Source of the DNA: Candidatus Nanopelagicales bacterium
GTDB taxonomy: Bacteria > Actinomycetota > Actinomycetes > S36-B12
Direction: 5' to 3'
Length of the DNA: 64,000 bases
NCBI GenBank assembly: GCA_017857705.1
Contig: JAFMCP010000002.1
Span: 7,506 to 71,505, forward strand
Below, piece by piece: positions 1 to 64,000 of the stretch (positions are counted from its first letter, which is position 1; each line of letters opens with the position of its first letter). The notes under the pieces are model-generated. The model did not search any database. It saw only the letters and a program-made list of their open reading frames with translations, and had not been told where the DNA came from. The translations under genes and the position numbers were made by a program.

Positions 1-1738
1 CATTTTCGATTCCAGCAGTAAGTTCACTGCCATTGGGTAGATCGGAAGGATCCACGCCCGCCGTTATTAATGCATTAATTGAGCCCTGCGCAATTGCCGA
101 AATCAGTTCGTTGCCGGTGACCCCAACAGCTGGCAAGGAATCGGCATCAATGTTCCAGGCTTGTGCAATTTCAGTGCGAGCGGTCGGATCAGAAATTGGT
201 CGACCGCCAGGAAGCAGGCCGGCCAAGGCACCCGCCTCGAGTGCCCCCCGCTCCCCTGCGCGCCGAGGCACCCAGGCAATACGTGCACCAGTTTTTGCGC
301 CCAATTGCGAAACTGCACTGAGCGCACCCGGACTGGAAGCTGCTCGCTCTCCGACGAAAATAATCGAATTGCTGTCAAGTGCGCTGATGACTTCTGAATC
401 AAGGCCCTTGATTGCTTGTGCTTCTGAACCTGCGTTTGCTTTAATCCAATGTGCCGAAAGTTTTTCACTTCCCAGTGAATAGAGCGGACCGACTGTGTGG
501 ACGGTAACACCTTTTTTGACACCCTTGCGCAATCGCAGGAAAAGAATCGGTGATTCATCTTCGGGTTCAAATCCGACGAGGAGCACCTGGGAGGCTGTTT
601 CGACATCGGCGTAGGTGACATCTAACGTTGTTCCGGCTATATGTGCCGCCAAAAACTCTGCTTCTTCAGTTGAACTAGCTCGTGCCCGGAAATCTAGGTT
701 GTCAGTACCCAAAACAACGCGGGCAAATTTAGAATAGGCATAAGCGTCTTCAATGGTTGCTCGGCCACCGACAAGGACCGCTGATGTTCCTGCAGCAGCA
801 AGTCCCGCAGCAGCAAAGTGCATGGCCTCCGGCCAAGATGCCGAGCGAAGTTCCCCATTTTCACGAATGAGTGGCGAATCTATACGTCCATTTGCAAGAT
901 ATGCAAAAGCGAATCGGCCCTTGTCGCAGCTCCACTCTTCATTGACTTCCGGGTCATCCCATGCCAAGCGTCGGGTGACCGTGCCGCGGCGGTAATCGGT
1001 GCGAAGTGAACACCCTGATGCACAGTGCTCGCATGTCGTAGGAACAGACACTAAATCGAATGGCCGCGAACGGAATCGGTAAGACGCACTTGTTAGGGCA
1101 CCAACGGGACAAATCTGTACGACGTTTCCGGAGAAATATGATTCAAATGGCTCGTCATTAGCGGTGCCGACCTGTTGTTGAGCCCCACGCTCTAGTAACT
1201 CTAGGGATGCATCCCCTGCGATTTCCTCCGCAAAACGAGTACACCTAGCGCACGAAACACAGCGCTCGCGGTCAAGAAGTACCTGAGCGTTGACATTAAT
1301 GGGTTTAGGAAAGGTGCGCTTTTCACCCTCGAAGCGCGACTCCGCACGACCAACGGTCATTGCCTGATTCTGCAATGGGCACTCGCCACCCTTGTCACAC
1401 ACGGGGCAGTCCAATGGATGATTTACGAGCAGGAATTCCATAACGCCCTCTTGGGCAATCCGCGCCATTTCCGAAGAACGTTGGGTTCGAACATTCATCC
1501 CTTCGGAGAGCACTTGAGCGCACGCCGGTTGGGGCTTGGGAACTCCGTCAATTTCAATGAGGCAGGCACGACACGCAGCAACAGGGGTGAGCAAAGGGTG
1601 ATCACAGAAGCGAGGAATCTCAATACCGATTTGTTCAGCAGCCCGAATGACAAGGGTTCCTTTAGGAACTTCCATTTCAATACCGTCGATGACCACATTG
1701 ACATGGTCAGTTTTTTCCGTGTGATTTGTAACGGTCAT
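1..1738 (-). CDS. nuoG: NADH-quinone oxidoreductase subunit G (first ~579 codons; 3' end runs off the window)
   Basis: Absent from the ORF track because no stop lies inside the window. My own translation from ATG 1738-1736 gives [50 protein letters not shown]...[11 protein letters not shown] (2Fe-2S N-terminus) and [20 protein letters not shown] (4Fe-4S motif). I spot-checked the frame at both ends (nt 2-61 and the 5' end) and saw no stops; the interior was not checked codon by codon. TAATG overlap with the nuoF stop. Confidence 0.9.
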
Positions 1739-3039
1739 TAGGCGCGCGCTCCCGAAAATACGTATGAAGCTAATGGATCAAATTGGTCATCCGCGCTGGT
1801 GTGAGTCGCGGCTGTGAATTCATCGCTGAAGTACTTAATCGCAGCCGGATATGGAGTTGCTGCAGCGTCGCCGAGTGCACAGAATGAACGCCCTGCGATC
1901 TGTCCACACAATGTTGTCAAGGTTTCCATTTCACTACTTGTGCCATGACCGTGTTCAAATTTTTCAAGGACCCCGGTGATCCAGTAGGTACCCTCGCGGC
2001 ATGGTGTGCACTTGCCGCAGGACTCGTGCTTGTAAAACTCAAGCCAGCGGGTAACAGCTTTCACAACTGACACCGTTTGGTCAAAAATCATGGGGGTGCC
2101 CGTCCCCAGCATTGACCCGGCCTCGACCATTGCTTCGTAAGTCAAAGGGAGATCAAGGTGATCTGCTGTCAACATGGGCACACTTGACCCACCGGGGAGC
2201 CAGAACTTTACTTCGGCACCGGGGCGCATGCCACCAGCAAAGTCGAGTAGTTCGCGCATTGTGATTCCCAATGGCGCTTCATAGATTCCCGGTCGTTGTA
2301 CGTGACCCGACACTGCAAACACTTTGAATCCGGGGGACTTTTCAGTTCCGAATTGACGGAACCACTCAACCCCGCGATCAACAATGTAAGGGATGTTCGC
2401 AATTGTCTCGACGTTGTTAATCACCGTCGGTGATGCATAAAGCCCCGCAACAGCTGGAAACGGTGGTTTCAAGCGAGGTTGTCCTCGATAGCCTTCTAGT
2501 GAATCAAGGAGTGCGGTTTCTTCGCCGCAAATGTATGCACCCGCGCCAGCATGAACCGTGACCTCAAGATCAAAACCAGATCCCTGAATGTTTTTCCCAA
2601 TGAGACCTGCCTCGCGTGCTTGCTTGACCGCAAAAGCAACCTTGCGAATCGCTGCTGGCACCTCACCTCGGATATAAATGAAAGCATGGTTTGCCCGAAT
2701 AGCGAATGAGCTGATAATCACGCCTTCGAGCAGTGCGTGCGGGTTCGCCATCATGATCGGGATGTCTTTGCATGCACCCGGCTCAGATTCGTCGGCATTC
2801 ACCACTAGGTAATGCGGCTTGCCGTCATTTTGTGGAACAAATGACCATTTCAATCCGGTTGGGAAACCTGCTCCCCCACGCCCGCGCAGCCCACTGTCTT
2901 TGACAGTGGCGATGATCGAGTCAGGGTCCGACTTGAGCGCCTTAGCAAGAGCTTCGTAACCACCATGGCTTTTATAACCGTTGAGTGTGTACAGCTCTGG
3001 GTCGTCCCAATGCTCGGTAATAACCGGTGTCAATTTCAT
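1738..3039 (-). CDS. nuoF: NADH-quinone oxidoreductase subunit F
   Basis: Carries the [10 protein letters not shown] (NADH/FMN site) and [12 protein letters not shown] (4Fe-4S) motifs. I chose the start at [13 protein letters not shown] (ATG 3039, ATGA overlap with the nuoE stop) rather than the ORF-track start at 3099. Confidence 0.95.
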
Positions 3040-3704
3040 GATTGCTGCGCTCCAGACTTTGCAATTTTCAAACCAGCAAGCATTTTTTCGTCGACGCAAT
3101 TCCCAATAGTTGCGAGGTCATCTTCAGCCATCGCGAGCGTGTGCTCGGTTGCCTGGAAATCACGAATCATTGGTCCCCTGGTTGACCAAACTTCTTCACC
3201 AGCGGCAAGTTTGTCAATCACGTCAACGGCGCTTTGTGGGGTTACATCGTCCATGAATTCCCAGTCAACAGTCATGACCGGTGCATGGGTGCAGGCAGCT
3301 TGACATTCGATCCGCTCAAGCCAGAAGTTACCGTCGGCGGATGGACCGTTGTGAGTAGCGCCTAATCTCTCGGCAACACGCTCGTAAACAGCGTCACCTC
3401 CGAGAAGTCCACACAGAGTGTTGATGCACACACCGATGTGATGTTTTCCGACTGGACTGTGCTTGTACATGGTGTAGAACGTTGCTACCGCTGTTACTTC
3501 GGCTTGAGTGATCTCAAGTTCTTGCGCGCAAGCGGCAATGCCTTCTGTCGTTACTTCGTCTTGTTCTGCTTGTACCAAGTGCAACATGGGCAAGAGTGCA
3601 GAACGAGGATTCGGGTAACGCCCGGCCAGCTCCCGCATTTTGATGCGAGTTGATTCAGTTATCACGTTTGGCTCGTCTCTCTGGAACATTTTTTCCTGTG
3701 ACAT
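3036..3704 (-). CDS. nuoE: NADH-quinone oxidoreductase subunit E
   Basis: 222 aa. Cys pattern GVCINTLC...IECQAAC of the 24-kDa 2Fe-2S subunit. Sits between nuoD and nuoF. Confidence 0.9.
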   Translation of the reverse strand: MSQEKMFQRDEPNVITESTRIKMRELAGRYPNPRSALLPMLHLVQAEQDEVTTEGIAACAQELEITQAEVTAVATFYTMYKHSPVGKHHIGVCINTLCGLLGGDAVYERVAERLGATHNGPSADGNFWLERIECQAACTHAPVMTVDWEFMDDVTPQSAVDVIDKLAAGEEVWSTRGPMIRDFQATEHTLAMAEDDLATIGNCVDEKMLAGLKIAKSGAQQS

Positions 3705-5045
3705 TTATCGATCCACTCCGCCCATGACGGGGTCGATACTTGCAACCGCGGCGATCACGTCGGCGATCATGGAACCCTCGCTCATTGCCGCGACGGCTTG
3801 CAGGTTGTTGAAAGATGGATCCCGGAAGTGAACGCGGTACGGGCGAGTACCACCGGTGCTCACAACGTGTGCGCCAAGTTCACCTCGTGGCGATTCAATG
3901 GGGACATACGCCTGACCAGCAGGGACGCTGAAACCTTCGGTGACCAACTTGAAGTGGTGAATGAGCGCTTCCATGGACTCACTCATGATTTTTTGAATGT
4001 GCTCGGGCGAATTACCCTGCCCGTCACCGCCAATGGAAAGTTGTGATGGCCAAGCAATTTTCTTGTCCGCAATCATGATCGGACCTGGCACCAAACGGTC
4101 AAGGCACTGATCAACAATGTTGAGTGACTCGCGCATTTCGGCAATTCGATTGAGGAAACGGCCGTACGCGTCAGAAGTGGTTTGGGTGGGAACTTCAAAA
4201 TCATAGTTTTCATAGCCGCAATACGGCGCGCTCTTGCGAAGGTCATGTGGCAATCCGGTTGCTCGCAGTACCGGGCCCGTGATGCCGAGAGCCATGCAAC
4301 CGGTGAGGTCAAGGTACCCGACCCCAACGGTGCGTCCCATCCAGATCGCGTTGTCCACCAATAGATCGGAGGTGTCCTTCAACCGTTTGCGCAGCAGAAC
4401 AACTGTTTCTCTGATTTTTTCCTCAGCACCATTTGGCAAATCGATGGCCACTCCACCTGGTCGGATATAGGCGCTGTTCATGCGCAATCCGGAGACCATC
4501 TCGAAAATATCCAGGACAAGCTCGCGCTCGCGGAAACCGAAAATCATCGCGGTGAGAGCCCCAAGTTCCATACCACCGGTTGCAAGGGCAACTAAGTGCG
4601 AGGAAACGCGGTTCAGTTCCATCATCATTACTCGGATTACGTTGGCACGTTCGGGAATTTGATCCTCGATACCGAGTAGTCGCTCAACAGAAAGGCAGTA
4701 GGCCGTTTCATTAAACATCGGTGCCAGGTAATCCATGCGAGTTACGTAGGTGACACCTTGGACCCAGGTTCGAAACTCCATGTTCTTTTCGATTCCGGTA
4801 TGTAGGAAGCCAATTCCGCAACGAGCTTCGACAACCGTTTCACCTTCAAGTTCCAAAATCATGCGAAGCACACCGTGTGTGGATGGGTGCTGGGGTCCCA
4901 TGTTGACAACGATCCGCTCGTTCTCGCCCTCAGGTGCACCGACGATTGAATCCCAGTCGCCTCCGCCAAGGTTGTAAACGGTTCCTTCTGTTGTGTCGTA
5001 AGAACCCGAGAAAGGGTCCACGTTTGTAAAGTCGGTGGTAGTCAT
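3705..5045 (-). CDS. nuoD: NADH-quinone oxidoreductase subunit D (canonical 49-kDa subunit)
   Basis: 446 aa. Carries [16 protein letters not shown] and a C-terminal [11 protein letters not shown]. Lies in nuo operon order. Confidence 0.95.
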
Positions 5046-5737
5046 TAGTTGTACGACCTCCGGTGATCTGGTGAGGGGATACTCGCGCCTTTGTATTCAA
5101 CGGGGATGCCGCCCAGTGGATAGTCCTTACGTTGTGGATGCCCCACCCAGTCATCAGGCATTTGAATGCGCGTCAGCGCTGGGTGTCCATCAAAAATAAT
5201 TCCGAAAAAGTCCCACGTCTCGCGCTCATGCCAATCCGCGGACGGGTAAAGCCCGACAAGTGAGGGAATGTGGCGGTCGGAGTCGGGAATCGTTACTTCA
5301 ACTCGAATTCGACGATTATGGGTGAGCGAGAGCAAACTGTAAACAATGTGTAGTTCACGATCAGTTTCCTCAGGGAAATGAACTCCGCTGACGCTTGTAC
5401 ACATTTCGAATCGAAGTGCTGGCTCGTCCCTGCACTCGGTCATGAAAGCAATCAGGTTTTCGGGCTTAACAAAAAAAGTCATTTCGCCACGATCAATAAC
5501 AATCTTTTCAACTGCTCCGCTTACTCCGGCGTCGAGCAATGAAAGTGCAAGTTCTTCAGCGACTTCGTCGAACCATCCGCCGAAGGGTGGCAGTGACGCG
5601 CCCGGCATAACAATCGGCGAGACCAAACCACCGAAACCGCTTGTGTCACCCGATCCAGACGTACCAAATGCGCCCTTTCGGACACCTACGAGGTCAATTT
5701 CAGCGATGCCCTCGGGAACTACGGGAAGTTCGGTCAT
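5045..5737 (-). CDS. nuoC: NADH-quinone oxidoreductase subunit C
   Basis: 230 aa. 30-kDa subunit motif [16 protein letters not shown]. 1-nt overlap with nuoD. Confidence 0.9.
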
Positions 5738-6288
5738 CGAAGGAGCCCCTTCATTTCCAATACCGATGGTGCAGCCAGAGCAATTTGCTCGTGTTCGACT
5801 ATTTGTTTCTTACGATTGACGCCCAACTTCATGTCTTGGATTTCGTCATGGATTTTCAGGATTGCATCAATCAGCATTTCAGGCCTTGGTGGGCATCCGG
5901 GTAGGTATACATCGACGGGGACGACGTGGTCCACACCTTGAACGACGGCGTAGTTGTTGAACATTCCGCCACTTGATGAACACACACCCATGGCAAGCAC
6001 CCATTTGGGATTGGGCATTTGGTCATAGATTTGGCGAAGAACCGGTGCCATTTTTTGACTCACCCTGCCGGCAACAATCATGAGATCTGCTTGACGGGGT
6101 GATGCCCGGAAAACTTCCATTCCAAATCGGGCAATGTCATAACGCGGGCCACCCGTAGCCATCATTTCAATCGCGCAACATGCCAAACCGAAAGTGGCCG
6201 GCCATAGTGATCCTTTGCGTGCGTATCCGGCTACTTGTTCAACAGTGGTGAGCAGTATTCCCGAGGGCAACTTCTCTTCAAGACCCAT
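5734..6288 (-). CDS. nuoB: NADH-quinone oxidoreductase subunit B
   Basis: Carries [10 protein letters not shown] and GCPPRPE (cluster N2 ligands). I chose the start at MGLEEKL (TAATG overlap with the nuoA stop); the ORF track extends to 6318. Confidence 0.9.
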
Positions 6289-6647
6289 TAATCCCACTCC
6301 AATCCGCCGCGGCGCCACTCAAATGCATATGGCAAACATAAATTTATCAGGAAAAGGAAAATTGCGATCAGTCCAAATGCGCCAAGTGCATCGGCTGAAA
6401 CTGCCCAGGGGTAGAGGAAAACAAGTTCGATATCAAAAATGATGAACATCATGGCCGTGAGGTAGAACTTCACGGGGAAGCGTCCGCCACCCATGGGTTG
6501 TGGAGTTGGTTCGATTCCGCATTCGTAAGCAGCGTATTTCGCCCGGTTGTAGCGCTTTGGTCCAGTGAAACTGGCTATCACGATGGAAAAGACGGCAAAA
6601 CCGAAGGCCAAGATTCCGAGCACCAAAATCGGTGTGTAGACGTTCAC
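6288..6647 (-). CDS. nuoA: NADH-quinone oxidoreductase subunit A
   Basis: 119 aa, three hydrophobic segments, YECGIEP motif, GTG start. First gene of the nuo operon. Confidence 0.9.
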
Positions 6648-6716
6648 GCGCGACCTTTCACATGCTCTACGACTGGAACTGTTTCGGCCGGGATTGCGCC
6701 GACTGAACTTGAGCGA

Positions 6717-6734
6717 TTGTGAATTCCTTCACTA
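6717..6734. promoter_or_regulatory. Candidate Rex operator (ROP) upstream of nuoA
   Basis: TTGTGAA-TTCC-TTCACTA against the consensus TTGTGAA-N4-TTCACAA: one half-site is perfect and the other has one mismatch. Lies 70-87 nt upstream of the nuoA GTG, inside the only 105-bp intergenic gap here. rex is encoded at 23137-23838. Confidence 0.6.
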
Positions 6735-6752
6735 TCGAATCAAGCATAGTGG

Positions 6753-7451
6753 TTAATCCTTAGGAGCGACCGCCCGGTGGATACTCACGATTCCACCGGT
6801 GAAATTACGCCACCGGACCCCGTGCCAACCAGCTTCAGCAATGTCAGTTGCCAATTCCCTTTGAGTAGGCCAAGCACGGATTGATTCCGCCAAGTACCGA
6901 TATGCGTCAGGATTTGATGAGACTCGATCTGAAAGTACGGGCAACGCAGCCATCAAGTACTCCGTGTACACCTTTCGCAGGGGTGTAAACGTGGGATGGG
7001 AAAACTCACAGATCACGACCAACCCGCCGGGCTTAGTGACTCGCAGAAATTCTTTCAGGGCCACCATTCGATCAGCGACATTACGCAGTCCAAAAGATAT
7101 CGTGATCCGGTCAAACGTTGAATCGGGAAACGGCAGCGCTAGAGCGTCTGCCGCGACAAAGGGAATCGTGGGATTTCGGTCTTTTCCAACTTCAAGCATT
7201 CCCAATGAAAAATCCGCAGCAATGACTTTTGCGCCAGTGGCGGTAAAGGCCGCAGTAGATGTTCCTGTGCCAGCGGCTATGTCAAGAACTAGTTGCCCCG
7301 GTTCCAGCTCCAAGGCTTTTCGAACCTCGCTACGCCAACGACGGGTTTGCCCCAGAGCCAATATGTCGTTAGTCACGTCGTATTTGGCGGCTACCGCGTC
7401 AAACATCGCCGCAACTTCGGCTGGGTCCTTATCCAAATTCGCCCTAGGCAC
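6753..7451 (-). CDS. menG: Demethylmenaquinone methyltransferase (UbiE/MenG family)
   Basis: 232 aa. SAM-binding VLDIAAGTG plus the UbiE-type FGLRNV motif. Lies within the men gene neighbourhood. Confidence 0.9.
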
Positions 7452-7534
7452 TCGCTTAGTCTGTCAGAGATCACGCTAAGTGCGAACTTCAGTTCCAAGT
7501 GGTCGAATTAACCGGCTGGCCCTAGGCTCCACGA

Positions 7535-8788
7535 ATGAGCGCGATTGAGCAGTCGGGTGCTTTGCCCGATCAGGAACACTTAACGTTTCGTACCCGCGCA
7601 CTTGATCATGACGTCGAACTTTTACGGCATTTGCCCGTTGAGAAGCCTCTGGCTTGGGTTCGTGGCGGTGAGGGGCTCATCGGTTGGGGGGTCGCCGCCA
7701 GGTTACAAGTTCGTGGAGACGAAACCTTCTCACGCACGCAACGCTGGTGGAATCGACTTCTCACCAATGCTCATATTGAGGACACCGTGAGCCTGCCCGG
7801 TACGGGCCCCGTCGCCTTCGCTTCATTTGCATTCGACCTTAACAATCTCTCCGAAGTTGTGGTACCCAGTGTCGTTATCGGTAAGCGTGGCGGCCAAACG
7901 TGGATGACAACAATTGGCTCAGCAAGCACCGCCCTACCTCCCGTTTCAGTTCCTGTCGGACCTTCCGCGGTCCGCTGGGCGGAGGGCAGCGTTCAGCCAT
8001 GGGAGTGGGAGCAGTGCGTTGCGACTGCCGTAAATCGGATCACGGCCGGTGAACTCGACAAAGTGGTCCTCGCGCGTGATTTGATTGCCCACATTGATGG
8101 GACCCTCGATGTTCGCTTTCTCGTCAACGCTTTAGCAAATGCCTATCCCACGTGCTGGACATTTGTCGTGGAAGATCTTTTTGGAGCCACTCCTGAATTA
8201 CTCGTTCGACGAACCGGTGGACTAGTAACAAGTCGGGTCTTGGCAGGAACGGTGAGGCGTCAAGGGGACAAAGGAACTGATGCAGACTTGGCTTCTGATC
8301 TCATGAGGAGTCAAAAAGACTTAGCGGAGCACGCGTATGCGGTCAATTCCGTCGCAAAAGCGTTAGCAACCCACTGCACTGACCTCGACGTTCCCGAGCA
8401 GCCACGCGTTCTCGAGCTGGCGAACGTTCAACACCTCGCAACCGATGTCACGGGTCAACTTGCAGACGAGGCACCTATCTTGTCCCTCGTGGCATCGCTG
8501 CATCCAACGGCCGCGGTGTGTGGAACTCCGACTGAACGTGCCAAAGTGGTAATCGCCGAGTTGGAAGGAATGAACCGTGGGCGTTATGCCGGTCCAGTTG
8601 GTTGGTTTGATCAACGCGGTGACGGTGAATTTGGGATTGCACTTCGATGCGCCAAAATTGACCAGGGAGCTAATACAGTCCGATCATTTGCTGGATGCGG
8701 AATCGTTGCTGGGTCAATCCCCGAACTCGAGCTTGCCGAGTCAGCAGCGAAACTTGCCCCAGTGCGTGATGCGCTCGAAAGCGGTTAG
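7535..8788 (+). CDS. menF: Isochorismate synthase
   Basis: 417 aa. Chorismate-binding C-terminus: HPTAAVCGTP, GRYAGPVGW, GEFGIALRCA. Confidence 0.85.
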   Translation: MSAIEQSGALPDQEHLTFRTRALDHDVELLRHLPVEKPLAWVRGGEGLIGWGVAARLQVRGDETFSRTQRWWNRLLTNAHIEDTVSLPGTGPVAFASFAFDLNNLSEVVVPSVVIGKRGGQTWMTTIGSASTALPPVSVPVGPSAVRWAEGSVQPWEWEQCVATAVNRITAGELDKVVLARDLIAHIDGTLDVRFLVNALANAYPTCWTFVVEDLFGATPELLVRRTGGLVTSRVLAGTVRRQGDKGTDADLASDLMRSQKDLAEHAYAVNSVAKALATHCTDLDVPEQPRVLELANVQHLATDVTGQLADEAPILSLVASLHPTAAVCGTPTERAKVVIAELEGMNRGRYAGPVGWFDQRGDGEFGIALRCAKIDQGANTVRSFAGCGIVAGSIPELELAESAAKLAPVRDALESG

Positions 8789-10437
8789 TGTGACATCACC
8801 TTTTCAAATGCAATAATCCCCGGCCCAAATTCCGGCGCGGGTACCTGATTCCAATTTTGGTTGAGCAACATTTTGCGCATGATAGCATTGTCATTGAGTA
8901 CGTAAGCTACTAATTTGGTGTAGCCCAACCTAGCCGCCAAATCCTGAGAATGTTCAAGCAAGATTTTCCCGATTCCTTGACCCTGATATTGGTCTTCTAC
9001 CAGGTAGGCAATTTCCCCAGTGTGCAAGTCTGTGGCGGAAAGCGGGAAAACGTTTGCTAAAGCCATTAATTGGTTATCTCGGTCGGTAACTACAAGAGTT
9101 ATACCCCTGTGCCCGCCACTCACCCGGCGTAGATTCTCTTCGCGCCACGTATTCTTCGGAGTAAAATATCGCTGATAAATGGATTTCTCTGATGATCTTT
9201 TGTGAAGTTGTTCAACCGCCAACGTGTCTTCGGGGCGTGCCAATCGAACCAACACTGGATTATTGTTTGTCAATTCTTCAACCCACCCGAATTCACTCGT
9301 TACCCCACTTGCTGTGATTAGGGCTTCGACCAATTCGAGTAATGCCGAAGCGCGTTGATACTCAACTTGGGTAAATGGTGCGGCTTGCCTACGCAAAATC
9401 ACATGGTGATCCAATGTCCATTGAAGCCGAAGGACATGTTCCGAGGAATTCTCCCCGCTTGTCGCCTCGACTACCTCCCAAGATTGAGCAAGCACTAGAT
9501 CCGCTGCCGCCTGAGGGGCAAATGCGGGAGTAGTTGCCAGAACACTGCTGAGCCTGAGAACTCGAGTTGCAACATCAATGGCATCATTTTCATTTCCGTT
9601 GGCGACAATGACGTCTTTGCCCACTGAGTCAATGGCCTGTCGAAGCGTCGCTCGGTCCATGTTCTGCGGAGCTTTGATGATGGCGTCAATCTGTTGATCC
9701 TCGCTAGGCAAATCAATCGAAGTTAATTGAACGACAGCAACGTTGAGTAACGACAGCACACGGAGAAGTCTGGCCGTAGCACTGGGTTTGCCTTCGAGAG
9801 TCGTTCGCACTCGCCAAAAGTTTGGTAGATCACCCGGATGAGGAATTACCGGGTCCGTTACTGCCAAAGACTCAAGTAGTCGAGCGCTCAATGCGTTCCA
9901 ATGAGCCTCGCTGACACTCACAGGTAACACCGGAGCCAACATTGCAATGCCGATGCCTACGGCAATGATATGCAGGACTACCGAGTCAATATCCACTGTT
10001 GGATCAATGAGGCCGTGCTCCCGCATTTTGAGCACTATTGCACGGGATTTCATCCAGCGATGCTCAATCCGCTTCGCTAGGACCTCGCGCAATTCCGGAT
10101 CAAAAGGAGCACCCGCCAAAGCTGCGAGTTCGATCGAATCCCATGCGCTAGCCGGGTCTCCCCAAACATCGCGTGAAGCCGATAGCAATAAATGCAGGGC
10201 GTGATTCTCACTTGAATCTAGATTTACATCAAAACTTTTTGTGACGGATGAATAGGGCAAAGAGGAAATCACGAGTCGCAGAAATTCCGAACGATTCTTT
10301 GCAACTGACGTTACCGTGCCTGCCGAATAGCCGGAAGTCTCTGCAATTTCACGCCGTGAAATATTAAGAACACCGAGAGTAACGTACAGATCGGTTGCAG
10401 CGCGAAGAATTTTCTGTCGCGTTGAATCTGCGACCAC
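8785..10437 (-). CDS. Multidomain protein: N-terminal TetR-like HTH, ~300-aa uncharacterised central region, C-terminal Pat-like GNAT acetyltransferase
   Basis: GTG start 5 nt after the menD stop. N-terminus KILRAATDLYVTLG...ISRREIAETSGYSAGTV resembles a TetR HTH. C-terminus has SIYQRYF and QYQGQGIGKILLEH (acetyl-CoA site, Q/RxxGxG/A) and resembles the GNAT domain of bacterial protein lysine acetyltransferases. Confidence 0.7.
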   Translation of the reverse strand: MVADSTRQKILRAATDLYVTLGVLNISRREIAETSGYSAGTVTSVAKNRSEFLRLVISSLPYSSVTKSFDVNLDSSENHALHLLLSASRDVWGDPASAWDSIELAALAGAPFDPELREVLAKRIEHRWMKSRAIVLKMREHGLIDPTVDIDSVVLHIIAVGIGIAMLAPVLPVSVSEAHWNALSARLLESLAVTDPVIPHPGDLPNFWRVRTTLEGKPSATARLLRVLSLLNVAVVQLTSIDLPSEDQQIDAIIKAPQNMDRATLRQAIDSVGKDVIVANGNENDAIDVATRVLRLSSVLATTPAFAPQAAADLVLAQSWEVVEATSGENSSEHVLRLQWTLDHHVILRRQAAPFTQVEYQRASALLELVEALITASGVTSEFGWVEELTNNNPVLVRLARPEDTLAVEQLHKRSSEKSIYQRYFTPKNTWREENLRRVSGGHRGITLVVTDRDNQLMALANVFPLSATDLHTGEIAYLVEDQYQGQGIGKILLEHSQDLAARLGYTKLVAYVLNDNAIMRKMLLNQNWNQVPAPEFGPGIIAFEKVMSH

Positions 10438-10442
10438 AGGTC

Positions 10443-12182
10443 TCAGCCCCCCGAAAGTGCTTCATGCACTGCCTGTGCAATGTGCACAAGAATTTCACTC
10501 TCCCGAACTCGGTCAACGCTCGTGGCGGTTATTACATGCAAGCCACCGTCAATCGCCGTGTCGAGCGCCTCGGCCAATTCGTCTTCGCTCGTGACGGTTA
10601 CGGCATTGGCCCGGAGCGAGGTGGCGACAAGGGTCGGATCAATATCGAGTGGCACTCCAAAGACCTGATCAAAATATTTCGCATATTGCGGTGCACCTTG
10701 CTCCAAATTTGAAAAAATTCCCCCACCGTTGTTGTCAATGACAACAATCACAAGATTAATTTTTCCTTCAGTTGGTGGGATTAAAAGAGCATTGGTGTCG
10801 TAGAGGAAAGACTGGTCACCAACTAAAGCGACTACGCATCCATCACCTTCGACCGTTGCGCTGATCGCTACCCCGGTCGCAGTGGAAACGCAGCCGTCAA
10901 TCCCGGAAACTCCCCTATTTCCTAAAATGGCCGAATCGGTAACACTGGTAGCCGCAAATGAAGCGACATGTCTAACCGCTGACGAGGCTCCCAGGAAAAG
11001 AGTTCCGGCTTCAGGCAATAGCTGAGTTACAACTCGAGCTATCTGCATCCCGGTGAGTTCTTCAGGATTGAGTACCGTCTCAATCGCGGCCGCAGCCAAA
11101 ATATCGGCCCGTTGCCACTCCTCCAACCATTCACCGTCAACTTCACACTCTTCCGGTGGAAGGGGGACAGCAGCAATGACTAGGTCTGCGCTACGAGTTG
11201 GGTCGGCGAAATGCGCATGGCTATCAACCGCAATGTGGATCCCGGCCGACTCGATGAGCTTTAGCACACCTCGAGACAAACCTACTTTTCCAATTGTGAG
11301 TACCAATTCAGGAATGTGTGTTTCGCGAAATGAAGAATCCGACGCAAGTAAGTGACCATGTGAGAGGGTCAGATCAGCCCGACTCAGGTTGGCACTGGGT
11401 TCAGCGATTATTGGCCAACCGATTACGTCACTGAGTTCGTCAATCATGTCAATGAAGTCCGTGTCGTTGTGGTCCCCAACCACGATCAATCCACGCGCGG
11501 GCACAACGCCGTCTTCGTCAAGAAAAGTCATTATTTCATCAAGGGGTGAACTCACGGCGGCAAGTAACCGGGCATCGGCAACCCAAGGACGTCCGTCAGG
11601 GCGACCGTCCAAATCTTCACTCCACATGTCGTCGGATTCACCCACCAGTGGGGCGGCGAAGGGGATATTGAGATGGACTGGGCCAGGACTCACAGAGTCG
11701 GTTGCAATCCCAACAGCGCGTGAGATTTCTGAGCGCCAGTACTTCACTTGACCCTCTGCCGTTGTTGCGGTTGCAAGATCAACGCTGGATCGAACATGTG
11801 GTCCGAATATTGCCATCTGCGAAATGGTTTGATTTGCACCAATCCCACGCAATTGCGGGGGTCGATCGGCGGTCAAGAGCAGCATGGGTACGTAGGAGTG
11901 ATCGGCTTCGATAACCGCAGGGAGCAAATTAGCAACTGCGCTCCCAGATGTTGTTACGACCGCAGCTGGTATTCCTGTTGCCTTACCCAAACCCAATGCA
12001 ACAAATGCGGCAACTCTCTCATCAAGGCGCACATGTAATCGAAGTTCGAGTCGAGCATGCGCTCCCGCAAGTTCCAATGCGAGGGGCGCACTGCGAGAGC
12101 CGGGGGAAAGTACAACGTCTGTGATACCGCATCGAATGAGTTCGTCGACCATCACTTTGGCTTGGGCGACCGATGGCTCCAT
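10443..12182 (-). CDS. menD: SEPHCHC synthase (2-succinyl-5-enolpyruvyl-6-hydroxy-3-cyclohexene-1-carboxylate synthase)
   Basis: 579 aa. ThDP enzyme motifs GSRSAPL and GDQSFLYDTNAL. Sits in men context. Confidence 0.9.
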   Translation of the reverse strand: MEPSVAQAKVMVDELIRCGITDVVLSPGSRSAPLALELAGAHARLELRLHVRLDERVAAFVALGLGKATGIPAAVVTTSGSAVANLLPAVIEADHSYVPMLLLTADRPPQLRGIGANQTISQMAIFGPHVRSSVDLATATTAEGQVKYWRSEISRAVGIATDSVSPGPVHLNIPFAAPLVGESDDMWSEDLDGRPDGRPWVADARLLAAVSSPLDEIMTFLDEDGVVPARGLIVVGDHNDTDFIDMIDELSDVIGWPIIAEPSANLSRADLTLSHGHLLASDSSFRETHIPELVLTIGKVGLSRGVLKLIESAGIHIAVDSHAHFADPTRSADLVIAAVPLPPEECEVDGEWLEEWQRADILAAAAIETVLNPEELTGMQIARVVTQLLPEAGTLFLGASSAVRHVASFAATSVTDSAILGNRGVSGIDGCVSTATGVAISATVEGDGCVVALVGDQSFLYDTNALLIPPTEGKINLVIVVIDNNGGGIFSNLEQGAPQYAKYFDQVFGVPLDIDPTLVATSLRANAVTVTSEDELAEALDTAIDGGLHVITATSVDRVRESEILVHIAQAVHEALSGG

Positions 12183-12186
12183 GTCC

Positions 12187-13188
12187 CTAGCCTTGCATAC
12201 TCCGATTGTCTATCCCCAAGGACGCGAGTACAGCGACCGGGATTAAAGCCCAAGCACGAGCAATCCGCTTCTCCCACAACCCTTGCTGATCGGGTGAGAG
12301 ACCAGATTCGCTGATTTTCTCCCTGCTCGGTTCATAACGCTTGACCAAGATACGACCAAGATGGGGGACCACGGGTTCGCCGGTCAGATCCGTTGCCAAG
12401 AGCATGCCGGTACCGAGCCCGGCAACTTCATGAGGAGCAAATGTGTGAGCCGCCAATAGTGATGCACTCAGGCCAACACTGGATTCAAGTGCGCCACTAA
12501 TTCGAACCGGTACGTCCAATTTCTCAATCAACTCCTCTATCGCATTAATGCCACCCAGCGGGGAAACTTTAATAATTGCTAAATCAGCGAAATCGCTTAT
12601 TTGATACTGGCCGTCAACTCGAATACTTTCATCGAGGGCAATAGGAACATTAATTTTTCGATGAAGCTCTCTCAGTTCTGACACCGATTGACATGGTTGT
12701 TCAATGTATTCAATCAACGCGCAATTCAATTCGGACAAGGTGTCTTTTGCTTGTGGAACACTCCAGCGCCCATTGGCATCTAGGCGAATTCGTAAGTCAC
12801 CCAGCTTCTGTGCCTCGCTATAGGCACGAACAATTCCCTCGAAACGTTTCACGTCACTGGCCACGTCAAGGCCCACCTTGATCTTGACGGTAGTACAACC
12901 GAATACCTCGAGCGCTCGAATGCTTGCCCGATAGGGGTCTTCATTGTCACCGATGATCGCGTTAACACCGATGCTTGTATCTTTCGGATAATCAAAAAGT
13001 ACAAACGCTGATTCCAAAGCGGCCCTGAGCCAGAGGGAATCCTGTTCAGGCGTGTAGTTGGGAAATGGGCTGAATTCACCCCAGCCAGCGGGGCCTTGCA
13101 ACAAAACTCCTTCACGTGTATTCAATCCCCGAAACTTCTCCCGTAACGTCAACGAAAAGAATTCCAGTTGGGGGAATGCAGACACCAT
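12187..13188 (-). CDS. menC: o-Succinylbenzoate synthase
   Basis: Enolase-superfamily motifs KIKVG, RLDANGRW, YIEQPC, ALDESI. I chose the start at MVSAFPQLE (ATG 13188, 13 nt after the menB stop) rather than the ORF-track start at 13257. Confidence 0.85.
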   Translation of the reverse strand: MVSAFPQLEFFSLTLREKFRGLNTREGVLLQGPAGWGEFSPFPNYTPEQDSLWLRAALESAFVLFDYPKDTSIGVNAIIGDNEDPYRASIRALEVFGCTTVKIKVGLDVASDVKRFEGIVRAYSEAQKLGDLRIRLDANGRWSVPQAKDTLSELNCALIEYIEQPCQSVSELRELHRKINVPIALDESIRVDGQYQISDFADLAIIKVSPLGGINAIEELIEKLDVPVRISGALESSVGLSASLLAAHTFAPHEVAGLGTGMLLATDLTGEPVVPHLGRILVKRYEPSREKISESGLSPDQQGLWEKRIARAWALIPVAVLASLGIDNRSMQG

Positions 13189-13201
13189 CGTTATTAAGTT
13201 C

Positions 13202-14134
13202 TTATGGCCGTTTGGGGAATCGACTGAAATCGGGTTCGCGTTTTTCCTTGAAGGCATCGCGGCCTTCTTGGGCTTCCTCTGTCATATAGAAAAGCAGAGT
13301 CGAATCCCCTGCTAATTGTTGTACTCCGGCGAGGCCATCGTCGACCGCATTGTGTGAGGCCTTAAGCATGCGCAATGCCAGTGGTGACATCGTCAGAATC
13401 TTGGCTGCGAGATCGCAGGTAGCAATCTCTAGATCCTCAATCGGAACGACTTCATTCACTAAACCCCAGTCGTAGGCTTGCTCCGCGCCATATTGATTGC
13501 AGGTGTACCAAACTTCACGTGAGCGCTTCTGCCCAACAATCCTTGCGAGCAATCCTGAGCCGTATCCCCCATCGAATGATCCGACCCGTGGTCCTGTTTG
13601 ACCAAAACGTGCATTGTCAGCGGCAACAGTGAGATCGCACACCACGTTCAGCACGTTGCCACCACCGATCGAAAAACCTGCCACCATCGCTATTACCGGC
13701 TTGGGCAATCGGCGAATCTGCACTTGCAGATCTAGGACGTTCAGGCGCCCAATTCCTTTAGAGGCAACTTCGTCGTCACCCATATATCCATCATTGCCCC
13801 GAATAACTTGGTCCCCACCAGAGCAAAAGGCAAGATCACCTTGGCCGGCCAAGATAATGACACCGACGCGGTCGTCATCGCGGGCAGCATTAAAAGCGTC
13901 ACTTAGTTCAAACAGGGTCTGGGGTCTAAAGGCATTTCGCTTTTCCGGACGACAAATCGTTATTTTTGCGATGCCCTGGTGAGCGCCGGTGCCAAGTCCA
14001 TAGGTGATATCGGTGAAATCTCCGAAGAATTCCCATTCACAGGCCGGTGTACTAGACGAGTGTGATGGATCAGTCCATACCGGTGAATCTGCTGGGGCGA
14101 CAGGCGGCAATTCATAACGTTTTCGAGTGTCCAT
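13202..14134 (-). CDS. menB: 1,4-Dihydroxy-2-naphthoyl-CoA synthase
   Basis: 310 aa. Crotonase fold with the AFCSGGDQ motif. Confidence 0.95.
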
Positions 14135-14169
14135 GTCCTGAGATTACCGGCATCTTCTACTCTCGCATC

Positions 14170-15351
14170 GTGGCCGACTCAACTAACAGCAAAATTGAAC
14201 TTACTGAGATTGCTCCGGGCAGTTCCGGTGTGAAAGCAGCGTTCGACGCCCTTAACGCTGCCCTTAGTAGCAATAGGGTTTTCGCACCTATTCCGCAACA
14301 GAGCCGCCATTACTCGCAACACCAGATAAGTGCCATCCGAGCAGCAATCAATCCCGATGCTCCTTGTCAAAGTGAAAGCGTCGCCATTTTGACAACCTCG
14401 GGATCCACCGGGAACCCCCGAGGAGTTGAACTCAGCGCAACCCAACTGGGCGCCATGAATGAATATGTTAATTCGGGTGCGGCCATCGGAGCCTTGCTCG
14501 ATGCACGCCCTCGCTGGGTTTGCGCATTGCCCGTAACTTCTATCGCTGGCGTTAACGTCCTATCTCGCTCGATTGCCGCGGGAACCGTGCCGGTCGCCTT
14601 GGAAAGCGTTGCAGGTGGCTCAATTTTCGATCCTGATGAATTCGCACATGTAGTCGCAAAGCTCACAAACGAACCCATCTTTGTATCACTCGTTCCAACT
14701 CAACTGAGACGACTGCTGAGCTCACAGGCCGGCGCTCACGCACTCAACGAGTGCGCGGCCATTTTGATTGGCGGTGGCCCAACCCCCACAAATGACTTCT
14801 TGCAGGCCCAAGACCTGGGTCTTAACATCACGTACACATACGGCATGACCGAGAGTGCTGGTGGGTGTTTTTTTAGCGGAGTAAGCGGCCCGGGAGCCGA
14901 CTTCACTCTCGATCCAGATAACTCCCGAATCACCATTCACGGACCGAGTATTGCGCAGGGTTACCGACCAACAGAAACAACAGCATTCATGCCTTTCAAT
15001 GGCTCGTTTACTACGGATGATTACGCCAACGTGAATTCCCTTGGCAAATTAGAAATTCTCGGCAGACTCGATGACATTGTGCTGATCAACGGAGTAAATG
15101 TTTCTCGAATGGCAATTGTCAAGATCATCGAAACTAATTCCGCCATACATAGTTGCTTCGTGCTTCCTAATTTGACGGCACTGGTGGTTGCTGAAACAAC
15201 CGAATTTGAAAATATATCGGCCGATATCCGCGCCCAAATCGCGTTACAGCTTGGGTCCATCGCGATCCCTACTTTTCGTGTTGTTTCTCAACTGCCAACA
15301 TTGCCAAATGGCAAACTCGATCAGGTCACAATCATGAACCTCTACGGTTGA
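14170..15351 (+). CDS. menE: o-Succinylbenzoate-CoA ligase
   Basis: AMP-binding motifs TSGSTGNPRGV, YGMTES and PNGKLD (A10 lysine). The start is uncertain: the ORF track begins at 14062, inside menB, and I favour GTG 14170. Confidence 0.8.
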   Translation: MADSTNSKIELTEIAPGSSGVKAAFDALNAALSSNRVFAPIPQQSRHYSQHQISAIRAAINPDAPCQSESVAILTTSGSTGNPRGVELSATQLGAMNEYVNSGAAIGALLDARPRWVCALPVTSIAGVNVLSRSIAAGTVPVALESVAGGSIFDPDEFAHVVAKLTNEPIFVSLVPTQLRRLLSSQAGAHALNECAAILIGGGPTPTNDFLQAQDLGLNITYTYGMTESAGGCFFSGVSGPGADFTLDPDNSRITIHGPSIAQGYRPTETTAFMPFNGSFTTDDYANVNSLGKLEILGRLDDIVLINGVNVSRMAIVKIIETNSAIHSCFVLPNLTALVVAETTEFENISADIRAQIALQLGSIAIPTFRVVSQLPTLPNGKLDQVTIMNLYG

Positions 15352-15354
15352 CCC

Positions 15355-16227
15355 ATGGCCACCACGAGTGAATGGATACAAGGCGCAAGGCCGCGGACAC
15401 TTCCCGCTGCAATCGCGCCTGTTTTAGTGGGTACCGGAATCGCGCAGAATTCTGATTCATTGAACATAGGTCGAGCGCTTTTGGCCCTTGTCGTTGCACT
15501 TGCCTTGCAAGCCGGAGTGAATTTTGCGAATGACTACAGTGATGGGATTCGTGGTACTGACCACGTACGCGTGGGTCCAGTTCGACTTGTCGGACAGGGG
15601 CTGGCCAAACCTCATCTAGTCAAACGTGCCGCATTTCTTATGTTCGCGATCGCCATGGCTAGTGGCTTCACACTGGTTCTCCTGACACAAGCTTGGTGGC
15701 TGCTCATCGTCGGTGCTGCAAGCGTTGCAGCCGCTTGGTTTTACACGGGTGGATCGCGACCATACGGCTATGCTGGATTTGGCGAGCTATTCGTCTTCAT
15801 CTTCTTTGGAATTGTTCCCGTCATGGGTACCGCTTATGTTCAAACACTTGAACTTACGGTCGGTTCCTTCATCGCATCAATTGGTGTGGGTACTCTGGCC
15901 TGTTCAATTTTGATCGCAAATAATTTGAGGGATATACCGGGGGACGCGGAATTCGGAAAACGCACACTTGCCGTTCGACTAGGTGATAAACGAACTCGAA
16001 CGCTCTATACCTTTTCTATTATTTTGGCCTTTGTGGTGCCCGCAGTCCTGGTGATTCCATTTGGACCATGGGCTTTACTCGGCTTCGCAGCTATTCCTTG
16101 GGTATTTCTGCCGATCAAGTTAGTTCGTCGAGGTTCCCGCGGGCCCGCCCTGATCCCCGTCCTCAAGGCCAGCGGGATTCTCCTGTTGATCTATGGCGTC
16201 ATGTTGGGCTTGGGGCTCAGCATCTAG
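15355..16227 (+). CDS. menA: 1,4-Dihydroxy-2-naphthoate polyprenyltransferase
   Basis: 290 aa polytopic membrane protein with the UbiA-family NFANDYSDGIRGTD motif. Confidence 0.9.
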   Translation: MATTSEWIQGARPRTLPAAIAPVLVGTGIAQNSDSLNIGRALLALVVALALQAGVNFANDYSDGIRGTDHVRVGPVRLVGQGLAKPHLVKRAAFLMFAIAMASGFTLVLLTQAWWLLIVGAASVAAAWFYTGGSRPYGYAGFGELFVFIFFGIVPVMGTAYVQTLELTVGSFIASIGVGTLACSILIANNLRDIPGDAEFGKRTLAVRLGDKRTRTLYTFSIILAFVVPAVLVIPFGPWALLGFAAIPWVFLPIKLVRRGSRGPALIPVLKASGILLLIYGVMLGLGLSI

Positions 16228-16479
16228 GTAATCTTCTTTGGCCGCGGAGGCATCGATTCTCTCATTTAGCCTACGGAAAAAACCAAACATAGACTCACTC
16301 ATGGCATCTCGTTGCTTGCTAAGAAATAGGATGCTGAAAAGCGCTGAGATCAAAAGAGCCAAGGCCACTGCCAGTAGTCCTCGAAGGGGCGTGAATAACT
16401 GGAGCGCCAGCCACACTAGTACCACCAGGGCTAACCTGATTGTGGTGTAACTCACCCAGGCAACCGACTTGTTCTTCAC
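16120..16479 (-). CDS. Small two-TM membrane protein (DUF4229-like) with an acidic tail
   Basis: 119 aa. Two hydrophobic helices followed by a D/E/Q-rich tail. Proteins of this kind flank menA and ccsA in other Actinobacteria (from memory). The 3' 108 nt overlap the menA 3' end convergently. Confidence 0.55.
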   Translation of the reverse strand: MKNKSVAWVSYTTIRLALVVLVWLALQLFTPLRGLLAVALALLISALFSILFLSKQRDAMSESMFGFFRRLNERIDASAAKEDYLDAEPQAQHDAIDQQENPAGLEDGDQGGPAGTSTN

Positions 16480-16565
16480 GCTGCCACGCTACCCCGACGC
16501 GGATCGAGATCATGGCGTACCCTTAGGTTTCACAGTCTTCGATTTTCACTTACGCAAGGAGGGTC

Positions 16566-16871
16566 ATGATCAGGGTAGCGGGCGTTCTCCTCGCAATTGC
16601 TTTCTATATTTACTCGATTATTGACGTCCTGCGGAGCCCCAAGAGTCAAACACGAACACTTCCCAAGTATGTCTGGCTAATAATCGTCATCGTACTTCCG
16701 ATTCTTGGAGGGCTATTTTGGTTAGTCCTAGGCAAAGTGTGGCCCGCAGGAGGCATGAACCGGAAAAAATCAGGTCCTGGGGCTCCCGATGACGATCCTA
16801 AATTCCTCCGCAAACTTGATGACGACGTTTGGGTGGACAAAATGCGCAAGCGGCGCGAACAAAACCCATAG
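16566..16871 (+). CDS. PLD nuclease N-terminal domain (PLDc_N) small membrane protein
   Basis: 101 aa. Two TM segments with LPKYVWLIIVIVLPILGGLFWLVLG, then a basic/acidic tail. Confidence 0.6.
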   Translation: MIRVAGVLLAIAFYIYSIIDVLRSPKSQTRTLPKYVWLIIVIVLPILGGLFWLVLGKVWPAGGMNRKKSGPGAPDDDPKFLRKLDDDVWVDKMRKRREQNP

Positions 16872-16896
16872 CCGTACCACAACACCATAAGTTCTT

Positions 16897-17844
16897 TTAA
16901 ACGCCCGCGTAACTGTGCAAACTATTGATGAAGATGTTCACGCCAAAGTAGTTGATCAAAAAGGCTAGCCAACCAACTATCGCAATCACAGAAGCTTTTT
17001 GGTGTTTCCATCCCGCTGTTGAGCGAGCATGCAAATAGGCCGCAAAAATCACCCAAGTGATAAAGGCCCAAGTCTCCTTTGGGTCCCAGCCCCAGTAACG
17101 ACCCCAAGCATTCTCAGCCCAAATAGCCCCTGCAACAACCGCAAAGGTCCAGATGGGGAATGAAAAAGCAATAACTTTGTGGGTGAGTCCTTCAAGTTTT
17201 TCACGTGATGGTAGTTGCGTGAACCAACCCTTACCCGATATGAGAGACAATCCCGCTGTTGCTGCACCCACCGTAAACGCTCCACCGCCGACTATCGCCG
17301 CAAATACATGGATAACGAGCCAGTAGGACTTCAACGCGGGTACAAGTTGGGCGGACTCAGTGTAGAGAACCGTCACTGCTAATCCGAGAGTGAGCAGCGT
17401 TGGAATCGTTACGAAGAGCCCCAGCCAGCGCAAGTCTCGCTGGGTTGACCACACAAGGAAAACTAACAAAATACCTAACGCCGAGGAGATCGAAAACTCG
17501 TACATGTTGCCCCAGGGAACCCGGCCTGCCCAGATTCCACGAAGAATGACCCCAACGAGCAACATCGCCCCGGCCAACCAGGTGAGGGACATTCCAATGT
17601 TGGCAGCGCGGCGACCTGGATCAAGCTCGGCAAGAGAGCCCTCGGATTCACGCACCTCTGATCCACTGGATTCGACGAGCACCCTGCGTGGAGACACTTC
17701 TACCCGCCGCACTCGCCTGCGCCCCGCCGCAAATGACACCGAGAAAGAAATAGTTGCTATGAAAAGAATCACCATGGTTGCATAGATAAAATTATTACTA
17801 GCATCCGCTAATTGCACTAATTCGACGCTGTTCATAAAGTCCAT
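16897..17844 (-). CDS. ccsA: Cytochrome c biogenesis protein CcsA/ResC (System II heme handling)
   Basis: 315 aa polytopic protein with the Trp-rich heme motif WGRYWGWDPKETWAFITW. Confidence 0.9.
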   Translation of the reverse strand: MDFMNSVELVQLADASNNFIYATMVILFIATISFSVSFAAGRRRVRRVEVSPRRVLVESSGSEVRESEGSLAELDPGRRAANIGMSLTWLAGAMLLVGVILRGIWAGRVPWGNMYEFSISSALGILLVFLVWSTQRDLRWLGLFVTIPTLLTLGLAVTVLYTESAQLVPALKSYWLVIHVFAAIVGGGAFTVGAATAGLSLISGKGWFTQLPSREKLEGLTHKVIAFSFPIWTFAVVAGAIWAENAWGRYWGWDPKETWAFITWVIFAAYLHARSTAGWKHQKASVIAIVGWLAFLINYFGVNIFINSLHSYAGV

Positions 17845-19409
17845 TAAGCGGTCTGCCCTTTCAAAGTTTCGACAATATTGTCAACCTGCTCGATCGCATC
17901 ATGCCCGGAAGCCTTTGCAATGCCAGCGACCTCAACCTTAACTCTGCCAACTTTAACCGTGCCTGATGAACCTTGCTCGGTAACCTGATCCACCTCGACA
18001 ACCTGACCTATTTTGACCCAGACCCTGCGGCGTTGAATAAACAGACTCAAGCTCAGCCCCACTATTGCCAGTATTGAGGCGATCAAGGCTAATTCCTTAC
18101 CAGGATCGGAGGCAATCTGAAAAGAGGCCCATCGCTCATACCCCGTTAATTCGATACTGCCAGCCCCTTCGGGTAAGCGCCAAGTCTGTCCAACTTGTAA
18201 GGACTCGAGCCCTAATTGGGTCATATCATCGACATTGAGGGTGTAAACGCTCTGCGATATTCCGCTATCCAGCCCCAAGTTACCTGCCCAAGCACCAAAG
18301 AAGACCGAAACGTCGTCGGGTGCCGGGAAAATCGAGTGTGGTCCGAGTTCCTCGGTGATAGCACTAGTCGGCAAAAATAGTCCTCGGAATCCCAATTGCG
18401 GTTCTGAATCAGGGACTTTGACCACGCCGGTTGATGTGAAGTTTCCATCCTGTGGCAAGAAGACGACCGGGTCATCGAGTACGACTTGCCCCTTCGAATC
18501 ACGAACGATTAAGTGGGGGGCATATCCGTGACCCACCAAAAACACTTTGGCTGAATCAATCACGAGTGGTTCGTTGACCTCCACCAGGTGCGTTGTGGAA
18601 CCTTCAACGCCGGGTCGATCGACAATCATTTTTGCTTCAAAGAGTCGTGGAGCTCCCTCTTGGGCATTACCGCGTTCAAACTCGACATTGAAACTTTCGA
18701 GTGTGAACGAAAATTCGGGAAGACTCTCAGCCGATGACAGACGGCCTCCGCCCCAGGCGTCGTATTGGGTGAGTGTGTTGGAAAAACCTTCACCTTCACG
18801 AACGATCACGTTCCCCCGCCAGCCAAAGAGTCCACCGACTGCGACACCAACCAGAATTAGGATCAGTGAGAAATGGAATACAAGGTTTCCTGTTTCGCGT
18901 AGATATCCTTTCTCAGCGGAAACCCACCGGCTGCCGTCGGCATCCTGACCGATCACGGTTCGCCAATGATCCTTTTTGAGTAACTCGCGAGCATTCTCAA
19001 TTACAGTTGCGACCTCACCTTCGATCTCAAAAGTGCTTCCACCCAATCGAGAAAGATTCTTTGGCGCGGGCGGTGGCTGCGAACGCATTGCTCGCCAGTG
19101 CACTCCTAGCCTTGGAACAACGCATCCGATGAGTGAGATGAACAGCAGGATGTAAACAGCCGAGTACCACGGCGAACCGAACACATCAAAGAGCCCAATT
19201 GAATCAAAGATCGGACCGAGTCTGGGGTAGTCGGCAATCCACTGGTCAACCAGAATCGGGTTCGTCCCCCGCTGGGGAAAGTAGGACCCGGGAATGCTCA
19301 CGATCGCCAGCAGAAACAGCAGAATAAGGGCAGTCTTCATGCTGGTCAGTTGCCGCCAAAGCCACCGCAAAAATCCGCGCTGGGACATTGGGGGCAGGGT
19401 TGTGCTCAC
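17844..19409 (-). CDS. resB: Cytochrome c biogenesis protein ResB/CcsB
   Basis: 521 aa. N-terminal TM segments plus a large extracytoplasmic domain. 1-nt overlaps with ccsA and ccdA. Confidence 0.85.
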   Translation of the reverse strand: MSTTLPPMSQRGFLRWLWRQLTSMKTALILLFLLAIVSIPGSYFPQRGTNPILVDQWIADYPRLGPIFDSIGLFDVFGSPWYSAVYILLFISLIGCVVPRLGVHWRAMRSQPPPAPKNLSRLGGSTFEIEGEVATVIENARELLKKDHWRTVIGQDADGSRWVSAEKGYLRETGNLVFHFSLILILVGVAVGGLFGWRGNVIVREGEGFSNTLTQYDAWGGGRLSSAESLPEFSFTLESFNVEFERGNAQEGAPRLFEAKMIVDRPGVEGSTTHLVEVNEPLVIDSAKVFLVGHGYAPHLIVRDSKGQVVLDDPVVFLPQDGNFTSTGVVKVPDSEPQLGFRGLFLPTSAITEELGPHSIFPAPDDVSVFFGAWAGNLGLDSGISQSVYTLNVDDMTQLGLESLQVGQTWRLPEGAGSIELTGYERWASFQIASDPGKELALIASILAIVGLSLSLFIQRRRVWVKIGQVVEVDQVTEQGSSGTVKVGRVKVEVAGIAKASGHDAIEQVDNIVETLKGQTA

Positions 19410-20185
19410 TAGATCACCGTCTCAAATCCAGGTAATGTCACTCGAAGCCAGATCGTGAATTCGGTCCAAGCACCTGTCACCAAGAGCAGGCCGACAATCA
19501 CCAACATGGCGCCGCCAATTCTCATGATCGCAAGGTTATGTGTTCTAAGGAATTTCAGCGCCCGCGCGGTGCGAGTGAAAAGCAAACCAATCAGAATGAA
19601 TGGCAATCCCAATCCAAGTGAGTACACCAACGAGAGAAGAGCCCCTCTGGCTGCACTCGCCTCGGTGAATGCCAGAGTCTGAACGGCCGCAAGTGTTGGA
19701 CCGATGCAGGGTGTCCAGCCGATTCCAAAAGCAATTCCTAAAACAGGTGCACCGGCAACACCCCATCTAGGCACATGGTGGAATCGATACTCGCGTTGTA
19801 GCCCGGGAATCAGCCCCATAAAAGCCAAACCCATGGCAATTACCAGGACTCCGAGAATGCGATTAATCCAGTCGGAATACTCCAACAAGAGTGAGCCAAT
19901 ACCACCGAATAGCGCGCCATAGGAGACAAAAACCACGCTGAAGCCAAGAACAAAAAGAACACTTCCCAGCAAAACGCGGCCTTTACGCCCCTCGCTGAGT
20001 TCGGCGCCCGTCAGTCCGGTTATGTAACTGATGTAACCCGGGGCCAGGGGCAGCACGCAGGGACTAAGAAACGCTAGTACACCTGCGGCAAAGGCGATCA
20101 AAGCTGCAAGCAGTAGCGAACCGCTGGTAACGACAGTAGAAATGCTATCCACTTGAGGTGCCCGGCTCTTCCAAGAGCGGCTCAA
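19409..20185 (-). CDS. ccdA: Cytochrome c biogenesis thiol-disulfide transporter CcdA
   Basis: Polytopic protein with the LSPCVLPLAPGY and GWTPCIGP motifs. The start may be internal, because the ORF overlaps resA by 41 nt. Confidence 0.85.
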   Translation of the reverse strand: MSRSWKSRAPQVDSISTVVTSGSLLLAALIAFAAGVLAFLSPCVLPLAPGYISYITGLTGAELSEGRKGRVLLGSVLFVLGFSVVFVSYGALFGGIGSLLLEYSDWINRILGVLVIAMGLAFMGLIPGLQREYRFHHVPRWGVAGAPVLGIAFGIGWTPCIGPTLAAVQTLAFTEASAARGALLSLVYSLGLGLPFILIGLLFTRTARALKFLRTHNLAIMRIGGAMLVIVGLLLVTGAWTEFTIWLRVTLPGFETVI

Positions 20186-20735
20186 TCATCGCCCGCAATG
20201 TTGCTGCGGTCACGGTACCGAGCGCCCTAGCCGCCACCCCGCCCTGCTGATCAATGACAATTGTTGAAGGGATCGCCTGAGGAGGCAGTGAATCATTAAA
20301 AAGTAATTGGATTCGACCGTCAGTGTCAACTAGGGATGGATACGTCACGCCGTAATTCCGGGTGAAAGCTTGCGCGGCGGCCTGTGAATCACGGGTATTA
20401 AGCCCGATGAATTGCACCCCCTTGCCATCGAATTGGGTTGCAACCTCCTCCAAGGCACCGGCTTCAGCCCGACACGGAGCACACCACGAGGCCCAAACGT
20501 TGAGAACTACAACCTGACCGGAGAAGTCGGAGAGAGCCAATGGTTCACCATTGAGATCAACACCAACCGCGCTAGGTGCAATTTGACGTTGTGCCGGCTC
20601 AAGAATTGTCACTGAGCCATCACCCGAAACGAAACCCGCTCCCGTCTCGGGAGCGCTCGAACATGCGCTCAGGCCCAGCACTAAAAAGATCACAACCGGC
20701 ACAAAGAGCGAAGTCGAGCGAGGAAGAACGCGCAT
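20145..20735 (-). CDS. resA: TlpA/ResA-family thiol-disulfide oxidoreductase lipoprotein
   Basis: 196 aa. Lipobox LGLSAC and thioredoxin motif WASWCAPCRAE. Confidence 0.85.
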   Translation of the reverse strand: MRVLPRSTSLFVPVVIFLVLGLSACSSAPETGAGFVSGDGSVTILEPAQRQIAPSAVGVDLNGEPLALSDFSGQVVVLNVWASWCAPCRAEAGALEEVATQFDGKGVQFIGLNTRDSQAAAQAFTRNYGVTYPSLVDTDGRIQLLFNDSLPPQAIPSTIVIDQQGGVAARALGTVTAATLRAMIEPLLEEPGTSSG

Positions 20736-20744
20736 GGTTACATG

Positions 20745-21395
20745 CTAAGCGCCAGCGATCTTGCTGGCCTTTTCAAGTAGGTCCCGTGAGGGTTCCGAAT
20801 AAGTTATGGCGACCAAGTCCTGGTTGTCAAAAGTCAGAGATGTTAGAGACGCCAACGTGCATTGGCGCGAGCGCGGGTCATGCCACAGCCTTCGACGCTC
20901 CGCCGAAAGCCGAGCGACCCAAATGGGCAATTGATGACTCACGAGGACGGCTTCACGGCCCTGTGCAGCAAGCCGCGCAGACTCAATGGCAGCGTTCATG
21001 CGAGATGCCACGATGTCGTAGGGCTCCCCCCATGAAGGTTTAAAGGGGTTCCACAGATGAGGCCAGGTCTTTGGTTGCTTGAGTACACCGTCGCCGACGC
21101 TCACTCGTTTACCCTCGAAAATATTTTCGGCTTCTATCAAATCATCATTAGTGACAATTGCCAGATTGTGACTCAGAGCGATCGGATTCGCGGTCTGCTG
21201 GGCACGCTCCATTGGCGAAGAAATGACGGTAGCTATATCGCGCTGGGCGAGCGCAGTGGCAGCGCGTTCAGCCATTTCCAGCCCGAGATCGCTGAGGTAA
21301 TAACCTGGAAGGCGGCCGTACAACACGCCCTCCGGGTTGTAAACCTCACCATGCCGGAGCAGGTGAACGGTCGTGTGACCCGATGATGCTGCCAC
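20745..21395 (-). CDS. Histidine phosphatase family protein (phosphoglycerate-mutase-like)
   Basis: HLLRHGEV (RHG catalytic motif) near the N-terminus. I chose the GTG start at 21395; the ORF track extends to 21452, overlapping cobA/hemD. Confidence 0.8.
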   Translation of the reverse strand: MAASSGHTTVHLLRHGEVYNPEGVLYGRLPGYYLSDLGLEMAERAATALAQRDIATVISSPMERAQQTANPIALSHNLAIVTNDDLIEAENIFEGKRVSVGDGVLKQPKTWPHLWNPFKPSWGEPYDIVASRMNAAIESARLAAQGREAVLVSHQLPIWVARLSAERRRLWHDPRSRQCTLASLTSLTFDNQDLVAITYSEPSRDLLEKASKIAGA

Positions 21396-21400
21396 GTTTT

Positions 21401-23140
21401 TTACTTCGTGCTCTTGCGTCGCGCGACAGGCCTGCGACGACTTGGACGCCAAGATACCTCACCGTTAGCAAGTGCAGCGTCACGCAAACTTTCAGCGTGG
21501 ACCGAGAGTGCATCAACAAGAGCAAGCGGGGTGTTGACCTCCGCCAGCACGTCGACTCGAAGGCCATGCTCCGCTGCGGTCTTTGCAGTCTGTGGACCGA
21601 TGCAAGCGACCACCGTCGTTGCGTGTGGCTTGCCTGCGATACCAACAAGATTGCGAACTGTACTGCTGGATGTGAAAAGAACTGCATCAAACCCACCGGT
21701 CTTGATCGCTTCGCGCGTTTGCGCGGGGGGCGGAGCCGCCCGAACAGTACGAAATGCCGTGATGTCTTCAACCTCCCAGCCAAGTTCAGTCAGGCCAGCC
21801 ACCAAGGTATCCGTTGAAATATCGGCTCTCGGAAGGAAAATTCGATTAATTGGATCGGTCAGGCTGTCATAGGGAGGCCATTCCTCCATGAGTGCCGTGG
21901 TGTTTTGATCACCCGGTGGGACCAAGTCTGGCTTGACCCCAAATTCGATGAGTGCCGCGATGGTTGAAGCGCCCACTGCTGCGACCTTAAGTCCGGAGAA
22001 CGAGCGGGCGTCAAGACCGTATTCTTCAAGTTTTTCCCGAATCGCGCGAACAGCATTCAGCGAGGTGAAACCCACCCAGGCATAGCGACCAGATACCAGT
22101 CCGTTCACTGCACGATCCATTTGCTGGGGAGTACGAGGAGGTTCAACTGAAATTGTTGCAACTTCACTGGGAACCGCTCCATGCGCCTTAAGCACCTGAA
22201 TCATTTCCGCAGTGTTGTCCTGGGTTCGAGGAATCAAGACGCGCCAGCCGACCAATTCTTTCTTTTCAAACCAGTTGTACTTCTCTCGTTGGTCGATTAC
22301 CTCACCGACCACAACAAAACCTGGCCCAGAATCTTTTGACCCTTTCAGCAGGGCAGCTACTGAACCTAGGGTTGACACCGTGGTTCGTTGATCTACCGTC
22401 GTGCCGTTGCGGGTAAGCGCGATTGGCGTTAACGGATCACGTCCCGCCTTGAGTAGCTTGTCCGCGATTGTGGCTACTAAATCGCCGCTCTCGAGAAACA
22501 CCAGAGTTTCACGTGGATTTACTAGGCCATCCCACTCAATCCCCGAATCTGCTCCATTGAGAATTCGGACTTCATTGGATTTTCCTCCCGTGAGATTGAA
22601 TCCCGCGAAGGCTGGTATTCCTGTGACTTCGCTGACTCCGGGCACGATCTCAAAATTGGCATGGGAGCGGCGAAGCACCGATATCTCGGGAATCAAACGG
22701 CCCGAGATGATTGGATCACCGATCACCAGACGCACTACCAACTGGGCTTCGCGTGCACAGTCGAGAACCAATTTGGCAGTCTCGGCTGGTTCGAGTTCGA
22801 CTTCATCTTCACCGAGAGTGCTCACAACCTTGTCTTGGGGAACATAAGCCAACGCGACATGCAAAGCTTGTGAATCCGCGACAATTTTGTCGGCAGATTT
22901 CAACAATCGAAGGGCGCGAACTGTCAATAGTTCAGGATCGCCGGGACCTGCCGCAATGAAAACTATGGATCCAAGAGTTGCCTTTTTTCGCGGGGCGGTT
23001 GGTGTGACCGCCACTCCTTCGATAACGGCAGGTTTCGCTGCGCGCTTCACCACTGATTTTTTTTCTGATGTCACTTCGACTGCCTCTTTAGTTGATGTTG
23101 CGTTGGACTTTGACTTTGTACCTCGTGCAGTTGTACTCAT
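21401..23140 (-). CDS. Bifunctional uroporphyrinogen-III C-methyltransferase / uroporphyrinogen-III synthase
   Basis: 579 aa. Lys/Ala/Thr-rich first ~55 aa, then the tetrapyrrole methylase motif FIAAGPGDPELLTVRA, then a HemD-like C-terminal half. Start overlaps the rex stop (ATGA). Confidence 0.8.
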   Translation of the reverse strand: MSTTARGTKSKSNATSTKEAVEVTSEKKSVVKRAAKPAVIEGVAVTPTAPRKKATLGSIVFIAAGPGDPELLTVRALRLLKSADKIVADSQALHVALAYVPQDKVVSTLGEDEVELEPAETAKLVLDCAREAQLVVRLVIGDPIISGRLIPEISVLRRSHANFEIVPGVSEVTGIPAFAGFNLTGGKSNEVRILNGADSGIEWDGLVNPRETLVFLESGDLVATIADKLLKAGRDPLTPIALTRNGTTVDQRTTVSTLGSVAALLKGSKDSGPGFVVVGEVIDQREKYNWFEKKELVGWRVLIPRTQDNTAEMIQVLKAHGAVPSEVATISVEPPRTPQQMDRAVNGLVSGRYAWVGFTSLNAVRAIREKLEEYGLDARSFSGLKVAAVGASTIAALIEFGVKPDLVPPGDQNTTALMEEWPPYDSLTDPINRIFLPRADISTDTLVAGLTELGWEVEDITAFRTVRAAPPPAQTREAIKTGGFDAVLFTSSSTVRNLVGIAGKPHATTVVACIGPQTAKTAAEHGLRVDVLAEVNTPLALVDALSVHAESLRDAALANGEVSWRPSRRRPVARRKSTK

Positions 23141-23838
23141 GCGATCTCCGCATGGATGTGTTGCTCCTGCAAGTTGTGGACCGAATCAGATCTTTGATCA
23201 TGGAATGCCAGTATTTGGAGTTCAACAGCCAAATCAACTTTTCTGACCTCTACCTGTTCGGGAACGTTAAGAACGACTGGTGCAAAGTTCAAGATGCTCA
23301 CCAATCCAGCCTGAATCATGAGGTCTGCAATCTCTTGCGCCGAGTCAGCTGGCGTTGTGATTACTCCTATGTTGACATCACTTTGGGAAACAATCGTCGG
23401 TAATTCACCAACTGGCATAACAGTGAAGGACTCTTGTCCACAATCAATGGCGTTGCCGACCAATTCATGATCTCGATCAAAGATCCCAACAATGTGAAAT
23501 CCTCGGCCGCCAAATGCCCGGTATGACGCAAGGGCCCGGCCCAAATTCCCCATACCCACAATGACGATACCGCGCGACTTGGTAACACCTAATTCGCGAG
23601 CGATTTGAAAAGTGAGATAAGAAACGTTGTACCCCACCCCACGGGTTCCAAATGAACCTAGGTGGGAAAGATCTTTGCGTAATTTGGCCGAACTGACTCC
23701 ACATGCCGCCGCCAACTCTTCGCTTGCAATTGTGGTTACGCCCTGCGAACCAAAACTTGCCAACACTCTGTGATAAATCGGTAGTCGGGCAATAGTTGCG
23801 GCTGGTATCGCACCTGCCTTGCGGTTGGGAAGGGTCAC
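23137..23838 (-). CDS. rex: Redox-sensing transcriptional repressor Rex
   Basis: 233 aa. Winged-helix motifs RLPIYHRVL and KLRKDLSHLGSFGTRGVGYNV, plus the Rossmann motif IVIVGMGNLGRAL. Confidence 0.95.
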   Translation of the reverse strand: MTLPNRKAGAIPAATIARLPIYHRVLASFGSQGVTTIASEELAAACGVSSAKLRKDLSHLGSFGTRGVGYNVSYLTFQIARELGVTKSRGIVIVGMGNLGRALASYRAFGGRGFHIVGIFDRDHELVGNAIDCGQESFTVMPVGELPTIVSQSDVNIGVITTPADSAQEIADLMIQAGLVSILNFAPVVLNVPEQVEVRKVDLAVELQILAFHDQRSDSVHNLQEQHIHAEIA

Positions 23839-23913
23839 TATTTTTACCTCTAGTCAGAGAACATGTACCTGACACGTTCACGGGTGATTGCGGCCTTGTG
23901 AAGAAGGCGAACT

Positions 23914-23933
23914 CTATTCACCTAGGTGAATAG
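23914..23933. promoter_or_regulatory. Perfect 20-bp palindrome CTATTCACCT/AGGTGAATAG (operator or hairpin)
   Basis: Read directly from the sequence. Lies 76-95 nt upstream of the rex start and 40 nt downstream of the glutaredoxin-like gene stop. TTGTGAA (23896-23902) lies next to it. Confidence 0.4.
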
Positions 23934-23972
23934 ATATCAAATATTACCGGACACCGTTGTCCGATAAACGAA

Positions 23973-24218
23973 CTATTGGTTGAGTTTGGTAATTAAACGC
24001 TCACGATTGACCCGCCAAAAATCAAATGGTTGGCCATCTACCAAGATCACTGGGATTTTTTCCCAGTACATATCGGCTAATTCGGGGTCATCAGTAATTG
24101 AGAGCACCTGGAATACCTGCTCGGTTTCTTGACACACCTGAGATACCACTTCAATAGCCTGCTCACACAAGTGACAATCCGGCTTCCCAACAACGGTCAC
24201 ACGCGGTAAATCACTCAA
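23973..24218 (-). CDS. Glutaredoxin-like small thiol-disulfide protein
   Basis: 81 aa. GKPDCHLCEQA CxxC motif near the N-terminus. 4-nt overlap with the upstream ligase gene. Confidence 0.8.
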   Translation of the reverse strand: MSDLPRVTVVGKPDCHLCEQAIEVVSQVCQETEQVFQVLSITDDPELADMYWEKIPVILVDGQPFDFWRVNRERLITKLNQ

Positions 24219-25903
24219 TCTTGCTCAACCGATTCACCAGTGACCTCAGTTCCTAAAGATTCAACCCCTAAAGACTCAACCCCTAAAGACTCAACCCCTA
24301 AAGACTCAACCCCATACACCTCACGGAGTCGACCTTTTGCGATTTTGCCGGTCGCAGACCTTGGTAAATTCGACACAATCCGAATGCGTGTTGGGCACTT
24401 AAACCGAGCGAGAGTTTGGGCAACCGCTGCCCCAATGGATTCCGCGGTCGCAGTGGAGCCAGAAACTAAGACGACTAGAGCGGTCACGGCCTCACCCGTT
24501 TCCGGATCGGGCCGACCAAGAACTGCTGCCTCAGCGACATCGGCGAGCGCTTCCAGAGCCACTTCAACCTCGCGCGGGAAAACATTGAACCCGTTAACAA
24601 TAATTAGTTCCCTGCGGCGGTCAACCAAGTGCAATGCACCATCTTCATCTTGGTAACCGATGTCACCGGTGCCAAACCACCCATCGGAGTCCGGACCGTT
24701 GTCTCGATCCGGCCAATAGCCGAGAAAAACCCCAGGACCCTTAACCCAAATTTCACCCGGATCACCAAACTCTGCTTCGTCTCCCGAGTCAGCCATAATT
24801 CGAATACTTGTTCCCGCAATGGGTAGACCCACACAACCTGCTCTTGCCCGAGAATTGACCACGGTCGAAGTGATTACGGGTGACGTCTCAGTCATGCCGT
24901 AGCCCTCAAAAATTCGCAAACCGGTGAGTTCTTCAAAGCGATTAAAAACCTCGATGGGTAGCGGGGCTCCGCCACTTGACAGCAGCCTGACGGGTCGCAT
25001 TGCTTGAGCAACGCTGGGAACCCGCGACCAAAATAAGTACATTGCGGGTGCACCTGCAACTGTGGTTACATGCTCCCGCGCAATTACTTCCAACGATTCG
25101 GATGCATCAAAACGGTCAAGAATTACAACTGAGGCGCCCGCAGCGAGCGCCATCGTCAAAACTGTATTCAAGCCATAAATGTGGAATAAAGGCAAAACAG
25201 CCAGAATCGTATCTTCCGCACTCACGATTGGAGGATTTCGCAACTCCAACAAAGCAGAGACGTTGCTCACCAAATTTGCGTTTGTCAGCATTACGCCTTT
25301 AGGAGTTCCATCTGATCCAGACGTGAACAAAAGTAGTCCGAGGTCATCAGTTGCAATCTTTGGAAAATCCATTTGGACTTCCGGCTTTCGGATGAGACTT
25401 TTGATCGACTCCTTTAAAAAGGCGCGAATCGAATCACGATTAGATGTGATCTCCTGACACAACATCGCTGGGCAAGAGTCCGGAGCTGAGTCTGCGCCTA
25501 ACTCAGCAAACTCTGCGGACACCAAGAGAACCTTTGCCTCAGAGATTTCCAAGATTTCGCCAATTTCACGTGAGGTGTAACCGGGATTCAAAGGAATGGG
25601 AACAAGACCTGCGCGGACAATTCCAAAATAGGAAACCACGAACTCGATTGAGTTGCCCATCAGTATTGCTACACGGTCTCCTGAACGAGAAGGGATCAGC
25701 CCACTTTCCAGTAATGCTGCTGCCGTTGCGCTCACCTGCGAATCCAAAACAGCGTACGAGACGCGTTCCCCGGTATGGGCTTCAATTAATGCGACCCGAT
25801 CTGGATCACTGAGCGCCGAATTCGCCAAGAAGTCCGAAACAGTCACAACGTCATTGAAGAGGCCGGGCCGGTTTGACGAGTTCACGGATGCAGTTTGACA
25901 CAT
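24215..25903 (-). CDS. AMP-dependent acyl-CoA synthetase/ligase (FadD-like) with a C-terminal (GVESL)4 repeat
   Basis: Motifs FTSGSDGTPKGV, GYGMTE and SATGKI (A10 Lys). I chose the start at MCQTASVNSS (ATG 25903); the ORF-track 5' extension to 26089 is Arg-rich and looks non-coding. Confidence 0.85.
   Translation of the reverse strand: MCQTASVNSSNRPGLFNDVVTVSDFLANSALSDPDRVALIEAHTGERVSYAVLDSQVSATAAALLESGLIPSRSGDRVAILMGNSIEFVVSYFGIVRAGLVPIPLNPGYTSREIGEILEISEAKVLLVSAEFAELGADSAPDSCPAMLCQEITSNRDSIRAFLKESIKSLIRKPEVQMDFPKIATDDLGLLLFTSGSDGTPKGVMLTNANLVSNVSALLELRNPPIVSAEDTILAVLPLFHIYGLNTVLTMALAAGASVVILDRFDASESLEVIAREHVTTVAGAPAMYLFWSRVPSVAQAMRPVRLLSSGGAPLPIEVFNRFEELTGLRIFEGYGMTETSPVITSTVVNSRARAGCVGLPIAGTSIRIMADSGDEAEFGDPGEIWVKGPGVFLGYWPDRDNGPDSDGWFGTGDIGYQDEDGALHLVDRRRELIIVNGFNVFPREVEVALEALADVAEAAVLGRPDPETGEAVTALVVLVSGSTATAESIGAAVAQTLARFKCPTRIRIVSNLPRSATGKIAKGRLREVYGVESLGVESLGVESLGVESLGTEVTGESVEQD
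24252..24311. repeat. 15-bp tandem repeat x4 (CCTAAAGACTCAACC), in frame within the ligase 3' end
   Basis: Units at 24252, 24267, 24282 and 24297. The first unit has one mismatch. On the minus strand they encode GVESL x4. Confidence 0.95.
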
Positions 25904-25941
25904 ATCCTGATCCGGGGACACAAGGTGAGTATTCTTGACGT

Positions 25942-26835
25942 GTGTCGCTGGAAAATGCCCCTGAGAAAAGTAATGTCTTAGGCGCCTATCGCGAATCCGG
26001 CGTGGCTTCGGCCGCCGCAGCCTACGACTCGCGAAGCAGCGAGCGCCATAGCGCGTCCACTGCGGCATTCTTTGATGTTGATAACACAATCATGCGCGGC
26101 GCTTCCCTCTTCCACTTTGCAGCGGGCCTCGCCAAACTGAAATATTTCTCCGGACGGGAAATCTTCGGTTTCGGCGTTAAACAGATGAAATTTGTACTCT
26201 CAGGATCTGAGGATCTCGAAGATGTTGCCTCGGCAACCGCCGCTGCCCTGTCATTCGTCCAAGGTCGCAGTGTCAAAGAACTCACCCAGCTCAGTGAAAT
26301 TGTTTTCGATGATCGAATGGTGGACAAACTCATACCGGGAACTCTGGCCATCGCGCAAGAACACATTGATGCCGGAGTTGATGTTTGGTTGGTGACTGCA
26401 ACACCCGTAGAACTTGCCAACCTACTTGCTAGACGCCTTGGACTAACAGGGGCACTAGGTACCGTTTCTCAAACAGAAAATGGAATCTATACGGGACAAT
26501 TAGTTGGCTACCCACTTCACGGGCTCGCAAAAGCTGAGGCCGTACGTGCGCTAGCAGCTAGTGAGCATTATGACCTATCAACGTGCTTCGCCTATTCAGA
26601 CTCGGCAAATGACATCCCGATGCTGTCAACGGTCGGTTTTCCGACTGCAATTAACCCTGATCCCGAACTACGCGCTTATGCAAAGAAGATGGACTGGGAA
26701 GTCAGCGACTTTCGAAGGCGCGCTCAATTGCGCGCAAATGCGATTCCTGCAGCGGTAACCGCGGCGGGGATCGCGGCAGGACTCACAGCAGGTTATGCCC
26801 TAGGACGAGTCGCGCGCAGTTCAAAAAATACTTGA
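25942..26835 (+). CDS. HAD-IB family hydrolase (SerB-like phosphatase) with a C-terminal hydrophobic segment
   Basis: 297 aa. FFDVDNTIMRG (DxDxT) and SDSANDIPML motifs. Confidence 0.8.
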   Translation: MSLENAPEKSNVLGAYRESGVASAAAAYDSRSSERHSASTAAFFDVDNTIMRGASLFHFAAGLAKLKYFSGREIFGFGVKQMKFVLSGSEDLEDVASATAAALSFVQGRSVKELTQLSEIVFDDRMVDKLIPGTLAIAQEHIDAGVDVWLVTATPVELANLLARRLGLTGALGTVSQTENGIYTGQLVGYPLHGLAKAEAVRALAASEHYDLSTCFAYSDSANDIPMLSTVGFPTAINPDPELRAYAKKMDWEVSDFRRRAQLRANAIPAAVTAAGIAAGLTAGYALGRVARSSKNT

Positions 26836-27576
26836 ACGGTGCGAAAGTAATTCACGAATCGTTTGCGTGAGTTGGTTACGCACGTAATCCGAACAAGCAA
26901 AAGCATCAAGGGGGTTATCCGATTGTGGTGGGGCAACTGGTGCGCCAAATGAAATGGTCCATCGACTTGGAAATGGAATTAGCCCTAATGGTCCCAAAGC
27001 CGGGAAAGTAGGCGTAACCGGTAAATAGGGAAAGCCAGCCCAATCAAGTATTCCTTCGACCCTAGCCAGCAGTGGATACGCTTCTTCGGCTCCAATTACA
27101 GCGGTTGGAATTATCGGGACATTGTTGATTGCAGCGAGCCTGGCAAATCCCGCCCTTCCAAACCCCTGCAGTTGATACCGATGCTCAATTGTTTTTCCTA
27201 CCCCGTTAACACCTTCGGGCCAAACCCCAACTAACGCTCCGGCCTGCAACAGCTCATTGGCACTCTCAAAATTTGCTGGATGCACATTCAGGTGAGACAT
27301 AACTTCACGCATGGGGTCTTGGAAAAGAAAGTCAGCACCAAGAAGGTGCAGAACTCGCGTTGAGTTGACTTCAAGTGCATGAACAACCATCAGCGCATCA
27401 ATTGCGAAAGCCCCTGCGTGGTTGCAGACGATGAGTGCTGCCCCTTGTTCCGGGATATTTTCCGAACCAATCACTCTTGTCCGGAACCACTCGCGGTAAA
27501 TCGGGTCAAGAATCCTGTCAAAATGGTGACGAACAGGCGCCTCGCCGGTAACCGCATGGCTAGGGAGATTGTCCAT
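26821..27576 (-). CDS. Lysophospholipid/glycerolipid acyltransferase family protein
   Basis: 251 aa. VCNHAGAFAIDAL and VWPEG motifs resemble PlsC-type acyltransferases, but the spacing of the His...Asp motif is atypical. Confidence 0.6.
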   Translation of the reverse strand: MDNLPSHAVTGEAPVRHHFDRILDPIYREWFRTRVIGSENIPEQGAALIVCNHAGAFAIDALMVVHALEVNSTRVLHLLGADFLFQDPMREVMSHLNVHPANFESANELLQAGALVGVWPEGVNGVGKTIEHRYQLQGFGRAGFARLAAINNVPIIPTAVIGAEEAYPLLARVEGILDWAGFPYLPVTPTFPALGPLGLIPFPSRWTISFGAPVAPPQSDNPLDAFACSDYVRNQLTQTIRELLSHRSSIF

Positions 27577-27606
27577 CTCAAACTTCTCGGCGGAGGGGCC
27601 TTACGA

Positions 27607-27708
27607 CTACTTCTTCTTGTTTCTGCGCTGGACTCGGGTGCGACGCAGCAGTTTGCGGTGCTTCTTCTTAGCCATCCGCTTGCGACGCTTCTTGATTACT
27701 GAGCCCAT
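27607..27708 (-). CDS. 30S ribosomal protein bS22 (33 aa)
   Basis: Too short for the ORF track. My own translation gives [38 protein letters not shown] Shine-Dalgarno about 10 nt upstream. Sits in the conserved position after proC and the small HTH gene, as in mycobacteria. Confidence 0.9.
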
Positions 27709-27813
27709 TAATAATTTCCTTACTTGAAGTGCGTGAAGTAAATGTGGTGTAAAGCGAAGTGCAGTCTATCTATGATCGTTCACTGCCTGTGTTGCGAGGC
27801 TACCTGAACACCT

Positions 27814-28011
27814 TTATGCGGTTTCAATGTATGAATCGCGGAGGTAATCCTGAACTGCTTGCTCCGGGACTCGGAATGAGCGACCAACCCTGACGGCTGT
27901 TAAATCGCCATTGTGTACGAGACGATAAACCGTCATCTTTGAGACCCGCATTACTCCGGCTACCTCGGCCACGGTGAGAAAACGAACATCACCAAAAGCT
28001 GCTGTTGACAT
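27814..28011 (-). CDS. Small excisionase-family helix-turn-helix DNA-binding protein
   Basis: 65 aa from MSTAAFGDVRFLTVAEVAGVMRVSKMTVYRLVHNGDL. The ORF-track start at 28122 looks like an over-extension. Conserved partner of proC and bS22 in Actinobacteria. Confidence 0.8.
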   Translation of the reverse strand: MSTAAFGDVRFLTVAEVAGVMRVSKMTVYRLVHNGDLTAVRVGRSFRVPEQAVQDYLRDSYIETA

Positions 28012-28140
28012 GCGGTGCTCCATTTTTCGATAGACGTTTTTGGGAAAATTTCCCGAGTCAGGACTACCGAACAATAGTCGGTCGACCTGGAGTGGCGCGA
28101 GCAGATACCCCAAAAAGTTCAAAATTTTCGATTGGACACG

Positions 28141-29337
28141 CTAAAACCAAGAATTTACTTCAGGATCCAGCCCAAAAAACGGGAAAACTGCCGATCGAGT
28201 CGCCATGATGGAAGCATCGACCGGATCCCGATTGTTGAATCCTTGATCAATAGGTTTAGGCCACGGCTTCATCCCGTCGGAGAGACTACTCGTGCTCGCG
28301 CCACCGAGTGAGCGCTCTACATATTCGAGATAATCACGAGGAACCGCAACATCTTTTGCTGACTTGCTCCCGGTGACCACTGCGAGCAAATTCGCCCAAC
28401 TGCGGGGAACGGCGTCAGCAACGTCATAGCCTCCACCTCCCACCGCCACCAGTTTCCCCCCGTGCCCATGAGCAAGCTGATGTATCAATTCGTACGCATA
28501 ACGCTGACCGTCAACACTGAGCGCCAAATGGGTCAAAGGGTCGTGAATATGTGAATCTGCACCATTTTGACTGACAATGATTTCGGGGGAAAACACATCG
28601 ATGATCTGCGGAACCGTCGAGACGAATGCCCGGAGCCACCCTTGATCTCCGGTGCCCGCTGGTAGCGCGACATTGACACAACTGCCGGGAGCATTGGTCC
28701 CGCCCGTTTCATGTGGCCAGCCAGTTCTTGGAAACAACGTGGCCGGGCTTTCATGTATCGAGATGGTCAGCACCCGTGGATCATCGTAAAAAATATTTGC
28801 GACTCCATCGCCGTGATGGGCATCAATGTCTATATATGCGATTCGCTGCGCTCCTTGTTCGAGTAAGTCGTAAATCGCGACAGCTATATCGTTGTAGATG
28901 CAAAACCCCGACGCACTCGCCCGTTGCGCATGATGCAGTCCCCCCGCCAAGTTCACCGCATGTTTGGCTTCCCCGTTCCAAACAGCGTTTGCCGCCATCA
29001 GTGTGGCCCCGGAAACACGAGCCGAAGCCTCATGCATTCCAGCAAAGACCGGGTTGTCACTGGTACCCAGACCAAATCCCAACTCAGCCCGCGGCGGATT
29101 CGCCCCTGCCGCGATTACGGCCGCAATGTAATCAGCACTATGAGCCCGCAAGAGTTGCTCGTTCGTGGCGGGAATGACCGGTCCAAAAAGATTCTCCCCC
29201 GAAATAATTCCAAGATCTTGGGCCAATCGCATGGCTAACTCAACGCGGATTGGGGCAAGTGGGTGATCCGGTCCAAAGTTGTAGCGCACGAGCTCTTCAT
29301 CCCAGGGGATGTAAATGCCAGACTTCACAAAAACCAA
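28141..29337 (-). CDS. acuC: Histone-deacetylase-family protein (AcuC-like acetoin utilisation / lysine deacetylase)
   Basis: 398 aa. IDIDAHHGDGV and GGGGY motifs of Zn-dependent HDAC-class enzymes. Starts 2 nt after the proC stop. Confidence 0.85.
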   Translation of the reverse strand: MVFVKSGIYIPWDEELVRYNFGPDHPLAPIRVELAMRLAQDLGIISGENLFGPVIPATNEQLLRAHSADYIAAVIAAGANPPRAELGFGLGTSDNPVFAGMHEASARVSGATLMAANAVWNGEAKHAVNLAGGLHHAQRASASGFCIYNDIAVAIYDLLEQGAQRIAYIDIDAHHGDGVANIFYDDPRVLTISIHESPATLFPRTGWPHETGGTNAPGSCVNVALPAGTGDQGWLRAFVSTVPQIIDVFSPEIIVSQNGADSHIHDPLTHLALSVDGQRYAYELIHQLAHGHGGKLVAVGGGGYDVADAVPRSWANLLAVVTGSKSAKDVAVPRDYLEYVERSLGGASTSSLSDGMKPWPKPIDQGFNNRDPVDASIMATRSAVFPFFGLDPEVNSWF

Positions 29338-29339
29338 GT

Positions 29340-30131
29340 TCAGCTCTTGCCGAGTTCAATTGAACGAGCGACGCCAGCCTCTAGCGCCGCGCCAATGGCT
29401 TCACCGACACGCTGTGAGTCAAGTACCTCCATGGCGGCCTGGGTAGTTCCCCCTGGTGATGTCACCTGTGTCCGCAGGCGTGCAGCGGTCAACTCTGATT
29501 GAGCAAATAGCTGTGCTGAACCATGGAGTGTCGCCCGAACTAATTGGTCGGCCAGATCCGCACTCAGGCCCAATTGTTGTGCACCCGCCTGCAAATACTC
29601 TGCGAGGAAAAACAAGTAAGCGGGTCCACTTCCCGAGACTGCACCGACGGCGGCTTGTTGGGATTCAGGAACAACAAAAACCTCACCGACCGCACTCAAT
29701 AACTCATGCGCCACCATCACTGAACTTTCCGAACAACTCTCACCGGCACTGATGCAGGTCACACCCATGTGAATTTGCGACGGAGTGTTCGGCATTGCTT
29801 TCACAATTTCAGCCGTTTGAGGGAAGCATTTCCCAATGAACTCCGTAGTGATACCCACCGCAACAGAAATCACAATTGCATGCTGGGCAATGTAGGGCTG
29901 AAACTCGTGCAGTATCTCCTTGATTAACTGAGGTTTAATCGCAATCACTACGACATCACACTCCAAGAGGGCGCTTCGGTCATCGGTGACGTCAATACCG
30001 AGTGATTTTTCAAGGTACTGGTACTTCTCAACATCGCGCACAACGGCAACGATGCCTGCTCCTGAGTCTGTCCACCCAGAAATGAGCGCCCGGCCCATGG
30101 AACCCGATCCAATTACGCCAATTTTTTTCAT
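29340..30131 (-). CDS. proC: Pyrroline-5-carboxylate reductase
   Basis: 263 aa. N-terminal GVIGSGSMG Rossmann motif and C-terminal VTSPGGTT signature. Confidence 0.95.
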   Translation of the reverse strand: MKKIGVIGSGSMGRALISGWTDSGAGIVAVVRDVEKYQYLEKSLGIDVTDDRSALLECDVVVIAIKPQLIKEILHEFQPYIAQHAIVISVAVGITTEFIGKCFPQTAEIVKAMPNTPSQIHMGVTCISAGESCSESSVMVAHELLSAVGEVFVVPESQQAAVGAVSGSGPAYLFFLAEYLQAGAQQLGLSADLADQLVRATLHGSAQLFAQSELTAARLRTQVTSPGGTTQAAMEVLDSQRVGEAIGAALEAGVARSIELGKS

Positions 30132-30736
30132 TTCTCACCACCGGGTAGTGGTTTTGTTGGATCCAGTAGATCTTGAACTAACGGAGACACCAATGCAACC
30201 ACCTGTTCTTGGGACAAACTTGATAGCGGCTCGATTTTTAAGAAATAGCGGTAGGCGATCACGCCAGTTAAATAGGAACTTATTAACGCTCCCCTAATTC
30301 GCGCATCAGGGATTCCCATCACAATTAGTGCGCGATCAACTACCGCGCTTTGAAAGTAGTCCGAAAGTGGTTTTATCACGGCAAACATGTCAATGCCCGA
30401 GTTCAGTGAACGACCGGCATTTGCCGCCTTAACCAGGTCCTCGCGAACCTGCTGATCAGCCGCTAGTTGCAATGTTGCCCGCACTAGTCGTTCGCCCATC
30501 CCTTGGATTCCAGGTGCGACAAGTGCAGGAATCGCCTTTTGCGGATCGCTCGGGAAAGACATGGCAGCGGCGAACAGCGCCTCTTTATTCGAATAAAGGT
30601 TTGAAACCACTGTTGGAGCGACGCCTGCTGCCGCAGCAATTGATTTGATAGTCGTACGGGCGTAACCCGAATTGAGGAACATGGAACGTGCAACGCCCAC
30701 TATTCCACCGACTTCTTCTTCCGGTTCTGGGGCCAT
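30128..30736 (-). CDS. TetR family transcriptional regulator
   Basis: 202 aa. N-terminal HTH FLNSGYARTTIKSIAAAAGVAPTVV. ATGA overlap with proC. Confidence 0.8.
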   Translation of the reverse strand: MAPEPEEEVGGIVGVARSMFLNSGYARTTIKSIAAAAGVAPTVVSNLYSNKEALFAAAMSFPSDPQKAIPALVAPGIQGMGERLVRATLQLAADQQVREDLVKAANAGRSLNSGIDMFAVIKPLSDYFQSAVVDRALIVMGIPDARIRGALISSYLTGVIAYRYFLKIEPLSSLSQEQVVALVSPLVQDLLDPTKPLPGGEK

Positions 30737-30739
30737 TTC

Positions 30740-31522
30740 CTACTCCTCGCTCCTCGGGAACACCTCGCGCACGAAATCAATACTGGCCTTGATGTCAGCG
30801 ATCCGTTCAATGCGATCGACTGCTGAGCGTGTCGAGATTTCCGAAATAATATTTCCGTCGAAGCCATTTAGTTTGAGAAATTCCAATGCCTCTCGGACAG
30901 GTTGCGTGCCTCTGCCAGGCACCAAATGCTCGTCGGCAGCGGAATCGGTTCCATCAGCTAGGTGGATATGACGGAGCCGATCGCCAAATTCCTGCATCAT
31001 TTCAATGGGGTCGGTTCGCGAAACTGATGTGTGGGAAAAATCCAGAGTGACATTTTCGTAGTCTTGTTTTCTAATGTCCCAGTCGGGAGCGTAAGCGGGA
31101 AATGATCCAGGACCGGCCCGCCATGGATACATATTTTCCACCGTAAAACCGACGGGGGAATTTCTGTTCAGTTCTGCAATCCCTGTTTCAAAATTTTTGG
31201 AATACTCTCTCTGCCAACGAAATGGTGGATGCACAACAACGCTCGCAGCGCCGACAAGTTCGGCAACATCTCGTGCCCTGTCAAGTTTGCCCCAAGGGTC
31301 GGTGCCCCAAACACGCTGAGTGATCAAGAGGCATGGTGCATGCAAGGAAATTATCGGAAGCTGGTAGTGCTGGACCAGATTTCTCAGCGCGGTCGAGTCC
31401 TGACTCATGGAATCCATTCCGACCATTATTTCGACGCCGTCGTAGCCGGTGAGCGCGGCAAGCTCGAATGCGGCCGCGGTTGACTCGGGGTAAACCGAAG
31501 AAGTCGACAGTCCGATTTTCAC
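30740..31522 (-). CDS. Sugar phosphate isomerase/epimerase (xylose-isomerase-like TIM barrel)
   Basis: Begins VKIGLSTSSVYP (GTG 31522, GTGA overlap with the ATPase stop). The ORF track gives 31537. Confidence 0.75.
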   Translation of the reverse strand: MKIGLSTSSVYPESTAAAFELAALTGYDGVEIMVGMDSMSQDSTALRNLVQHYQLPIISLHAPCLLITQRVWGTDPWGKLDRARDVAELVGAASVVVHPPFRWQREYSKNFETGIAELNRNSPVGFTVENMYPWRAGPGSFPAYAPDWDIRKQDYENVTLDFSHTSVSRTDPIEMMQEFGDRLRHIHLADGTDSAADEHLVPGRGTQPVREALEFLKLNGFDGNIISEISTRSAVDRIERIADIKASIDFVREVFPRSEE

Positions 31523-33864
31523 GGTCCACGCCTCCAATGATCAGTGATTTTCGTAGCGATTCCAACTGCCGCTGCCCCAATCAGGCCGACAACAATCGAA
31601 ATAATGCTGTAACGCTCCGGTCCCAATGACAACAAAAAAAAGTTTGATAGGAACGGAATGTAAAGCACTGAGACAAAAGCTGCGACCATTAGGGCCACTA
31701 ACAATGCCCTGACTATATTGAATGGTCTCGCTGACTGGGCTAGTACGGCAATAGTCACAATGAAAAGAGTGATGGTCGCAGCTGACTGCGCATTGAATAT
31801 TGGTTCATCAAAATATAGGGCTACTCCGTAACTGGTGAACGAAGAAATTGCAGCGATCACACCTGCAGGAACAGCGAAAAGTAGTACCCGACGGAAGAAC
31901 CCTGGTCGGAACCTCTCCGTGTTGGGCATTAACGCGAGAAAAAAGCCGGGAATACCAATTGTTAAGGCGCTCACCAATGTTAAATGTCTCGGCAGAAACG
32001 GGAACGCTACAGCGAATATAACCGTTGCGCTGCTCACAATCATTGCGTAAAAACTTTTGGTGAGAAAGACATCTGCGACACGTTCGATATTTCCCAAGAC
32101 TTTTCGTCCTTGGGCAACCACACTTGGCATCACAGACCACTGGTCATCAAGCAAAACCAACTGCGCAACCGCACGCGTTGCTCCTGACCCAGAGCCCATA
32201 GCGATTCCAAGATCCGCATTTTTGAGCGCCAATACGTCGTTGACTCCATCACCTGTCATAGCAACCGTTTTTCCCTGCAGATGCAATGCGTCGACCATCG
32301 CTTGTTTTTGCCCTGGAGTTACGCGGCCAAAAACATTTGTTGTCGCAAGTACTTCAGCGATTTCGTCAGTATTGTCAGGAAGGTTGCGAGCATCGTAAGG
32401 GTGATCAGCACCAGGTACACCCGCTTGGCTGGCAATGGCCCCGACCGTCTCAGCATTGTCACCCGATATCACCTTTACATTTACGCTTTGACTGAGAAAA
32501 TATGCGACCGTCTCAGCTGCGTCACTTCGGAGCGTCTGACTGATAACGACTAATGCCACACAATCAACGATTCCCAGGTTTTCATCAGCTGAAACACTCT
32601 CTCCAGTCCGGGCCAAAACCAGAACCCGAGCACCCGACGCTGCACTTCTATTTGCAATAGCAAGCATTTCCCTATTGTTTGGATCCACCATTTCGGGAGC
32701 ACCGAGTACCCAGGTGCCGTGACCAACAAAAGTCGCACTTGACCACTTGCGTGAACTGGAAAAGGGAACCGATTCAGCAATTTGCCAATTGGGATTTTGG
32801 AAATTGGATTCAATAGCACTCAGTGTGGGATTTGCATTTTGCTGCGAGCCTGCTAGCGCACCAAGGGCCGCCTCAATATCAACTAACTCCGCATTACCCA
32901 GTGGAATGGTTTCCTGCACCCGCATGCCCGGTTCTGTGAGAGTTCCCGTCTTGTCTGCGCATACGGTGTCAACACGTGCCAGAACTTCAACAGCTGGTAG
33001 ATCTTGTACCAACACTCGCTTTCGGGCTAAGTCAATTACGGCAACAGCCATGGCGATAGACGTTAAAAGCACGAGTCCCTCAGGCACCATCGTGACCACT
33101 CCAGCGATCGTTCCCCTGATTGATTCATCAAGTGGCAATTTAGCTCGAAATAATTGGGACAAAAGGAGCGCGATACCCACGGGGAGTATGAAGTAAGACA
33201 CGTATCTAATGAACTTGTTGATTGCGTCGCGAAGTTCCGAATTTGTGATTTGAAACTGCTTAGCTGCCTCTGTTAGGCCGGCCGCAAACGAGTCACGCCC
33301 AACTTTTGTTGCTCGCATGTAACCACTGCCAGCCACCACGAACGAACCGCTCATGGCCGAGTCCCCAACATGCTTGTCAACCGGATCGGCCTCGCCTGTT
33401 AAAAGGCTCTCATCAATTTCCAAGCCTTGTGATTGTTCTATTTCACCGTCGACGACTAGCTGATCACCTGTTCGCAGCACGATGAGATCGCCTAGAACTA
33501 TTTGCGTTGAGCTGATTTCTTGATCTGAGCCGTCACGACGCACAACAGGTTTCGCTTCACCGATCACTGCAAGTTTTTCAAGCGTCCGTGAAGCTCGATA
33601 CTCCTGAATGGTGCCAATTAGCGTGTTTGCCACAATTACTAAACCAAAAAGGGAATCCTGCCAAGGCGCGACAATCAACATAACAATCCACATTGACCCA
33701 ATAAGGAAGTTGAACCAAGTCAAAGTATTTTCTTTGATAATGCTGGTGAGGCTCCGTGAGTTCGCGTCCGGCGCGTCATTTGTTTCACCCGCGGCAATTC
33801 GCCGATTAACTTCGACTTGAGTCAGTCCCATGAAGTGCGCACTGTCCGGGTGCCCAAGACTCAT
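31519..33864 (-). CDS. Cation-translocating P-type ATPase
   Basis: Carries DKTGTLTE (phosphorylation site), TGES-type actuator region and GDGVNDVLALK, with about 10 TM segments. I chose the start at MSLGHPDS; ion specificity is not callable by eye. Confidence 0.9.
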   Translation of the reverse strand: MSLGHPDSAHFMGLTQVEVNRRIAAGETNDAPDANSRSLTSIIKENTLTWFNFLIGSMWIVMLIVAPWQDSLFGLVIVANTLIGTIQEYRASRTLEKLAVIGEAKPVVRRDGSDQEISSTQIVLGDLIVLRTGDQLVVDGEIEQSQGLEIDESLLTGEADPVDKHVGDSAMSGSFVVAGSGYMRATKVGRDSFAAGLTEAAKQFQITNSELRDAINKFIRYVSYFILPVGIALLLSQLFRAKLPLDESIRGTIAGVVTMVPEGLVLLTSIAMAVAVIDLARKRVLVQDLPAVEVLARVDTVCADKTGTLTEPGMRVQETIPLGNAELVDIEAALGALAGSQQNANPTLSAIESNFQNPNWQIAESVPFSSSRKWSSATFVGHGTWVLGAPEMVDPNNREMLAIANRSAASGARVLVLARTGESVSADENLGIVDCVALVVISQTLRSDAAETVAYFLSQSVNVKVISGDNAETVGAIASQAGVPGADHPYDARNLPDNTDEIAEVLATTNVFGRVTPGQKQAMVDALHLQGKTVAMTGDGVNDVLALKNADLGIAMGSGSGATRAVAQLVLLDDQWSVMPSVVAQGRKVLGNIERVADVFLTKSFYAMIVSSATVIFAVAFPFLPRHLTLVSALTIGIPGFFLALMPNTERFRPGFFRRVLLFAVPAGVIAAISSFTSYGVALYFDEPIFNAQSAATITLFIVTIAVLAQSARPFNIVRALLVALMVAAFVSVLYIPFLSNFFLLSLGPERYSIISIVVGLIGAAAVGIATKITDHWRRGP

Positions 33865-33951
33865 GGCTCCACGGTACCCGAACGGGAGGGGCCGCACTTG
33901 CTCAAAGGTGCCAGTGGCTCAACCAATGCATAACTCACCTAGGCTTGCGTA

Positions 33952-34743
33952 ATGCCTGAAGTTCCCCTTGATTTCCCTAGAGCCTGGGTCGAGTTTGTTG
34001 ACCCTGCCGACGACGACCAGTTGATCAGATGCGATCTGACCTGGCTCATGTCCAAGTACAACTGCATATTCGGGAGGGGTTGTAAAGGGATAGACGCGGA
34101 ACGTCCCGATGCTGGGTGCTGCGCTCACGGCGCTCATTTCTCGGAAAAGAAAGATGAGAAACGCGTGGGCAAATGGGTTAAGAAATTGACCCCGGAATTG
34201 TGGGAGAATTTCGACACTGGCCGTGGCAAGAAGGGATGGACCGAAAAAGAAGATGGCGCCGATAAAACTCGAGTAGTTAACGGCGCCTGCATTTTTCACA
34301 ATTCCGAGGATTTCGCGGGTGGATACGGTTGCGCGCTGCATCACTTAGCCGAGCAAGAAGGTGTCTCATTTATTGAAACTAAGCCCGACGTTTGCTGGCA
34401 ACTTCCCTTGCGTCGCTCCTACGACAACGTGACCTACGAGGATGGCCGCGAGCGCATGGTCGTCGTTTTGGGTGAATATGACCGGAGAGGTTGGGGAGCT
34501 GGTGGCTCAGATTTTGAGTGGTACTGCACGGGAAACACGGAGGCACACACTGCCAGTGAACCCGTCTATATCAACTCAAAGGACGAAATAGTGGCCCTGA
34601 TCGGTGCGGCAGCATATGAGGAACTGGCCCGGTTGTGCCGTGATCGAGACGAAATCCTCACAACTTTTAATCAAAGGGGTAAGAAGTCAGACGCAACTGC
34701 CAGAATTGGGCTTTCCATTCACCCCGCTGACCCGCTGGACTAA
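33952..34743 (+). CDS. Conserved hypothetical Cys-rich protein
   Basis: 263 aa with clean coding character. Cysteines lie in CDLTWLMSKYNCIFGRGCKG...GCCAHGAHF, plus several more. I recognise no family. Confidence 0.6.
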   Translation: MPEVPLDFPRAWVEFVDPADDDQLIRCDLTWLMSKYNCIFGRGCKGIDAERPDAGCCAHGAHFSEKKDEKRVGKWVKKLTPELWENFDTGRGKKGWTEKEDGADKTRVVNGACIFHNSEDFAGGYGCALHHLAEQEGVSFIETKPDVCWQLPLRRSYDNVTYEDGRERMVVVLGEYDRRGWGAGGSDFEWYCTGNTEAHTASEPVYINSKDEIVALIGAAAYEELARLCRDRDEILTTFNQRGKKSDATARIGLSIHPADPLD

Positions 34744-34758
34744 CGCTCAGGAATTGAC

Positions 34759-36150
34759 ATGGCAAAAAGCACCACAAAAACACCTCAGTACCGCTGCACC
34801 GAGTGCGGCTGGGTCACCGGAAAATGGGCTGGTCGCTGCGGCGAATGTCAATCCTGGGGTAGCGTTGAAGAAGTCGGGGTAGTCACCGCGACCACCAAAG
34901 CTAGGGCAACCACATCACCTGCCCTTGCGATCAGCTCCATTGACATTAGTTCTGCTCAATCCCAAAGTACCGGAATCAGTGAATTCGATCGCGCGCTCGG
35001 CGGAGGCTTCGTTCCAGGTGCAGTACTGCTGCTCGCAGGTGAGCCAGGAGTGGGCAAATCAACACTTCTCCTTGCTGTTGCCGCCCAATGGGCGCGACTC
35101 GGTCACAAAGTCCTTTACCTGACGGGCGAAGAGTCAGCGGCTCAAGTTCGGTTGCGAGCAGAGCGAATTGGAGCCTTGAGTGACTCACTTTTTCTGGCGG
35201 CTGAAACAGATCTTGGGGTCGCTTTGGGTCATATTGAACAGACCAATCCTTCACTTCTCATCGTTGACTCCGTCCAAACGATCTCAAGTGCCGACATTGA
35301 CGGTGTCGGTGGCGGGGTTACTCAGGTCAAGGAAGTTGCGGCATCACTCATTAGGGCCGCGAAATCAAGGAATATGACAACGGTGCTGGTGGGCCATGTG
35401 ACTAAGGACGGAAGCGTTGCCGGACCTCGGGCTCTCGAGCACTTAGTTGACGTGGTGCTCCAGTTTGAAGGTGACCGGCATGGACCGCTTCGGCTGGTTC
35501 GTGCCGTCAAAAACCGATACGGCCCAGCAGACGAGATTGGCTGCTTTGAATTAACGGAGGACGGAATTCAGGGGCTCCCCGACCCGAGTGGTTTATTCCT
35601 CAGCGATCGAAGTCACCCTGTCCCGGGAACCTGCGTCACCATTACCGTCGAAGGAAAACGACCACTGGTCGCTGAAGTGCAAGCACTGATTGCCCCATCC
35701 GGTTCACCTCAACCCCGTAGAGTCACCAGCGGGCTGGACTCCTCCCGCACCGCCATGATGCTCGGGATCTTGGAACGTCGAGCCGGACTCAAACTTTCCA
35801 CAGCGGATTGCTTTGTTGCTACGGTCGGTGGCATGCGACTGCTCGAACCTGCAACTGATCTTGCAACCGCACTCGCAATCATCAGCAGTGTCAAGGATAT
35901 CTCCCTTCCCAGTGGTCTCGTTGCAATCGGCGAACTGGGACTTGCTGGAGATATTCGTCGAGTCGCGGGCCTTGAGCGCCGATTGGGAGAGGCGGCCCGC
36001 CTTGGCTTCACAGATGCAATCATTCCAGCGGGCTCAAGTGTGAAAACCCAAGGAATAACAGCACACCCTGTCTCAAATATTGGGCAGGCTGTACTTGTGA
36101 TGGCAAAGCTAACGGCCAATTCGCAGCCAGAAGGTGTTCCAGATTTCTAG
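34759..36150 (+). CDS. radA: DNA repair protein RadA
   Basis: 463 aa. Zn-finger YRCTECGWVTGKWAGRCGECQSWGS, Walker A GEPGVGKST, KNRYGP motif and a Lon-like C-terminus. Confidence 0.95.
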   Translation: MAKSTTKTPQYRCTECGWVTGKWAGRCGECQSWGSVEEVGVVTATTKARATTSPALAISSIDISSAQSQSTGISEFDRALGGGFVPGAVLLLAGEPGVGKSTLLLAVAAQWARLGHKVLYLTGEESAAQVRLRAERIGALSDSLFLAAETDLGVALGHIEQTNPSLLIVDSVQTISSADIDGVGGGVTQVKEVAASLIRAAKSRNMTTVLVGHVTKDGSVAGPRALEHLVDVVLQFEGDRHGPLRLVRAVKNRYGPADEIGCFELTEDGIQGLPDPSGLFLSDRSHPVPGTCVTITVEGKRPLVAEVQALIAPSGSPQPRRVTSGLDSSRTAMMLGILERRAGLKLSTADCFVATVGGMRLLEPATDLATALAIISSVKDISLPSGLVAIGELGLAGDIRRVAGLERRLGEAARLGFTDAIIPAGSSVKTQGITAHPVSNIGQAVLVMAKLTANSQPEGVPDF

Positions 36151-36764
36151 TTTTTCTTCGTCAGTGCAAATGGCGTTGCATCACTTGTAACATCAAGGTT
36201 GCGCCCAATTACCTCATAGCGGCCAACCTTGGCCGCCGTGTTTATGTCTGGACAACCCTTTTCGCTCAGTTGACCATTCCACGTGATCGTTGACGCCACC
36301 TTGTCACCGGGCTCCAAGGTCACAATCTTTGTTTTATTATTTGAAGAACAGTCATCGCTTGACCACACGTGATACCCGCCTGATTTAACTTCAAGTTCAT
36401 TTGCCTTAGGTCCAACATCGCGAAGGCATGCGACGCTGCCAATATTTTCAATGGACAGAGAAAGTACCGGTTCTTTGCCCACCTTGTATGTGGACGAATC
36501 CGTTGTTGCCTCAACAAAGATTGCTGAATCCATGCAGTCAATCGGATCTGTCGTGACCGGAGTAAGTGAGGCCACCTCTGGATCAACAACTCCTGATTCT
36601 GAGACGGAAACCGCAGGTTGGGTTGCGGGAGTTTCAGTGCTCGATGAGCCAAAGACGGCCCGAAAAGCCCACACAAGGCCAAAAAGAATAAGTAGGGCCA
36701 CGACGAGTAGTGCTGCCCGACGAACCCAATAAATACTGGGTGATTCCGGACCGACCGGCTGCAT
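36147..36764 (-). CDS. Membrane-anchored secreted-domain protein (DUF4232-like)
   Basis: I chose the start at MQPVGPESPSIYWVRRAALLVVALLILFG (TM anchor). This is followed by a Ser/Thr/Pro linker and a Cys-containing beta-rich domain. Its stop shares a CTAG with the radA stop. Confidence 0.6.
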   Translation of the reverse strand: MQPVGPESPSIYWVRRAALLVVALLILFGLVWAFRAVFGSSSTETPATQPAVSVSESGVVDPEVASLTPVTTDPIDCMDSAIFVEATTDSSTYKVGKEPVLSLSIENIGSVACLRDVGPKANELEVKSGGYHVWSSDDCSSNNKTKIVTLEPGDKVASTITWNGQLSEKGCPDINTAAKVGRYEVIGRNLDVTSDATPFALTKKN

Positions 36765-36816
36765 GTTCACTACTCCACAGTAATGCGACCCAAGTGACAC
36801 ATGAAACGATCCCCGG

Positions 36817-37689
36817 GTGAGTCCCCCAAATCCCAATCCACAGACGATTTCCGACTGGTTCGCTACCGAAGCGAGAGTCCTCCCTTGGCGAAATACCAGC
36901 CCATGGGGCGTAATGGTCAGCGAATTCATGTTGCAGCAAACACCAGTGATACGTGTTCAACCTAAATGGGAGCAATGGCTAAAGCGTTGGCCGACGCCGA
37001 AGGACCTTGCCGAAAGTCCAGTTGCTGAGGCAATCCGCCACTGGGAAAATTTGGGGTACCCGCGCCGAGCTAAGCGTTTACACGAGAGTTCAGTGATCCT
37101 CACACAAAAATTTAATGGCGAAGTTCCACAAACATTTGAAGAACTGATTTCATTGCCCGGAGTCGGCGAATACACCGCTAGCGCAATTCTTGCATTTGCA
37201 TTTGGGCAACGCTCGCTCGTCCTCGATGTCAATATCCGCAGACTTTTGGCACGTGCTTGGCTCGGTCAATCTCATCAAGCACCAACTATTTCAGCGATTG
37301 AACGTGCCCTCGCCAAAGGACTCCTCCCGATCGGTGAGCAGCAAGCCGCGATTTGGTCGGCGGCAGCCATGGAGTTGGGGGCGATCATCTGTACCGCACG
37401 CGATCCTTCATGTAGCACCTGCCCAATAGTCAATGATTGCAATTGGTTTTCCCAAGGCAAACCAAATTCCGATATTCCAAAAAAGATCCAAGGTCGATAC
37501 GAAGGAAGTATGCGCCAAGAGCGTGGAAGAATTTTGAAAATTCTGCGCGAGCACCAGAACTCAACGAGTCGGGGACAACTCGTAAAGCAATCGCCCGACC
37601 AACAGAAGTTTGAGACGGCGCTGGCTCAATTACTGAACGAAGGCATGATCGAAAAAACCAGAGGGGGATACTCGCTACCGCGTTCGTAA
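36817..37689 (+). CDS. mutY: A/G-specific adenine DNA glycosylase
   Basis: 290 aa. Motifs FMLQQT, LGYPRRA, HhH LPGVGEYTA, and the 4Fe-4S loop CTARDPSCSTCPIVNDC. Confidence 0.85.
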   Translation: MSPPNPNPQTISDWFATEARVLPWRNTSPWGVMVSEFMLQQTPVIRVQPKWEQWLKRWPTPKDLAESPVAEAIRHWENLGYPRRAKRLHESSVILTQKFNGEVPQTFEELISLPGVGEYTASAILAFAFGQRSLVLDVNIRRLLARAWLGQSHQAPTISAIERALAKGLLPIGEQQAAIWSAAAMELGAIICTARDPSCSTCPIVNDCNWFSQGKPNSDIPKKIQGRYEGSMRQERGRILKILREHQNSTSRGQLVKQSPDQQKFETALAQLLNEGMIEKTRGGYSLPRS

Positions 37690-38136
37690 AATTTGCTGCC
37701 GATCACTTAATCGAACTATGTCGCGACCACCGATGGGATCGCCCAAGAGCACGTCAATCCAAATTGCTCCTGGGTTAGCGTTTTCCTGACAACTGCTACT
37801 TCGCGGCCCGCTGAGCGTCACGGCTACCCCGATTTCACTTGGTGACTCTTCAACGGTGACATCAAGGCTTTGATCCGAACAGATTCCAGATTGGGGTGGC
37901 GTGATGCTGACTTGGATCACATCTGAGTCAACTGTTGGGCGATATCCCGTCGGCTGTAAATCTTCACTGACTTGGCCAAGGGAGGAAAATGGTCCACCTC
38001 CAGCGGCAAAACCCCAAACAACGAGGAGCAGACCGACACTAACTACAGCAGCAATGAGAAAGCCGGCCCAGCGCGGAAAGCCACGCTTAGGCCGGTCAAA
38101 CTCGTTGAAACCTGGGATCAGCGGTCCCCCGCTCAT
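37675..38136 (-). CDS. Hypothetical membrane-anchored protein
   Basis: 153 aa. One TM segment (AGFLIAAVVSVGLLLVVWGF) followed by an extracytoplasmic domain. No recognisable family. Confidence 0.5.
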   Translation of the reverse strand: MSGGPLIPGFNEFDRPKRGFPRWAGFLIAAVVSVGLLLVVWGFAAGGGPFSSLGQVSEDLQPTGYRPTVDSDVIQVSITPPQSGICSDQSLDVTVEESPSEIGVAVTLSGPRSSSCQENANPGAIWIDVLLGDPIGGRDIVRLSDRQQILRTR

Positions 38137-38173
38137 TCACAGCCTCCACACTTCATGTTGGAGGGTAACCCAG

Positions 38174-40666
38174 TTATCCAGCGGCCTCAACAGGAGGCAG
38201 GTCCGGAAGAACTTCCCGTGGTGTTGCGACAAAGGTGAATTCGCGGTCATCGCCTTCGCCTTCGACGTCAACCACGACAATATTGCCGGGGAGGAGATCT
38301 CCAAAGAGCATTTTTTCACTCAATGGATCTTCCAAATCGCGCTGAATCGTGCGACGAAGTGGCCGCGCACCCAAAGCAGAGTCATAGCCGCGCTCAGCCA
38401 ACAGGTCCTTTGCAGCCGTGGTGAGCTCGATATCCATATCTTTATCAAGCAGACGCTTTTCCAGGCCAGCAATCATGAGGTCGACAATCTCCACGATCTC
38501 ATTCTTGCTCAACTGATGGAATACGATCACGTCATCTATTCGGTTAAGGAACTCAGGACGGAAGTGCTGCTTGAGTTCCTGTTGAACCTTAGATTTCATT
38601 TGCTCGTAAGCGCTGAATTCGTTGTCATCGGGTGCAAATCCTAGGTTTTGGCCCTTTGACACATCACGACTACCAAGGTTGGTCGTCATGATGATTACGG
38701 TGTTTTTAAAGTCGACGACCCGACCCTGTGAATCCGTGAGGCGCCCTTCTTCCAAAACCTGAAGGAGTGAGTTGAAGATATCGGGGTGGGCCTTTTCAAC
38801 CTCGTCAAAGAGGACAACACTGAATGGCTTGCGCCGAACTTTCTCCGTTAACTGTCCACCGTCTTCGTAACCGACGTATCCGGGAGGTGAGCCAAAGAGT
38901 CGCGAGGCTGTGTGACGCTCGCTGTACTCAGACATGTCCAACGAAATGAGGGCATCTTCGGAGCCGAAAAGGAACTCGGCCAAAGTCTTGGACAGCTCAG
39001 TTTTACCTACACCCGATGGCCCGGCAAAAATAAATGATCCGCTGGGACGCTTGGGATCTTTGAGACCGGCCCGAGTTCGGCGAATGGACTTAGACAGTGC
39101 CTTAATCGCTTGTTCCTGACCGATCACGCGGTGATGAAGCTCCTCTTCCATCCGGAGAAGGCGCGCAATATCGTCCTCGGAGAGATCAGAAACCGGAATA
39201 CCGGTCATGAGCGCGAGCACCTCACCAATGAGTTTCTCGTCTACTTCAGCAACAACGTCAAGATCACCGGCTTTCCATTCACGCTCACGTTCAGCGCGCT
39301 CGGCCAGAAGGTTTTTTTCATCATCCCGAAGGGCAGCGGCTTTTTCAAAGTCCTGCTCGTCGATAGAAGATTCCTTAGCCTTACGGACATCGGCAATTTT
39401 GGCATCAAACTCGCGCAGATCCGGTGGCGTCGTCATGCGTCGGATACGCAGACGCGATCCGGCTTCGTCAATGAGGTCAATTGCCTTATCAGGTAACTGA
39501 CGATCAGAAATGTAACGGTCAGAGAGTCGTGCAGCCGCATCGAGTGCACCGTCAGTGATGGACACTCTGTGATGGGATTCGTATCGGTCGCGAAGCCCAC
39601 GCAGGATCTCAATCGTATGGGCTACATCAGGGGCTTCAACGAGCACAGGTGCGAATCGACGTTCCAGCGCTGCATCTTTTTCAATGTGCTTGCGGTACTC
39701 GTCAAGTGTTGTGGCACCGATTGTTTGTAGTTCCCCACGCGCGAGCATCGGCTTGAGAATGCTGGCGGCGTCAATTGCGCCCTCCGCGGCACCGGCACCG
39801 ACGAGGGTGTGGATTTCGTCGATGAACAGGATGATGTCACCGCGAGTCCGAATCTCCTTGAGGACCTTCTTCAGCCGTTCTTCGAAGTCACCACGGTAGC
39901 GGCTACCGGCCACCAGTGCTCCGAGATCAAGTGTGTAGACCTGTTTGTCCTTAAGCGTTTCTGGGACCTCACCGGCAACAATGTCCTGGGCGAGACCTTC
40001 GACAATTGCGGTCTTGCCCACGCCTGGCTCACCAATGAGCACCGGATTGTTCTTAGTGCGGCGAGAAAGCACCTGCATGACTCTTTCAATTTCTTTTGAG
40101 CGCCCAATTACCGGATCGAGTTTATTTTCACGAGCAGCAGCGGTCAGGTTACGGCCGAATTGATCAAGGACAAGCGAGGTCGACGGTGTTCCTTCGGCCG
40201 GCCCACCGGCTGTTGCGGGTTCTTTGCCCTGGTAACCACTCAGAAGTTGAATTACCTGCTGGCGAACCTTGTTCAAATCTGCACCAAGTTTGACGAGGAC
40301 TTGGGCAGCTACACCTTCCCCTTCGCGAATCAAACCTAAGAGAATGTGCTCTGTGCCAATGTAGTTATGGCCCAATTGAAGTGCTTCGCGTAGTGAGAGT
40401 TCCAAAACTTTCTTGGCCCGTGGGGTAAATGGAATGTGTCCTGAGGGAGCTTGCTGTCCCTGACCGATAATTTCCTCAACTTGCTGGCGAACAGCATCGA
40501 GGGAAATTCCAAGGCTTTCAAGTGCCTTGGCAGCGACGCCTTCACCCTCATGGATTAAGCCGAGCAAAATATGTTCGGTGCCAATGTAATTGTGATTGAG
40601 CATGCGGGCTTCCTCTTGTGCAAGGACAACCACGCGACGGGCTCTGTCTGTAAACCGCTCGAACAT
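38174..40666 (-). CDS. clpC: ATP-dependent Clp protease ATP-binding subunit ClpC1
   Basis: I chose the start at [13 protein letters not shown] (GAAGGAG SD upstream). Has double Clp-N repeats, two Walker A motifs ([16 protein letters not shown]) and a UVR-like middle domain. The ORF-track extension to 40843 is rejected. Confidence 0.95.
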
Positions 40667-40770
40667 TGGCCACTCTCCTTCATGCGTGCCTTCGGGTGTG
40701 GGCACCCAAATCGACCCTCCCATTGTCCCCCATGAATCACATGTGTGAAACCCGAGATGCGCCAGAACCC

Positions 40771-40788
40771 GTACGCCCAACGCGAAAT
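40771..40788 (-). promoter_or_regulatory. Possible ClgR-type operator upstream of clpC
   Basis: The minus strand reads ATTTCGCGTTGGGCGTAC, against the remembered consensus WNNWCGCYNANRGCGWWS. The CGC-N5-GCG core and the flanks match, with 2 mismatches. Lies about 105-122 nt upstream of the clpC ATG. Confidence 0.3.
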
Positions 40789-40901
40789 CTGTCGAAAAAC
40801 CCCTAGGACATGGTGCCTCAGACGGGTGATTCGACGATCTCACCCCCCGTGACCTTGGAGGAATTGCTTATGGGCCTGGGATACGGGCCTGACTTGACTA
40901 G

Positions 40902-40935
40902 GTGAATTCCGTGAATTCCGTGAATTCCGTGAATA
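40902..40935. repeat. 9-bp tandem repeat GTGAATTCC x3 plus a partial fourth unit
   Basis: Units at 40902, 40911 and 40920, with a partial unit GTGAATA at 40929. Intergenic, between the argA-like stop (40982) and the clpC start (40666). Confidence 0.95.
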
Positions 40936-40981
40936 CTGTTAACGGGGAGTCTCAGCGGCCCTCCAACACCGGGTTGTGAGG

Positions 40982-41479
40982 CTAAAGTGTTTCGCGCAGC
41001 ATGCGAAAATTGCCAAGTGTGTTGGGTTTTACTCGTTCAAGCCCTAGGAACTCAGCAACGCCTTCGTCATAAGACTGCAACATCTGTTCATAAACTTCGT
41101 GGCCAATGGGAGCATCATCTATTTCCACGAAACCATGATGTCCAAAAAAATCTTTTCGAAACGTGAGACAGAAAACACGTTTGGTTCCAAGAATCCGCGC
41201 TCGATCCAACAGGTGTTCAAGTAACTGGGATCCAATACCTTCATGTGCCCGATCTGGTACAACAGCCAGGGTGCGAACTTCGGCTAAGTCTTCCCACATG
41301 ACATGCAGTGCGCCGCATCCGATTACTCGATCACCGTCGGTTGCCACTAAAAATTCCTGGATGTCTTCAAAGATTGTGACGGTCGCTTTTGACAGCAAAC
41401 TTCCGTCGGTTGAATAGGAGTCAATAAGGCTTCTAATCTCCCGAACATCGGTCGTTCGAGCCGGCCTAATCGTGATCAC
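40982..41479 (-). CDS. argA: Short single-domain amino-acid N-acetyltransferase (N-acetylglutamate synthase-like GNAT)
   Basis: 165 aa. [12 protein letters not shown]...[20 protein letters not shown]...[22 protein letters not shown] closely resembles the short mycobacterial ArgA as I remember it. Confidence 0.7.
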
Positions 41480-43002
41480 TGGTCCCGCTCCGGCTTCACC
41501 AACGGGAATAGAATCGTTTCTCGAATCCCTTGGCCAGTTAGGGCCATCAGGAGTCGGTCCACTCCCATTCCCACGCCACCGCTGGGTGGCATTCCATGTT
41601 CAAGAGCCCTCAAGAAATCTTCGTCAAGGGGCATAGCTTCCTTATCTCCCTTTTCACCAAGTGATGCCTGTTCTACCAGGCGCTCACGTTGAATCACCGG
41701 ATCAACCAGTTCTGAATAACCGGTTGCCAACTCAAAGCCATTAACGTAAAGGTCCCATTTTTCGACCACCCCGGACTTAGATCGGTGATCACGCGTTAGG
41801 GGTGATGTATCAACGGGAAAGTCCATGACAAATGTGGGGCCGGTAAATGTCGGAATGACGTAATGCTCAAAAAGTTCCTCAACGAGTTTTCCATTCACCC
41901 AAGTGGGGGCAAATTTGATGTCAACCGCCTTGCACAAACTTTCAAGAACGGCTCGAGGTGTTTCAGGTGTTAAATCCTGATCAATTGCTTGTGACAGCGA
42001 ACCATAAAGATCAATCTGAGGCCAAACACCCGAGAGATCATGCTCGCTTCCATCGAAGTGAATCAGCGTCAGGGATCCTGCAACTGCTTGGGCAGCCTCT
42101 TGAATCAGTTCCCGAGTAATAGTCGCCATCTCTTGGTAATCGGCATATGCCTGATAAAACTCGAGCATTGCAAACTCCGGCGAGTGGGTTGAGTCTGCGC
42201 CCTCATTACGAAAATTTCGGTTGATCTCAAACACCCGATCCAATCCACCGACCACCGCTCGCTTCAAAAAAAGTTCTGGAGCAATTCGTAAATAGAGGTC
42301 GATCCCAAACGCATTCGAGTGGGTAATGAACGGTCGAGCTGTGGCGCCCCCCGGTTGGGTTTGCAGCATCGGCGTTTCAATTTCAAGGTAATCACGGTTG
42401 GAAAGCGACGTGCGAAGTGCCGAAACTGCCTTGACTCTTGTCCGCGCCATGGCCTGGGCTTCCGGGCGCATAATCAAATCGACATAGCGCTGGCGCACGC
42501 GTGATTCTTCATTCATTTCTTTATGGGCCACGGGAAGTGGGCGCAATGATTTTGCCGCCATGCTCCACGAATCAACAAAAACTGACAATTCACCGCGCTT
42601 AGATGAAATAACTTCACCTTGAACAAAAATTTGATCTCCAAGGTCAACGAGTGCTTTCCAGTCCGCCAGACTTTCTTCACCCACCTGACCGAGGGAAACC
42701 ATGGCCTGAATAGTTTCACCGCTGCCCGCCGAGATTGTTGCAAAAGCCAATTTCCCGGTATTTCGACTAAAAATCACCCGGCCGGCGATCCCTACCGTTA
42801 CTCCCGTTTCCGCTTCCGCCTCCAAATGGCCGTACTGCTCCCGCAGTTGAGCAATTGATACCGTGATGGGAAGGGACACGGGATAGGCCTGTAGTCCTCG
42901 GTCCAACAATGTCTGCCGCTTATGTCGGCGGATCTGGACCTGCTCGGGTACGTCTAACTCGTCACTCACAATCGCTAAGGCTATTAGAGGCACGTCACTC
43001 AT
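41476..43002 (-). CDS. lysS: Lysine-tRNA ligase (class II)
   Basis: I chose the start at MSDVPLIAL...[14 protein letters not shown]. Class II motifs FRNEG and [10 protein letters not shown]. Confidence 0.95.
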
Positions 43003-43026
43003 AATCTTGGACCTAGACTCACCAAT

Positions 43027-43719
43027 ATGAGCCTTTCGCATCCACTATTTCGCCCTGCTTCGATCAAAGGTGTTCTTTTTGACTTTCACTCAACGCTGGT
43101 CGACCAGGGCAGCAGTGAAATGTGGCTTGAAAATGCGTGCGAAAGTGCGAAACTCGACTCCCTCGATTACATCGACATTGTGCCCAAGTTGAACTCAATT
43201 GTTGAATTTGCTCGAATTGAGGACCCACATCACAAGCGGGACCTCAGTAGGGCCGCAAGTAAAGAGATCTTTACTCGCCTACTCGGCGACTTCACCGAGG
43301 AACCGCTCACGTCGGCACTGTATTCAAGCCTCACCCAGGCTTGGTCTCCCTATGAAGACACGCTTCCTGTCCTCAATGCCCTGCGCGATCAAGGAATAAT
43401 GACCGCGATCATTTCAAATATTGCGCTTGACCTGAATGAAATTTTGGTTCGAGTGGGTTTGGGAAACTGCGTTGATCACGCATTCACTTCGGCTGAGTTG
43501 GGTTACGTTAAACCCAATCCTGAGATATTCCTTGCAGTGAGTGCCGCCATCGGAATTGGTCCAGAAGATTTGCTCATGGTTGGAGACAATGCGCTCGACG
43601 ACGGTGGCGCTGGGGCCGTTGGAATAAGAACTCTTATTCTTCCTCGAACGACGGGACCAATACATGGTCTTGCCACAGTACTGGGCGTAGTCGCCGGTTC
43701 CCAGGCACTTGATTCTTAG
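43027..43719 (+). CDS. HAD family hydrolase
   Basis: 230 aa. [11 protein letters not shown] (DxxxT-type motif I variant) and MVGDNALDD motif IV. Confidence 0.7.
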
Positions 43720-43725
43720 TCCCTG

Positions 43726-44484
43726 TTAGGCCTGGTTCTTTTCAAAAAGTAACGCCAAACCCAACAGGGTCAGATCCGGTTCATGGTGGGTAATACTTCG
43801 CGACTCCAAAACCACAACCTGACTCAACCCACCGGTTGCAACGACCGCGGTGACCGCGCCAATTTCTTCAATGATCCTGCCCACTAAACCATCCACTTGA
43901 CCAGCAAATCCATAGACCGCACCCGATTGAAGGGCCTCGACCGTGTTTTTTCCAATCACCGAACGCGGCGCCACCAGTTCAACCTGCCGCAATTGTGCTG
44001 CGCGTGCCGCCAGCGCTTCAATTGAAATCTCAATACCGGGCGCTAATGCACCACCGAGGAACTCTCCTTTGTCCGAGACCACATCCAGATTGGTTGAGGT
44101 CCCAAAATCAACGACGATGCAAGGGCCACCAAAAAGATTGTGGGCCGCGAGCGTATTTACGATTCGGTCTGCCCCTACTTCTTTCGGGTTGTCGGTGAGA
44201 ATCGGGACACCAGTTTTTATGCCGGGTTCCACAATAACCGCTGGCACATCGTTGTAGTAACGCTGAATCATAAGTCGCATTTGATGCAAAACTGCTGGTA
44301 CCGTGCTACATAATGCAACGCCAGTAACCCTCGGTTCATTTTCCAATAGGCCGCGGTACTTGAGTGCAAGTTCGTCGGCTGTCTGCGCTGGATCTGTGTT
44401 AATCCTCCACGACCTGTGAAGCACTTGACTCTCATAAAGGCCAATGACGGTATTCGTGTTTCCCACATCAATCGCGAGCAGCAT
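43726..44484 (-). CDS. coaX: Type III pantothenate kinase
   Basis: 252 aa. MLLAIDVGNTNT and VDFGTSTN motifs. Confidence 0.9.
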   Translation of the reverse strand: MLLAIDVGNTNTVIGLYESQVLHRSWRINTDPAQTADELALKYRGLLENEPRVTGVALCSTVPAVLHQMRLMIQRYYNDVPAVIVEPGIKTGVPILTDNPKEVGADRIVNTLAAHNLFGGPCIVVDFGTSTNLDVVSDKGEFLGGALAPGIEISIEALAARAAQLRQVELVAPRSVIGKNTVEALQSGAVYGFAGQVDGLVGRIIEEIGAVTAVVATGGLSQVVVLESRSITHHEPDLTLLGLALLFEKNQA

Positions 44485-45383
44485 TAAGTCAACTCCATCC
44501 GAAGGTCCGCACCAATATCGAGAACAGGAGCAGAGTGAGTAATCGCCCCAACTGCCACAAAATCTACGCCAGTCTTCGCTACCTCCGAAGCCTGCTCAAT
44601 TGTGAAACCGCCAGAAGCCTCCAACTTTGCGCGACCAGAAGTAACTTCCACCGCTTTGTTCAATTCATCAATTGAGAAATTATCAAGCAGAACAAGGTCT
44701 GCCCCGACCTCTAGGACTTCTTCGAGTTGATCAAGTGAATCAACTTCAACCTCAACCGGAAGATCGGGGAAACGTTTCTTGATTAGTTCATAGGCCTGAG
44801 CAACCCCGCCAGCCGCAACAACGTGATTGTCCTTGATGAGGGCAGCGTCTGAGAGGTTCATGCGGTGATTGAGTCCTCCACCACATCTCACCGCATATTT
44901 CTCCAGTGTTCGTAAACCGGGAGTTGTCTTTCGCGTGTCACGCACTTTGGTGTGTGAATCCCCTAGCGCTGTAGCCCACGACTGTGTAGCTGTGGCAATG
45001 GCACTGAGATGGCTCAACAGATTCAGCGCAGGGCGCTCCCCCTGCAGTAGTACTCGAGTTGGCCCAGTGATTGAAACGAGAACTTCACCTGCGATCACAC
45101 TGTCGCCGTCACTAGCGGGAGTCGCAATCATTACTGAAGAACCGCCCAGAACTGCGAATACGGCTGCAGCAATCGGGATCCCGGCAATCGTGCCCGCTTG
45201 CCGAGCTACTAAATCTAAAGTGGACACTTGATCGCTGGGGATAGTTGCGAGCGAGGTCACATCGCCGTTGTCGTCGCAGTCTTCGTGTAATGCGCGCAAA
45301 ACCACCTCAGATACGTCAAGGGGATTCAGCCCGCCGGCGATTAATTGATCTGCCAGCTCCTTTTTGATTTTGTGCGACTGCAT
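44484..45383 (-). CDS. nadC: Nicotinate-nucleotide pyrophosphorylase (quinolinate phosphoribosyltransferase)
   Basis: 299 aa. RTLEKYAVRCGGGLNHR and LLDNF motifs. 1-nt overlaps on both sides. Confidence 0.9.
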   Translation of the reverse strand: MQSHKIKKELADQLIAGGLNPLDVSEVVLRALHEDCDDNGDVTSLATIPSDQVSTLDLVARQAGTIAGIPIAAAVFAVLGGSSVMIATPASDGDSVIAGEVLVSITGPTRVLLQGERPALNLLSHLSAIATATQSWATALGDSHTKVRDTRKTTPGLRTLEKYAVRCGGGLNHRMNLSDAALIKDNHVVAAGGVAQAYELIKKRFPDLPVEVEVDSLDQLEEVLEVGADLVLLDNFSIDELNKAVEVTSGRAKLEASGGFTIEQASEVAKTGVDFVAVGAITHSAPVLDIGADLRMELT

Positions 45384-47020
45384 CAGGTCCCTATTCCAGT
45401 TGTCGTTGTGATCAATTCACCAGCCGGTGAGCGATATGAAACTAGCCGAACCTCAAAATCGGTGCTTGGCTCGGGGTAATCCTCGCGCCAATGTGAACCA
45501 CGGGTCTCTTTCCGAGCTAGGGCGTGTTCAATTAGTACTTGGGACACCATGAACAAGTTTGCACTCTCCCAATCTTCGGTGCATTCACGAGCACCCGTTC
45601 GTTCGATATTTGCCAGCCAATTTTGCGCGTGGGTCAGGGATGCCTCACTGCGTAGAACACCCGCATTTCGATCCATCACACTCTGCAAATCCCGTCTAAC
45701 TCGGTGCGGGACTAAAAATGAATCCCGGGATGTGTCGGCTTCGACCTTGTTGCGCACAAGTTGATCAGAGTCGATCGCGCTCATGATTCGACGGGAATAC
45801 ACCAAGCCTTCTAGCAGCGAATTGGAGGCGAGACGATTTGCTCCATGGACACCGGTGCAAGCAACTTCACCCGCCGCATAAAGTCCCGGGATACTCGTAC
45901 GACCAAACAGATCGGTCACAACACCACCAGAGACATAGTGCTGGGCGGGACCTACCGGGATTAGGTCGGTCACCGGGTCAATTCCACGTGACCTGGCACT
46001 CGCGAGAATCGTGGGGAATCGACGTACCCAAGTATCAGCTCCCAACATACGGCCATCAAGCCACACATGCGCTGAACCTGTTGCGCGCATTACTTTCATT
46101 ATTTCTTTTGCCACTACGTCGCGGGGGGCTAAGTCACCAAGTTCATGAATGGAGTCCATGAATGGATGGAGGTCCGGATCAAGCAGGCGTGCACCTTCGC
46201 CCCGCACTGCTTCACTGACAAGTGGCTGTTGCCCCTGAGCGAGTGGACCCAGCCACAGAACAGTTGGGTGAAACTGCACAAATTCGAGGTCCGCGATGCC
46301 CGCACCTGCTCGCAGTGCCAGGGCAATTCCATCGCCTGTTGAAACATAAGGATTAGTAGTTTGACCAAAAACTTGACCAAAACCACCCGTAGTCACAATC
46401 ACGGCTGGAGCTAGTGCCGCACCAATGCCGTCACGCTGTCCGGATCCCATGACGTGCAGGGTCACACCCTGTGCGGCGCCATTTTCGTCGGTCAATAAGT
46501 CCAATGCCAAAGCATTCTCAACTATTTCAATACCCGGATCATTCAGTACCGCAGTGACCAGAGCCCGAGAAATCTCAGCTCCGGTTGCATCGCCTCCGGC
46601 GTGAGCGATTCGATCTCGGTGATGGCCGCCCTCTCTGGTGAGTGAAATTTCCCCGCTCGGATCAAGATCAAAATTGGCACCCAGTGTGATCAAGTCTCGA
46701 ACAGCCTGCGGTCCTTCTGTGACCAGCACTTCAACTGCCTGCGGATTACATAATCCAGCGCCTGCGGTGATGGTGTCATCCCGGTGCTCTGAAGGTGAGT
46801 CATCTTCTGCAAGTGCCGCTGCGATTCCACCTTGTGCCCAGCGGGTGGATCCTTCATCAATGTGGGCTTTTGTCAGGATTACAACGCTTCGACCGGTGCG
46901 ACGGGCATGAATTGCTGCAGACAGACCTGCGACACCGGATCCGATTACGATCACGTCAGCCTCAATCTGCCAACCGGGTAAATCCGAGGTCAGCCAACGT
47001 GGGATGTGAATTTCACTCAC
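45383..47020 (-). CDS. nadB: L-aspartate oxidase
   Basis: 545 aa. FAD motifs VIVIGSGVAGL and GLYAAGEVACTGVHGANRLASNSLLE. Confidence 0.95.
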   Translation of the reverse strand: MSEIHIPRWLTSDLPGWQIEADVIVIGSGVAGLSAAIHARRTGRSVVILTKAHIDEGSTRWAQGGIAAALAEDDSPSEHRDDTITAGAGLCNPQAVEVLVTEGPQAVRDLITLGANFDLDPSGEISLTREGGHHRDRIAHAGGDATGAEISRALVTAVLNDPGIEIVENALALDLLTDENGAAQGVTLHVMGSGQRDGIGAALAPAVIVTTGGFGQVFGQTTNPYVSTGDGIALALRAGAGIADLEFVQFHPTVLWLGPLAQGQQPLVSEAVRGEGARLLDPDLHPFMDSIHELGDLAPRDVVAKEIMKVMRATGSAHVWLDGRMLGADTWVRRFPTILASARSRGIDPVTDLIPVGPAQHYVSGGVVTDLFGRTSIPGLYAAGEVACTGVHGANRLASNSLLEGLVYSRRIMSAIDSDQLVRNKVEADTSRDSFLVPHRVRRDLQSVMDRNAGVLRSEASLTHAQNWLANIERTGARECTEDWESANLFMVSQVLIEHALARKETRGSHWREDYPEPSTDFEVRLVSYRSPAGELITTTTGIGT

Positions 47021-47867
47021 TCAGGTTAACTTTCCCGATTGGCATATTGTCAATTAAGCGAGTCGAACCGAGGTGACCGGCAAACAGCAACCGCCCCTCA
47101 GTTGCATTTTCAGTTGCATCCAGTTCACGGGAAAGATCATTTGTCATAGCAACTAAATACGAAGGTTCAACCTCCCTTGATAGCGCCAACCTAGCTGCAC
47201 TCAATTTTGCTTCGCTATTTCCTTCTGTCCTTTGCGCGGCAAAGAGTGCGCGTGAAATAGAAACGGCTTGAATCCGTTGTTCGGGGCTAAGGAAAGCATT
47301 TCGGGAACTCATAGCTAATCCATCAGGCTCGCGACGTGTCTGCACCCCGATGACCTTAACGGGGAAATTTAGTTGTTGCACCATCTGTGAAATTAACACT
47401 AATTGTTGGTAGTCCTTCTCGCCGAAAGTAGCGAACCTTGGTTGAACAAGGTTGAGAAGTTTTGCAACAATAGTAAGTACACCAGCAAAATGTCCGGGAC
47501 GGTCCGCACCTTCGAGTACCGTCCCCAGCGACCCTGGTTGGACACTGATTCCTTGACTGGATTCACTACCGTCGGGATACATTTCATTGACACTGGGGGC
47601 AAACACAATGTCGACTCCGTTGGCCTCGCATTGTGCAAGATCACTTTCAAGTGTTCTCGGGTATTGCGATACTTCGGATGCATGTCCAAACTGGGTCGGA
47701 TTCACAAAAATGGACATGACAACTTCACCATCAGTGCCGACAAGCGTCCGTGCAGCGTCAACGAGGTCAAGATGGCCTTGATGCAATGCGCCCATGGTTG
47801 GGATAAAGGCCCGGTCAACACCCGTTTTTTTTTCAAGTTCCTTGCTGTCGTGGATCAACTTTGTCAT
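47013..47867 (-). CDS. panC: Pantoate-beta-alanine ligase
   Basis: 284 aa. PTMGALHQGHLDL (HIGH-like) motif. Confidence 0.95.
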   Translation of the reverse strand: MTKLIHDSKELEKKTGVDRAFIPTMGALHQGHLDLVDAARTLVGTDGEVVMSIFVNPTQFGHASEVSQYPRTLESDLAQCEANGVDIVFAPSVNEMYPDGSESSQGISVQPGSLGTVLEGADRPGHFAGVLTIVAKLLNLVQPRFATFGEKDYQQLVLISQMVQQLNFPVKVIGVQTRREPDGLAMSSRNAFLSPEQRIQAVSISRALFAAQRTEGNSEAKLSAARLALSREVEPSYLVAMTNDLSRELDATENATEGRLLFAGHLGSTRLIDNMPIGKVNLSE

Positions 47868-48733
47868 GTGCCCTCACCCAATTCGATCAGAAGATCAGCG
47901 GCCTGATCAACAGAGAGTAGACCCGCAGCGAGTGCTCTATCAGTTGACAGTCGGGCGAGAGCCCGATAAGCATTTTGGGCACTTGGGCGCTCCTGTAGTG
48001 CTTCGAGGTGTTTGCGAATCACTTCGCGGTCCCCCCGAGCAACTGGACCAGTGAGGCCCTTATCCCCCAAACGCAGTGCATTATCAAGTGAGGCACTGAG
48101 GAGTGGTGCCAGCAATCGCTTCGGACTTTCCATACCTGACTGCGTCAGAAGCGAAACGGCTTCATTCACCAGCACGTTGAGATAGTTAGCACTCATTACC
48201 ATCGCGGTGTGGTACATCACTCGCGACTCTTCAGGGACCCAAACCGGCTCACCACCCATTTCAACCACCAGTGCTTCAGCTACGGGTCGAAGTGTTTGCG
48301 TGGTGGTGACTCCAAATGGCGTGTCCGGCAGCCGGGCCAGGTCAACACTGGTCCCGGTAAATGTCATGACCGGGTGAATCGCCATGGGTGAGACTTGTGG
48401 GGCCGAATCAAAAACTGAGATCCCGTAATTCCCGGAGGTGTGTACGACAAACTGTCCAGGGACAAATACTTCGCTCGAGGAAAAACCGCGAATGAGGTCA
48501 GGCAGAACACTGTCTGGCACCGCCAGAATTACCAGTTCGGATTCCGCTACCACTTGATCGGCGGCCCTAATTGGTACACCTGGAAGGAGTGCTTCGGCGC
48601 GAAGTCGGGATAAGTCTGAGACCGCACTCACGCCTATGCAGTTATGGCCGGATAGGCGAAGGGCCGCACCTAGGACAGCGCCAACGCGCCCTGCTCCGAC
48701 CACCCCAAAACGCAAACGAGGAGGGGCGTCCAT
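47864..48733 (-). CDS. Rossmann-fold NAD(P)-binding protein (DUF2520-type), upstream partner of panC
   Basis: 289 aa. FGVVGAGRVGAVLG dinucleotide motif. Conserved position upstream of panC in Actinobacteria (from memory). Confidence 0.7.
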   Translation of the reverse strand: MDAPPRLRFGVVGAGRVGAVLGAALRLSGHNCIGVSAVSDLSRLRAEALLPGVPIRAADQVVAESELVILAVPDSVLPDLIRGFSSSEVFVPGQFVVHTSGNYGISVFDSAPQVSPMAIHPVMTFTGTSVDLARLPDTPFGVTTTQTLRPVAEALVVEMGGEPVWVPEESRVMYHTAMVMSANYLNVLVNEAVSLLTQSGMESPKRLLAPLLSASLDNALRLGDKGLTGPVARGDREVIRKHLEALQERPSAQNAYRALARLSTDRALAAGLLSVDQAADLLIELGEGT

Positions 48734-48767
48734 GTCGAAAGCCTAGAGGTGACTAACGTCGTCTTCC

Positions 48768-49634
48768 ATGTCCCCATACATTCCGTGGATTGATGCTTGG
48801 GAGTCAGCAGCTTTCGGTCCAGTTGGCTTTTATGGCGAGTTTGGATCTAAAGGAGGGAAACCCTATGAGCATTTTCGTACGGCTGTTGTATCAAATCCGG
48901 ATTTGGCAGCAGAATTGTTTCCATATCTGCTCGAAACTTACAAGCAATGCGGCTCACCTGCGCAATTCTTAGTTCTCGATGTCGGTGGATCCAATGGCTC
49001 ACTCATAAGCAAACTGCAACCATTCATTCATGAAAATGGACTCAACTGGAAAACCCAGATCTTTGATGTATCGAGTGGAGATGCGAGAAGAATCCCGATT
49101 CGTGAAAAGTACGGTGTAGTTATTGCCCATGAACTCTTGGACGATATTCCCACCACCGTTGTTGAATACGACGAGGACCTCCTCCCTCGCATGGTCCTTG
49201 TCGACCCGATTAGCGGTCATGAGCAGCTAGGTGAATCCGTTTCACAAATGGAATTGGAATGGCTAATGCGGTGGTGGCCACAGACCGTGCCTCATGCTCG
49301 CCGCGAAATCGGAATCACTAGAGATCACACTTGGGTTAAATTAGTTGAAATCTTCAGCATGGGTCGAGCAATCGGTATTGATTACTCGCATTCATTGAAC
49401 CAACGGGTCAGTGGATTCTTTGATGCCGGAACCCTTACCGGATATCGACTTGGTGAGTCTGTTCGAGCGATTCCCAATGGCGAAATTAACCTTACCGCTC
49501 ATGTGGCCTTAGATTCCTGCGCAAGTGCCGCAATAGCATCACGTCCGGATATCACGGCCACTTTGATCAAGGAAGTCGATTCTGATCACAATGATTTCCG
49601 GTGGCTCGTGCAGGACTTTGGATCTCGATCATGA
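48768..49634 (+). CDS. MidA/NDUFAF7-like SAM-dependent methyltransferase (DUF185 family)
   Basis: 288 aa. FYGEF...HFRTAV, LVLDVGGSNGSL (SAM glycine loop), GVVIAHELLDDIPTTVVEY and GRAIGIDYSH match my memory of the MidA/COG1565 pattern (GYY..DF.TAP, ElGaG.G.L, aNE..DAlPv, iDYG). Confidence 0.65.
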   Translation: MSPYIPWIDAWESAAFGPVGFYGEFGSKGGKPYEHFRTAVVSNPDLAAELFPYLLETYKQCGSPAQFLVLDVGGSNGSLISKLQPFIHENGLNWKTQIFDVSSGDARRIPIREKYGVVIAHELLDDIPTTVVEYDEDLLPRMVLVDPISGHEQLGESVSQMELEWLMRWWPQTVPHARREIGITRDHTWVKLVEIFSMGRAIGIDYSHSLNQRVSGFFDAGTLTGYRLGESVRAIPNGEINLTAHVALDSCASAAIASRPDITATLIKEVDSDHNDFRWLVQDFGSRS

Positions 49635-49646
49635 AACGATGCGCGC

Positions 49647-50732
49647 ATGCGTAGTGTGGTCGCCGGCATTGGCCTGGCTCCCGGTGAGATCAAAATTGAT
49701 CTAGGTGAGTTTCACCCGAGTGCTCAAGGAGGTTTTCAACTGCACCTGACCATCGATGACGACGTGATCACCAGTGTTGAGCCCCGAATTGGCTTTATGC
49801 ACCGTGGAGCCGAAAAACTTTTCGAGGTACGCGACTACCGGCAAATCATGATGCTGGCTAACCGTCACGACTGGTACGCGCCGTTTACATCCGAACTCGG
49901 GGTGGCCCTGACTCTTGAATCTGCGATGGGAATCCATCCTCCGGAGCGCGCCACCTGGATTCGCATGCTGCTCGCCGAATTCACCCGTATTTCAGCACTA
50001 ATTGCGTTCTTACCAACAACGAAAACTCAGCAACTCCGCAACCAAATAGCCAACCTATTCGAGTCGATCACTGGTAATCGGGTACACCCAATGTACGCGC
50101 GCATTGGCGGAGTTGCTCACGATATTCCTAAAGACACCTCCCAGCAAAGTCACTTGATTATTTGTGAATTTCAGGAGGTTCTCCCCACTTTCATTGAAAA
50201 CCTGAATCGAAGTGAACTGCACGGATTGGCGGTGCTGTCCACCGCTGATTCGATTTCATTTGGCGCCAGTGGACCTGTGGCATGGGCCAGCGGGCTTCAC
50301 AACGATCTCCGATTCGACACTGATTACCTGAGATACAAAGAATTAGGTGTCGCCAAGCCAGAGGTCTACAGCGATGGGGATGCATACTCTCGCTTTCTAG
50401 CCTTAATTGATCAAGTCACACTGAGCACTACTTTGATTGAAGAAATATTGTCACAACTTGAAAGAACACATGGTTCGGATGTCAACGTGGTGCTCCCCAA
50501 GGTTGTACGCGCACCAGAAGGAAACTCTTATACCTGGGTTGACGGGCCAACAGGAATTAATGGCTGGTATTTGGTAAGTGCCGGGGAGAAAACTCCATGG
50601 CGGCTAAAATTGCGGTCTGCTTCATTTAATAATTTCCAGGCACTTGTTCCCACACTGGTAGGCCACCGCCTAGATCAACTGCCGAATGCACTCAGCAGTA
50701 TGTTTTTAGTTATTGGTGACTTGGATCGTTAG
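49647..50732 (+). CDS. Orphan NuoD / 49-kDa-subunit-like paralogue (shortened, quinone-site residues substituted)
   Basis: 361 aa. Aligns by eye along its whole length with the canonical NuoD at 3705-5045: HPSAQGGF versus [18 protein letters not shown] versus [14 protein letters not shown] versus RMDY, SASFNNFQAL versus [10 protein letters not shown], and a C-terminal GDLDR versus GGVDR. Confidence 0.8.
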   Translation: MRSVVAGIGLAPGEIKIDLGEFHPSAQGGFQLHLTIDDDVITSVEPRIGFMHRGAEKLFEVRDYRQIMMLANRHDWYAPFTSELGVALTLESAMGIHPPERATWIRMLLAEFTRISALIAFLPTTKTQQLRNQIANLFESITGNRVHPMYARIGGVAHDIPKDTSQQSHLIICEFQEVLPTFIENLNRSELHGLAVLSTADSISFGASGPVAWASGLHNDLRFDTDYLRYKELGVAKPEVYSDGDAYSRFLALIDQVTLSTTLIEEILSQLERTHGSDVNVVLPKVVRAPEGNSYTWVDGPTGINGWYLVSAGEKTPWRLKLRSASFNNFQALVPTLVGHRLDQLPNALSSMFLVIGDLDR

Positions 50733-51006
50733 CCCGAATATAGGTAGCGAATCGAGCTCGCAGCAGTGTTTCCATATCGGGATCGATTTCGCCGTGACCA
50801 AACATTTGTTTTGCGGCTCGTACGGTTTCAATAAATGTCCCGCCAATTGAACCGAGATCTCCACCCTCGCCCTCAATCGCGATCATTCCTGGCATGTGCG
50901 AGAAAACGTCGGTGAAGAAACCGATATCCAGTTTCTTTTCTGCAAGATGAAAGGCCTGATGTCGCAGATCGTCGAAGGGCAAGTCTTCAAGCGTGGGTTC
51001 ACTCAT
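50710..51006 (-). CDS. Hypothetical acidic protein
   Basis: 98 aa ORF. Its 3' end overlaps the NuoD-like gene's 3' end convergently by 23 nt. No recognisable family. Confidence 0.45.
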   Translation of the reverse strand: MSEPTLEDLPFDDLRHQAFHLAEKKLDIGFFTDVFSHMPGMIAIEGEGGDLGSIGGTFIETVRAAKQMFGHGEIDPDMETLLRARFATYIRANDPSHQ

Positions 51007-51024
51007 GGGAGCAGAGTACTTTGA

Positions 51025-51486
51025 TCACTTATCTGAGGTTGTGCCCTGGTCTCTAGCGACGCACAGGCTTTCCAGCCACAGCGACGAAATAACGAGCAGC
51101 ACCCCACCCAATGCAGCTAGGAAGCTATTCAGGGTGGCGCTCCAGCCGGCCGGGGTATCAAAACTGCTCATTGAGGTAAGCGACACCCCAGCATAGAAAC
51201 CGGCGATGACAGCTCCGGTTCTGCTCCCCGCAAGCGCCAACACCGCAATCCGAGCCGCAGCTAATGGCGGGAAAGGTCTTGCTCCGGGCTCCCGTTTAAG
51301 GCGCGGCCTTGCGAAATAGGTCCAGATCCCGAATCCAGCGCCCAGAATCCACAACGCACCGGCAGCCATGGCCGGAACGGGGAGGGATCGTGAACTTTGA
51401 CCCATGACAATTTGAGTGAACGCAAATCCAATTGCCATCGCAATCAAGGCGAAGACTACGAGTCGAGAGATCTTTGTGGTTTGCAT
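51025..51486 (-). CDS. DUF3180-like four-TM membrane protein
   Basis: 153 aa, four hydrophobic helices. Conserved position directly downstream of folK in Actinobacteria. 1-nt overlap with folK. Confidence 0.7.
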   Translation of the reverse strand: MQTTKISRLVVFALIAMAIGFAFTQIVMGQSSRSLPVPAMAAGALWILGAGFGIWTYFARPRLKREPGARPFPPLAAARIAVLALAGSRTGAVIAGFYAGVSLTSMSSFDTPAGWSATLNSFLAALGGVLLVISSLWLESLCVARDQGTTSDK

Positions 51487-51992
51487 TATCCTTCCAGCCC
51501 AATCTCAAGTTGTTCAATTTCTTGCATCGATGACCACAATTTGTTAACCGGACCTTCCCCAGGAAGTTCCATGAACTGGGCGTTCACATTCATCGCTGCC
51601 CACGGCGCGGTAACGAATACCCGCTCCCACGCGCGCGGATGCGGGAGAGTCAGGATTGGGTCTGCACTTATTACAGGGACTCCATTTTCCCAGAGAGCAA
51701 TGACGTCTAGGTCCAAAGTCCTTGGCCCCCAACGGACTTCACGGGTCCTAGATTGAGCATTCTCCACTTCATGAAGTTTGTTAAGAATTTCACGCCCTGA
51801 CAGTTTGGTGTCGAAAAGAGCCACAGCATTAATAAAATCGTCCTGCTCGACTCCACCGACCGGCTTACTCCGATAGAGATTCGAACTTGCGATGGGTGTC
51901 CACACGCGGGAAAGTTCCTGGTAGGCAACTCTCACCGATTCAACAGGGTCACCCAGATTCGCACCGAAAGCAACGAGAACAGTGTTTGTCAT
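51486..51992 (-). CDS. folK: 2-Amino-4-hydroxy-6-hydroxymethyldihydropteridine diphosphokinase
   Basis: 168 aa. VAFGANLGD, GPRTLDLDV and PHPR motifs. Confidence 0.9.
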   Translation of the reverse strand: MTNTVLVAFGANLGDPVESVRVAYQELSRVWTPIASSNLYRSKPVGGVEQDDFINAVALFDTKLSGREILNKLHEVENAQSRTREVRWGPRTLDLDVIALWENGVPVISADPILTLPHPRAWERVFVTAPWAAMNVNAQFMELPGEGPVNKLWSSMQEIEQLEIGLEG

Positions 51993-53173
51993 GAGTCGAC
52001 AAATTTGGCTCGAGTGACAATCACGTCACCGAACTCACCCTCAATTGGTGCATCCGGCTTATGAACTCGGATCTTGGCAAAAACTACTTGGGGAAAGGCA
52101 AGGCAATCGGTGGCAATCAGTTCGGCAAGTTTTTCAATTAGGTCTACTGGTTCTCCAGAAATTCGCGCGCGGATTGAATCCGCCACTTCAGCGTAATTTA
52201 CGGTGTCAGCAAGATTGTCTGTGTGGGCAGCATGTGAAATTGAAAGCCCCAAGGTTGCATCGACACTGAAATATTGGCCGTTTATCCGTTCGTGTTCGAG
52301 TACGCCATGACGGCCAAATTCACGTAGCCCCAGTAACTCAATTGAGTCAATTGGGGGATTTGGATTGATCGCGCACAAGGCTTTATAAGCATCACTGGTT
52401 GCCTGGACGTCATGGACTCGAACACCCCATGCTCCGCGTTGCAGAAGATAAGCGGATGTGGTCGCAGATGCGACTTCACGGATACCCACGTCTCGTGGTT
52501 TTCCTTCGTCGTCTGATAGCAGAGTTCCCAGGAATCTCTTACGTGATACTCCCACAAGTAACGGGTGACCGCCTGCAAGGAGAGCATCGAGATTTCTCAA
52601 TAGTTCCCAGTTGTGCTCAGAGTCTTTGCCAAAACCAATGCCGGGATCCAAAATGATGTTGCCTCGCTGGATTCCTGCACCCAGTGCTGCCTTTGCTCGA
52701 TCCTGTAATTCTGAACAAACTTCAGCAACGGCACTGTCGTAATGAGTATTCTCTTGCATCGTCTTGCTCGGCCCACGCCAATGCATCAGCACAATCGGAA
52801 CCCCTAGACGTGCAACGACAGTAAACATCTGTGGATCTGCGAGACCGCCACTTACGTCATTCACCATTCGTGCACCCACGGCAATGGCAGCTTCTGCGAC
52901 CTCAGAGCGCATAGTGTCAATGCTGACGTAGATACCCTGTGCGCAGATTTGCTCTACAACGGGAATAACTCGTGCCAGTTCAGTTTCTAGCGAAATTCTT
53001 TCGGCTCCAGGACGAGTGGACTCTCCCCCAATATCAATGATGCTCGCCCCATTAGCCACCATTGAGGTCGCGGCTTCAACAGCTGACTTCACTGAATCAA
53101 ATTGGCCACCATCGGAAAATGAGTCCGGTGTCAAATTTAAGATCCCCATAATGACCGGGGCATGGACAAGCAT
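51989..53173 (-). CDS. Fused dihydropteroate synthase / dihydroneopterin aldolase
   Basis: 394 aa. N-terminal ~270 aa are DHPS (GILNLTPDSFSDGG, IIDIGGESTRPG, VRVHDV). C-terminal ~120 aa are FolB (IELLGLREFGRHGVLEHERINGQYFSVD). Confidence 0.85.
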   Translation of the reverse strand: MLVHAPVIMGILNLTPDSFSDGGQFDSVKSAVEAATSMVANGASIIDIGGESTRPGAERISLETELARVIPVVEQICAQGIYVSIDTMRSEVAEAAIAVGARMVNDVSGGLADPQMFTVVARLGVPIVLMHWRGPSKTMQENTHYDSAVAEVCSELQDRAKAALGAGIQRGNIILDPGIGFGKDSEHNWELLRNLDALLAGGHPLLVGVSRKRFLGTLLSDDEGKPRDVGIREVASATTSAYLLQRGAWGVRVHDVQATSDAYKALCAINPNPPIDSIELLGLREFGRHGVLEHERINGQYFSVDATLGLSISHAAHTDNLADTVNYAEVADSIRARISGEPVDLIEKLAELIATDCLAFPQVVFAKIRVHKPDAPIEGEFGDVIVTRAKFVDS

Positions 53174-53178
53174 CGACG

Positions 53179-53790
53179 TTAGAGTCCAGTGATTAACGTC
53201 ATGGCTTCGGAACGCGTTGCAGCGTCTCGCAATGAGCCTCGCACGACACTAGTGGTCGTGACTGCCCCCGGCTTGCGCACTCCGCGCAGCGACATGCACA
53301 TGTGTTCTGCTTCCAGAATCACTATTGCACCCCTTGGCTGCAAAATATTCATCACTGAATCCGCTATCTGGCCCGTCAATCGCTCCTGAACCTGGGGACG
53401 CTGGGCGAAAACATCGGTAACGCGAGCAAGTTTGGAGAGCCCGGTAATTCGGCCATTCTCATTGGGAATGTATCCAATATGAGCGTGTCCATAAAAAGGC
53501 AGTAAGTGATGCTCACACATGCTGTTGAAATTAATGTCTTTCACAATTACCAGTTCGTCGTGGCCGAGATCAAATGTTGTGGTGAGGACTTCTTCTGGTG
53601 TTTTGTGCAGTCCACCAAAAATTTCGGCATATCCGCGAGCAACCCGAGCCGGGGTATCAATGAGGCCAGGTCGATCCGGGTCTTCTCCGATTGCGATCAA
53701 CAAATCACGTGTTGCTTTTTCCACACCCGCGTAGTTGTAGGGAGATTTGGGCCCTGGGCTGGTGATACTGATTGGATTGATGTCACTCAT
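53179..53790 (-). CDS. folE: GTP cyclohydrolase I
   Basis: 203 aa. CEHHLLPF and [12 protein letters not shown] motifs. Confidence 0.95.
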
Positions 53791-53802
53791 TATGCGTCGA
53801 AA

Positions 53803-55728
53803 CTATACATTGGATTTTGCGACATCGAGGGCGGGTACTTCGACCGGTCCACTAATGTCTGGCGTTCGACGTGCCGAACCTGTCCAAGCTCCACGGGGCT
53901 CGCGTAAATTCAATTCGGCGAAGATCTCAGCAATCTCTTCCTTTTGAAGTGTCTCGCGCTCCATCAGGGCTACCACGATTGCATCAAGCGCGTCCCTATT
54001 GGCAACGAGGAGGTCGTAGGCCTCTTGATGCGCAGTTTCAATAAAAGCCCGAACTTCTTCGTCGATCGCGGCAGCAACCTCCTCGGAGAAGTCACGGGTG
54101 TGACCCATGTCGCGACCCATGAACACTTCGCCCTGCTCTTGACCGTATTTGATAGCTCCCAATCGCTCGGTCATGCCGTATTGCATCACCATGGCGCGCG
54201 CGACGGCTGTTGCTTTTTCAATGTCGTTGGATGCACCGGTCGTCGGATCATGAAAAATTAATTCCTCGGCTGCACGACCGCCAAGCATGTATGCCAATTG
54301 ATTGAGCATCTGGCTACGGGTGGTGGAGTATTTTTCTTGATCGGGTAGCACCATGGTGTATCCGAGTGCACGCCCACGAGGCATGATCGTGATTTTATGG
54401 ACGGGATCGTTTCCGGGTAGCGCCGCAGCAACAAGTGCGTGTCCTGCTTCATGGTAGGCAGTGATCAGTCGCTCTTCATGGTCCATGGCTCGAGTGCGCT
54501 TTTGCGGACCGGCCATGACACGATCAATTGCTTCATCCATGATCACATTGGTGATTTCAGACGCGCCTTCACGTGCGGTGAGTAACGCGGCTTCGTTGAG
54601 CACGTTGGCCAGATCAGCACCTGTAAACCCCGGGGTTCTCCGGGCCACATTCATCATTTCCACGTCTTCGCAGAAGGGTTTGCCCTTTGCGTGCACCTTA
54701 AGAATTTCATATCGGCCCTTAAGGTCGGGGCGCTCGACCGCTATTTGTCGATCAAAGCGACCGGGGCGAAGCAGCGCCGGATCCAAGATGTCCGGGCGGT
54801 TAGTCGCCGCGATCATGATTACTCCGCCTGAAACGTCAAAGCCATCCATTTCAACGAGCATCTGGTTGAGAGTTTGCTCGCGCTCGTCGTGACCGCCGCC
54901 CATTCCCGCACCACGATGCCGACCAACTGCATCAATTTCGTCCATGAAGATAATTGCTGGCGCGTTGGCCTTTGCCTGTTCAAAAAGATCGCGTACCCGA
55001 CTTGCCCCGACACCGACGAACATTTCCACAAAGTCAGAACCCGAAATCGAGTAGAAGGGAACCCCTGCCTCACCGGCAACTGCACGAGCTAGAAGGGTTT
55101 TACCCGTTCCCGGTGGCCCATAAAGCAATACACCCTTGGGGATCTTGGCGCCTACTGCTTTAAATTTTTCGGGATCTTGAAGGAATTCTTTGATCTCCTC
55201 GAGTTCTTCGACGGCCTCTGCCGCACCTGCAACGTCTGCAAATGTGGTTTGGGGCATGTCCTTGCTCACCAGTTTGGCTTTTGACTTGCCAAACTGCATT
55301 AACTTGGAGCCACCACCCTGCATTTGGGAGAAAATGAAAACCATGATGAGAACCAAAAGAATGAAGGGTACCAGCGAGATTATGAGGGTAAAGAAAATGT
55401 TTTCTGATGGAACAACGACGTTGTAACCGCCGGGGAGCGCTCCAGAGTCGGCCTTGACCTGCAATAACTCCTGAAGAACAATGCCTTGACCCGTGACGTA
55501 GGTGCTGCGAATTGTTTCACCGTTTTTGAGAACGAGTTCGAGAACTTGATCACGATCGGTGATGGTTGCCGTATCAACATTGCCACTGGAAATTTCCGAG
55601 ATCGCAACGCTTGTGTCCACTTCATCTGGCGCGCCAAGCCCTGAAATAAGGCTTGAGCCCACGAGAACAAAAATGATCGCGATGGCGATCCAGAAAATTG
55701 GCCCCCGCAAAATCCTTTTGAAATCCAC
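53803..55728 (-). CDS. ftsH: ATP-dependent zinc metalloprotease FtsH
   Basis: 641 aa, GTG start. Walker A GPPGTGKT, second region of homology, and HEAGHAL zinc motif. Confidence 0.95.
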
Positions 55729-55843
55729 CTAGCCACGGTACTACGCCCCCGGGCGATCGAATGCTCTGCACTAAGGGTTATGCGTTGGGCGAAAAGGTCG
55801 TTTCCCTGAGGGGGATCCCCTGGGCCGAGGCCATTCGAAGGTC

Positions 55844-56401
55844 TCAGGATTCGTAGACGTGGGGCGCCAGCGTTCCTATTGATCGCAGATTTCGGTAGTT
55901 CTGGTCAAAGTCCAATCCGTAGCCCACCACAAATTCATTCGGGATATCAAAACCGACATATTTTGCGTCAACTTTCATTTTCATGCCCTCTGGCTTTCGC
56001 AGGAGTGTAAATACTTCAAGGGACTTTGGCTTTCGAGAACCCAAATTTTTGAGCAACCAGGTCAGGGTTAGCCCGGAGTCAAGGATATCTTCGACGACTA
56101 AGACATTACAGCCAGCAATATCAGTGTCAAGATCTTTCAGAATTCGAACAACACCGCTGGAGGTTGTTCCTGAGCCATAGGAAGAAACCGCCATCCAATC
56201 CATATGTGCCTGACGAGGGAGTGCCCGCGCTAAGTCGGCCATCACCATCACTGCACCCTTGAGAACGCCTACCAGCAGCAGGTCCTCATCCGCGGGATAG
56301 TCAGCAGCAATTTGATTGGCTAACTCGGCGATCCGGCCGTGTAATTGCCCTTCAGTGAGGAGTACATGATCTAGTTGACCTTCGATATCTCCTGCGTCCA
56401 C
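55844..56401 (-). CDS. hpt: Hypoxanthine phosphoribosyltransferase
   Basis: 185 aa. PRPP motif [13 protein letters not shown]. Confidence 0.95.
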
Positions 56402-56404
56402 GCA

Positions 56405-57403
56405 TTACTCCTTTTGGTTACCCCGATTAAGCACTAGCCTTCCACATTCCCTCTTCGCGGTCACACCCAATGGCAAAGCAATCCCACCTTGCCCGGACCA
56501 GCGTGAAATGAGCGCTTCAATACTCATGACATGTTGGTGCGTCAGTGGAGAATTTTCGCGAGATCCAGTAGTCAAGCGATCAAAGCACAATTTAATGAGT
56601 CGAGTGCGGATCGCACTTGGAAGGTTTTCTAATTCCTCAATACTCACACTGACATAAAACCGTGATGTTTCAGCCGTCTGAAAGCACTGTGCGGCGATCT
56701 GGTCAAGGGCCTGGTCATCAAAACGCAACATGTCTGAGGTGCGCACAAGTCCCGCAATAATTGATGGACCGAATTCTTCGCTCAACAAGTCAAGATGCTT
56801 GCGCATTTTCACTCGAGAAAAACCATCATCAAAATTATGTGGATCCCGCCAAGGGGTGATTCCTAGAGGAGCCAGCAGTTCATCGCTCGCCTGTTCAATT
56901 TCGCCACGCAGATGAGACAAAAACGGGCGGTGCCAAGTTTTCGTGCACGCCGACATTGCTGACAGGCTATGTGCTCCTGACCCACGAAGCAGTCGGAGCA
57001 ACACAGTTTCGGCCTGGTCGTTGGCAGTGTGACCGAGCAGGATTGGGCGTCCATTCGCTACATCCAAGAGCGCAGAACGCCTTGCAGTTCGAGCCGCCAT
57101 TTCTATTCCGCCATCAGTGCCAACGACAACATTACAAATCTCAACCGAAGTGGCACCCAGCCTCGTCGCGGCTATAGCGGCGCTGCTCGCAATTTCACCG
57201 GAACCAGCTTGAAGGCCGTGGTCAACAATCACAGACTGCACCGTAAAACCAGATCGCTCTCCAACCCAAACCGCGACTGCTGTGAGCACGAGCGAGTCGA
57301 CGCCACCGGAAAGCCCAACAACGACTGACTTGGTGTTGGGTTCCAAACATGCCTTAACACTGTTACGCAGGGCAACTACTGTTTGAGACGAAGGCTTAAT
57401 CAT
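56405..57403 (-). CDS. tilS: tRNA(Ile)-lysidine synthase
   Basis: PP-loop VGLSGGVDS. I chose the start at MIKPSSQT (ATG 57403, just after the upstream stop). Confidence 0.9.
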   Translation of the reverse strand: MIKPSSQTVVALRNSVKACLEPNTKSVVVGLSGGVDSLVLTAVAVWVGERSGFTVQSVIVDHGLQAGSGEIASSAAIAATRLGATSVEICNVVVGTDGGIEMAARTARRSALLDVANGRPILLGHTANDQAETVLLRLLRGSGAHSLSAMSACTKTWHRPFLSHLRGEIEQASDELLAPLGITPWRDPHNFDDGFSRVKMRKHLDLLSEEFGPSIIAGLVRTSDMLRFDDQALDQIAAQCFQTAETSRFYVSVSIEELENLPSAIRTRLIKLCFDRLTTGSRENSPLTHQHVMSIEALISRWSGQGGIALPLGVTAKRECGRLVLNRGNQKE

Positions 57404-58409
57404 GGTGGTTAAGAATTCTCTTTCGCCAGATCCCTGGATTCTCAATCTCCGCTATTGATGGCAAATTCTCAGGCGATGCCCACACAACATTGAAGTCCGC
57501 GATTCCCATTTCCGCGACACAGCTGCTGACAAAGACTTCACCTTTTCGGTATTGCATAAGTTTTTCGTCCATACCGAGAATCCGGGTTATCAGTTTCTTG
57601 TTTGAATCACGTCGGACTTCAAACTTCTGCCGAATCTCAGTGACGCTGGGAACAAGATCAGGTCCACCCTGATCCATCACATAGTCGGCGTGGCCCTCTA
57701 ACAGGGTCAGCAGGGCGACAATCCTTCGGTAGATCCTGACTTGATCATCACTTTGAACGAGTTCGATCACACTTGAACCGTCATTGCGGATCAAAGCATT
57801 AATGACCTGAATGAGACGCCACGGGTAGGCGCGCCCCGATAGTTTTTCGGCACCAATCATTTCCTTAATCAAATCAATGAAATGGCCCTGCATCCAGGGG
57901 ACTGCACCGAACTGAAGCCGATGGGTTTCCTCATGCAGGCACACCCACAGTTGAAAGTCGCGTTCGTCAACGTCGAGGGATTGCGCAACTTGGGTGATAT
58001 TTGGGGCCACCAAGAGTAAACGTCCAGGATTGACCAAAGCCTCGTATTGACCCAACACTTTCCCCGATGCCCACCCCAGGGCCAATCCCGTTTGAATGGC
58101 ACCTGCTCTGTCTGCAAGTGGGTTGCCGTCATCGCCCTCCTCCAAGGCGATCTGCGCAATCACACCTAATGCATTCATATTCGATTCAACCCAGCCCACT
58201 CGATCCACAACAACGGTTTCGTGGGTCACTGGGGCTTCAAGTAGTGAGATAGCGGTCATTTCTCGGGTTGCAACTTGAGCGAGTTCGCGTAGCGACGCAA
58301 CAACCTGGCCAGCATGAGCCGAACTGACCTCAGGGCCCCTAGGCATGGTGCGCCGCGATGCCCTTCGGATGAGATCCGGATGTGGAATCGGGCTCACAAG
58401 CATCCACAT
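57396..58409 (-). CDS. Zinc-dependent metalloprotease (DUF2342-type)
   Basis: 337 aa with HEETHRLQF (HExxH). Conserved position between dacB and tilS, as in mycobacteria. Confidence 0.75.
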   Translation of the reverse strand: MWMLVSPIPHPDLIRRASRRTMPRGPEVSSAHAGQVVASLRELAQVATREMTAISLLEAPVTHETVVVDRVGWVESNMNALGVIAQIALEEGDDGNPLADRAGAIQTGLALGWASGKVLGQYEALVNPGRLLLVAPNITQVAQSLDVDERDFQLWVCLHEETHRLQFGAVPWMQGHFIDLIKEMIGAEKLSGRAYPWRLIQVINALIRNDGSSVIELVQSDDQVRIYRRIVALLTLLEGHADYVMDQGGPDLVPSVTEIRQKFEVRRDSNKKLITRILGMDEKLMQYRKGEVFVSSCVAEMGIADFNVVWASPENLPSIAEIENPGIWRKRILNHHD

Positions 58410-59722
58410 CTAGCGAGCTTGGAGGCAATCAGATCCATCGAATCTCGCGCACTGTTGAGTGATCTCACCTTGTTACCCATCATGACGAAGACAAGAAGTC
58501 TTCCACTTTTATCCAGAACGGTTCCAGCCAATCCGGATACCCCCGTGAGTGAACCTGTTTTTGCTCGAATTACGCCAGCACCCGCTTGGGTTCTCTTCGT
58601 ATCAAAGCGCGTACTCAGTGTTCCAGTTCGCCCCGCAACCGGAAGACCGGTTGCGATCGCGGCCCATTGGGATTTATCACCACGGACCATCTTGGTGAGC
58701 ACCTGCGCAACAGTCGTACTTGTGGTTTTATTCTGACGCGAAAGGCCACTACCATCAAATAAGTTGAGGTTCTTGGTTGAAATACCGTTTTGATCCAAGA
58801 TCAACTTCGTTGCGCGAGCACCGCCTGCAAAACTACCTTCACCCACCGTTTTCTCGCCTACCAGATGCGCAAGAACTTCTGCTACGTCATTGTCTGAATC
58901 CCGCAGCATCTCTTCAACGATCCCGCTAACGGGTTCAGAAAGTACCGATGCGATTGGTGTTGAAATTGTTGGGGCTACCCCTCGCTTGATTGTCCTCACT
59001 GATATTCCCGCCCTTTTAAGTCGCTGGGCGAAAAGTTGAGCCGCTTGTCGAGCCGGGTTTGACACTCGAGCGAGCGAACCAACATTGACCCGGGCACCGC
59101 CCACACTCAGTGCTGATACGGGGGCCGCAACTCCCAACTTGGGGAAACTTGATTTCCAGTCCGGTCCAAGTGATGGGCCGCTGAATAAGGAGTCATCGTA
59201 AAAAAGTTTTATGTTTTTTTGATTTCGCGATGTCAATGCACTGATTGTTTTTTGTGCCAGGGACTTAAGCGAGTTGGGGCCCTTCGCCCTAGGCAACAGT
59301 GGGTCACCACCACCTACTAGGTACAGGTCAGTGCCATTGAGTTTCGTTTGGGTGGACAGGCGGGCATTGGGGCCAAGGGAACTTAGTGCTGCTGCAGCTG
59401 TCAACACCTTGCTCACCGAAGCGGGGATTCGTGCCTTATCCACTTGATCATTGAAGATTGTCTTTTCGCTCACAGGGTCTACAACAACCATAGAGAATCC
59501 ACCCAAGGATTCACTCTGGGTGAGTTTGCCAATTGAACGGTCCAATCCTGTGATGCTCGGAGCGGGGGCGGTGCTGCTCAAGGGCTGGTAAACATTGGGG
59601 ACGGGTCCACTCGGCGGCGCTGCCACAACACCTGTTGGGATTCCCAGCAAACCGACAACCAAGCCACATGAGCCTGCTACAACGCCGAGGCGTCGTATTG
59701 AATCTGTCCAATAAATGTGCAT
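58394..59722 (-). CDS. dacB: D-alanyl-D-alanine carboxypeptidase/endopeptidase (PBP4 family)
   Basis: 442 aa. Signal peptide, SVSK (SxxK) and KTGS motifs. Confidence 0.85.
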   Translation of the reverse strand: MHIYWTDSIRRLGVVAGSCGLVVGLLGIPTGVVAAPPSGPVPNVYQPLSSTAPAPSITGLDRSIGKLTQSESLGGFSMVVVDPVSEKTIFNDQVDKARIPASVSKVLTAAAALSSLGPNARLSTQTKLNGTDLYLVGGGDPLLPRAKGPNSLKSLAQKTISALTSRNQKNIKLFYDDSLFSGPSLGPDWKSSFPKLGVAAPVSALSVGGARVNVGSLARVSNPARQAAQLFAQRLKRAGISVRTIKRGVAPTISTPIASVLSEPVSGIVEEMLRDSDNDVAEVLAHLVGEKTVGEGSFAGGARATKLILDQNGISTKNLNLFDGSGLSRQNKTTSTTVAQVLTKMVRGDKSQWAAIATGLPVAGRTGTLSTRFDTKRTQAGAGVIRAKTGSLTGVSGLAGTVLDKSGRLLVFVMMGNKVRSLNSARDSMDLIASKLARCGCL

Positions 59723-59782
59723 CCCGCCTACTGTAAGTCACCGCGGCGCCATTAAAAGGCACTGCCCGGCTAATGTGGACCT

Positions 59783-60274
59783 ATGGATCCCCTCGTTTTT
59801 GACGTCACAATAGAAATCCCCGGCGGAAGTCGCAATAAGTACGAAGTTGACCACACGAGCGGCCGCATTCGACTGGATCGGATGCTTTTCACGTCAACGC
59901 GCTATCCCCATGACTATGGATTCATCGACAACACCCTGGGCCTTGACGGAGACCCACTCGATGCTCTCGTACTCGTTCAGGAGCCCACTTTTCCTGGCGT
60001 GGTAATTTCTTGCCGCACCGTGGGAATGTTCCGGATGACCGATGAAGCCGGTGGCGATGACAAGTTGCTGTGCGTCCCCGCCGGTGACCCCCGGATGGAG
60101 CACCTCCGCGATATTCATCACGTTGCCGAATTCGATCGCCTTGAAATCCAACACTTCTTTGAGGTTTATAAGGATCTTGAACCCGGTAAATCCGTTGAAG
60201 GGGCTACCTGGACCGGCCGCAAAGAAGCTGAAGACGAAATTCACAGCTCGTGGAAACGAGCCAAATCCCACTAG
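59783..60274 (+). CDS. ppa: Inorganic pyrophosphatase
   Basis: 163 aa family I PPase. [11 protein letters not shown] and DGDPLDALV motifs. Confidence 0.95.
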
Positions 60275-60344
60275 GGACCTTCGACTCTAAAAATCCCATC
60301 TCTTGGCACGGCTACTCCACGATTTTTTTCCCTACCGTGGAGAC

Positions 60345-61610
60345 ATGAAAAAACTCCTTGTTCTCGGCGGAGGCACCGCCGGCACCATGTCCGCGAATCG
60401 CCTGGCTCACCTGCTCAAAGACTGGAAGGTCACCGTAATTGACCGCGATGACAACCACCGTTACCAACCCGGATTTTTGTTCATGCCATTTGGCACTTAT
60501 TCCCCCGATCAAATCACCCGCTCGCGCCGTGAAACTCTCAACAAAAGAGTTGACCTAGTACTGGGTGAAATCGATCGTATCGATGGAGACTCAAACAAAG
60601 TCTTCTTGGTTAATGGCACCGAATTCGATTATGACTACTTGATCATTGCAACCGGGGTTTCTCCCCGCGCCGACCAAACGGATGGGCTAGCCGAGGGTAT
60701 TTCTTCTAATGATGCCGTGCACGAGTTCTACAGTTATGAGGGCTCACAAGCTCTCGCTGAAAAATTGAAGCGATTTGAAGGTGGAAAAGTTGTTATCAAT
60801 ATTGTTGAGATGCCGATCAAGTGTCCTGTCGCTCCGCTTGAATTCGCCTTCCTAGCCGACGATTTCTTTAAATCACGCGGAATCCGTGACAAGGTCACCA
60901 TGACGTACGCGACACCACTTGGCGCTGCCTTCACCCAACCGATTGCCGCTCAGGCGTTCGGAGCAACCTTGGAAGAGAAATCAATTTCTGTTGAGCCAGA
61001 TTTCATGCTCATGGAGGTTGACAACGACGCCAACGAGATCATTTCATTTGATGAGCGCCGGATTCCCTTTGACCTCCTGGTCAGCATCCCGGTCAACATG
61101 GGGCAAGATTTCCTCTCAGCCTCAGGGCTCGGTAATGAATTAAATCTCGTTCCCGTTGACAAATTTACCCAGCTTTCTAACAAGTATTCGAATGTATTCG
61201 CCCTCGGTGACGCGAACAATATTCCCGCTTCCAAGGCCGGATCGGTTGCCCACTTTGAAGTAGATATTTTTATAGACAATTTCATAGAACATATTGCTGG
61301 AAAAGAAATGACCCACCGCTTTGATGGCCACGCCAACTGTTTTATTGAAACAGGTGGAGGTAAAGCAATGTTGATTGACTTCAATTACAACGTAGAGCCA
61401 CTCCCCGGTAGGTACCCCTACCCAATTGTTGGGCCCATGAGTCTATTGAAGAAAACTCGGATGAATCACATGGGAAAAATGGCGTTTCGGTGGGTGTACT
61501 GGAACATCTTGATGCCAGGTCGTCAAATGCCTGTCCCCGCTCACATGAGTCTTAGTGGAAAACACACCGAAATGCTCGACGACACCAAACTCGCAAAAGC
61601 TGCACTCTAA
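60345..61610 (+). CDS. FAD-dependent sulfide:quinone oxidoreductase-like flavoprotein
   Basis: I chose the start at MKKLLVLGGGTAGT (GGAG SD 4-7 nt upstream). Dinucleotide fold. Cysteines in IKCPVAPLEF and HANCFIETGG lie in contexts that resemble the redox cysteines of SQR-family enzymes. Confidence 0.7.
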   Translation: MKKLLVLGGGTAGTMSANRLAHLLKDWKVTVIDRDDNHRYQPGFLFMPFGTYSPDQITRSRRETLNKRVDLVLGEIDRIDGDSNKVFLVNGTEFDYDYLIIATGVSPRADQTDGLAEGISSNDAVHEFYSYEGSQALAEKLKRFEGGKVVINIVEMPIKCPVAPLEFAFLADDFFKSRGIRDKVTMTYATPLGAAFTQPIAAQAFGATLEEKSISVEPDFMLMEVDNDANEIISFDERRIPFDLLVSIPVNMGQDFLSASGLGNELNLVPVDKFTQLSNKYSNVFALGDANNIPASKAGSVAHFEVDIFIDNFIEHIAGKEMTHRFDGHANCFIETGGGKAMLIDFNYNVEPLPGRYPYPIVGPMSLLKKTRMNHMGKMAFRWVYWNILMPGRQMPVPAHMSLSGKHTEMLDDTKLAKAAL

Positions 61611-61637
61611 AAAACATATATCGAGAAAGGATTTGGA

Positions 61638-61952
61638 ATGCCAACAACAGTAATTGAAGGTCACAATATCTCCGTAGATGATGAAGGTTTCCTCACCGAA
61701 TACGACCAATGGGATCCAGTGATAGCCAGCGCCCTTGCAGTCGCAATCGGTGTTGACCTCACAGATGAACACTGGAAAGTCATTAATTTTCTCCGTGAAG
61801 ACTTCAAAGTCAATGGAGCCACTCCCACTTTGCGTCGCGTGTCAACGGCGGGTGGGATTGATACTAAGTCTCTCTTTGCATTGTTCCCGAAGAAGCCAGC
61901 AAAGAAAATGTCCTATATTGCAGGTCTCCCTAAGCCAGCTGGTTGCGTATGA
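61638..61952 (+). CDS. TusE/DsrC-family sulfur relay protein (single C-terminal Cys)
   Basis: 104 aa ending GLPKPAGCV, the DsrC/TusE signature. The second DsrC cysteine, about 11 residues upstream, is Ser here. AAAGGA SD upstream. Confidence 0.85.
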   Translation: MPTTVIEGHNISVDDEGFLTEYDQWDPVIASALAVAIGVDLTDEHWKVINFLREDFKVNGATPTLRRVSTAGGIDTKSLFALFPKKPAKKMSYIAGLPKPAGCV

Positions 61953-62449
61953 GCGACATGATTGTTCCCTCATTTGGAAACGATGAAGATACCGGCAGGA
62001 AATTAGCGATCATCTGTTCGAAGGGTTCACTTGATATGGCCTACCCCGCATTCATCCTGGGTAACGCTGCATTGGGAGAAGGTATTGCTGTTGATTTATT
62101 CTTCACCTTCTGGGGTTTTGACATTATCAACAAAAAGACTATGGATCACCTCAAGTTTTCACCGGTGGGCAATACAGCTACACACATGCCTGCGGCGCTT
62201 AGTCCGCTACCGGGTGTCACCTCCTTCGCAACCCATTCACTCAAGAAATCCCTGACGGAACTCGATGTTCCTGAAGTGAGAGATTTCCTTGGCCTTCTCA
62301 AAGATTCGGGTGCAAATATTTGGGCATGCCAACTCAGCGCTGACATGAACCACCTCGTTAAGGAGGATCTCTATGAGGGTGTTGATGCAATTATTAACGC
62401 TAGCGCTTTTATCGAAATGACCGATGGAGCGCAGTTGCTCTTCATTTAG
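61949..62449 (+). CDS. DsrE/DsrF-like family protein
   Basis: 166 aa from MSDMIV (ATGA overlap with the TusE stop). LAIICSKGS and IWACQLSADM fit DsrE-fold sulfur carrier proteins. Confidence 0.7.
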   Translation: MSDMIVPSFGNDEDTGRKLAIICSKGSLDMAYPAFILGNAALGEGIAVDLFFTFWGFDIINKKTMDHLKFSPVGNTATHMPAALSPLPGVTSFATHSLKKSLTELDVPEVRDFLGLLKDSGANIWACQLSADMNHLVKEDLYEGVDAIINASAFIEMTDGAQLLFI

Positions 62450-62468
62450 GCAGCACGAGATCAGGTAA

Positions 62469-62954
62469 CTAGTGATCTGATCCGGCTATTTGCTCAAGCG
62501 CATGGATCACAATTTCCCAAAGGACGGCAGCAGCATCCCGTGCGCCACCTGGAGATCCGGGGACATTGATGACCAGAGAGCTAGCCAATTGCCCCGCGAT
62601 TCCCCGGGAAAGGGACGCCGTAGCGATCCCATTCTCACGACCGTAAGCACGAATGGCCTCGGCGATTCCCGGTATTTCTCGGTCAATTACCGACCGGGTG
62701 AACTCTGGAGTTTGATCCGTTGGCGAGATTCCCGTCCCACCCGTTGTCACAACGAGCGAGTGGCCAGATTCAACAGCCCGAACAATCTCAGAAGCTACCT
62801 CTGGACCGTCAGCGATGATCACCGTGGGCGAGCAAACCAAACCTAGTTCCGTCAAGGCAGCTACCAGGATTTCACCGGACGTATCAGCGCGAACACCCTG
62901 GGCACCGCGGGTCGAAACGGTTATGACCTGCGCCGTGAAGTTACTCATGCTCAC
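62469..62954 (-). CDS. mog: Molybdopterin adenylyltransferase (MogA/MoaB family)
   Basis: 161 aa. VVTTGGTGISPTD and PGSPGG motifs. Confidence 0.85.
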   Translation of the reverse strand: MSMSNFTAQVITVSTRGAQGVRADTSGEILVAALTELGLVCSPTVIIADGPEVASEIVRAVESGHSLVVTTGGTGISPTDQTPEFTRSVIDREIPGIAEAIRAYGRENGIATASLSRGIAGQLASSLVINVPGSPGGARDAAAVLWEIVIHALEQIAGSDH

Positions 62955-62957
62955 TGT

Positions 62958-63437
62958 TTACTCATGCTCACTGCGAATCCAGTGGCCTGATCGCCCACCT
63001 TTTTTCTCCAACAACTCAACGTTTTCAATGCGTGCGAGTCGATCAAGACCTTTAACCATGTCAATAAGCGCCAAGGCTCCAACTGATGCAGCGGTCAGCG
63101 CCTCCATTTCAACTCCGGTCCGATCAGCAGTCTTGACCGTCACGGTGATCTCGACTCCCGTTTCATCAAGTGCCAAATCAACCTCAACGCCATGGATAGC
63201 TAGTGGGTGACACAACGGAATTAAGTCACTCGTCTTTTTGGTTGCGGAAATCGCAGCAATACGTGCGACGGCAAATGCATCACCTTTCGGCATGTCCCCT
63301 GCACGCAGACGACTAACAACTTCATCACTCATAGAAACCCGAGAACGAGCAGTAGCCGATCTTTCGGTGACACTCTTGGCGGTCACGTCCACCATGTGGG
63401 CATCACCTTGATCATTGAGATGCGGGAATGCGCTCAC
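62958..63437 (-). CDS. moaC: Cyclic pyranopterin monophosphate synthase accessory protein MoaC
   Basis: 159 aa. MVDVTAK, IPLCHPL and MEALTAASVGALALIDM motifs. Confidence 0.95.
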   Translation of the reverse strand: MSAFPHLNDQGDAHMVDVTAKSVTERSATARSRVSMSDEVVSRLRAGDMPKGDAFAVARIAAISATKKTSDLIPLCHPLAIHGVEVDLALDETGVEITVTVKTADRTGVEMEALTAASVGALALIDMVKGLDRLARIENVELLEKKGGRSGHWIRSEHE

Positions 63438-64000
63438 ATCAATTCACCTCTCACATCAATTACCTGAACCTGCTCTCCACTGGCAATACTGTCAACACCC
63501 ACCGGAATAACAATGAGTGCATCTGCTTGTGCGAGTCCGCCAAGAACATGTGATCCCTGTCCTGCTCCCACAAGTTCAACCTGTCCCTTATCTACAAACC
63601 GACCACGAGCAAATTGCACCTTACTCATCGGTGATTGCAGGTCACCCTTTAACGTTGCTGACCGTTGCGGGCGCTGCAACTGCTTCAACCCTCGCATCTT
63701 GCGAATCACTGGGCGAATAAAGGTCTCAAACGAAATATAAGCACTCACTGGATTTCCCGGAAGGGTGATGATCGGGATTGCAGGCTCGCCAACACTGCCG
63801 AAACCTTGTGGCATTCCGGGTTGCATCGCGACTTTGTGAAACTGCGCAGTTCCCAATTTCAGGAATGCGGACTTAACTGGGTCGTAGGCACCCATGCTGA
63901 CTCCGCCGGTTGTGATGATGAGGTCTGCTCGGTGCACCTGGTCCTGCAGGATCTCAATTAATGTGTCTTCGTCATCTTGTGCAGGTGGAAGTCGGTAGGC
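63434..64000 (-). CDS. moeA: Molybdopterin molybdotransferase MoeA (C-terminal part; 5' end outside the window)
   Basis: The frame is open to nt 64000: my own translation reads AYRLPPAQDDEDTLIEILQDQVHRADLIITTGGVSMGAYDPVK. The ORF-track 'M' at 63937 is an internal GTG. ATGA-type overlap with moaC. Confidence 0.85.
   Translation of the reverse strand, partial: AYRLPPAQDDEDTLIEILQDQVHRADLIITTGGVSMGAYDPVKSAFLKLGTAQFHKVAMQPGMPQGFGSVGEPAIPIITLPGNPVSAYISFETFIRPVIRKMRGLKQLQRPQRSATLKGDLQSPMSKVQFARGRFVDKGQVELVGAGQGSHVLGGLAQADALIVIPVGVDSIASGEQVQVIDVRGELM

Follow-up and report, generated by a model that had tools for sequence, protein, structure and literature searches.

A MidA-like methyltransferase gene linked to an orphan, degenerate nuoD paralogue: a candidate methyltransferase–substrate pair of Actinobacteria

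The 64-kb stretch of DNA analysed here, called the window throughout, comes from a freshwater actinobacterium and contains a gene for a MidA-like methyltransferase next to one for a NuoD-like protein, NuoD2, that lies outside the nuo operon (Table 1). In mitochondria the MidA-family enzyme NDUFAF7 dimethylates Arg85 of the NuoD homologue NDUFS2 during complex I assembly (PMC3829151, PMC3750175), and the locus raises the question of whether its two products are related in the same way. An earlier note on this DNA had named the adjacent paralogue as the plausible substrate. That proposal is supported by the linkage and co-evolution of the two genes, by the invariance of Arg53 in NuoD2, and by the presence of threonine at the corresponding position of the canonical NuoD. 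On balance we lean towards a dedicated methyltransferase–substrate pair in which the MidA-like enzyme would act on Arg53 of NuoD2.

Table 1. Positions in the window of the genes, motifs and codons discussed in the text
Feature	Position	Strand	Remark
MidA-like methyltransferase	48768-49634	+	288 aa ORF
Motif I LDVGGSNGS	48975-49001	+	methyltransferase
AHELLDDIP	49125-49151	+	methyltransferase
DYSH	49380-49391	+	methyltransferase
GTLTGY	49428-49445	+	methyltransferase
LTAHV	49491-49505	+	methyltransferase
Spacer AACGATGCGCGC	49635-49646	+	12 nt, from methyltransferase TGA to paralogue ATG, read directly
NuoD paralogue (NuoD2)	49647-50732	+	361 aa ORF
Gln27 codon	49725-49727	+	column of the quinone-site His (bovine His59), HMMER alignment
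Arg53 codon	49803-49805	+	predicted methylation site; equivalent of NDUFS2 Arg85
Trp76 codon	49872-49874	+	column of the quinone-binding Tyr (bovine Tyr108, T. thermophilus Tyr87)
Canonical nuoB-C-D-E-F	1738-6318	-
Canonical NuoD	3705-5045	-	PF00346 E 1.6e-109; NCBIfam NuoD 571 bits, over cut-off
Thr83 codon of canonical NuoD	4797-4799	-	position of NDUFS2 Arg85
Canonical NuoB	5734-6318	-	Arg85 (codon 6064-6066) at the 'intersubunit switch' position

Family membership and site residues of the two proteins

The upstream ORF encodes a SAM-dependent methyltransferase of the MidA/NDUFAF7 family in a compact form. Pfam, a profile search of the PDB and Foldseek all agree on this assignment, which the earlier note had made from the sequence. 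The protein matches PF02636 (Methyltransf_28, MidA) with 39.8 bits (cut-off 23.3), the match spanning only positions 91-237 of the 249 in the profile; all 25 aligned homologues match the same family (best E 6.7e-22), and no NCBIfam model was matched. Whereas a single-sequence phmmer search of the PDB gave a chance match only, the family is seen by profile and fold searches. A profile of the methyltransferase family retrieved 4f3n (2e-20), 1zkd (4e-14) and 5ztz, a Dictyostelium NDUFAF7 homologue (2e-11). Likewise, Foldseek ranks 1-6 are all taken by MidA/COG1565 structures (4g67, 4f3n, 1zkd, 5ztz/5zu0; E 2.5e-14 to 9e-12, TMq 0.61-0.78) when the AF2 model (pLDDT 90.9, pTM 0.90) is searched, and matches below rank 6 are generic methyltransferases with E 5e-5 or weaker. 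SAM motif I and the family blocks (A/N)E..D..P, DYG and TAHV are all found, and in the profile search they align with the corresponding blocks of 4f3n, 1zkd and 5ztz. All of 25 sequences share the residues E122, D125, P128, D205, Y206, T243 and H245.

That the downstream ORF encodes an orphan NuoD paralogue is borne out by a match to PF00346 (Complex1_49kDa; E 8.7e-42) and by its fold, as the AF2 model (pLDDT 84.4) superimposes on NDUFS2, Nqo4 and NuoD chains with TMq 0.78-0.84. NuoD2 stays below the NCBIfam cut-offs for NuoD (232.3 bits versus 360 for NF004739; 218.5 versus 522 for NF008974) and shares 26% identity with the window's canonical NuoD. It aligns end to end with two short models, NF008974 (NuoD, 366 aa) and NF040602 (FpoD, 372 aa), and a segment of about 41 residues present in NuoD of the 14-subunit type is missing from all NuoD2 members. 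The idea that this gap is a new deletion was rejected since Streptomyces-type NuoD2 likewise matches both short models over its full length. A recent duplication of actinobacterial NuoD was rejected on PDB scores, which are lower for M. smegmatis NuoD (252 bits) than for mitochondrial, Thermus and cyanobacterial subunits (269-278 bits). Judged by its sequence, NuoD2 is a short-form NuoD with the architecture of 11-subunit complex I relatives. The pair probably goes back to an 11-subunit complex I; from the data, a second complex I lineage of this type seems to survive in Actinobacteria as a relic, accompanied by its assembly factor.

The placement of Arg53 at the NDUFAF7 target position, originally made by eye, is reproduced by HMMER, which aligns IGFMHRGAEK of NuoD2 with IGLLHRGTEK of NDUFS2 without gaps and equates residue 53 with residue 85 of the 430-aa mature NDUFS2 chain. 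The arginine, on whose conservation the earlier note had made its proposal depend, is invariant in all members examined. It is present in 117 of 117 close homologues, in 79 of 79 paralogues of reference genomes (a scan of the best 80 of at least 563 loci) and in every NuoD2-type cluster representative with a readable motif region (about 90 clusters at 50% identity). In the monomer model residues 51-55 have pLDDT values below 50, which suggests that the HRGAEK region is a flexible loop.

By contrast, the canonical NuoD (His57, Thr83, Tyr106) has threonine in place of the arginine, as the earlier note had stated and as is also the case in M. smegmatis and T. thermophilus. The corresponding claim that canonical NuoD is not the target is strengthened by a compensating arginine in its partner NuoB, which HMMER aligned to M. 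smegmatis NuoB, T. thermophilus Nqo6 (Arg) and Yarrowia NUKM (Thr). Such an 'intersubunit residue switch' is known between Nqo4-Thr and Nqo6-Arg83 of Thermus thermophilus (PMC8042128), and the same arrangement is found in Thr83 of NuoD and Arg85 of NuoB in the window and in the M. smegmatis subunits; the likeness concerns the canonical enzyme of the window, not NuoD2. With threonine in NuoD and arginine in NuoB, the canonical enzyme offers no methylation target. Because the arginine of canonical NuoB itself fills the site, NuoD2 probably does not take the place of NuoD in the canonical complex I, and owing to the switch it should clash with this NuoB.

The quinone site of NuoD2 is degenerate. 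A quinone-site tyrosine 23 residues past the arginine column, on which the earlier alignment had been anchored, exists in canonical NuoD, but in the paralogue this column holds Trp76. Tryptophan is invariant here across the NuoD2 family, whose signature is ANRHDW as opposed to R.DY in canonical NuoDs; the adjacent Tyr77 is not conserved. The column of bovine His59 is Q in 58, H in 50 and N in 7 of the close homologues and H in 75 of 79 reference-genome proteins (best 80 of at least 563 loci), and it varies among divergent members. An 11-residue acidic loop, which includes the residue equivalent to bovine Asp160, is deleted only in the clade of the window's NuoD2, and Streptomyces-type proteins keep both the histidine and the loop. 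Since the tyrosine is replaced family-wide, and histidine and acidic loop are lost in addition in the window's clade, NuoD2 is not expected to be a working quinone-reducing subunit; its sequence argues for a NuoD-like protein without catalytic function, not for a catalytic subunit in reserve. With the catalytic tyrosine missing family-wide, the public label 'NADH-quinone oxidoreductase subunit D' is misleading, and this annotation affects metabolic reconstructions of abundant freshwater Actinobacteria.

Genomic linkage and co-evolution of the pair

In the window the two genes lie on the same strand, 12 nt apart and in a shared reading frame, and they are probably co-transcribed. Canonical nuoD ends 43.7 kb away, in agreement with the distance of about 45 kb to the nuo operon given in the earlier note. 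In related compact genomes the gap between the two genes amounts to 6-134 nt (distance between tblastn alignments). No terminator-like site was found in the 12-nt spacer by a terminator scan, promoter and terminator scans of positions 48400-51200 gave counts not above those of shuffled sequence, and an Rfam search of positions 47500-52000 gave no match. A 98-aa ORF and its homologues had no credible Pfam or NCBIfam match.

One flank of the pair consists of coaX-nadC-nadB-panC-DUF2520 and the other of DUF3180-folK-folP/B-folE-ftsH; the panC-associated DUF2520 gene and the folK/DUF3180 block named before were thus recovered. Misleading, however, was the description of the pair as an insertion relative to mycobacterial synteny, as many actinobacterial orders carry it at the same locus. 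We take the pair to be absent from the panC-DUF2520/folK locus of M. tuberculosis; given the shared locus in so many orders, mycobacteria without the pair would have lost it. The pair is an old, widespread actinobacterial module at this locus, not an insertion.

The genome scans, each restricted to the best-scoring 80 of at least 563 loci and rich in Streptomyces, reveal tight linkage. Of the 80 reference genomes selected by the methyltransferase (best 80 of at least 563 loci), 78 encode NuoD2 no further than 10 kb from it, and the contigs of the other two are too short to score. Conversely, the methyltransferase was found at 61 of 83 loci selected by NuoD2, which corresponds to 61 of 66 scorable loci as 17 others could not be scored. 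The two genes are also linked at loci L001, L002 and L174. Linkage outlasts inversions, convergent and divergent orientations and insertions of other genes of 2-8 kb, and it persists where the pair has moved away from panC (L017, L076). Co-conservation, on which the earlier note had made the pairing depend, is evident from these counts and is accompanied by co-evolution of the two proteins. Their rates covary with r = 0.91, and with a partial r of 0.78 when panC and DUF2520 are controlled for, as compared with -0.16 to 0.41 for other protein pairs at the same loci; none of 500 permutations reached the observed covariation, and subsets gave 0.73-0.78. Since Actinobacteria keep the entire pan-fol block in strong synteny, part of the co-localisation is inherited position.

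Losses are asymmetric. At scorable loci the methyltransferase was never seen without NuoD2, whereas NuoD2 sometimes occurs without the methyltransferase, and such one-sided losses are the pattern expected of a modifier and its substrate. NuoD2 has no methyltransferase nearby in at least five divergent lineages (L167, L168/169, L171, L172, L173) and, in its typical form, at L166 and perhaps L122 and L144. The lineages without the enzyme keep both the arginine and the tryptophan; it follows that something other than methylation keeps the arginine conserved and that NuoD2 is workable without the enzyme. To judge from their sequences, these lineages count against a strict dependence on the methyltransferase. 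In L173 the NuoD2 gene ends a folE-folP-folB-folK-DUF3180 series with overlapping stop and start codons.

Two further features of the 166 loci concern neighbouring genes. A pair of bPH_2 genes located between methyltransferase and NuoD2 in larger genomes was considered as a part of the module but rejected as accessory, being present at 42 of 166 loci and at none of the compact ones. The sole nuo gene near the pair loci is a NuoF-like gene 8 kb upstream at L166.

Proposed methylation of NuoD2 and alternative roles

According to the model that we favour, the compact MidA/NDUFAF7-type enzyme would act on the neighbouring NuoD2 and methylate Arg53, a residue of the flexible HRGAEK loop, at its guanidino group, which would mirror the action of NDUFAF7 on Arg85 of NDUFS2. 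Methylated NuoD2 would then most likely dock onto a NuoB-like partner, or be assembled with it, in a step that depends on the methylation. Methyl transfer, target residue and the later role of methylated NuoD2 are the parts of this model that we infer.

The role of the dimethyl-arginine beside cluster N2 is difficult to study, as complex I, an essential enzyme of 45 subunits, fails to assemble once NDUFAF7 is lost. If our model is correct, a two-gene module in the tractable Streptomyces would provide a simple system for MidA substrate recognition and for the effect of methylation on the NuoD fold.

A bolder version, which we offer tentatively as a possibility, sees NuoD2 as a free-standing, non-catalytic descendant of a subunit of the complex I quinone module, with a dedicated arginine methyltransferase as the switch of its function. 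One conceivable role is that of a chaperone or checkpoint, gated by methylation, through which a NuoB-type iron-sulfur subunit has to pass; another is that of a sensor that uses the former quinone/NiFe pocket, now remodelled and with RHDW invariant. If true, no earlier system dedicated to protein-arginine methylation would have been described in Gram-positive bacteria, and this one would not depend on any second Nuo complex.

Alternatively, but in our estimate rather unlikely, NuoD2 might be the structural D subunit of a second complex of the 11-subunit type, such as Nuo2 of Streptomyces (A2, B2, H2-N2), with the MidA-like protein as its assembly factor; Arg53 would be methylated in this case as well, with NuoD2 no longer a free-standing protein. 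Genomic context speaks for and against this. Passages on Streptomyces describe the orphan nuoD2 as a separated member of the nuo2 set (PMC3765725, PMC8388888), and the NDUFAF7 gene of Ca. Actinomarina lies right after an 11-subunit nuo operon (bioRxiv 10.1101/2021.02.01.429150), yet none of 166 loci (2.56 Mb) has a NuoA-, NuoB- or NuoC-like gene up to 10 kb away from the pair, and no second nuo set lies in the 64-kb window. The end-to-end alignment with the 366-aa NuoD and 372-aa FpoD models is compatible with a subunit role, as is the consideration that a NuoB2 without the switch arginine would suit an arginine-bearing NuoD2. By contrast, the family-wide Tyr-to-Trp replacement, together with the loss of the histidine in many lineages and of the acidic loop in the window's protein, makes NuoD2 ill-suited to quinone reduction, and the pair is kept in apparently streamlined genomes of Nanopelagicales type, as inferred from best matches.

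It is improbable in our view that adjacency mainly reflects inherited pan-fol synteny, with a methyltransferase that acts on another substrate (protein or nucleic acid) and NuoD2 as an unrelated relic. Conservation of panC, DUF2520, folK and DUF3180 at the same loci would fit this explanation; the partial correlation of 0.78 between methyltransferase and NuoD2, however, far exceeds that of either protein with panC or DUF2520. Orientation and spacing of the pair vary, so that it is often not one operon, and NuoD2 occurs without the enzyme, but no scorable methyltransferase lacks NuoD2, including its most divergent member and the one at the relocated locus L017. DNA methylation by Wolbachia MidA, reported in 2025 (PMC12455994), implies that MidA substrates may be broader than thought; against this, the sole characterised substrate of the family is a NuoD homologue, modified at an arginine that is invariant in NuoD2.

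Finally, NuoD2 is very unlikely to be a non-substrate adaptor or regulatory pseudo-subunit steering the methyltransferase to a third protein, or a folate-linked small-molecule binder using the former quinone pocket: strong co-evolution would suit any stable complex, the pocket is remodelled rather than decayed with RHDW invariant, and NuoD2, which in L173 even ends the fol series, has no neighbour more constant than the folK/DUF3180 block, but a NuoD-like adaptor is without precedent, NuoD2 is convergent with the fol genes everywhere except in L173, and the invariant arginine lies within the known MidA target motif.

Comparison with known systems

The window pair shares with NDUFAF7 and NDUFS2 the enzyme family (Pfam, profile and fold) and a partner with the same 49-kDa/NuoD fold and an invariant HRGxEK arginine. 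It differs in the size of the enzyme, which has 288 aa as compared with 357-401 aa in the solved structures (identity to them 12-17%), and in the partner, which is an orphan paralogue outside the nuo operon without the quinone tyrosine. With its threonine, the cell's canonical NuoD cannot be the target, and methylation of NuoD2 is a prediction. For prokaryotic MidA proteins, according to a 2025 paper, function has so far been inferred only in silico (PMC12455994).

The equivalent arginine is symmetrically dimethylated in Nqo4 of Paracoccus denitrificans, a precedent for the proposed methylation, and present but unmethylated in NuoCD of E. coli, which speaks against it (PMC3750175). Nqo4 is a bacterial NuoD protein with a methylated arginine, and NuoD2 likewise carries a candidate arginine. 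Nqo4, however, is a catalytic, operon-encoded proteobacterial subunit, whereas NuoD2 is an actinobacterial second copy that has degenerated, and its gene is physically linked to that of the methyltransferase.

Two pieces of the picture are already in print, i.e. the orphan nuoD2 of Streptomyces and the NDUFAF7 gene of Ca. Actinomarina beside an 11-subunit nuo operon. The window paralogue matches the former: family and pan-fol locus are common to L001, L024 and the others recovered, and Streptomyces NuoD2 paralogues are 39-42% identical to the window's NuoD2, with the HRGAEK...ANRHDW signature in common. The passages on nuoD2 in the Streptomyces papers treat it as a spare nuo gene only and do not mention the neighbouring methyltransferase, the Tyr-to-Trp replacement or the invariant arginine (PMC3765725, PMC8388888). 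The window version is further reduced than that of Streptomyces (histidine replaced by glutamine, acidic loop deleted). SCO3392 of S. coelicolor, annotated as nuoD2, is presumably the NuoD2 gene of the pair; literature searches for SCO3391/SCO3392 gave no results.

Ca. Actinomarina has a 14-subunit nuo operon in addition to the 11-subunit one that is directly followed by the NDUFAF7 gene (bioRxiv 10.1101/2021.02.01.429150). As in the window, a 14-subunit complex I is accompanied by a MidA-family gene linked to a second nuoD. In Ca. Actinomarina this nuoD is part of a full 11-subunit operon, whereas in the window the D gene stands alone with the methyltransferase gene at an unrelated locus.

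Layout of the locus

The methyltransferase and NuoD2 ORFs share a reading frame and are separated by 12 nt. GC content varies little along the window (0.49–0.56) and thus gives no sign of recent insertion. The closest relatives of both proteins are found in Candidatus Nanopelagicales MAGs, which makes a freshwater actinobacterium of this group the probable source of the window. Neither an Rfam family nor a promoter or terminator of note was found in the region of the pair.

The 3' end of NuoD2 overlaps by 23 nt with a convergent acidic ORF that matched no Pfam or NCBIfam family. Many loci of other genomes (e.g. L004–L007, L009, L014, L084) have a tblastn homologue in the same place, flanked by NuoD2 and DUF3180, so that the ORF is a real, conserved, unnamed small gene. 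The folP and folB genes, fused here, are separate in most related loci, and some (L171, L174) carry a folB-folK fusion instead. Menaquinone-pathway genes directly adjoin the nuo operon (6753–12182), which fits a menaquinone-dependent respiratory chain. A Pyr_redox_2 protein may represent a type II NADH dehydrogenase; if so, it would provide the cell with a second NADH-oxidising route.

Features of the window and of related loci in other genomes
Feature	Location	Strand	Remarks
Methyltransferase ORF	48768-49634	+	288 aa
NuoD2 ORF	49647-50732	+	361 aa
coaX, nadC, nadB, panC, DUF2520 gene	upstream of pair	-	in this gene order
98-aa ORF, DUF3180, folK, folP-folB fusion, folE, ftsH	downstream of pair	-	in this gene order
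98-aa ORF	50710-51006	-	
folP-folB fusion	51989-53173	-	394 aa; Pterin_bind residues 9-254, folB residues 278-387
Pyr_redox_2 protein	60303-61610	+	435 aa
Canonical nuoB, C, D, E, F	1738-6318	-	43.7 kb from pair
UbiE/MenG-type methyltransferase gene	6753-7451		beside nuo operon
Chorismate-binding enzyme gene	7535-8788		beside nuo operon
MenD-like TPP enzyme gene	10443-12182		beside nuo operon
NuoF-like gene (locus L166)	974-2056	-	
Divergent-lineage NuoD2 ending fol gene run (locus L173)	4311-5863		
bPH_2 pair (locus L002)	8747-10659		
bPH_2 pair (locus L001)	10217-12143		
bPH_2 pair (locus L166)	7772-10095		
bPH_2 pair (locus L174)	8436-10403		

Identity of the two proteins

The methyltransferase and all 25 of its aligned homologues match Pfam PF02636, the former above threshold and over the C-terminal two thirds of the profile only; NCBIfam has no model for it. 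A profile built from the homologue alignment recovered by sequence all three solved family members, namely B. thailandensis COG1565 (4f3n; 2e-20), R. palustris DUF185 (1zkd; 4e-14) and the Dictyostelium 'protein arginine methyltransferase NDUFAF7 homolog' (5ztz; 2e-11), with SAM motif I and the (A/N)E..D..P and DYG blocks all in alignment. The same MidA-family structures made up the top six Foldseek matches (E 2.5e-14 to 9e-12; TMq 0.61–0.78) of the AlphaFold2 model (pLDDT 90.9; pTM 0.90), followed by generic SAM methyltransferases that were about 8 orders of magnitude weaker. The three approaches agree with the assignment to the MidA/NDUFAF7 family made in the earlier note. Judged by sequence and predicted structure, the protein is a genuine compact member, the solved ones being about 70–110 residues longer.

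NuoD2 matches PF00346. Superposition of its predicted structure (pLDDT 84.4) on chains of NDUFS2, Nqo4 and NuoD gave TMq values of 0.78–0.84. It shares 26% identity with canonical NuoD and scores far under every NCBIfam NuoD cut-off (232 vs 360 bits). In an ungapped HMMER alignment of residues 15–117 to bovine NDUFS2, Arg53 corresponds to Arg85, and the quinone-site residues His59 and Tyr108 are replaced by Gln27 and Trp76, the latter being directly followed by a non-conserved tyrosine (Tyr77). The earlier note had placed the quinone-site tyrosine 23 residues downstream of the target position, which is correct for canonical NuoD (Thr83, Tyr106) but not for NuoD2, where Trp76 is found. The loop with the acidic quinone-site residue, Asp160 in the bovine protein, is deleted in the window NuoD2 and its clade and present in Streptomyces-type members; SCO3392 presumably belongs to the family. 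As far as alignment and model can tell, NuoD2 is a NuoD fold and not a working NuoD.

The anticipated conservation of Arg53 among orthologues is borne out. Its column and that of Trp76 are invariant in 117 full-length homologues (at least 45% identity), 79 paralogues from reference genomes and about 90 of the 150 best representatives of clusters formed at 50% identity, including very divergent members with drifting neighbouring residues (RHEW, RHAW, RHNW, RHIW). The core signature reads HRGAEKLFExRDYRQ...ANRHDW. The quinone-site histidine is retained in 75 of the 79 reference-genome members and gone from the window clade and many divergent lineages. About 41 residues of 14-subunit-type NuoD are absent from all members. 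The short NuoD model NF008974 (366 aa) and FpoD can both be aligned with Streptomyces-type NuoD2 over the full length, which rules out a new deletion and points to a short-form architecture, as is typical of complex I relatives with 11 subunits. An origin as a recent actinobacterial NuoD copy was likewise rejected, as its PDB hits among mitochondrial, Thermus and cyanobacterial subunits scored higher than M. smegmatis NuoD.

Linkage and rate covariation

Scanning one genome per species revealed methyltransferase relatives in at least 563 genomes. The best 80 loci, as many as each scan gave out of more than 560, form a Streptomyces-rich sample and derive from Nanopelagicales, Streptomyces, Streptosporangiales, Frankiaceae, Mycobacteriales MAGs and Actinocrinis. 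NuoD2 is located within 10 kb in 78 of these 80, the two misses being contigs that end too early. The genes are adjoining and co-directional in compact genomes, adjoining and often convergent in Streptomyces, and 3–8 kb apart with other genes between them in Streptosporangiales; one locus (L076) has them divergent, and in another (L017) the pair has moved away from panC. Even the most divergent methyltransferase found (P0232) has NuoD2 2 kb off. From the NuoD2 side, 61 of 83 loci contain the methyltransferase, 17 are unscorable owing to too little upstream sequence and five lack it; only one of six very divergent NuoD2 lineages has it. Co-conservation of the pair is thus supported from both sides. 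NuoD2 occurs at times without the methyltransferase and the converse was not seen in the scorable loci examined, an asymmetry expected of a dedicated modifier and its substrate. M. tuberculosis presumably lacks the pair.

Pairwise distances were derived from tblastn segments of 97 non-redundant loci, each containing the methyltransferase, NuoD2, panC and DUF2520 genes. The correlation between methyltransferase and NuoD2 (r = 0.91) was the highest of the six gene pairs. When panC and DUF2520 of the same loci were controlled for, the partial correlation was 0.78, with −0.16 to 0.41 for the remaining pairs; none of 500 permutations reached it, and it was the same without the window clade and 0.73 within the main cluster. 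The rate covariation exceeds shared phylogeny, and it supports, short of proof, a functional or physical link between the two proteins.

Of all its neighbours, the folK/DUF3180 block accompanies NuoD2 most consistently. At locus L173, which has no MidA gene, NuoD2 ends a one-strand folE-folP-folB-folK-DUF3180-NuoD2 run and its start overlaps the DUF3180 stop. In larger genomes two bPH_2 (PF03703) genes, for proteins of about 165 and 470 aa, lie between or beside methyltransferase and NuoD2 (homologues in 42 of 166 loci, none of them compact). The NuoF-like gene of locus L166 (30% identity to window NuoF across 377 residues) is located 8 kb upstream of a NuoD2 without nearby methyltransferase.

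Candidate substrates and a possible modification module

The N2-proximal NuoD arginine, present in most species, is a threonine in canonical window NuoD (Thr83), M. smegmatis NuoD and T. thermophilus Nqo4. In the Thermus 'intersubunit residue switch', Arg83 of Nqo6 (NuoB) occupies the space of the absent arginine (PMC8042128). Window NuoB has the switch residue Arg85 in [14 protein letters not shown], as do M. smegmatis and Thermus, while Yarrowia has threonine; canonical complex I of the window is thus of the Thermus/Mycobacterium type, NuoB compensating for the replacement in NuoD. Hence, the canonical enzyme has no need of MidA and cannot be its target, in line with the earlier proposal that the operon-encoded NuoD is not the substrate. 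NuoD2 docked on canonical NuoB would probably crowd two arginines into one site, so that NuoD2 is not likely to substitute simply for NuoD.

The most economical reading of the pair is a module of modifier and substrate. It would trace back to a lineage of 11-subunit complex I, and its MidA-like enzyme would methylate NuoD2 at the predicted site Arg53. The modified protein may work alone as a non-catalytic NuoD-like protein. In the rival reading, NuoD2 would bind to a NuoB2-type partner in genomes that have one; however, apart from the NuoF-like gene in L166, no other nuo gene is present near the pair in 166 loci, nor elsewhere in the 64-kb window beyond the canonical operon. The chief evidence against strict enzyme–substrate dependence is that NuoD2 keeps its arginine in methyltransferase-less lineages. 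The arginine thus has a role of its own, and methylation within the proposed module would be a modulating layer.

A literature search turned up no account of MidA paired with NuoD2, of their co-evolution or of the invariant Arg/Trp signature. Prokaryotic MidA function has so far been inferred in silico only, according to a 2025 paper, and DNA methylation is reported for Wolbachia MidA (PMC12455994). Ca. Actinomarina has a 14-subunit enzyme and, in addition, an 11-subunit nuo operon with NDUFAF7 directly behind it (bioRxiv 10.1101/2021.02.01.429150). For Streptomyces, two reports describe an orphan nuoD2 apart from the nuo2 operon (A2, B2, H2–N2) (PMC3765725, PMC8388888). In mitochondria, NDUFAF7 dimethylates Arg85 of NDUFS2 (PMC3829151). 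The equivalent arginine is modified in Paracoccus Nqo4, whereas E. coli NuoCD has the arginine but is unmodified (PMC3750175); an arginine with or without methylation across NuoD2 lineages would parallel this contrast.
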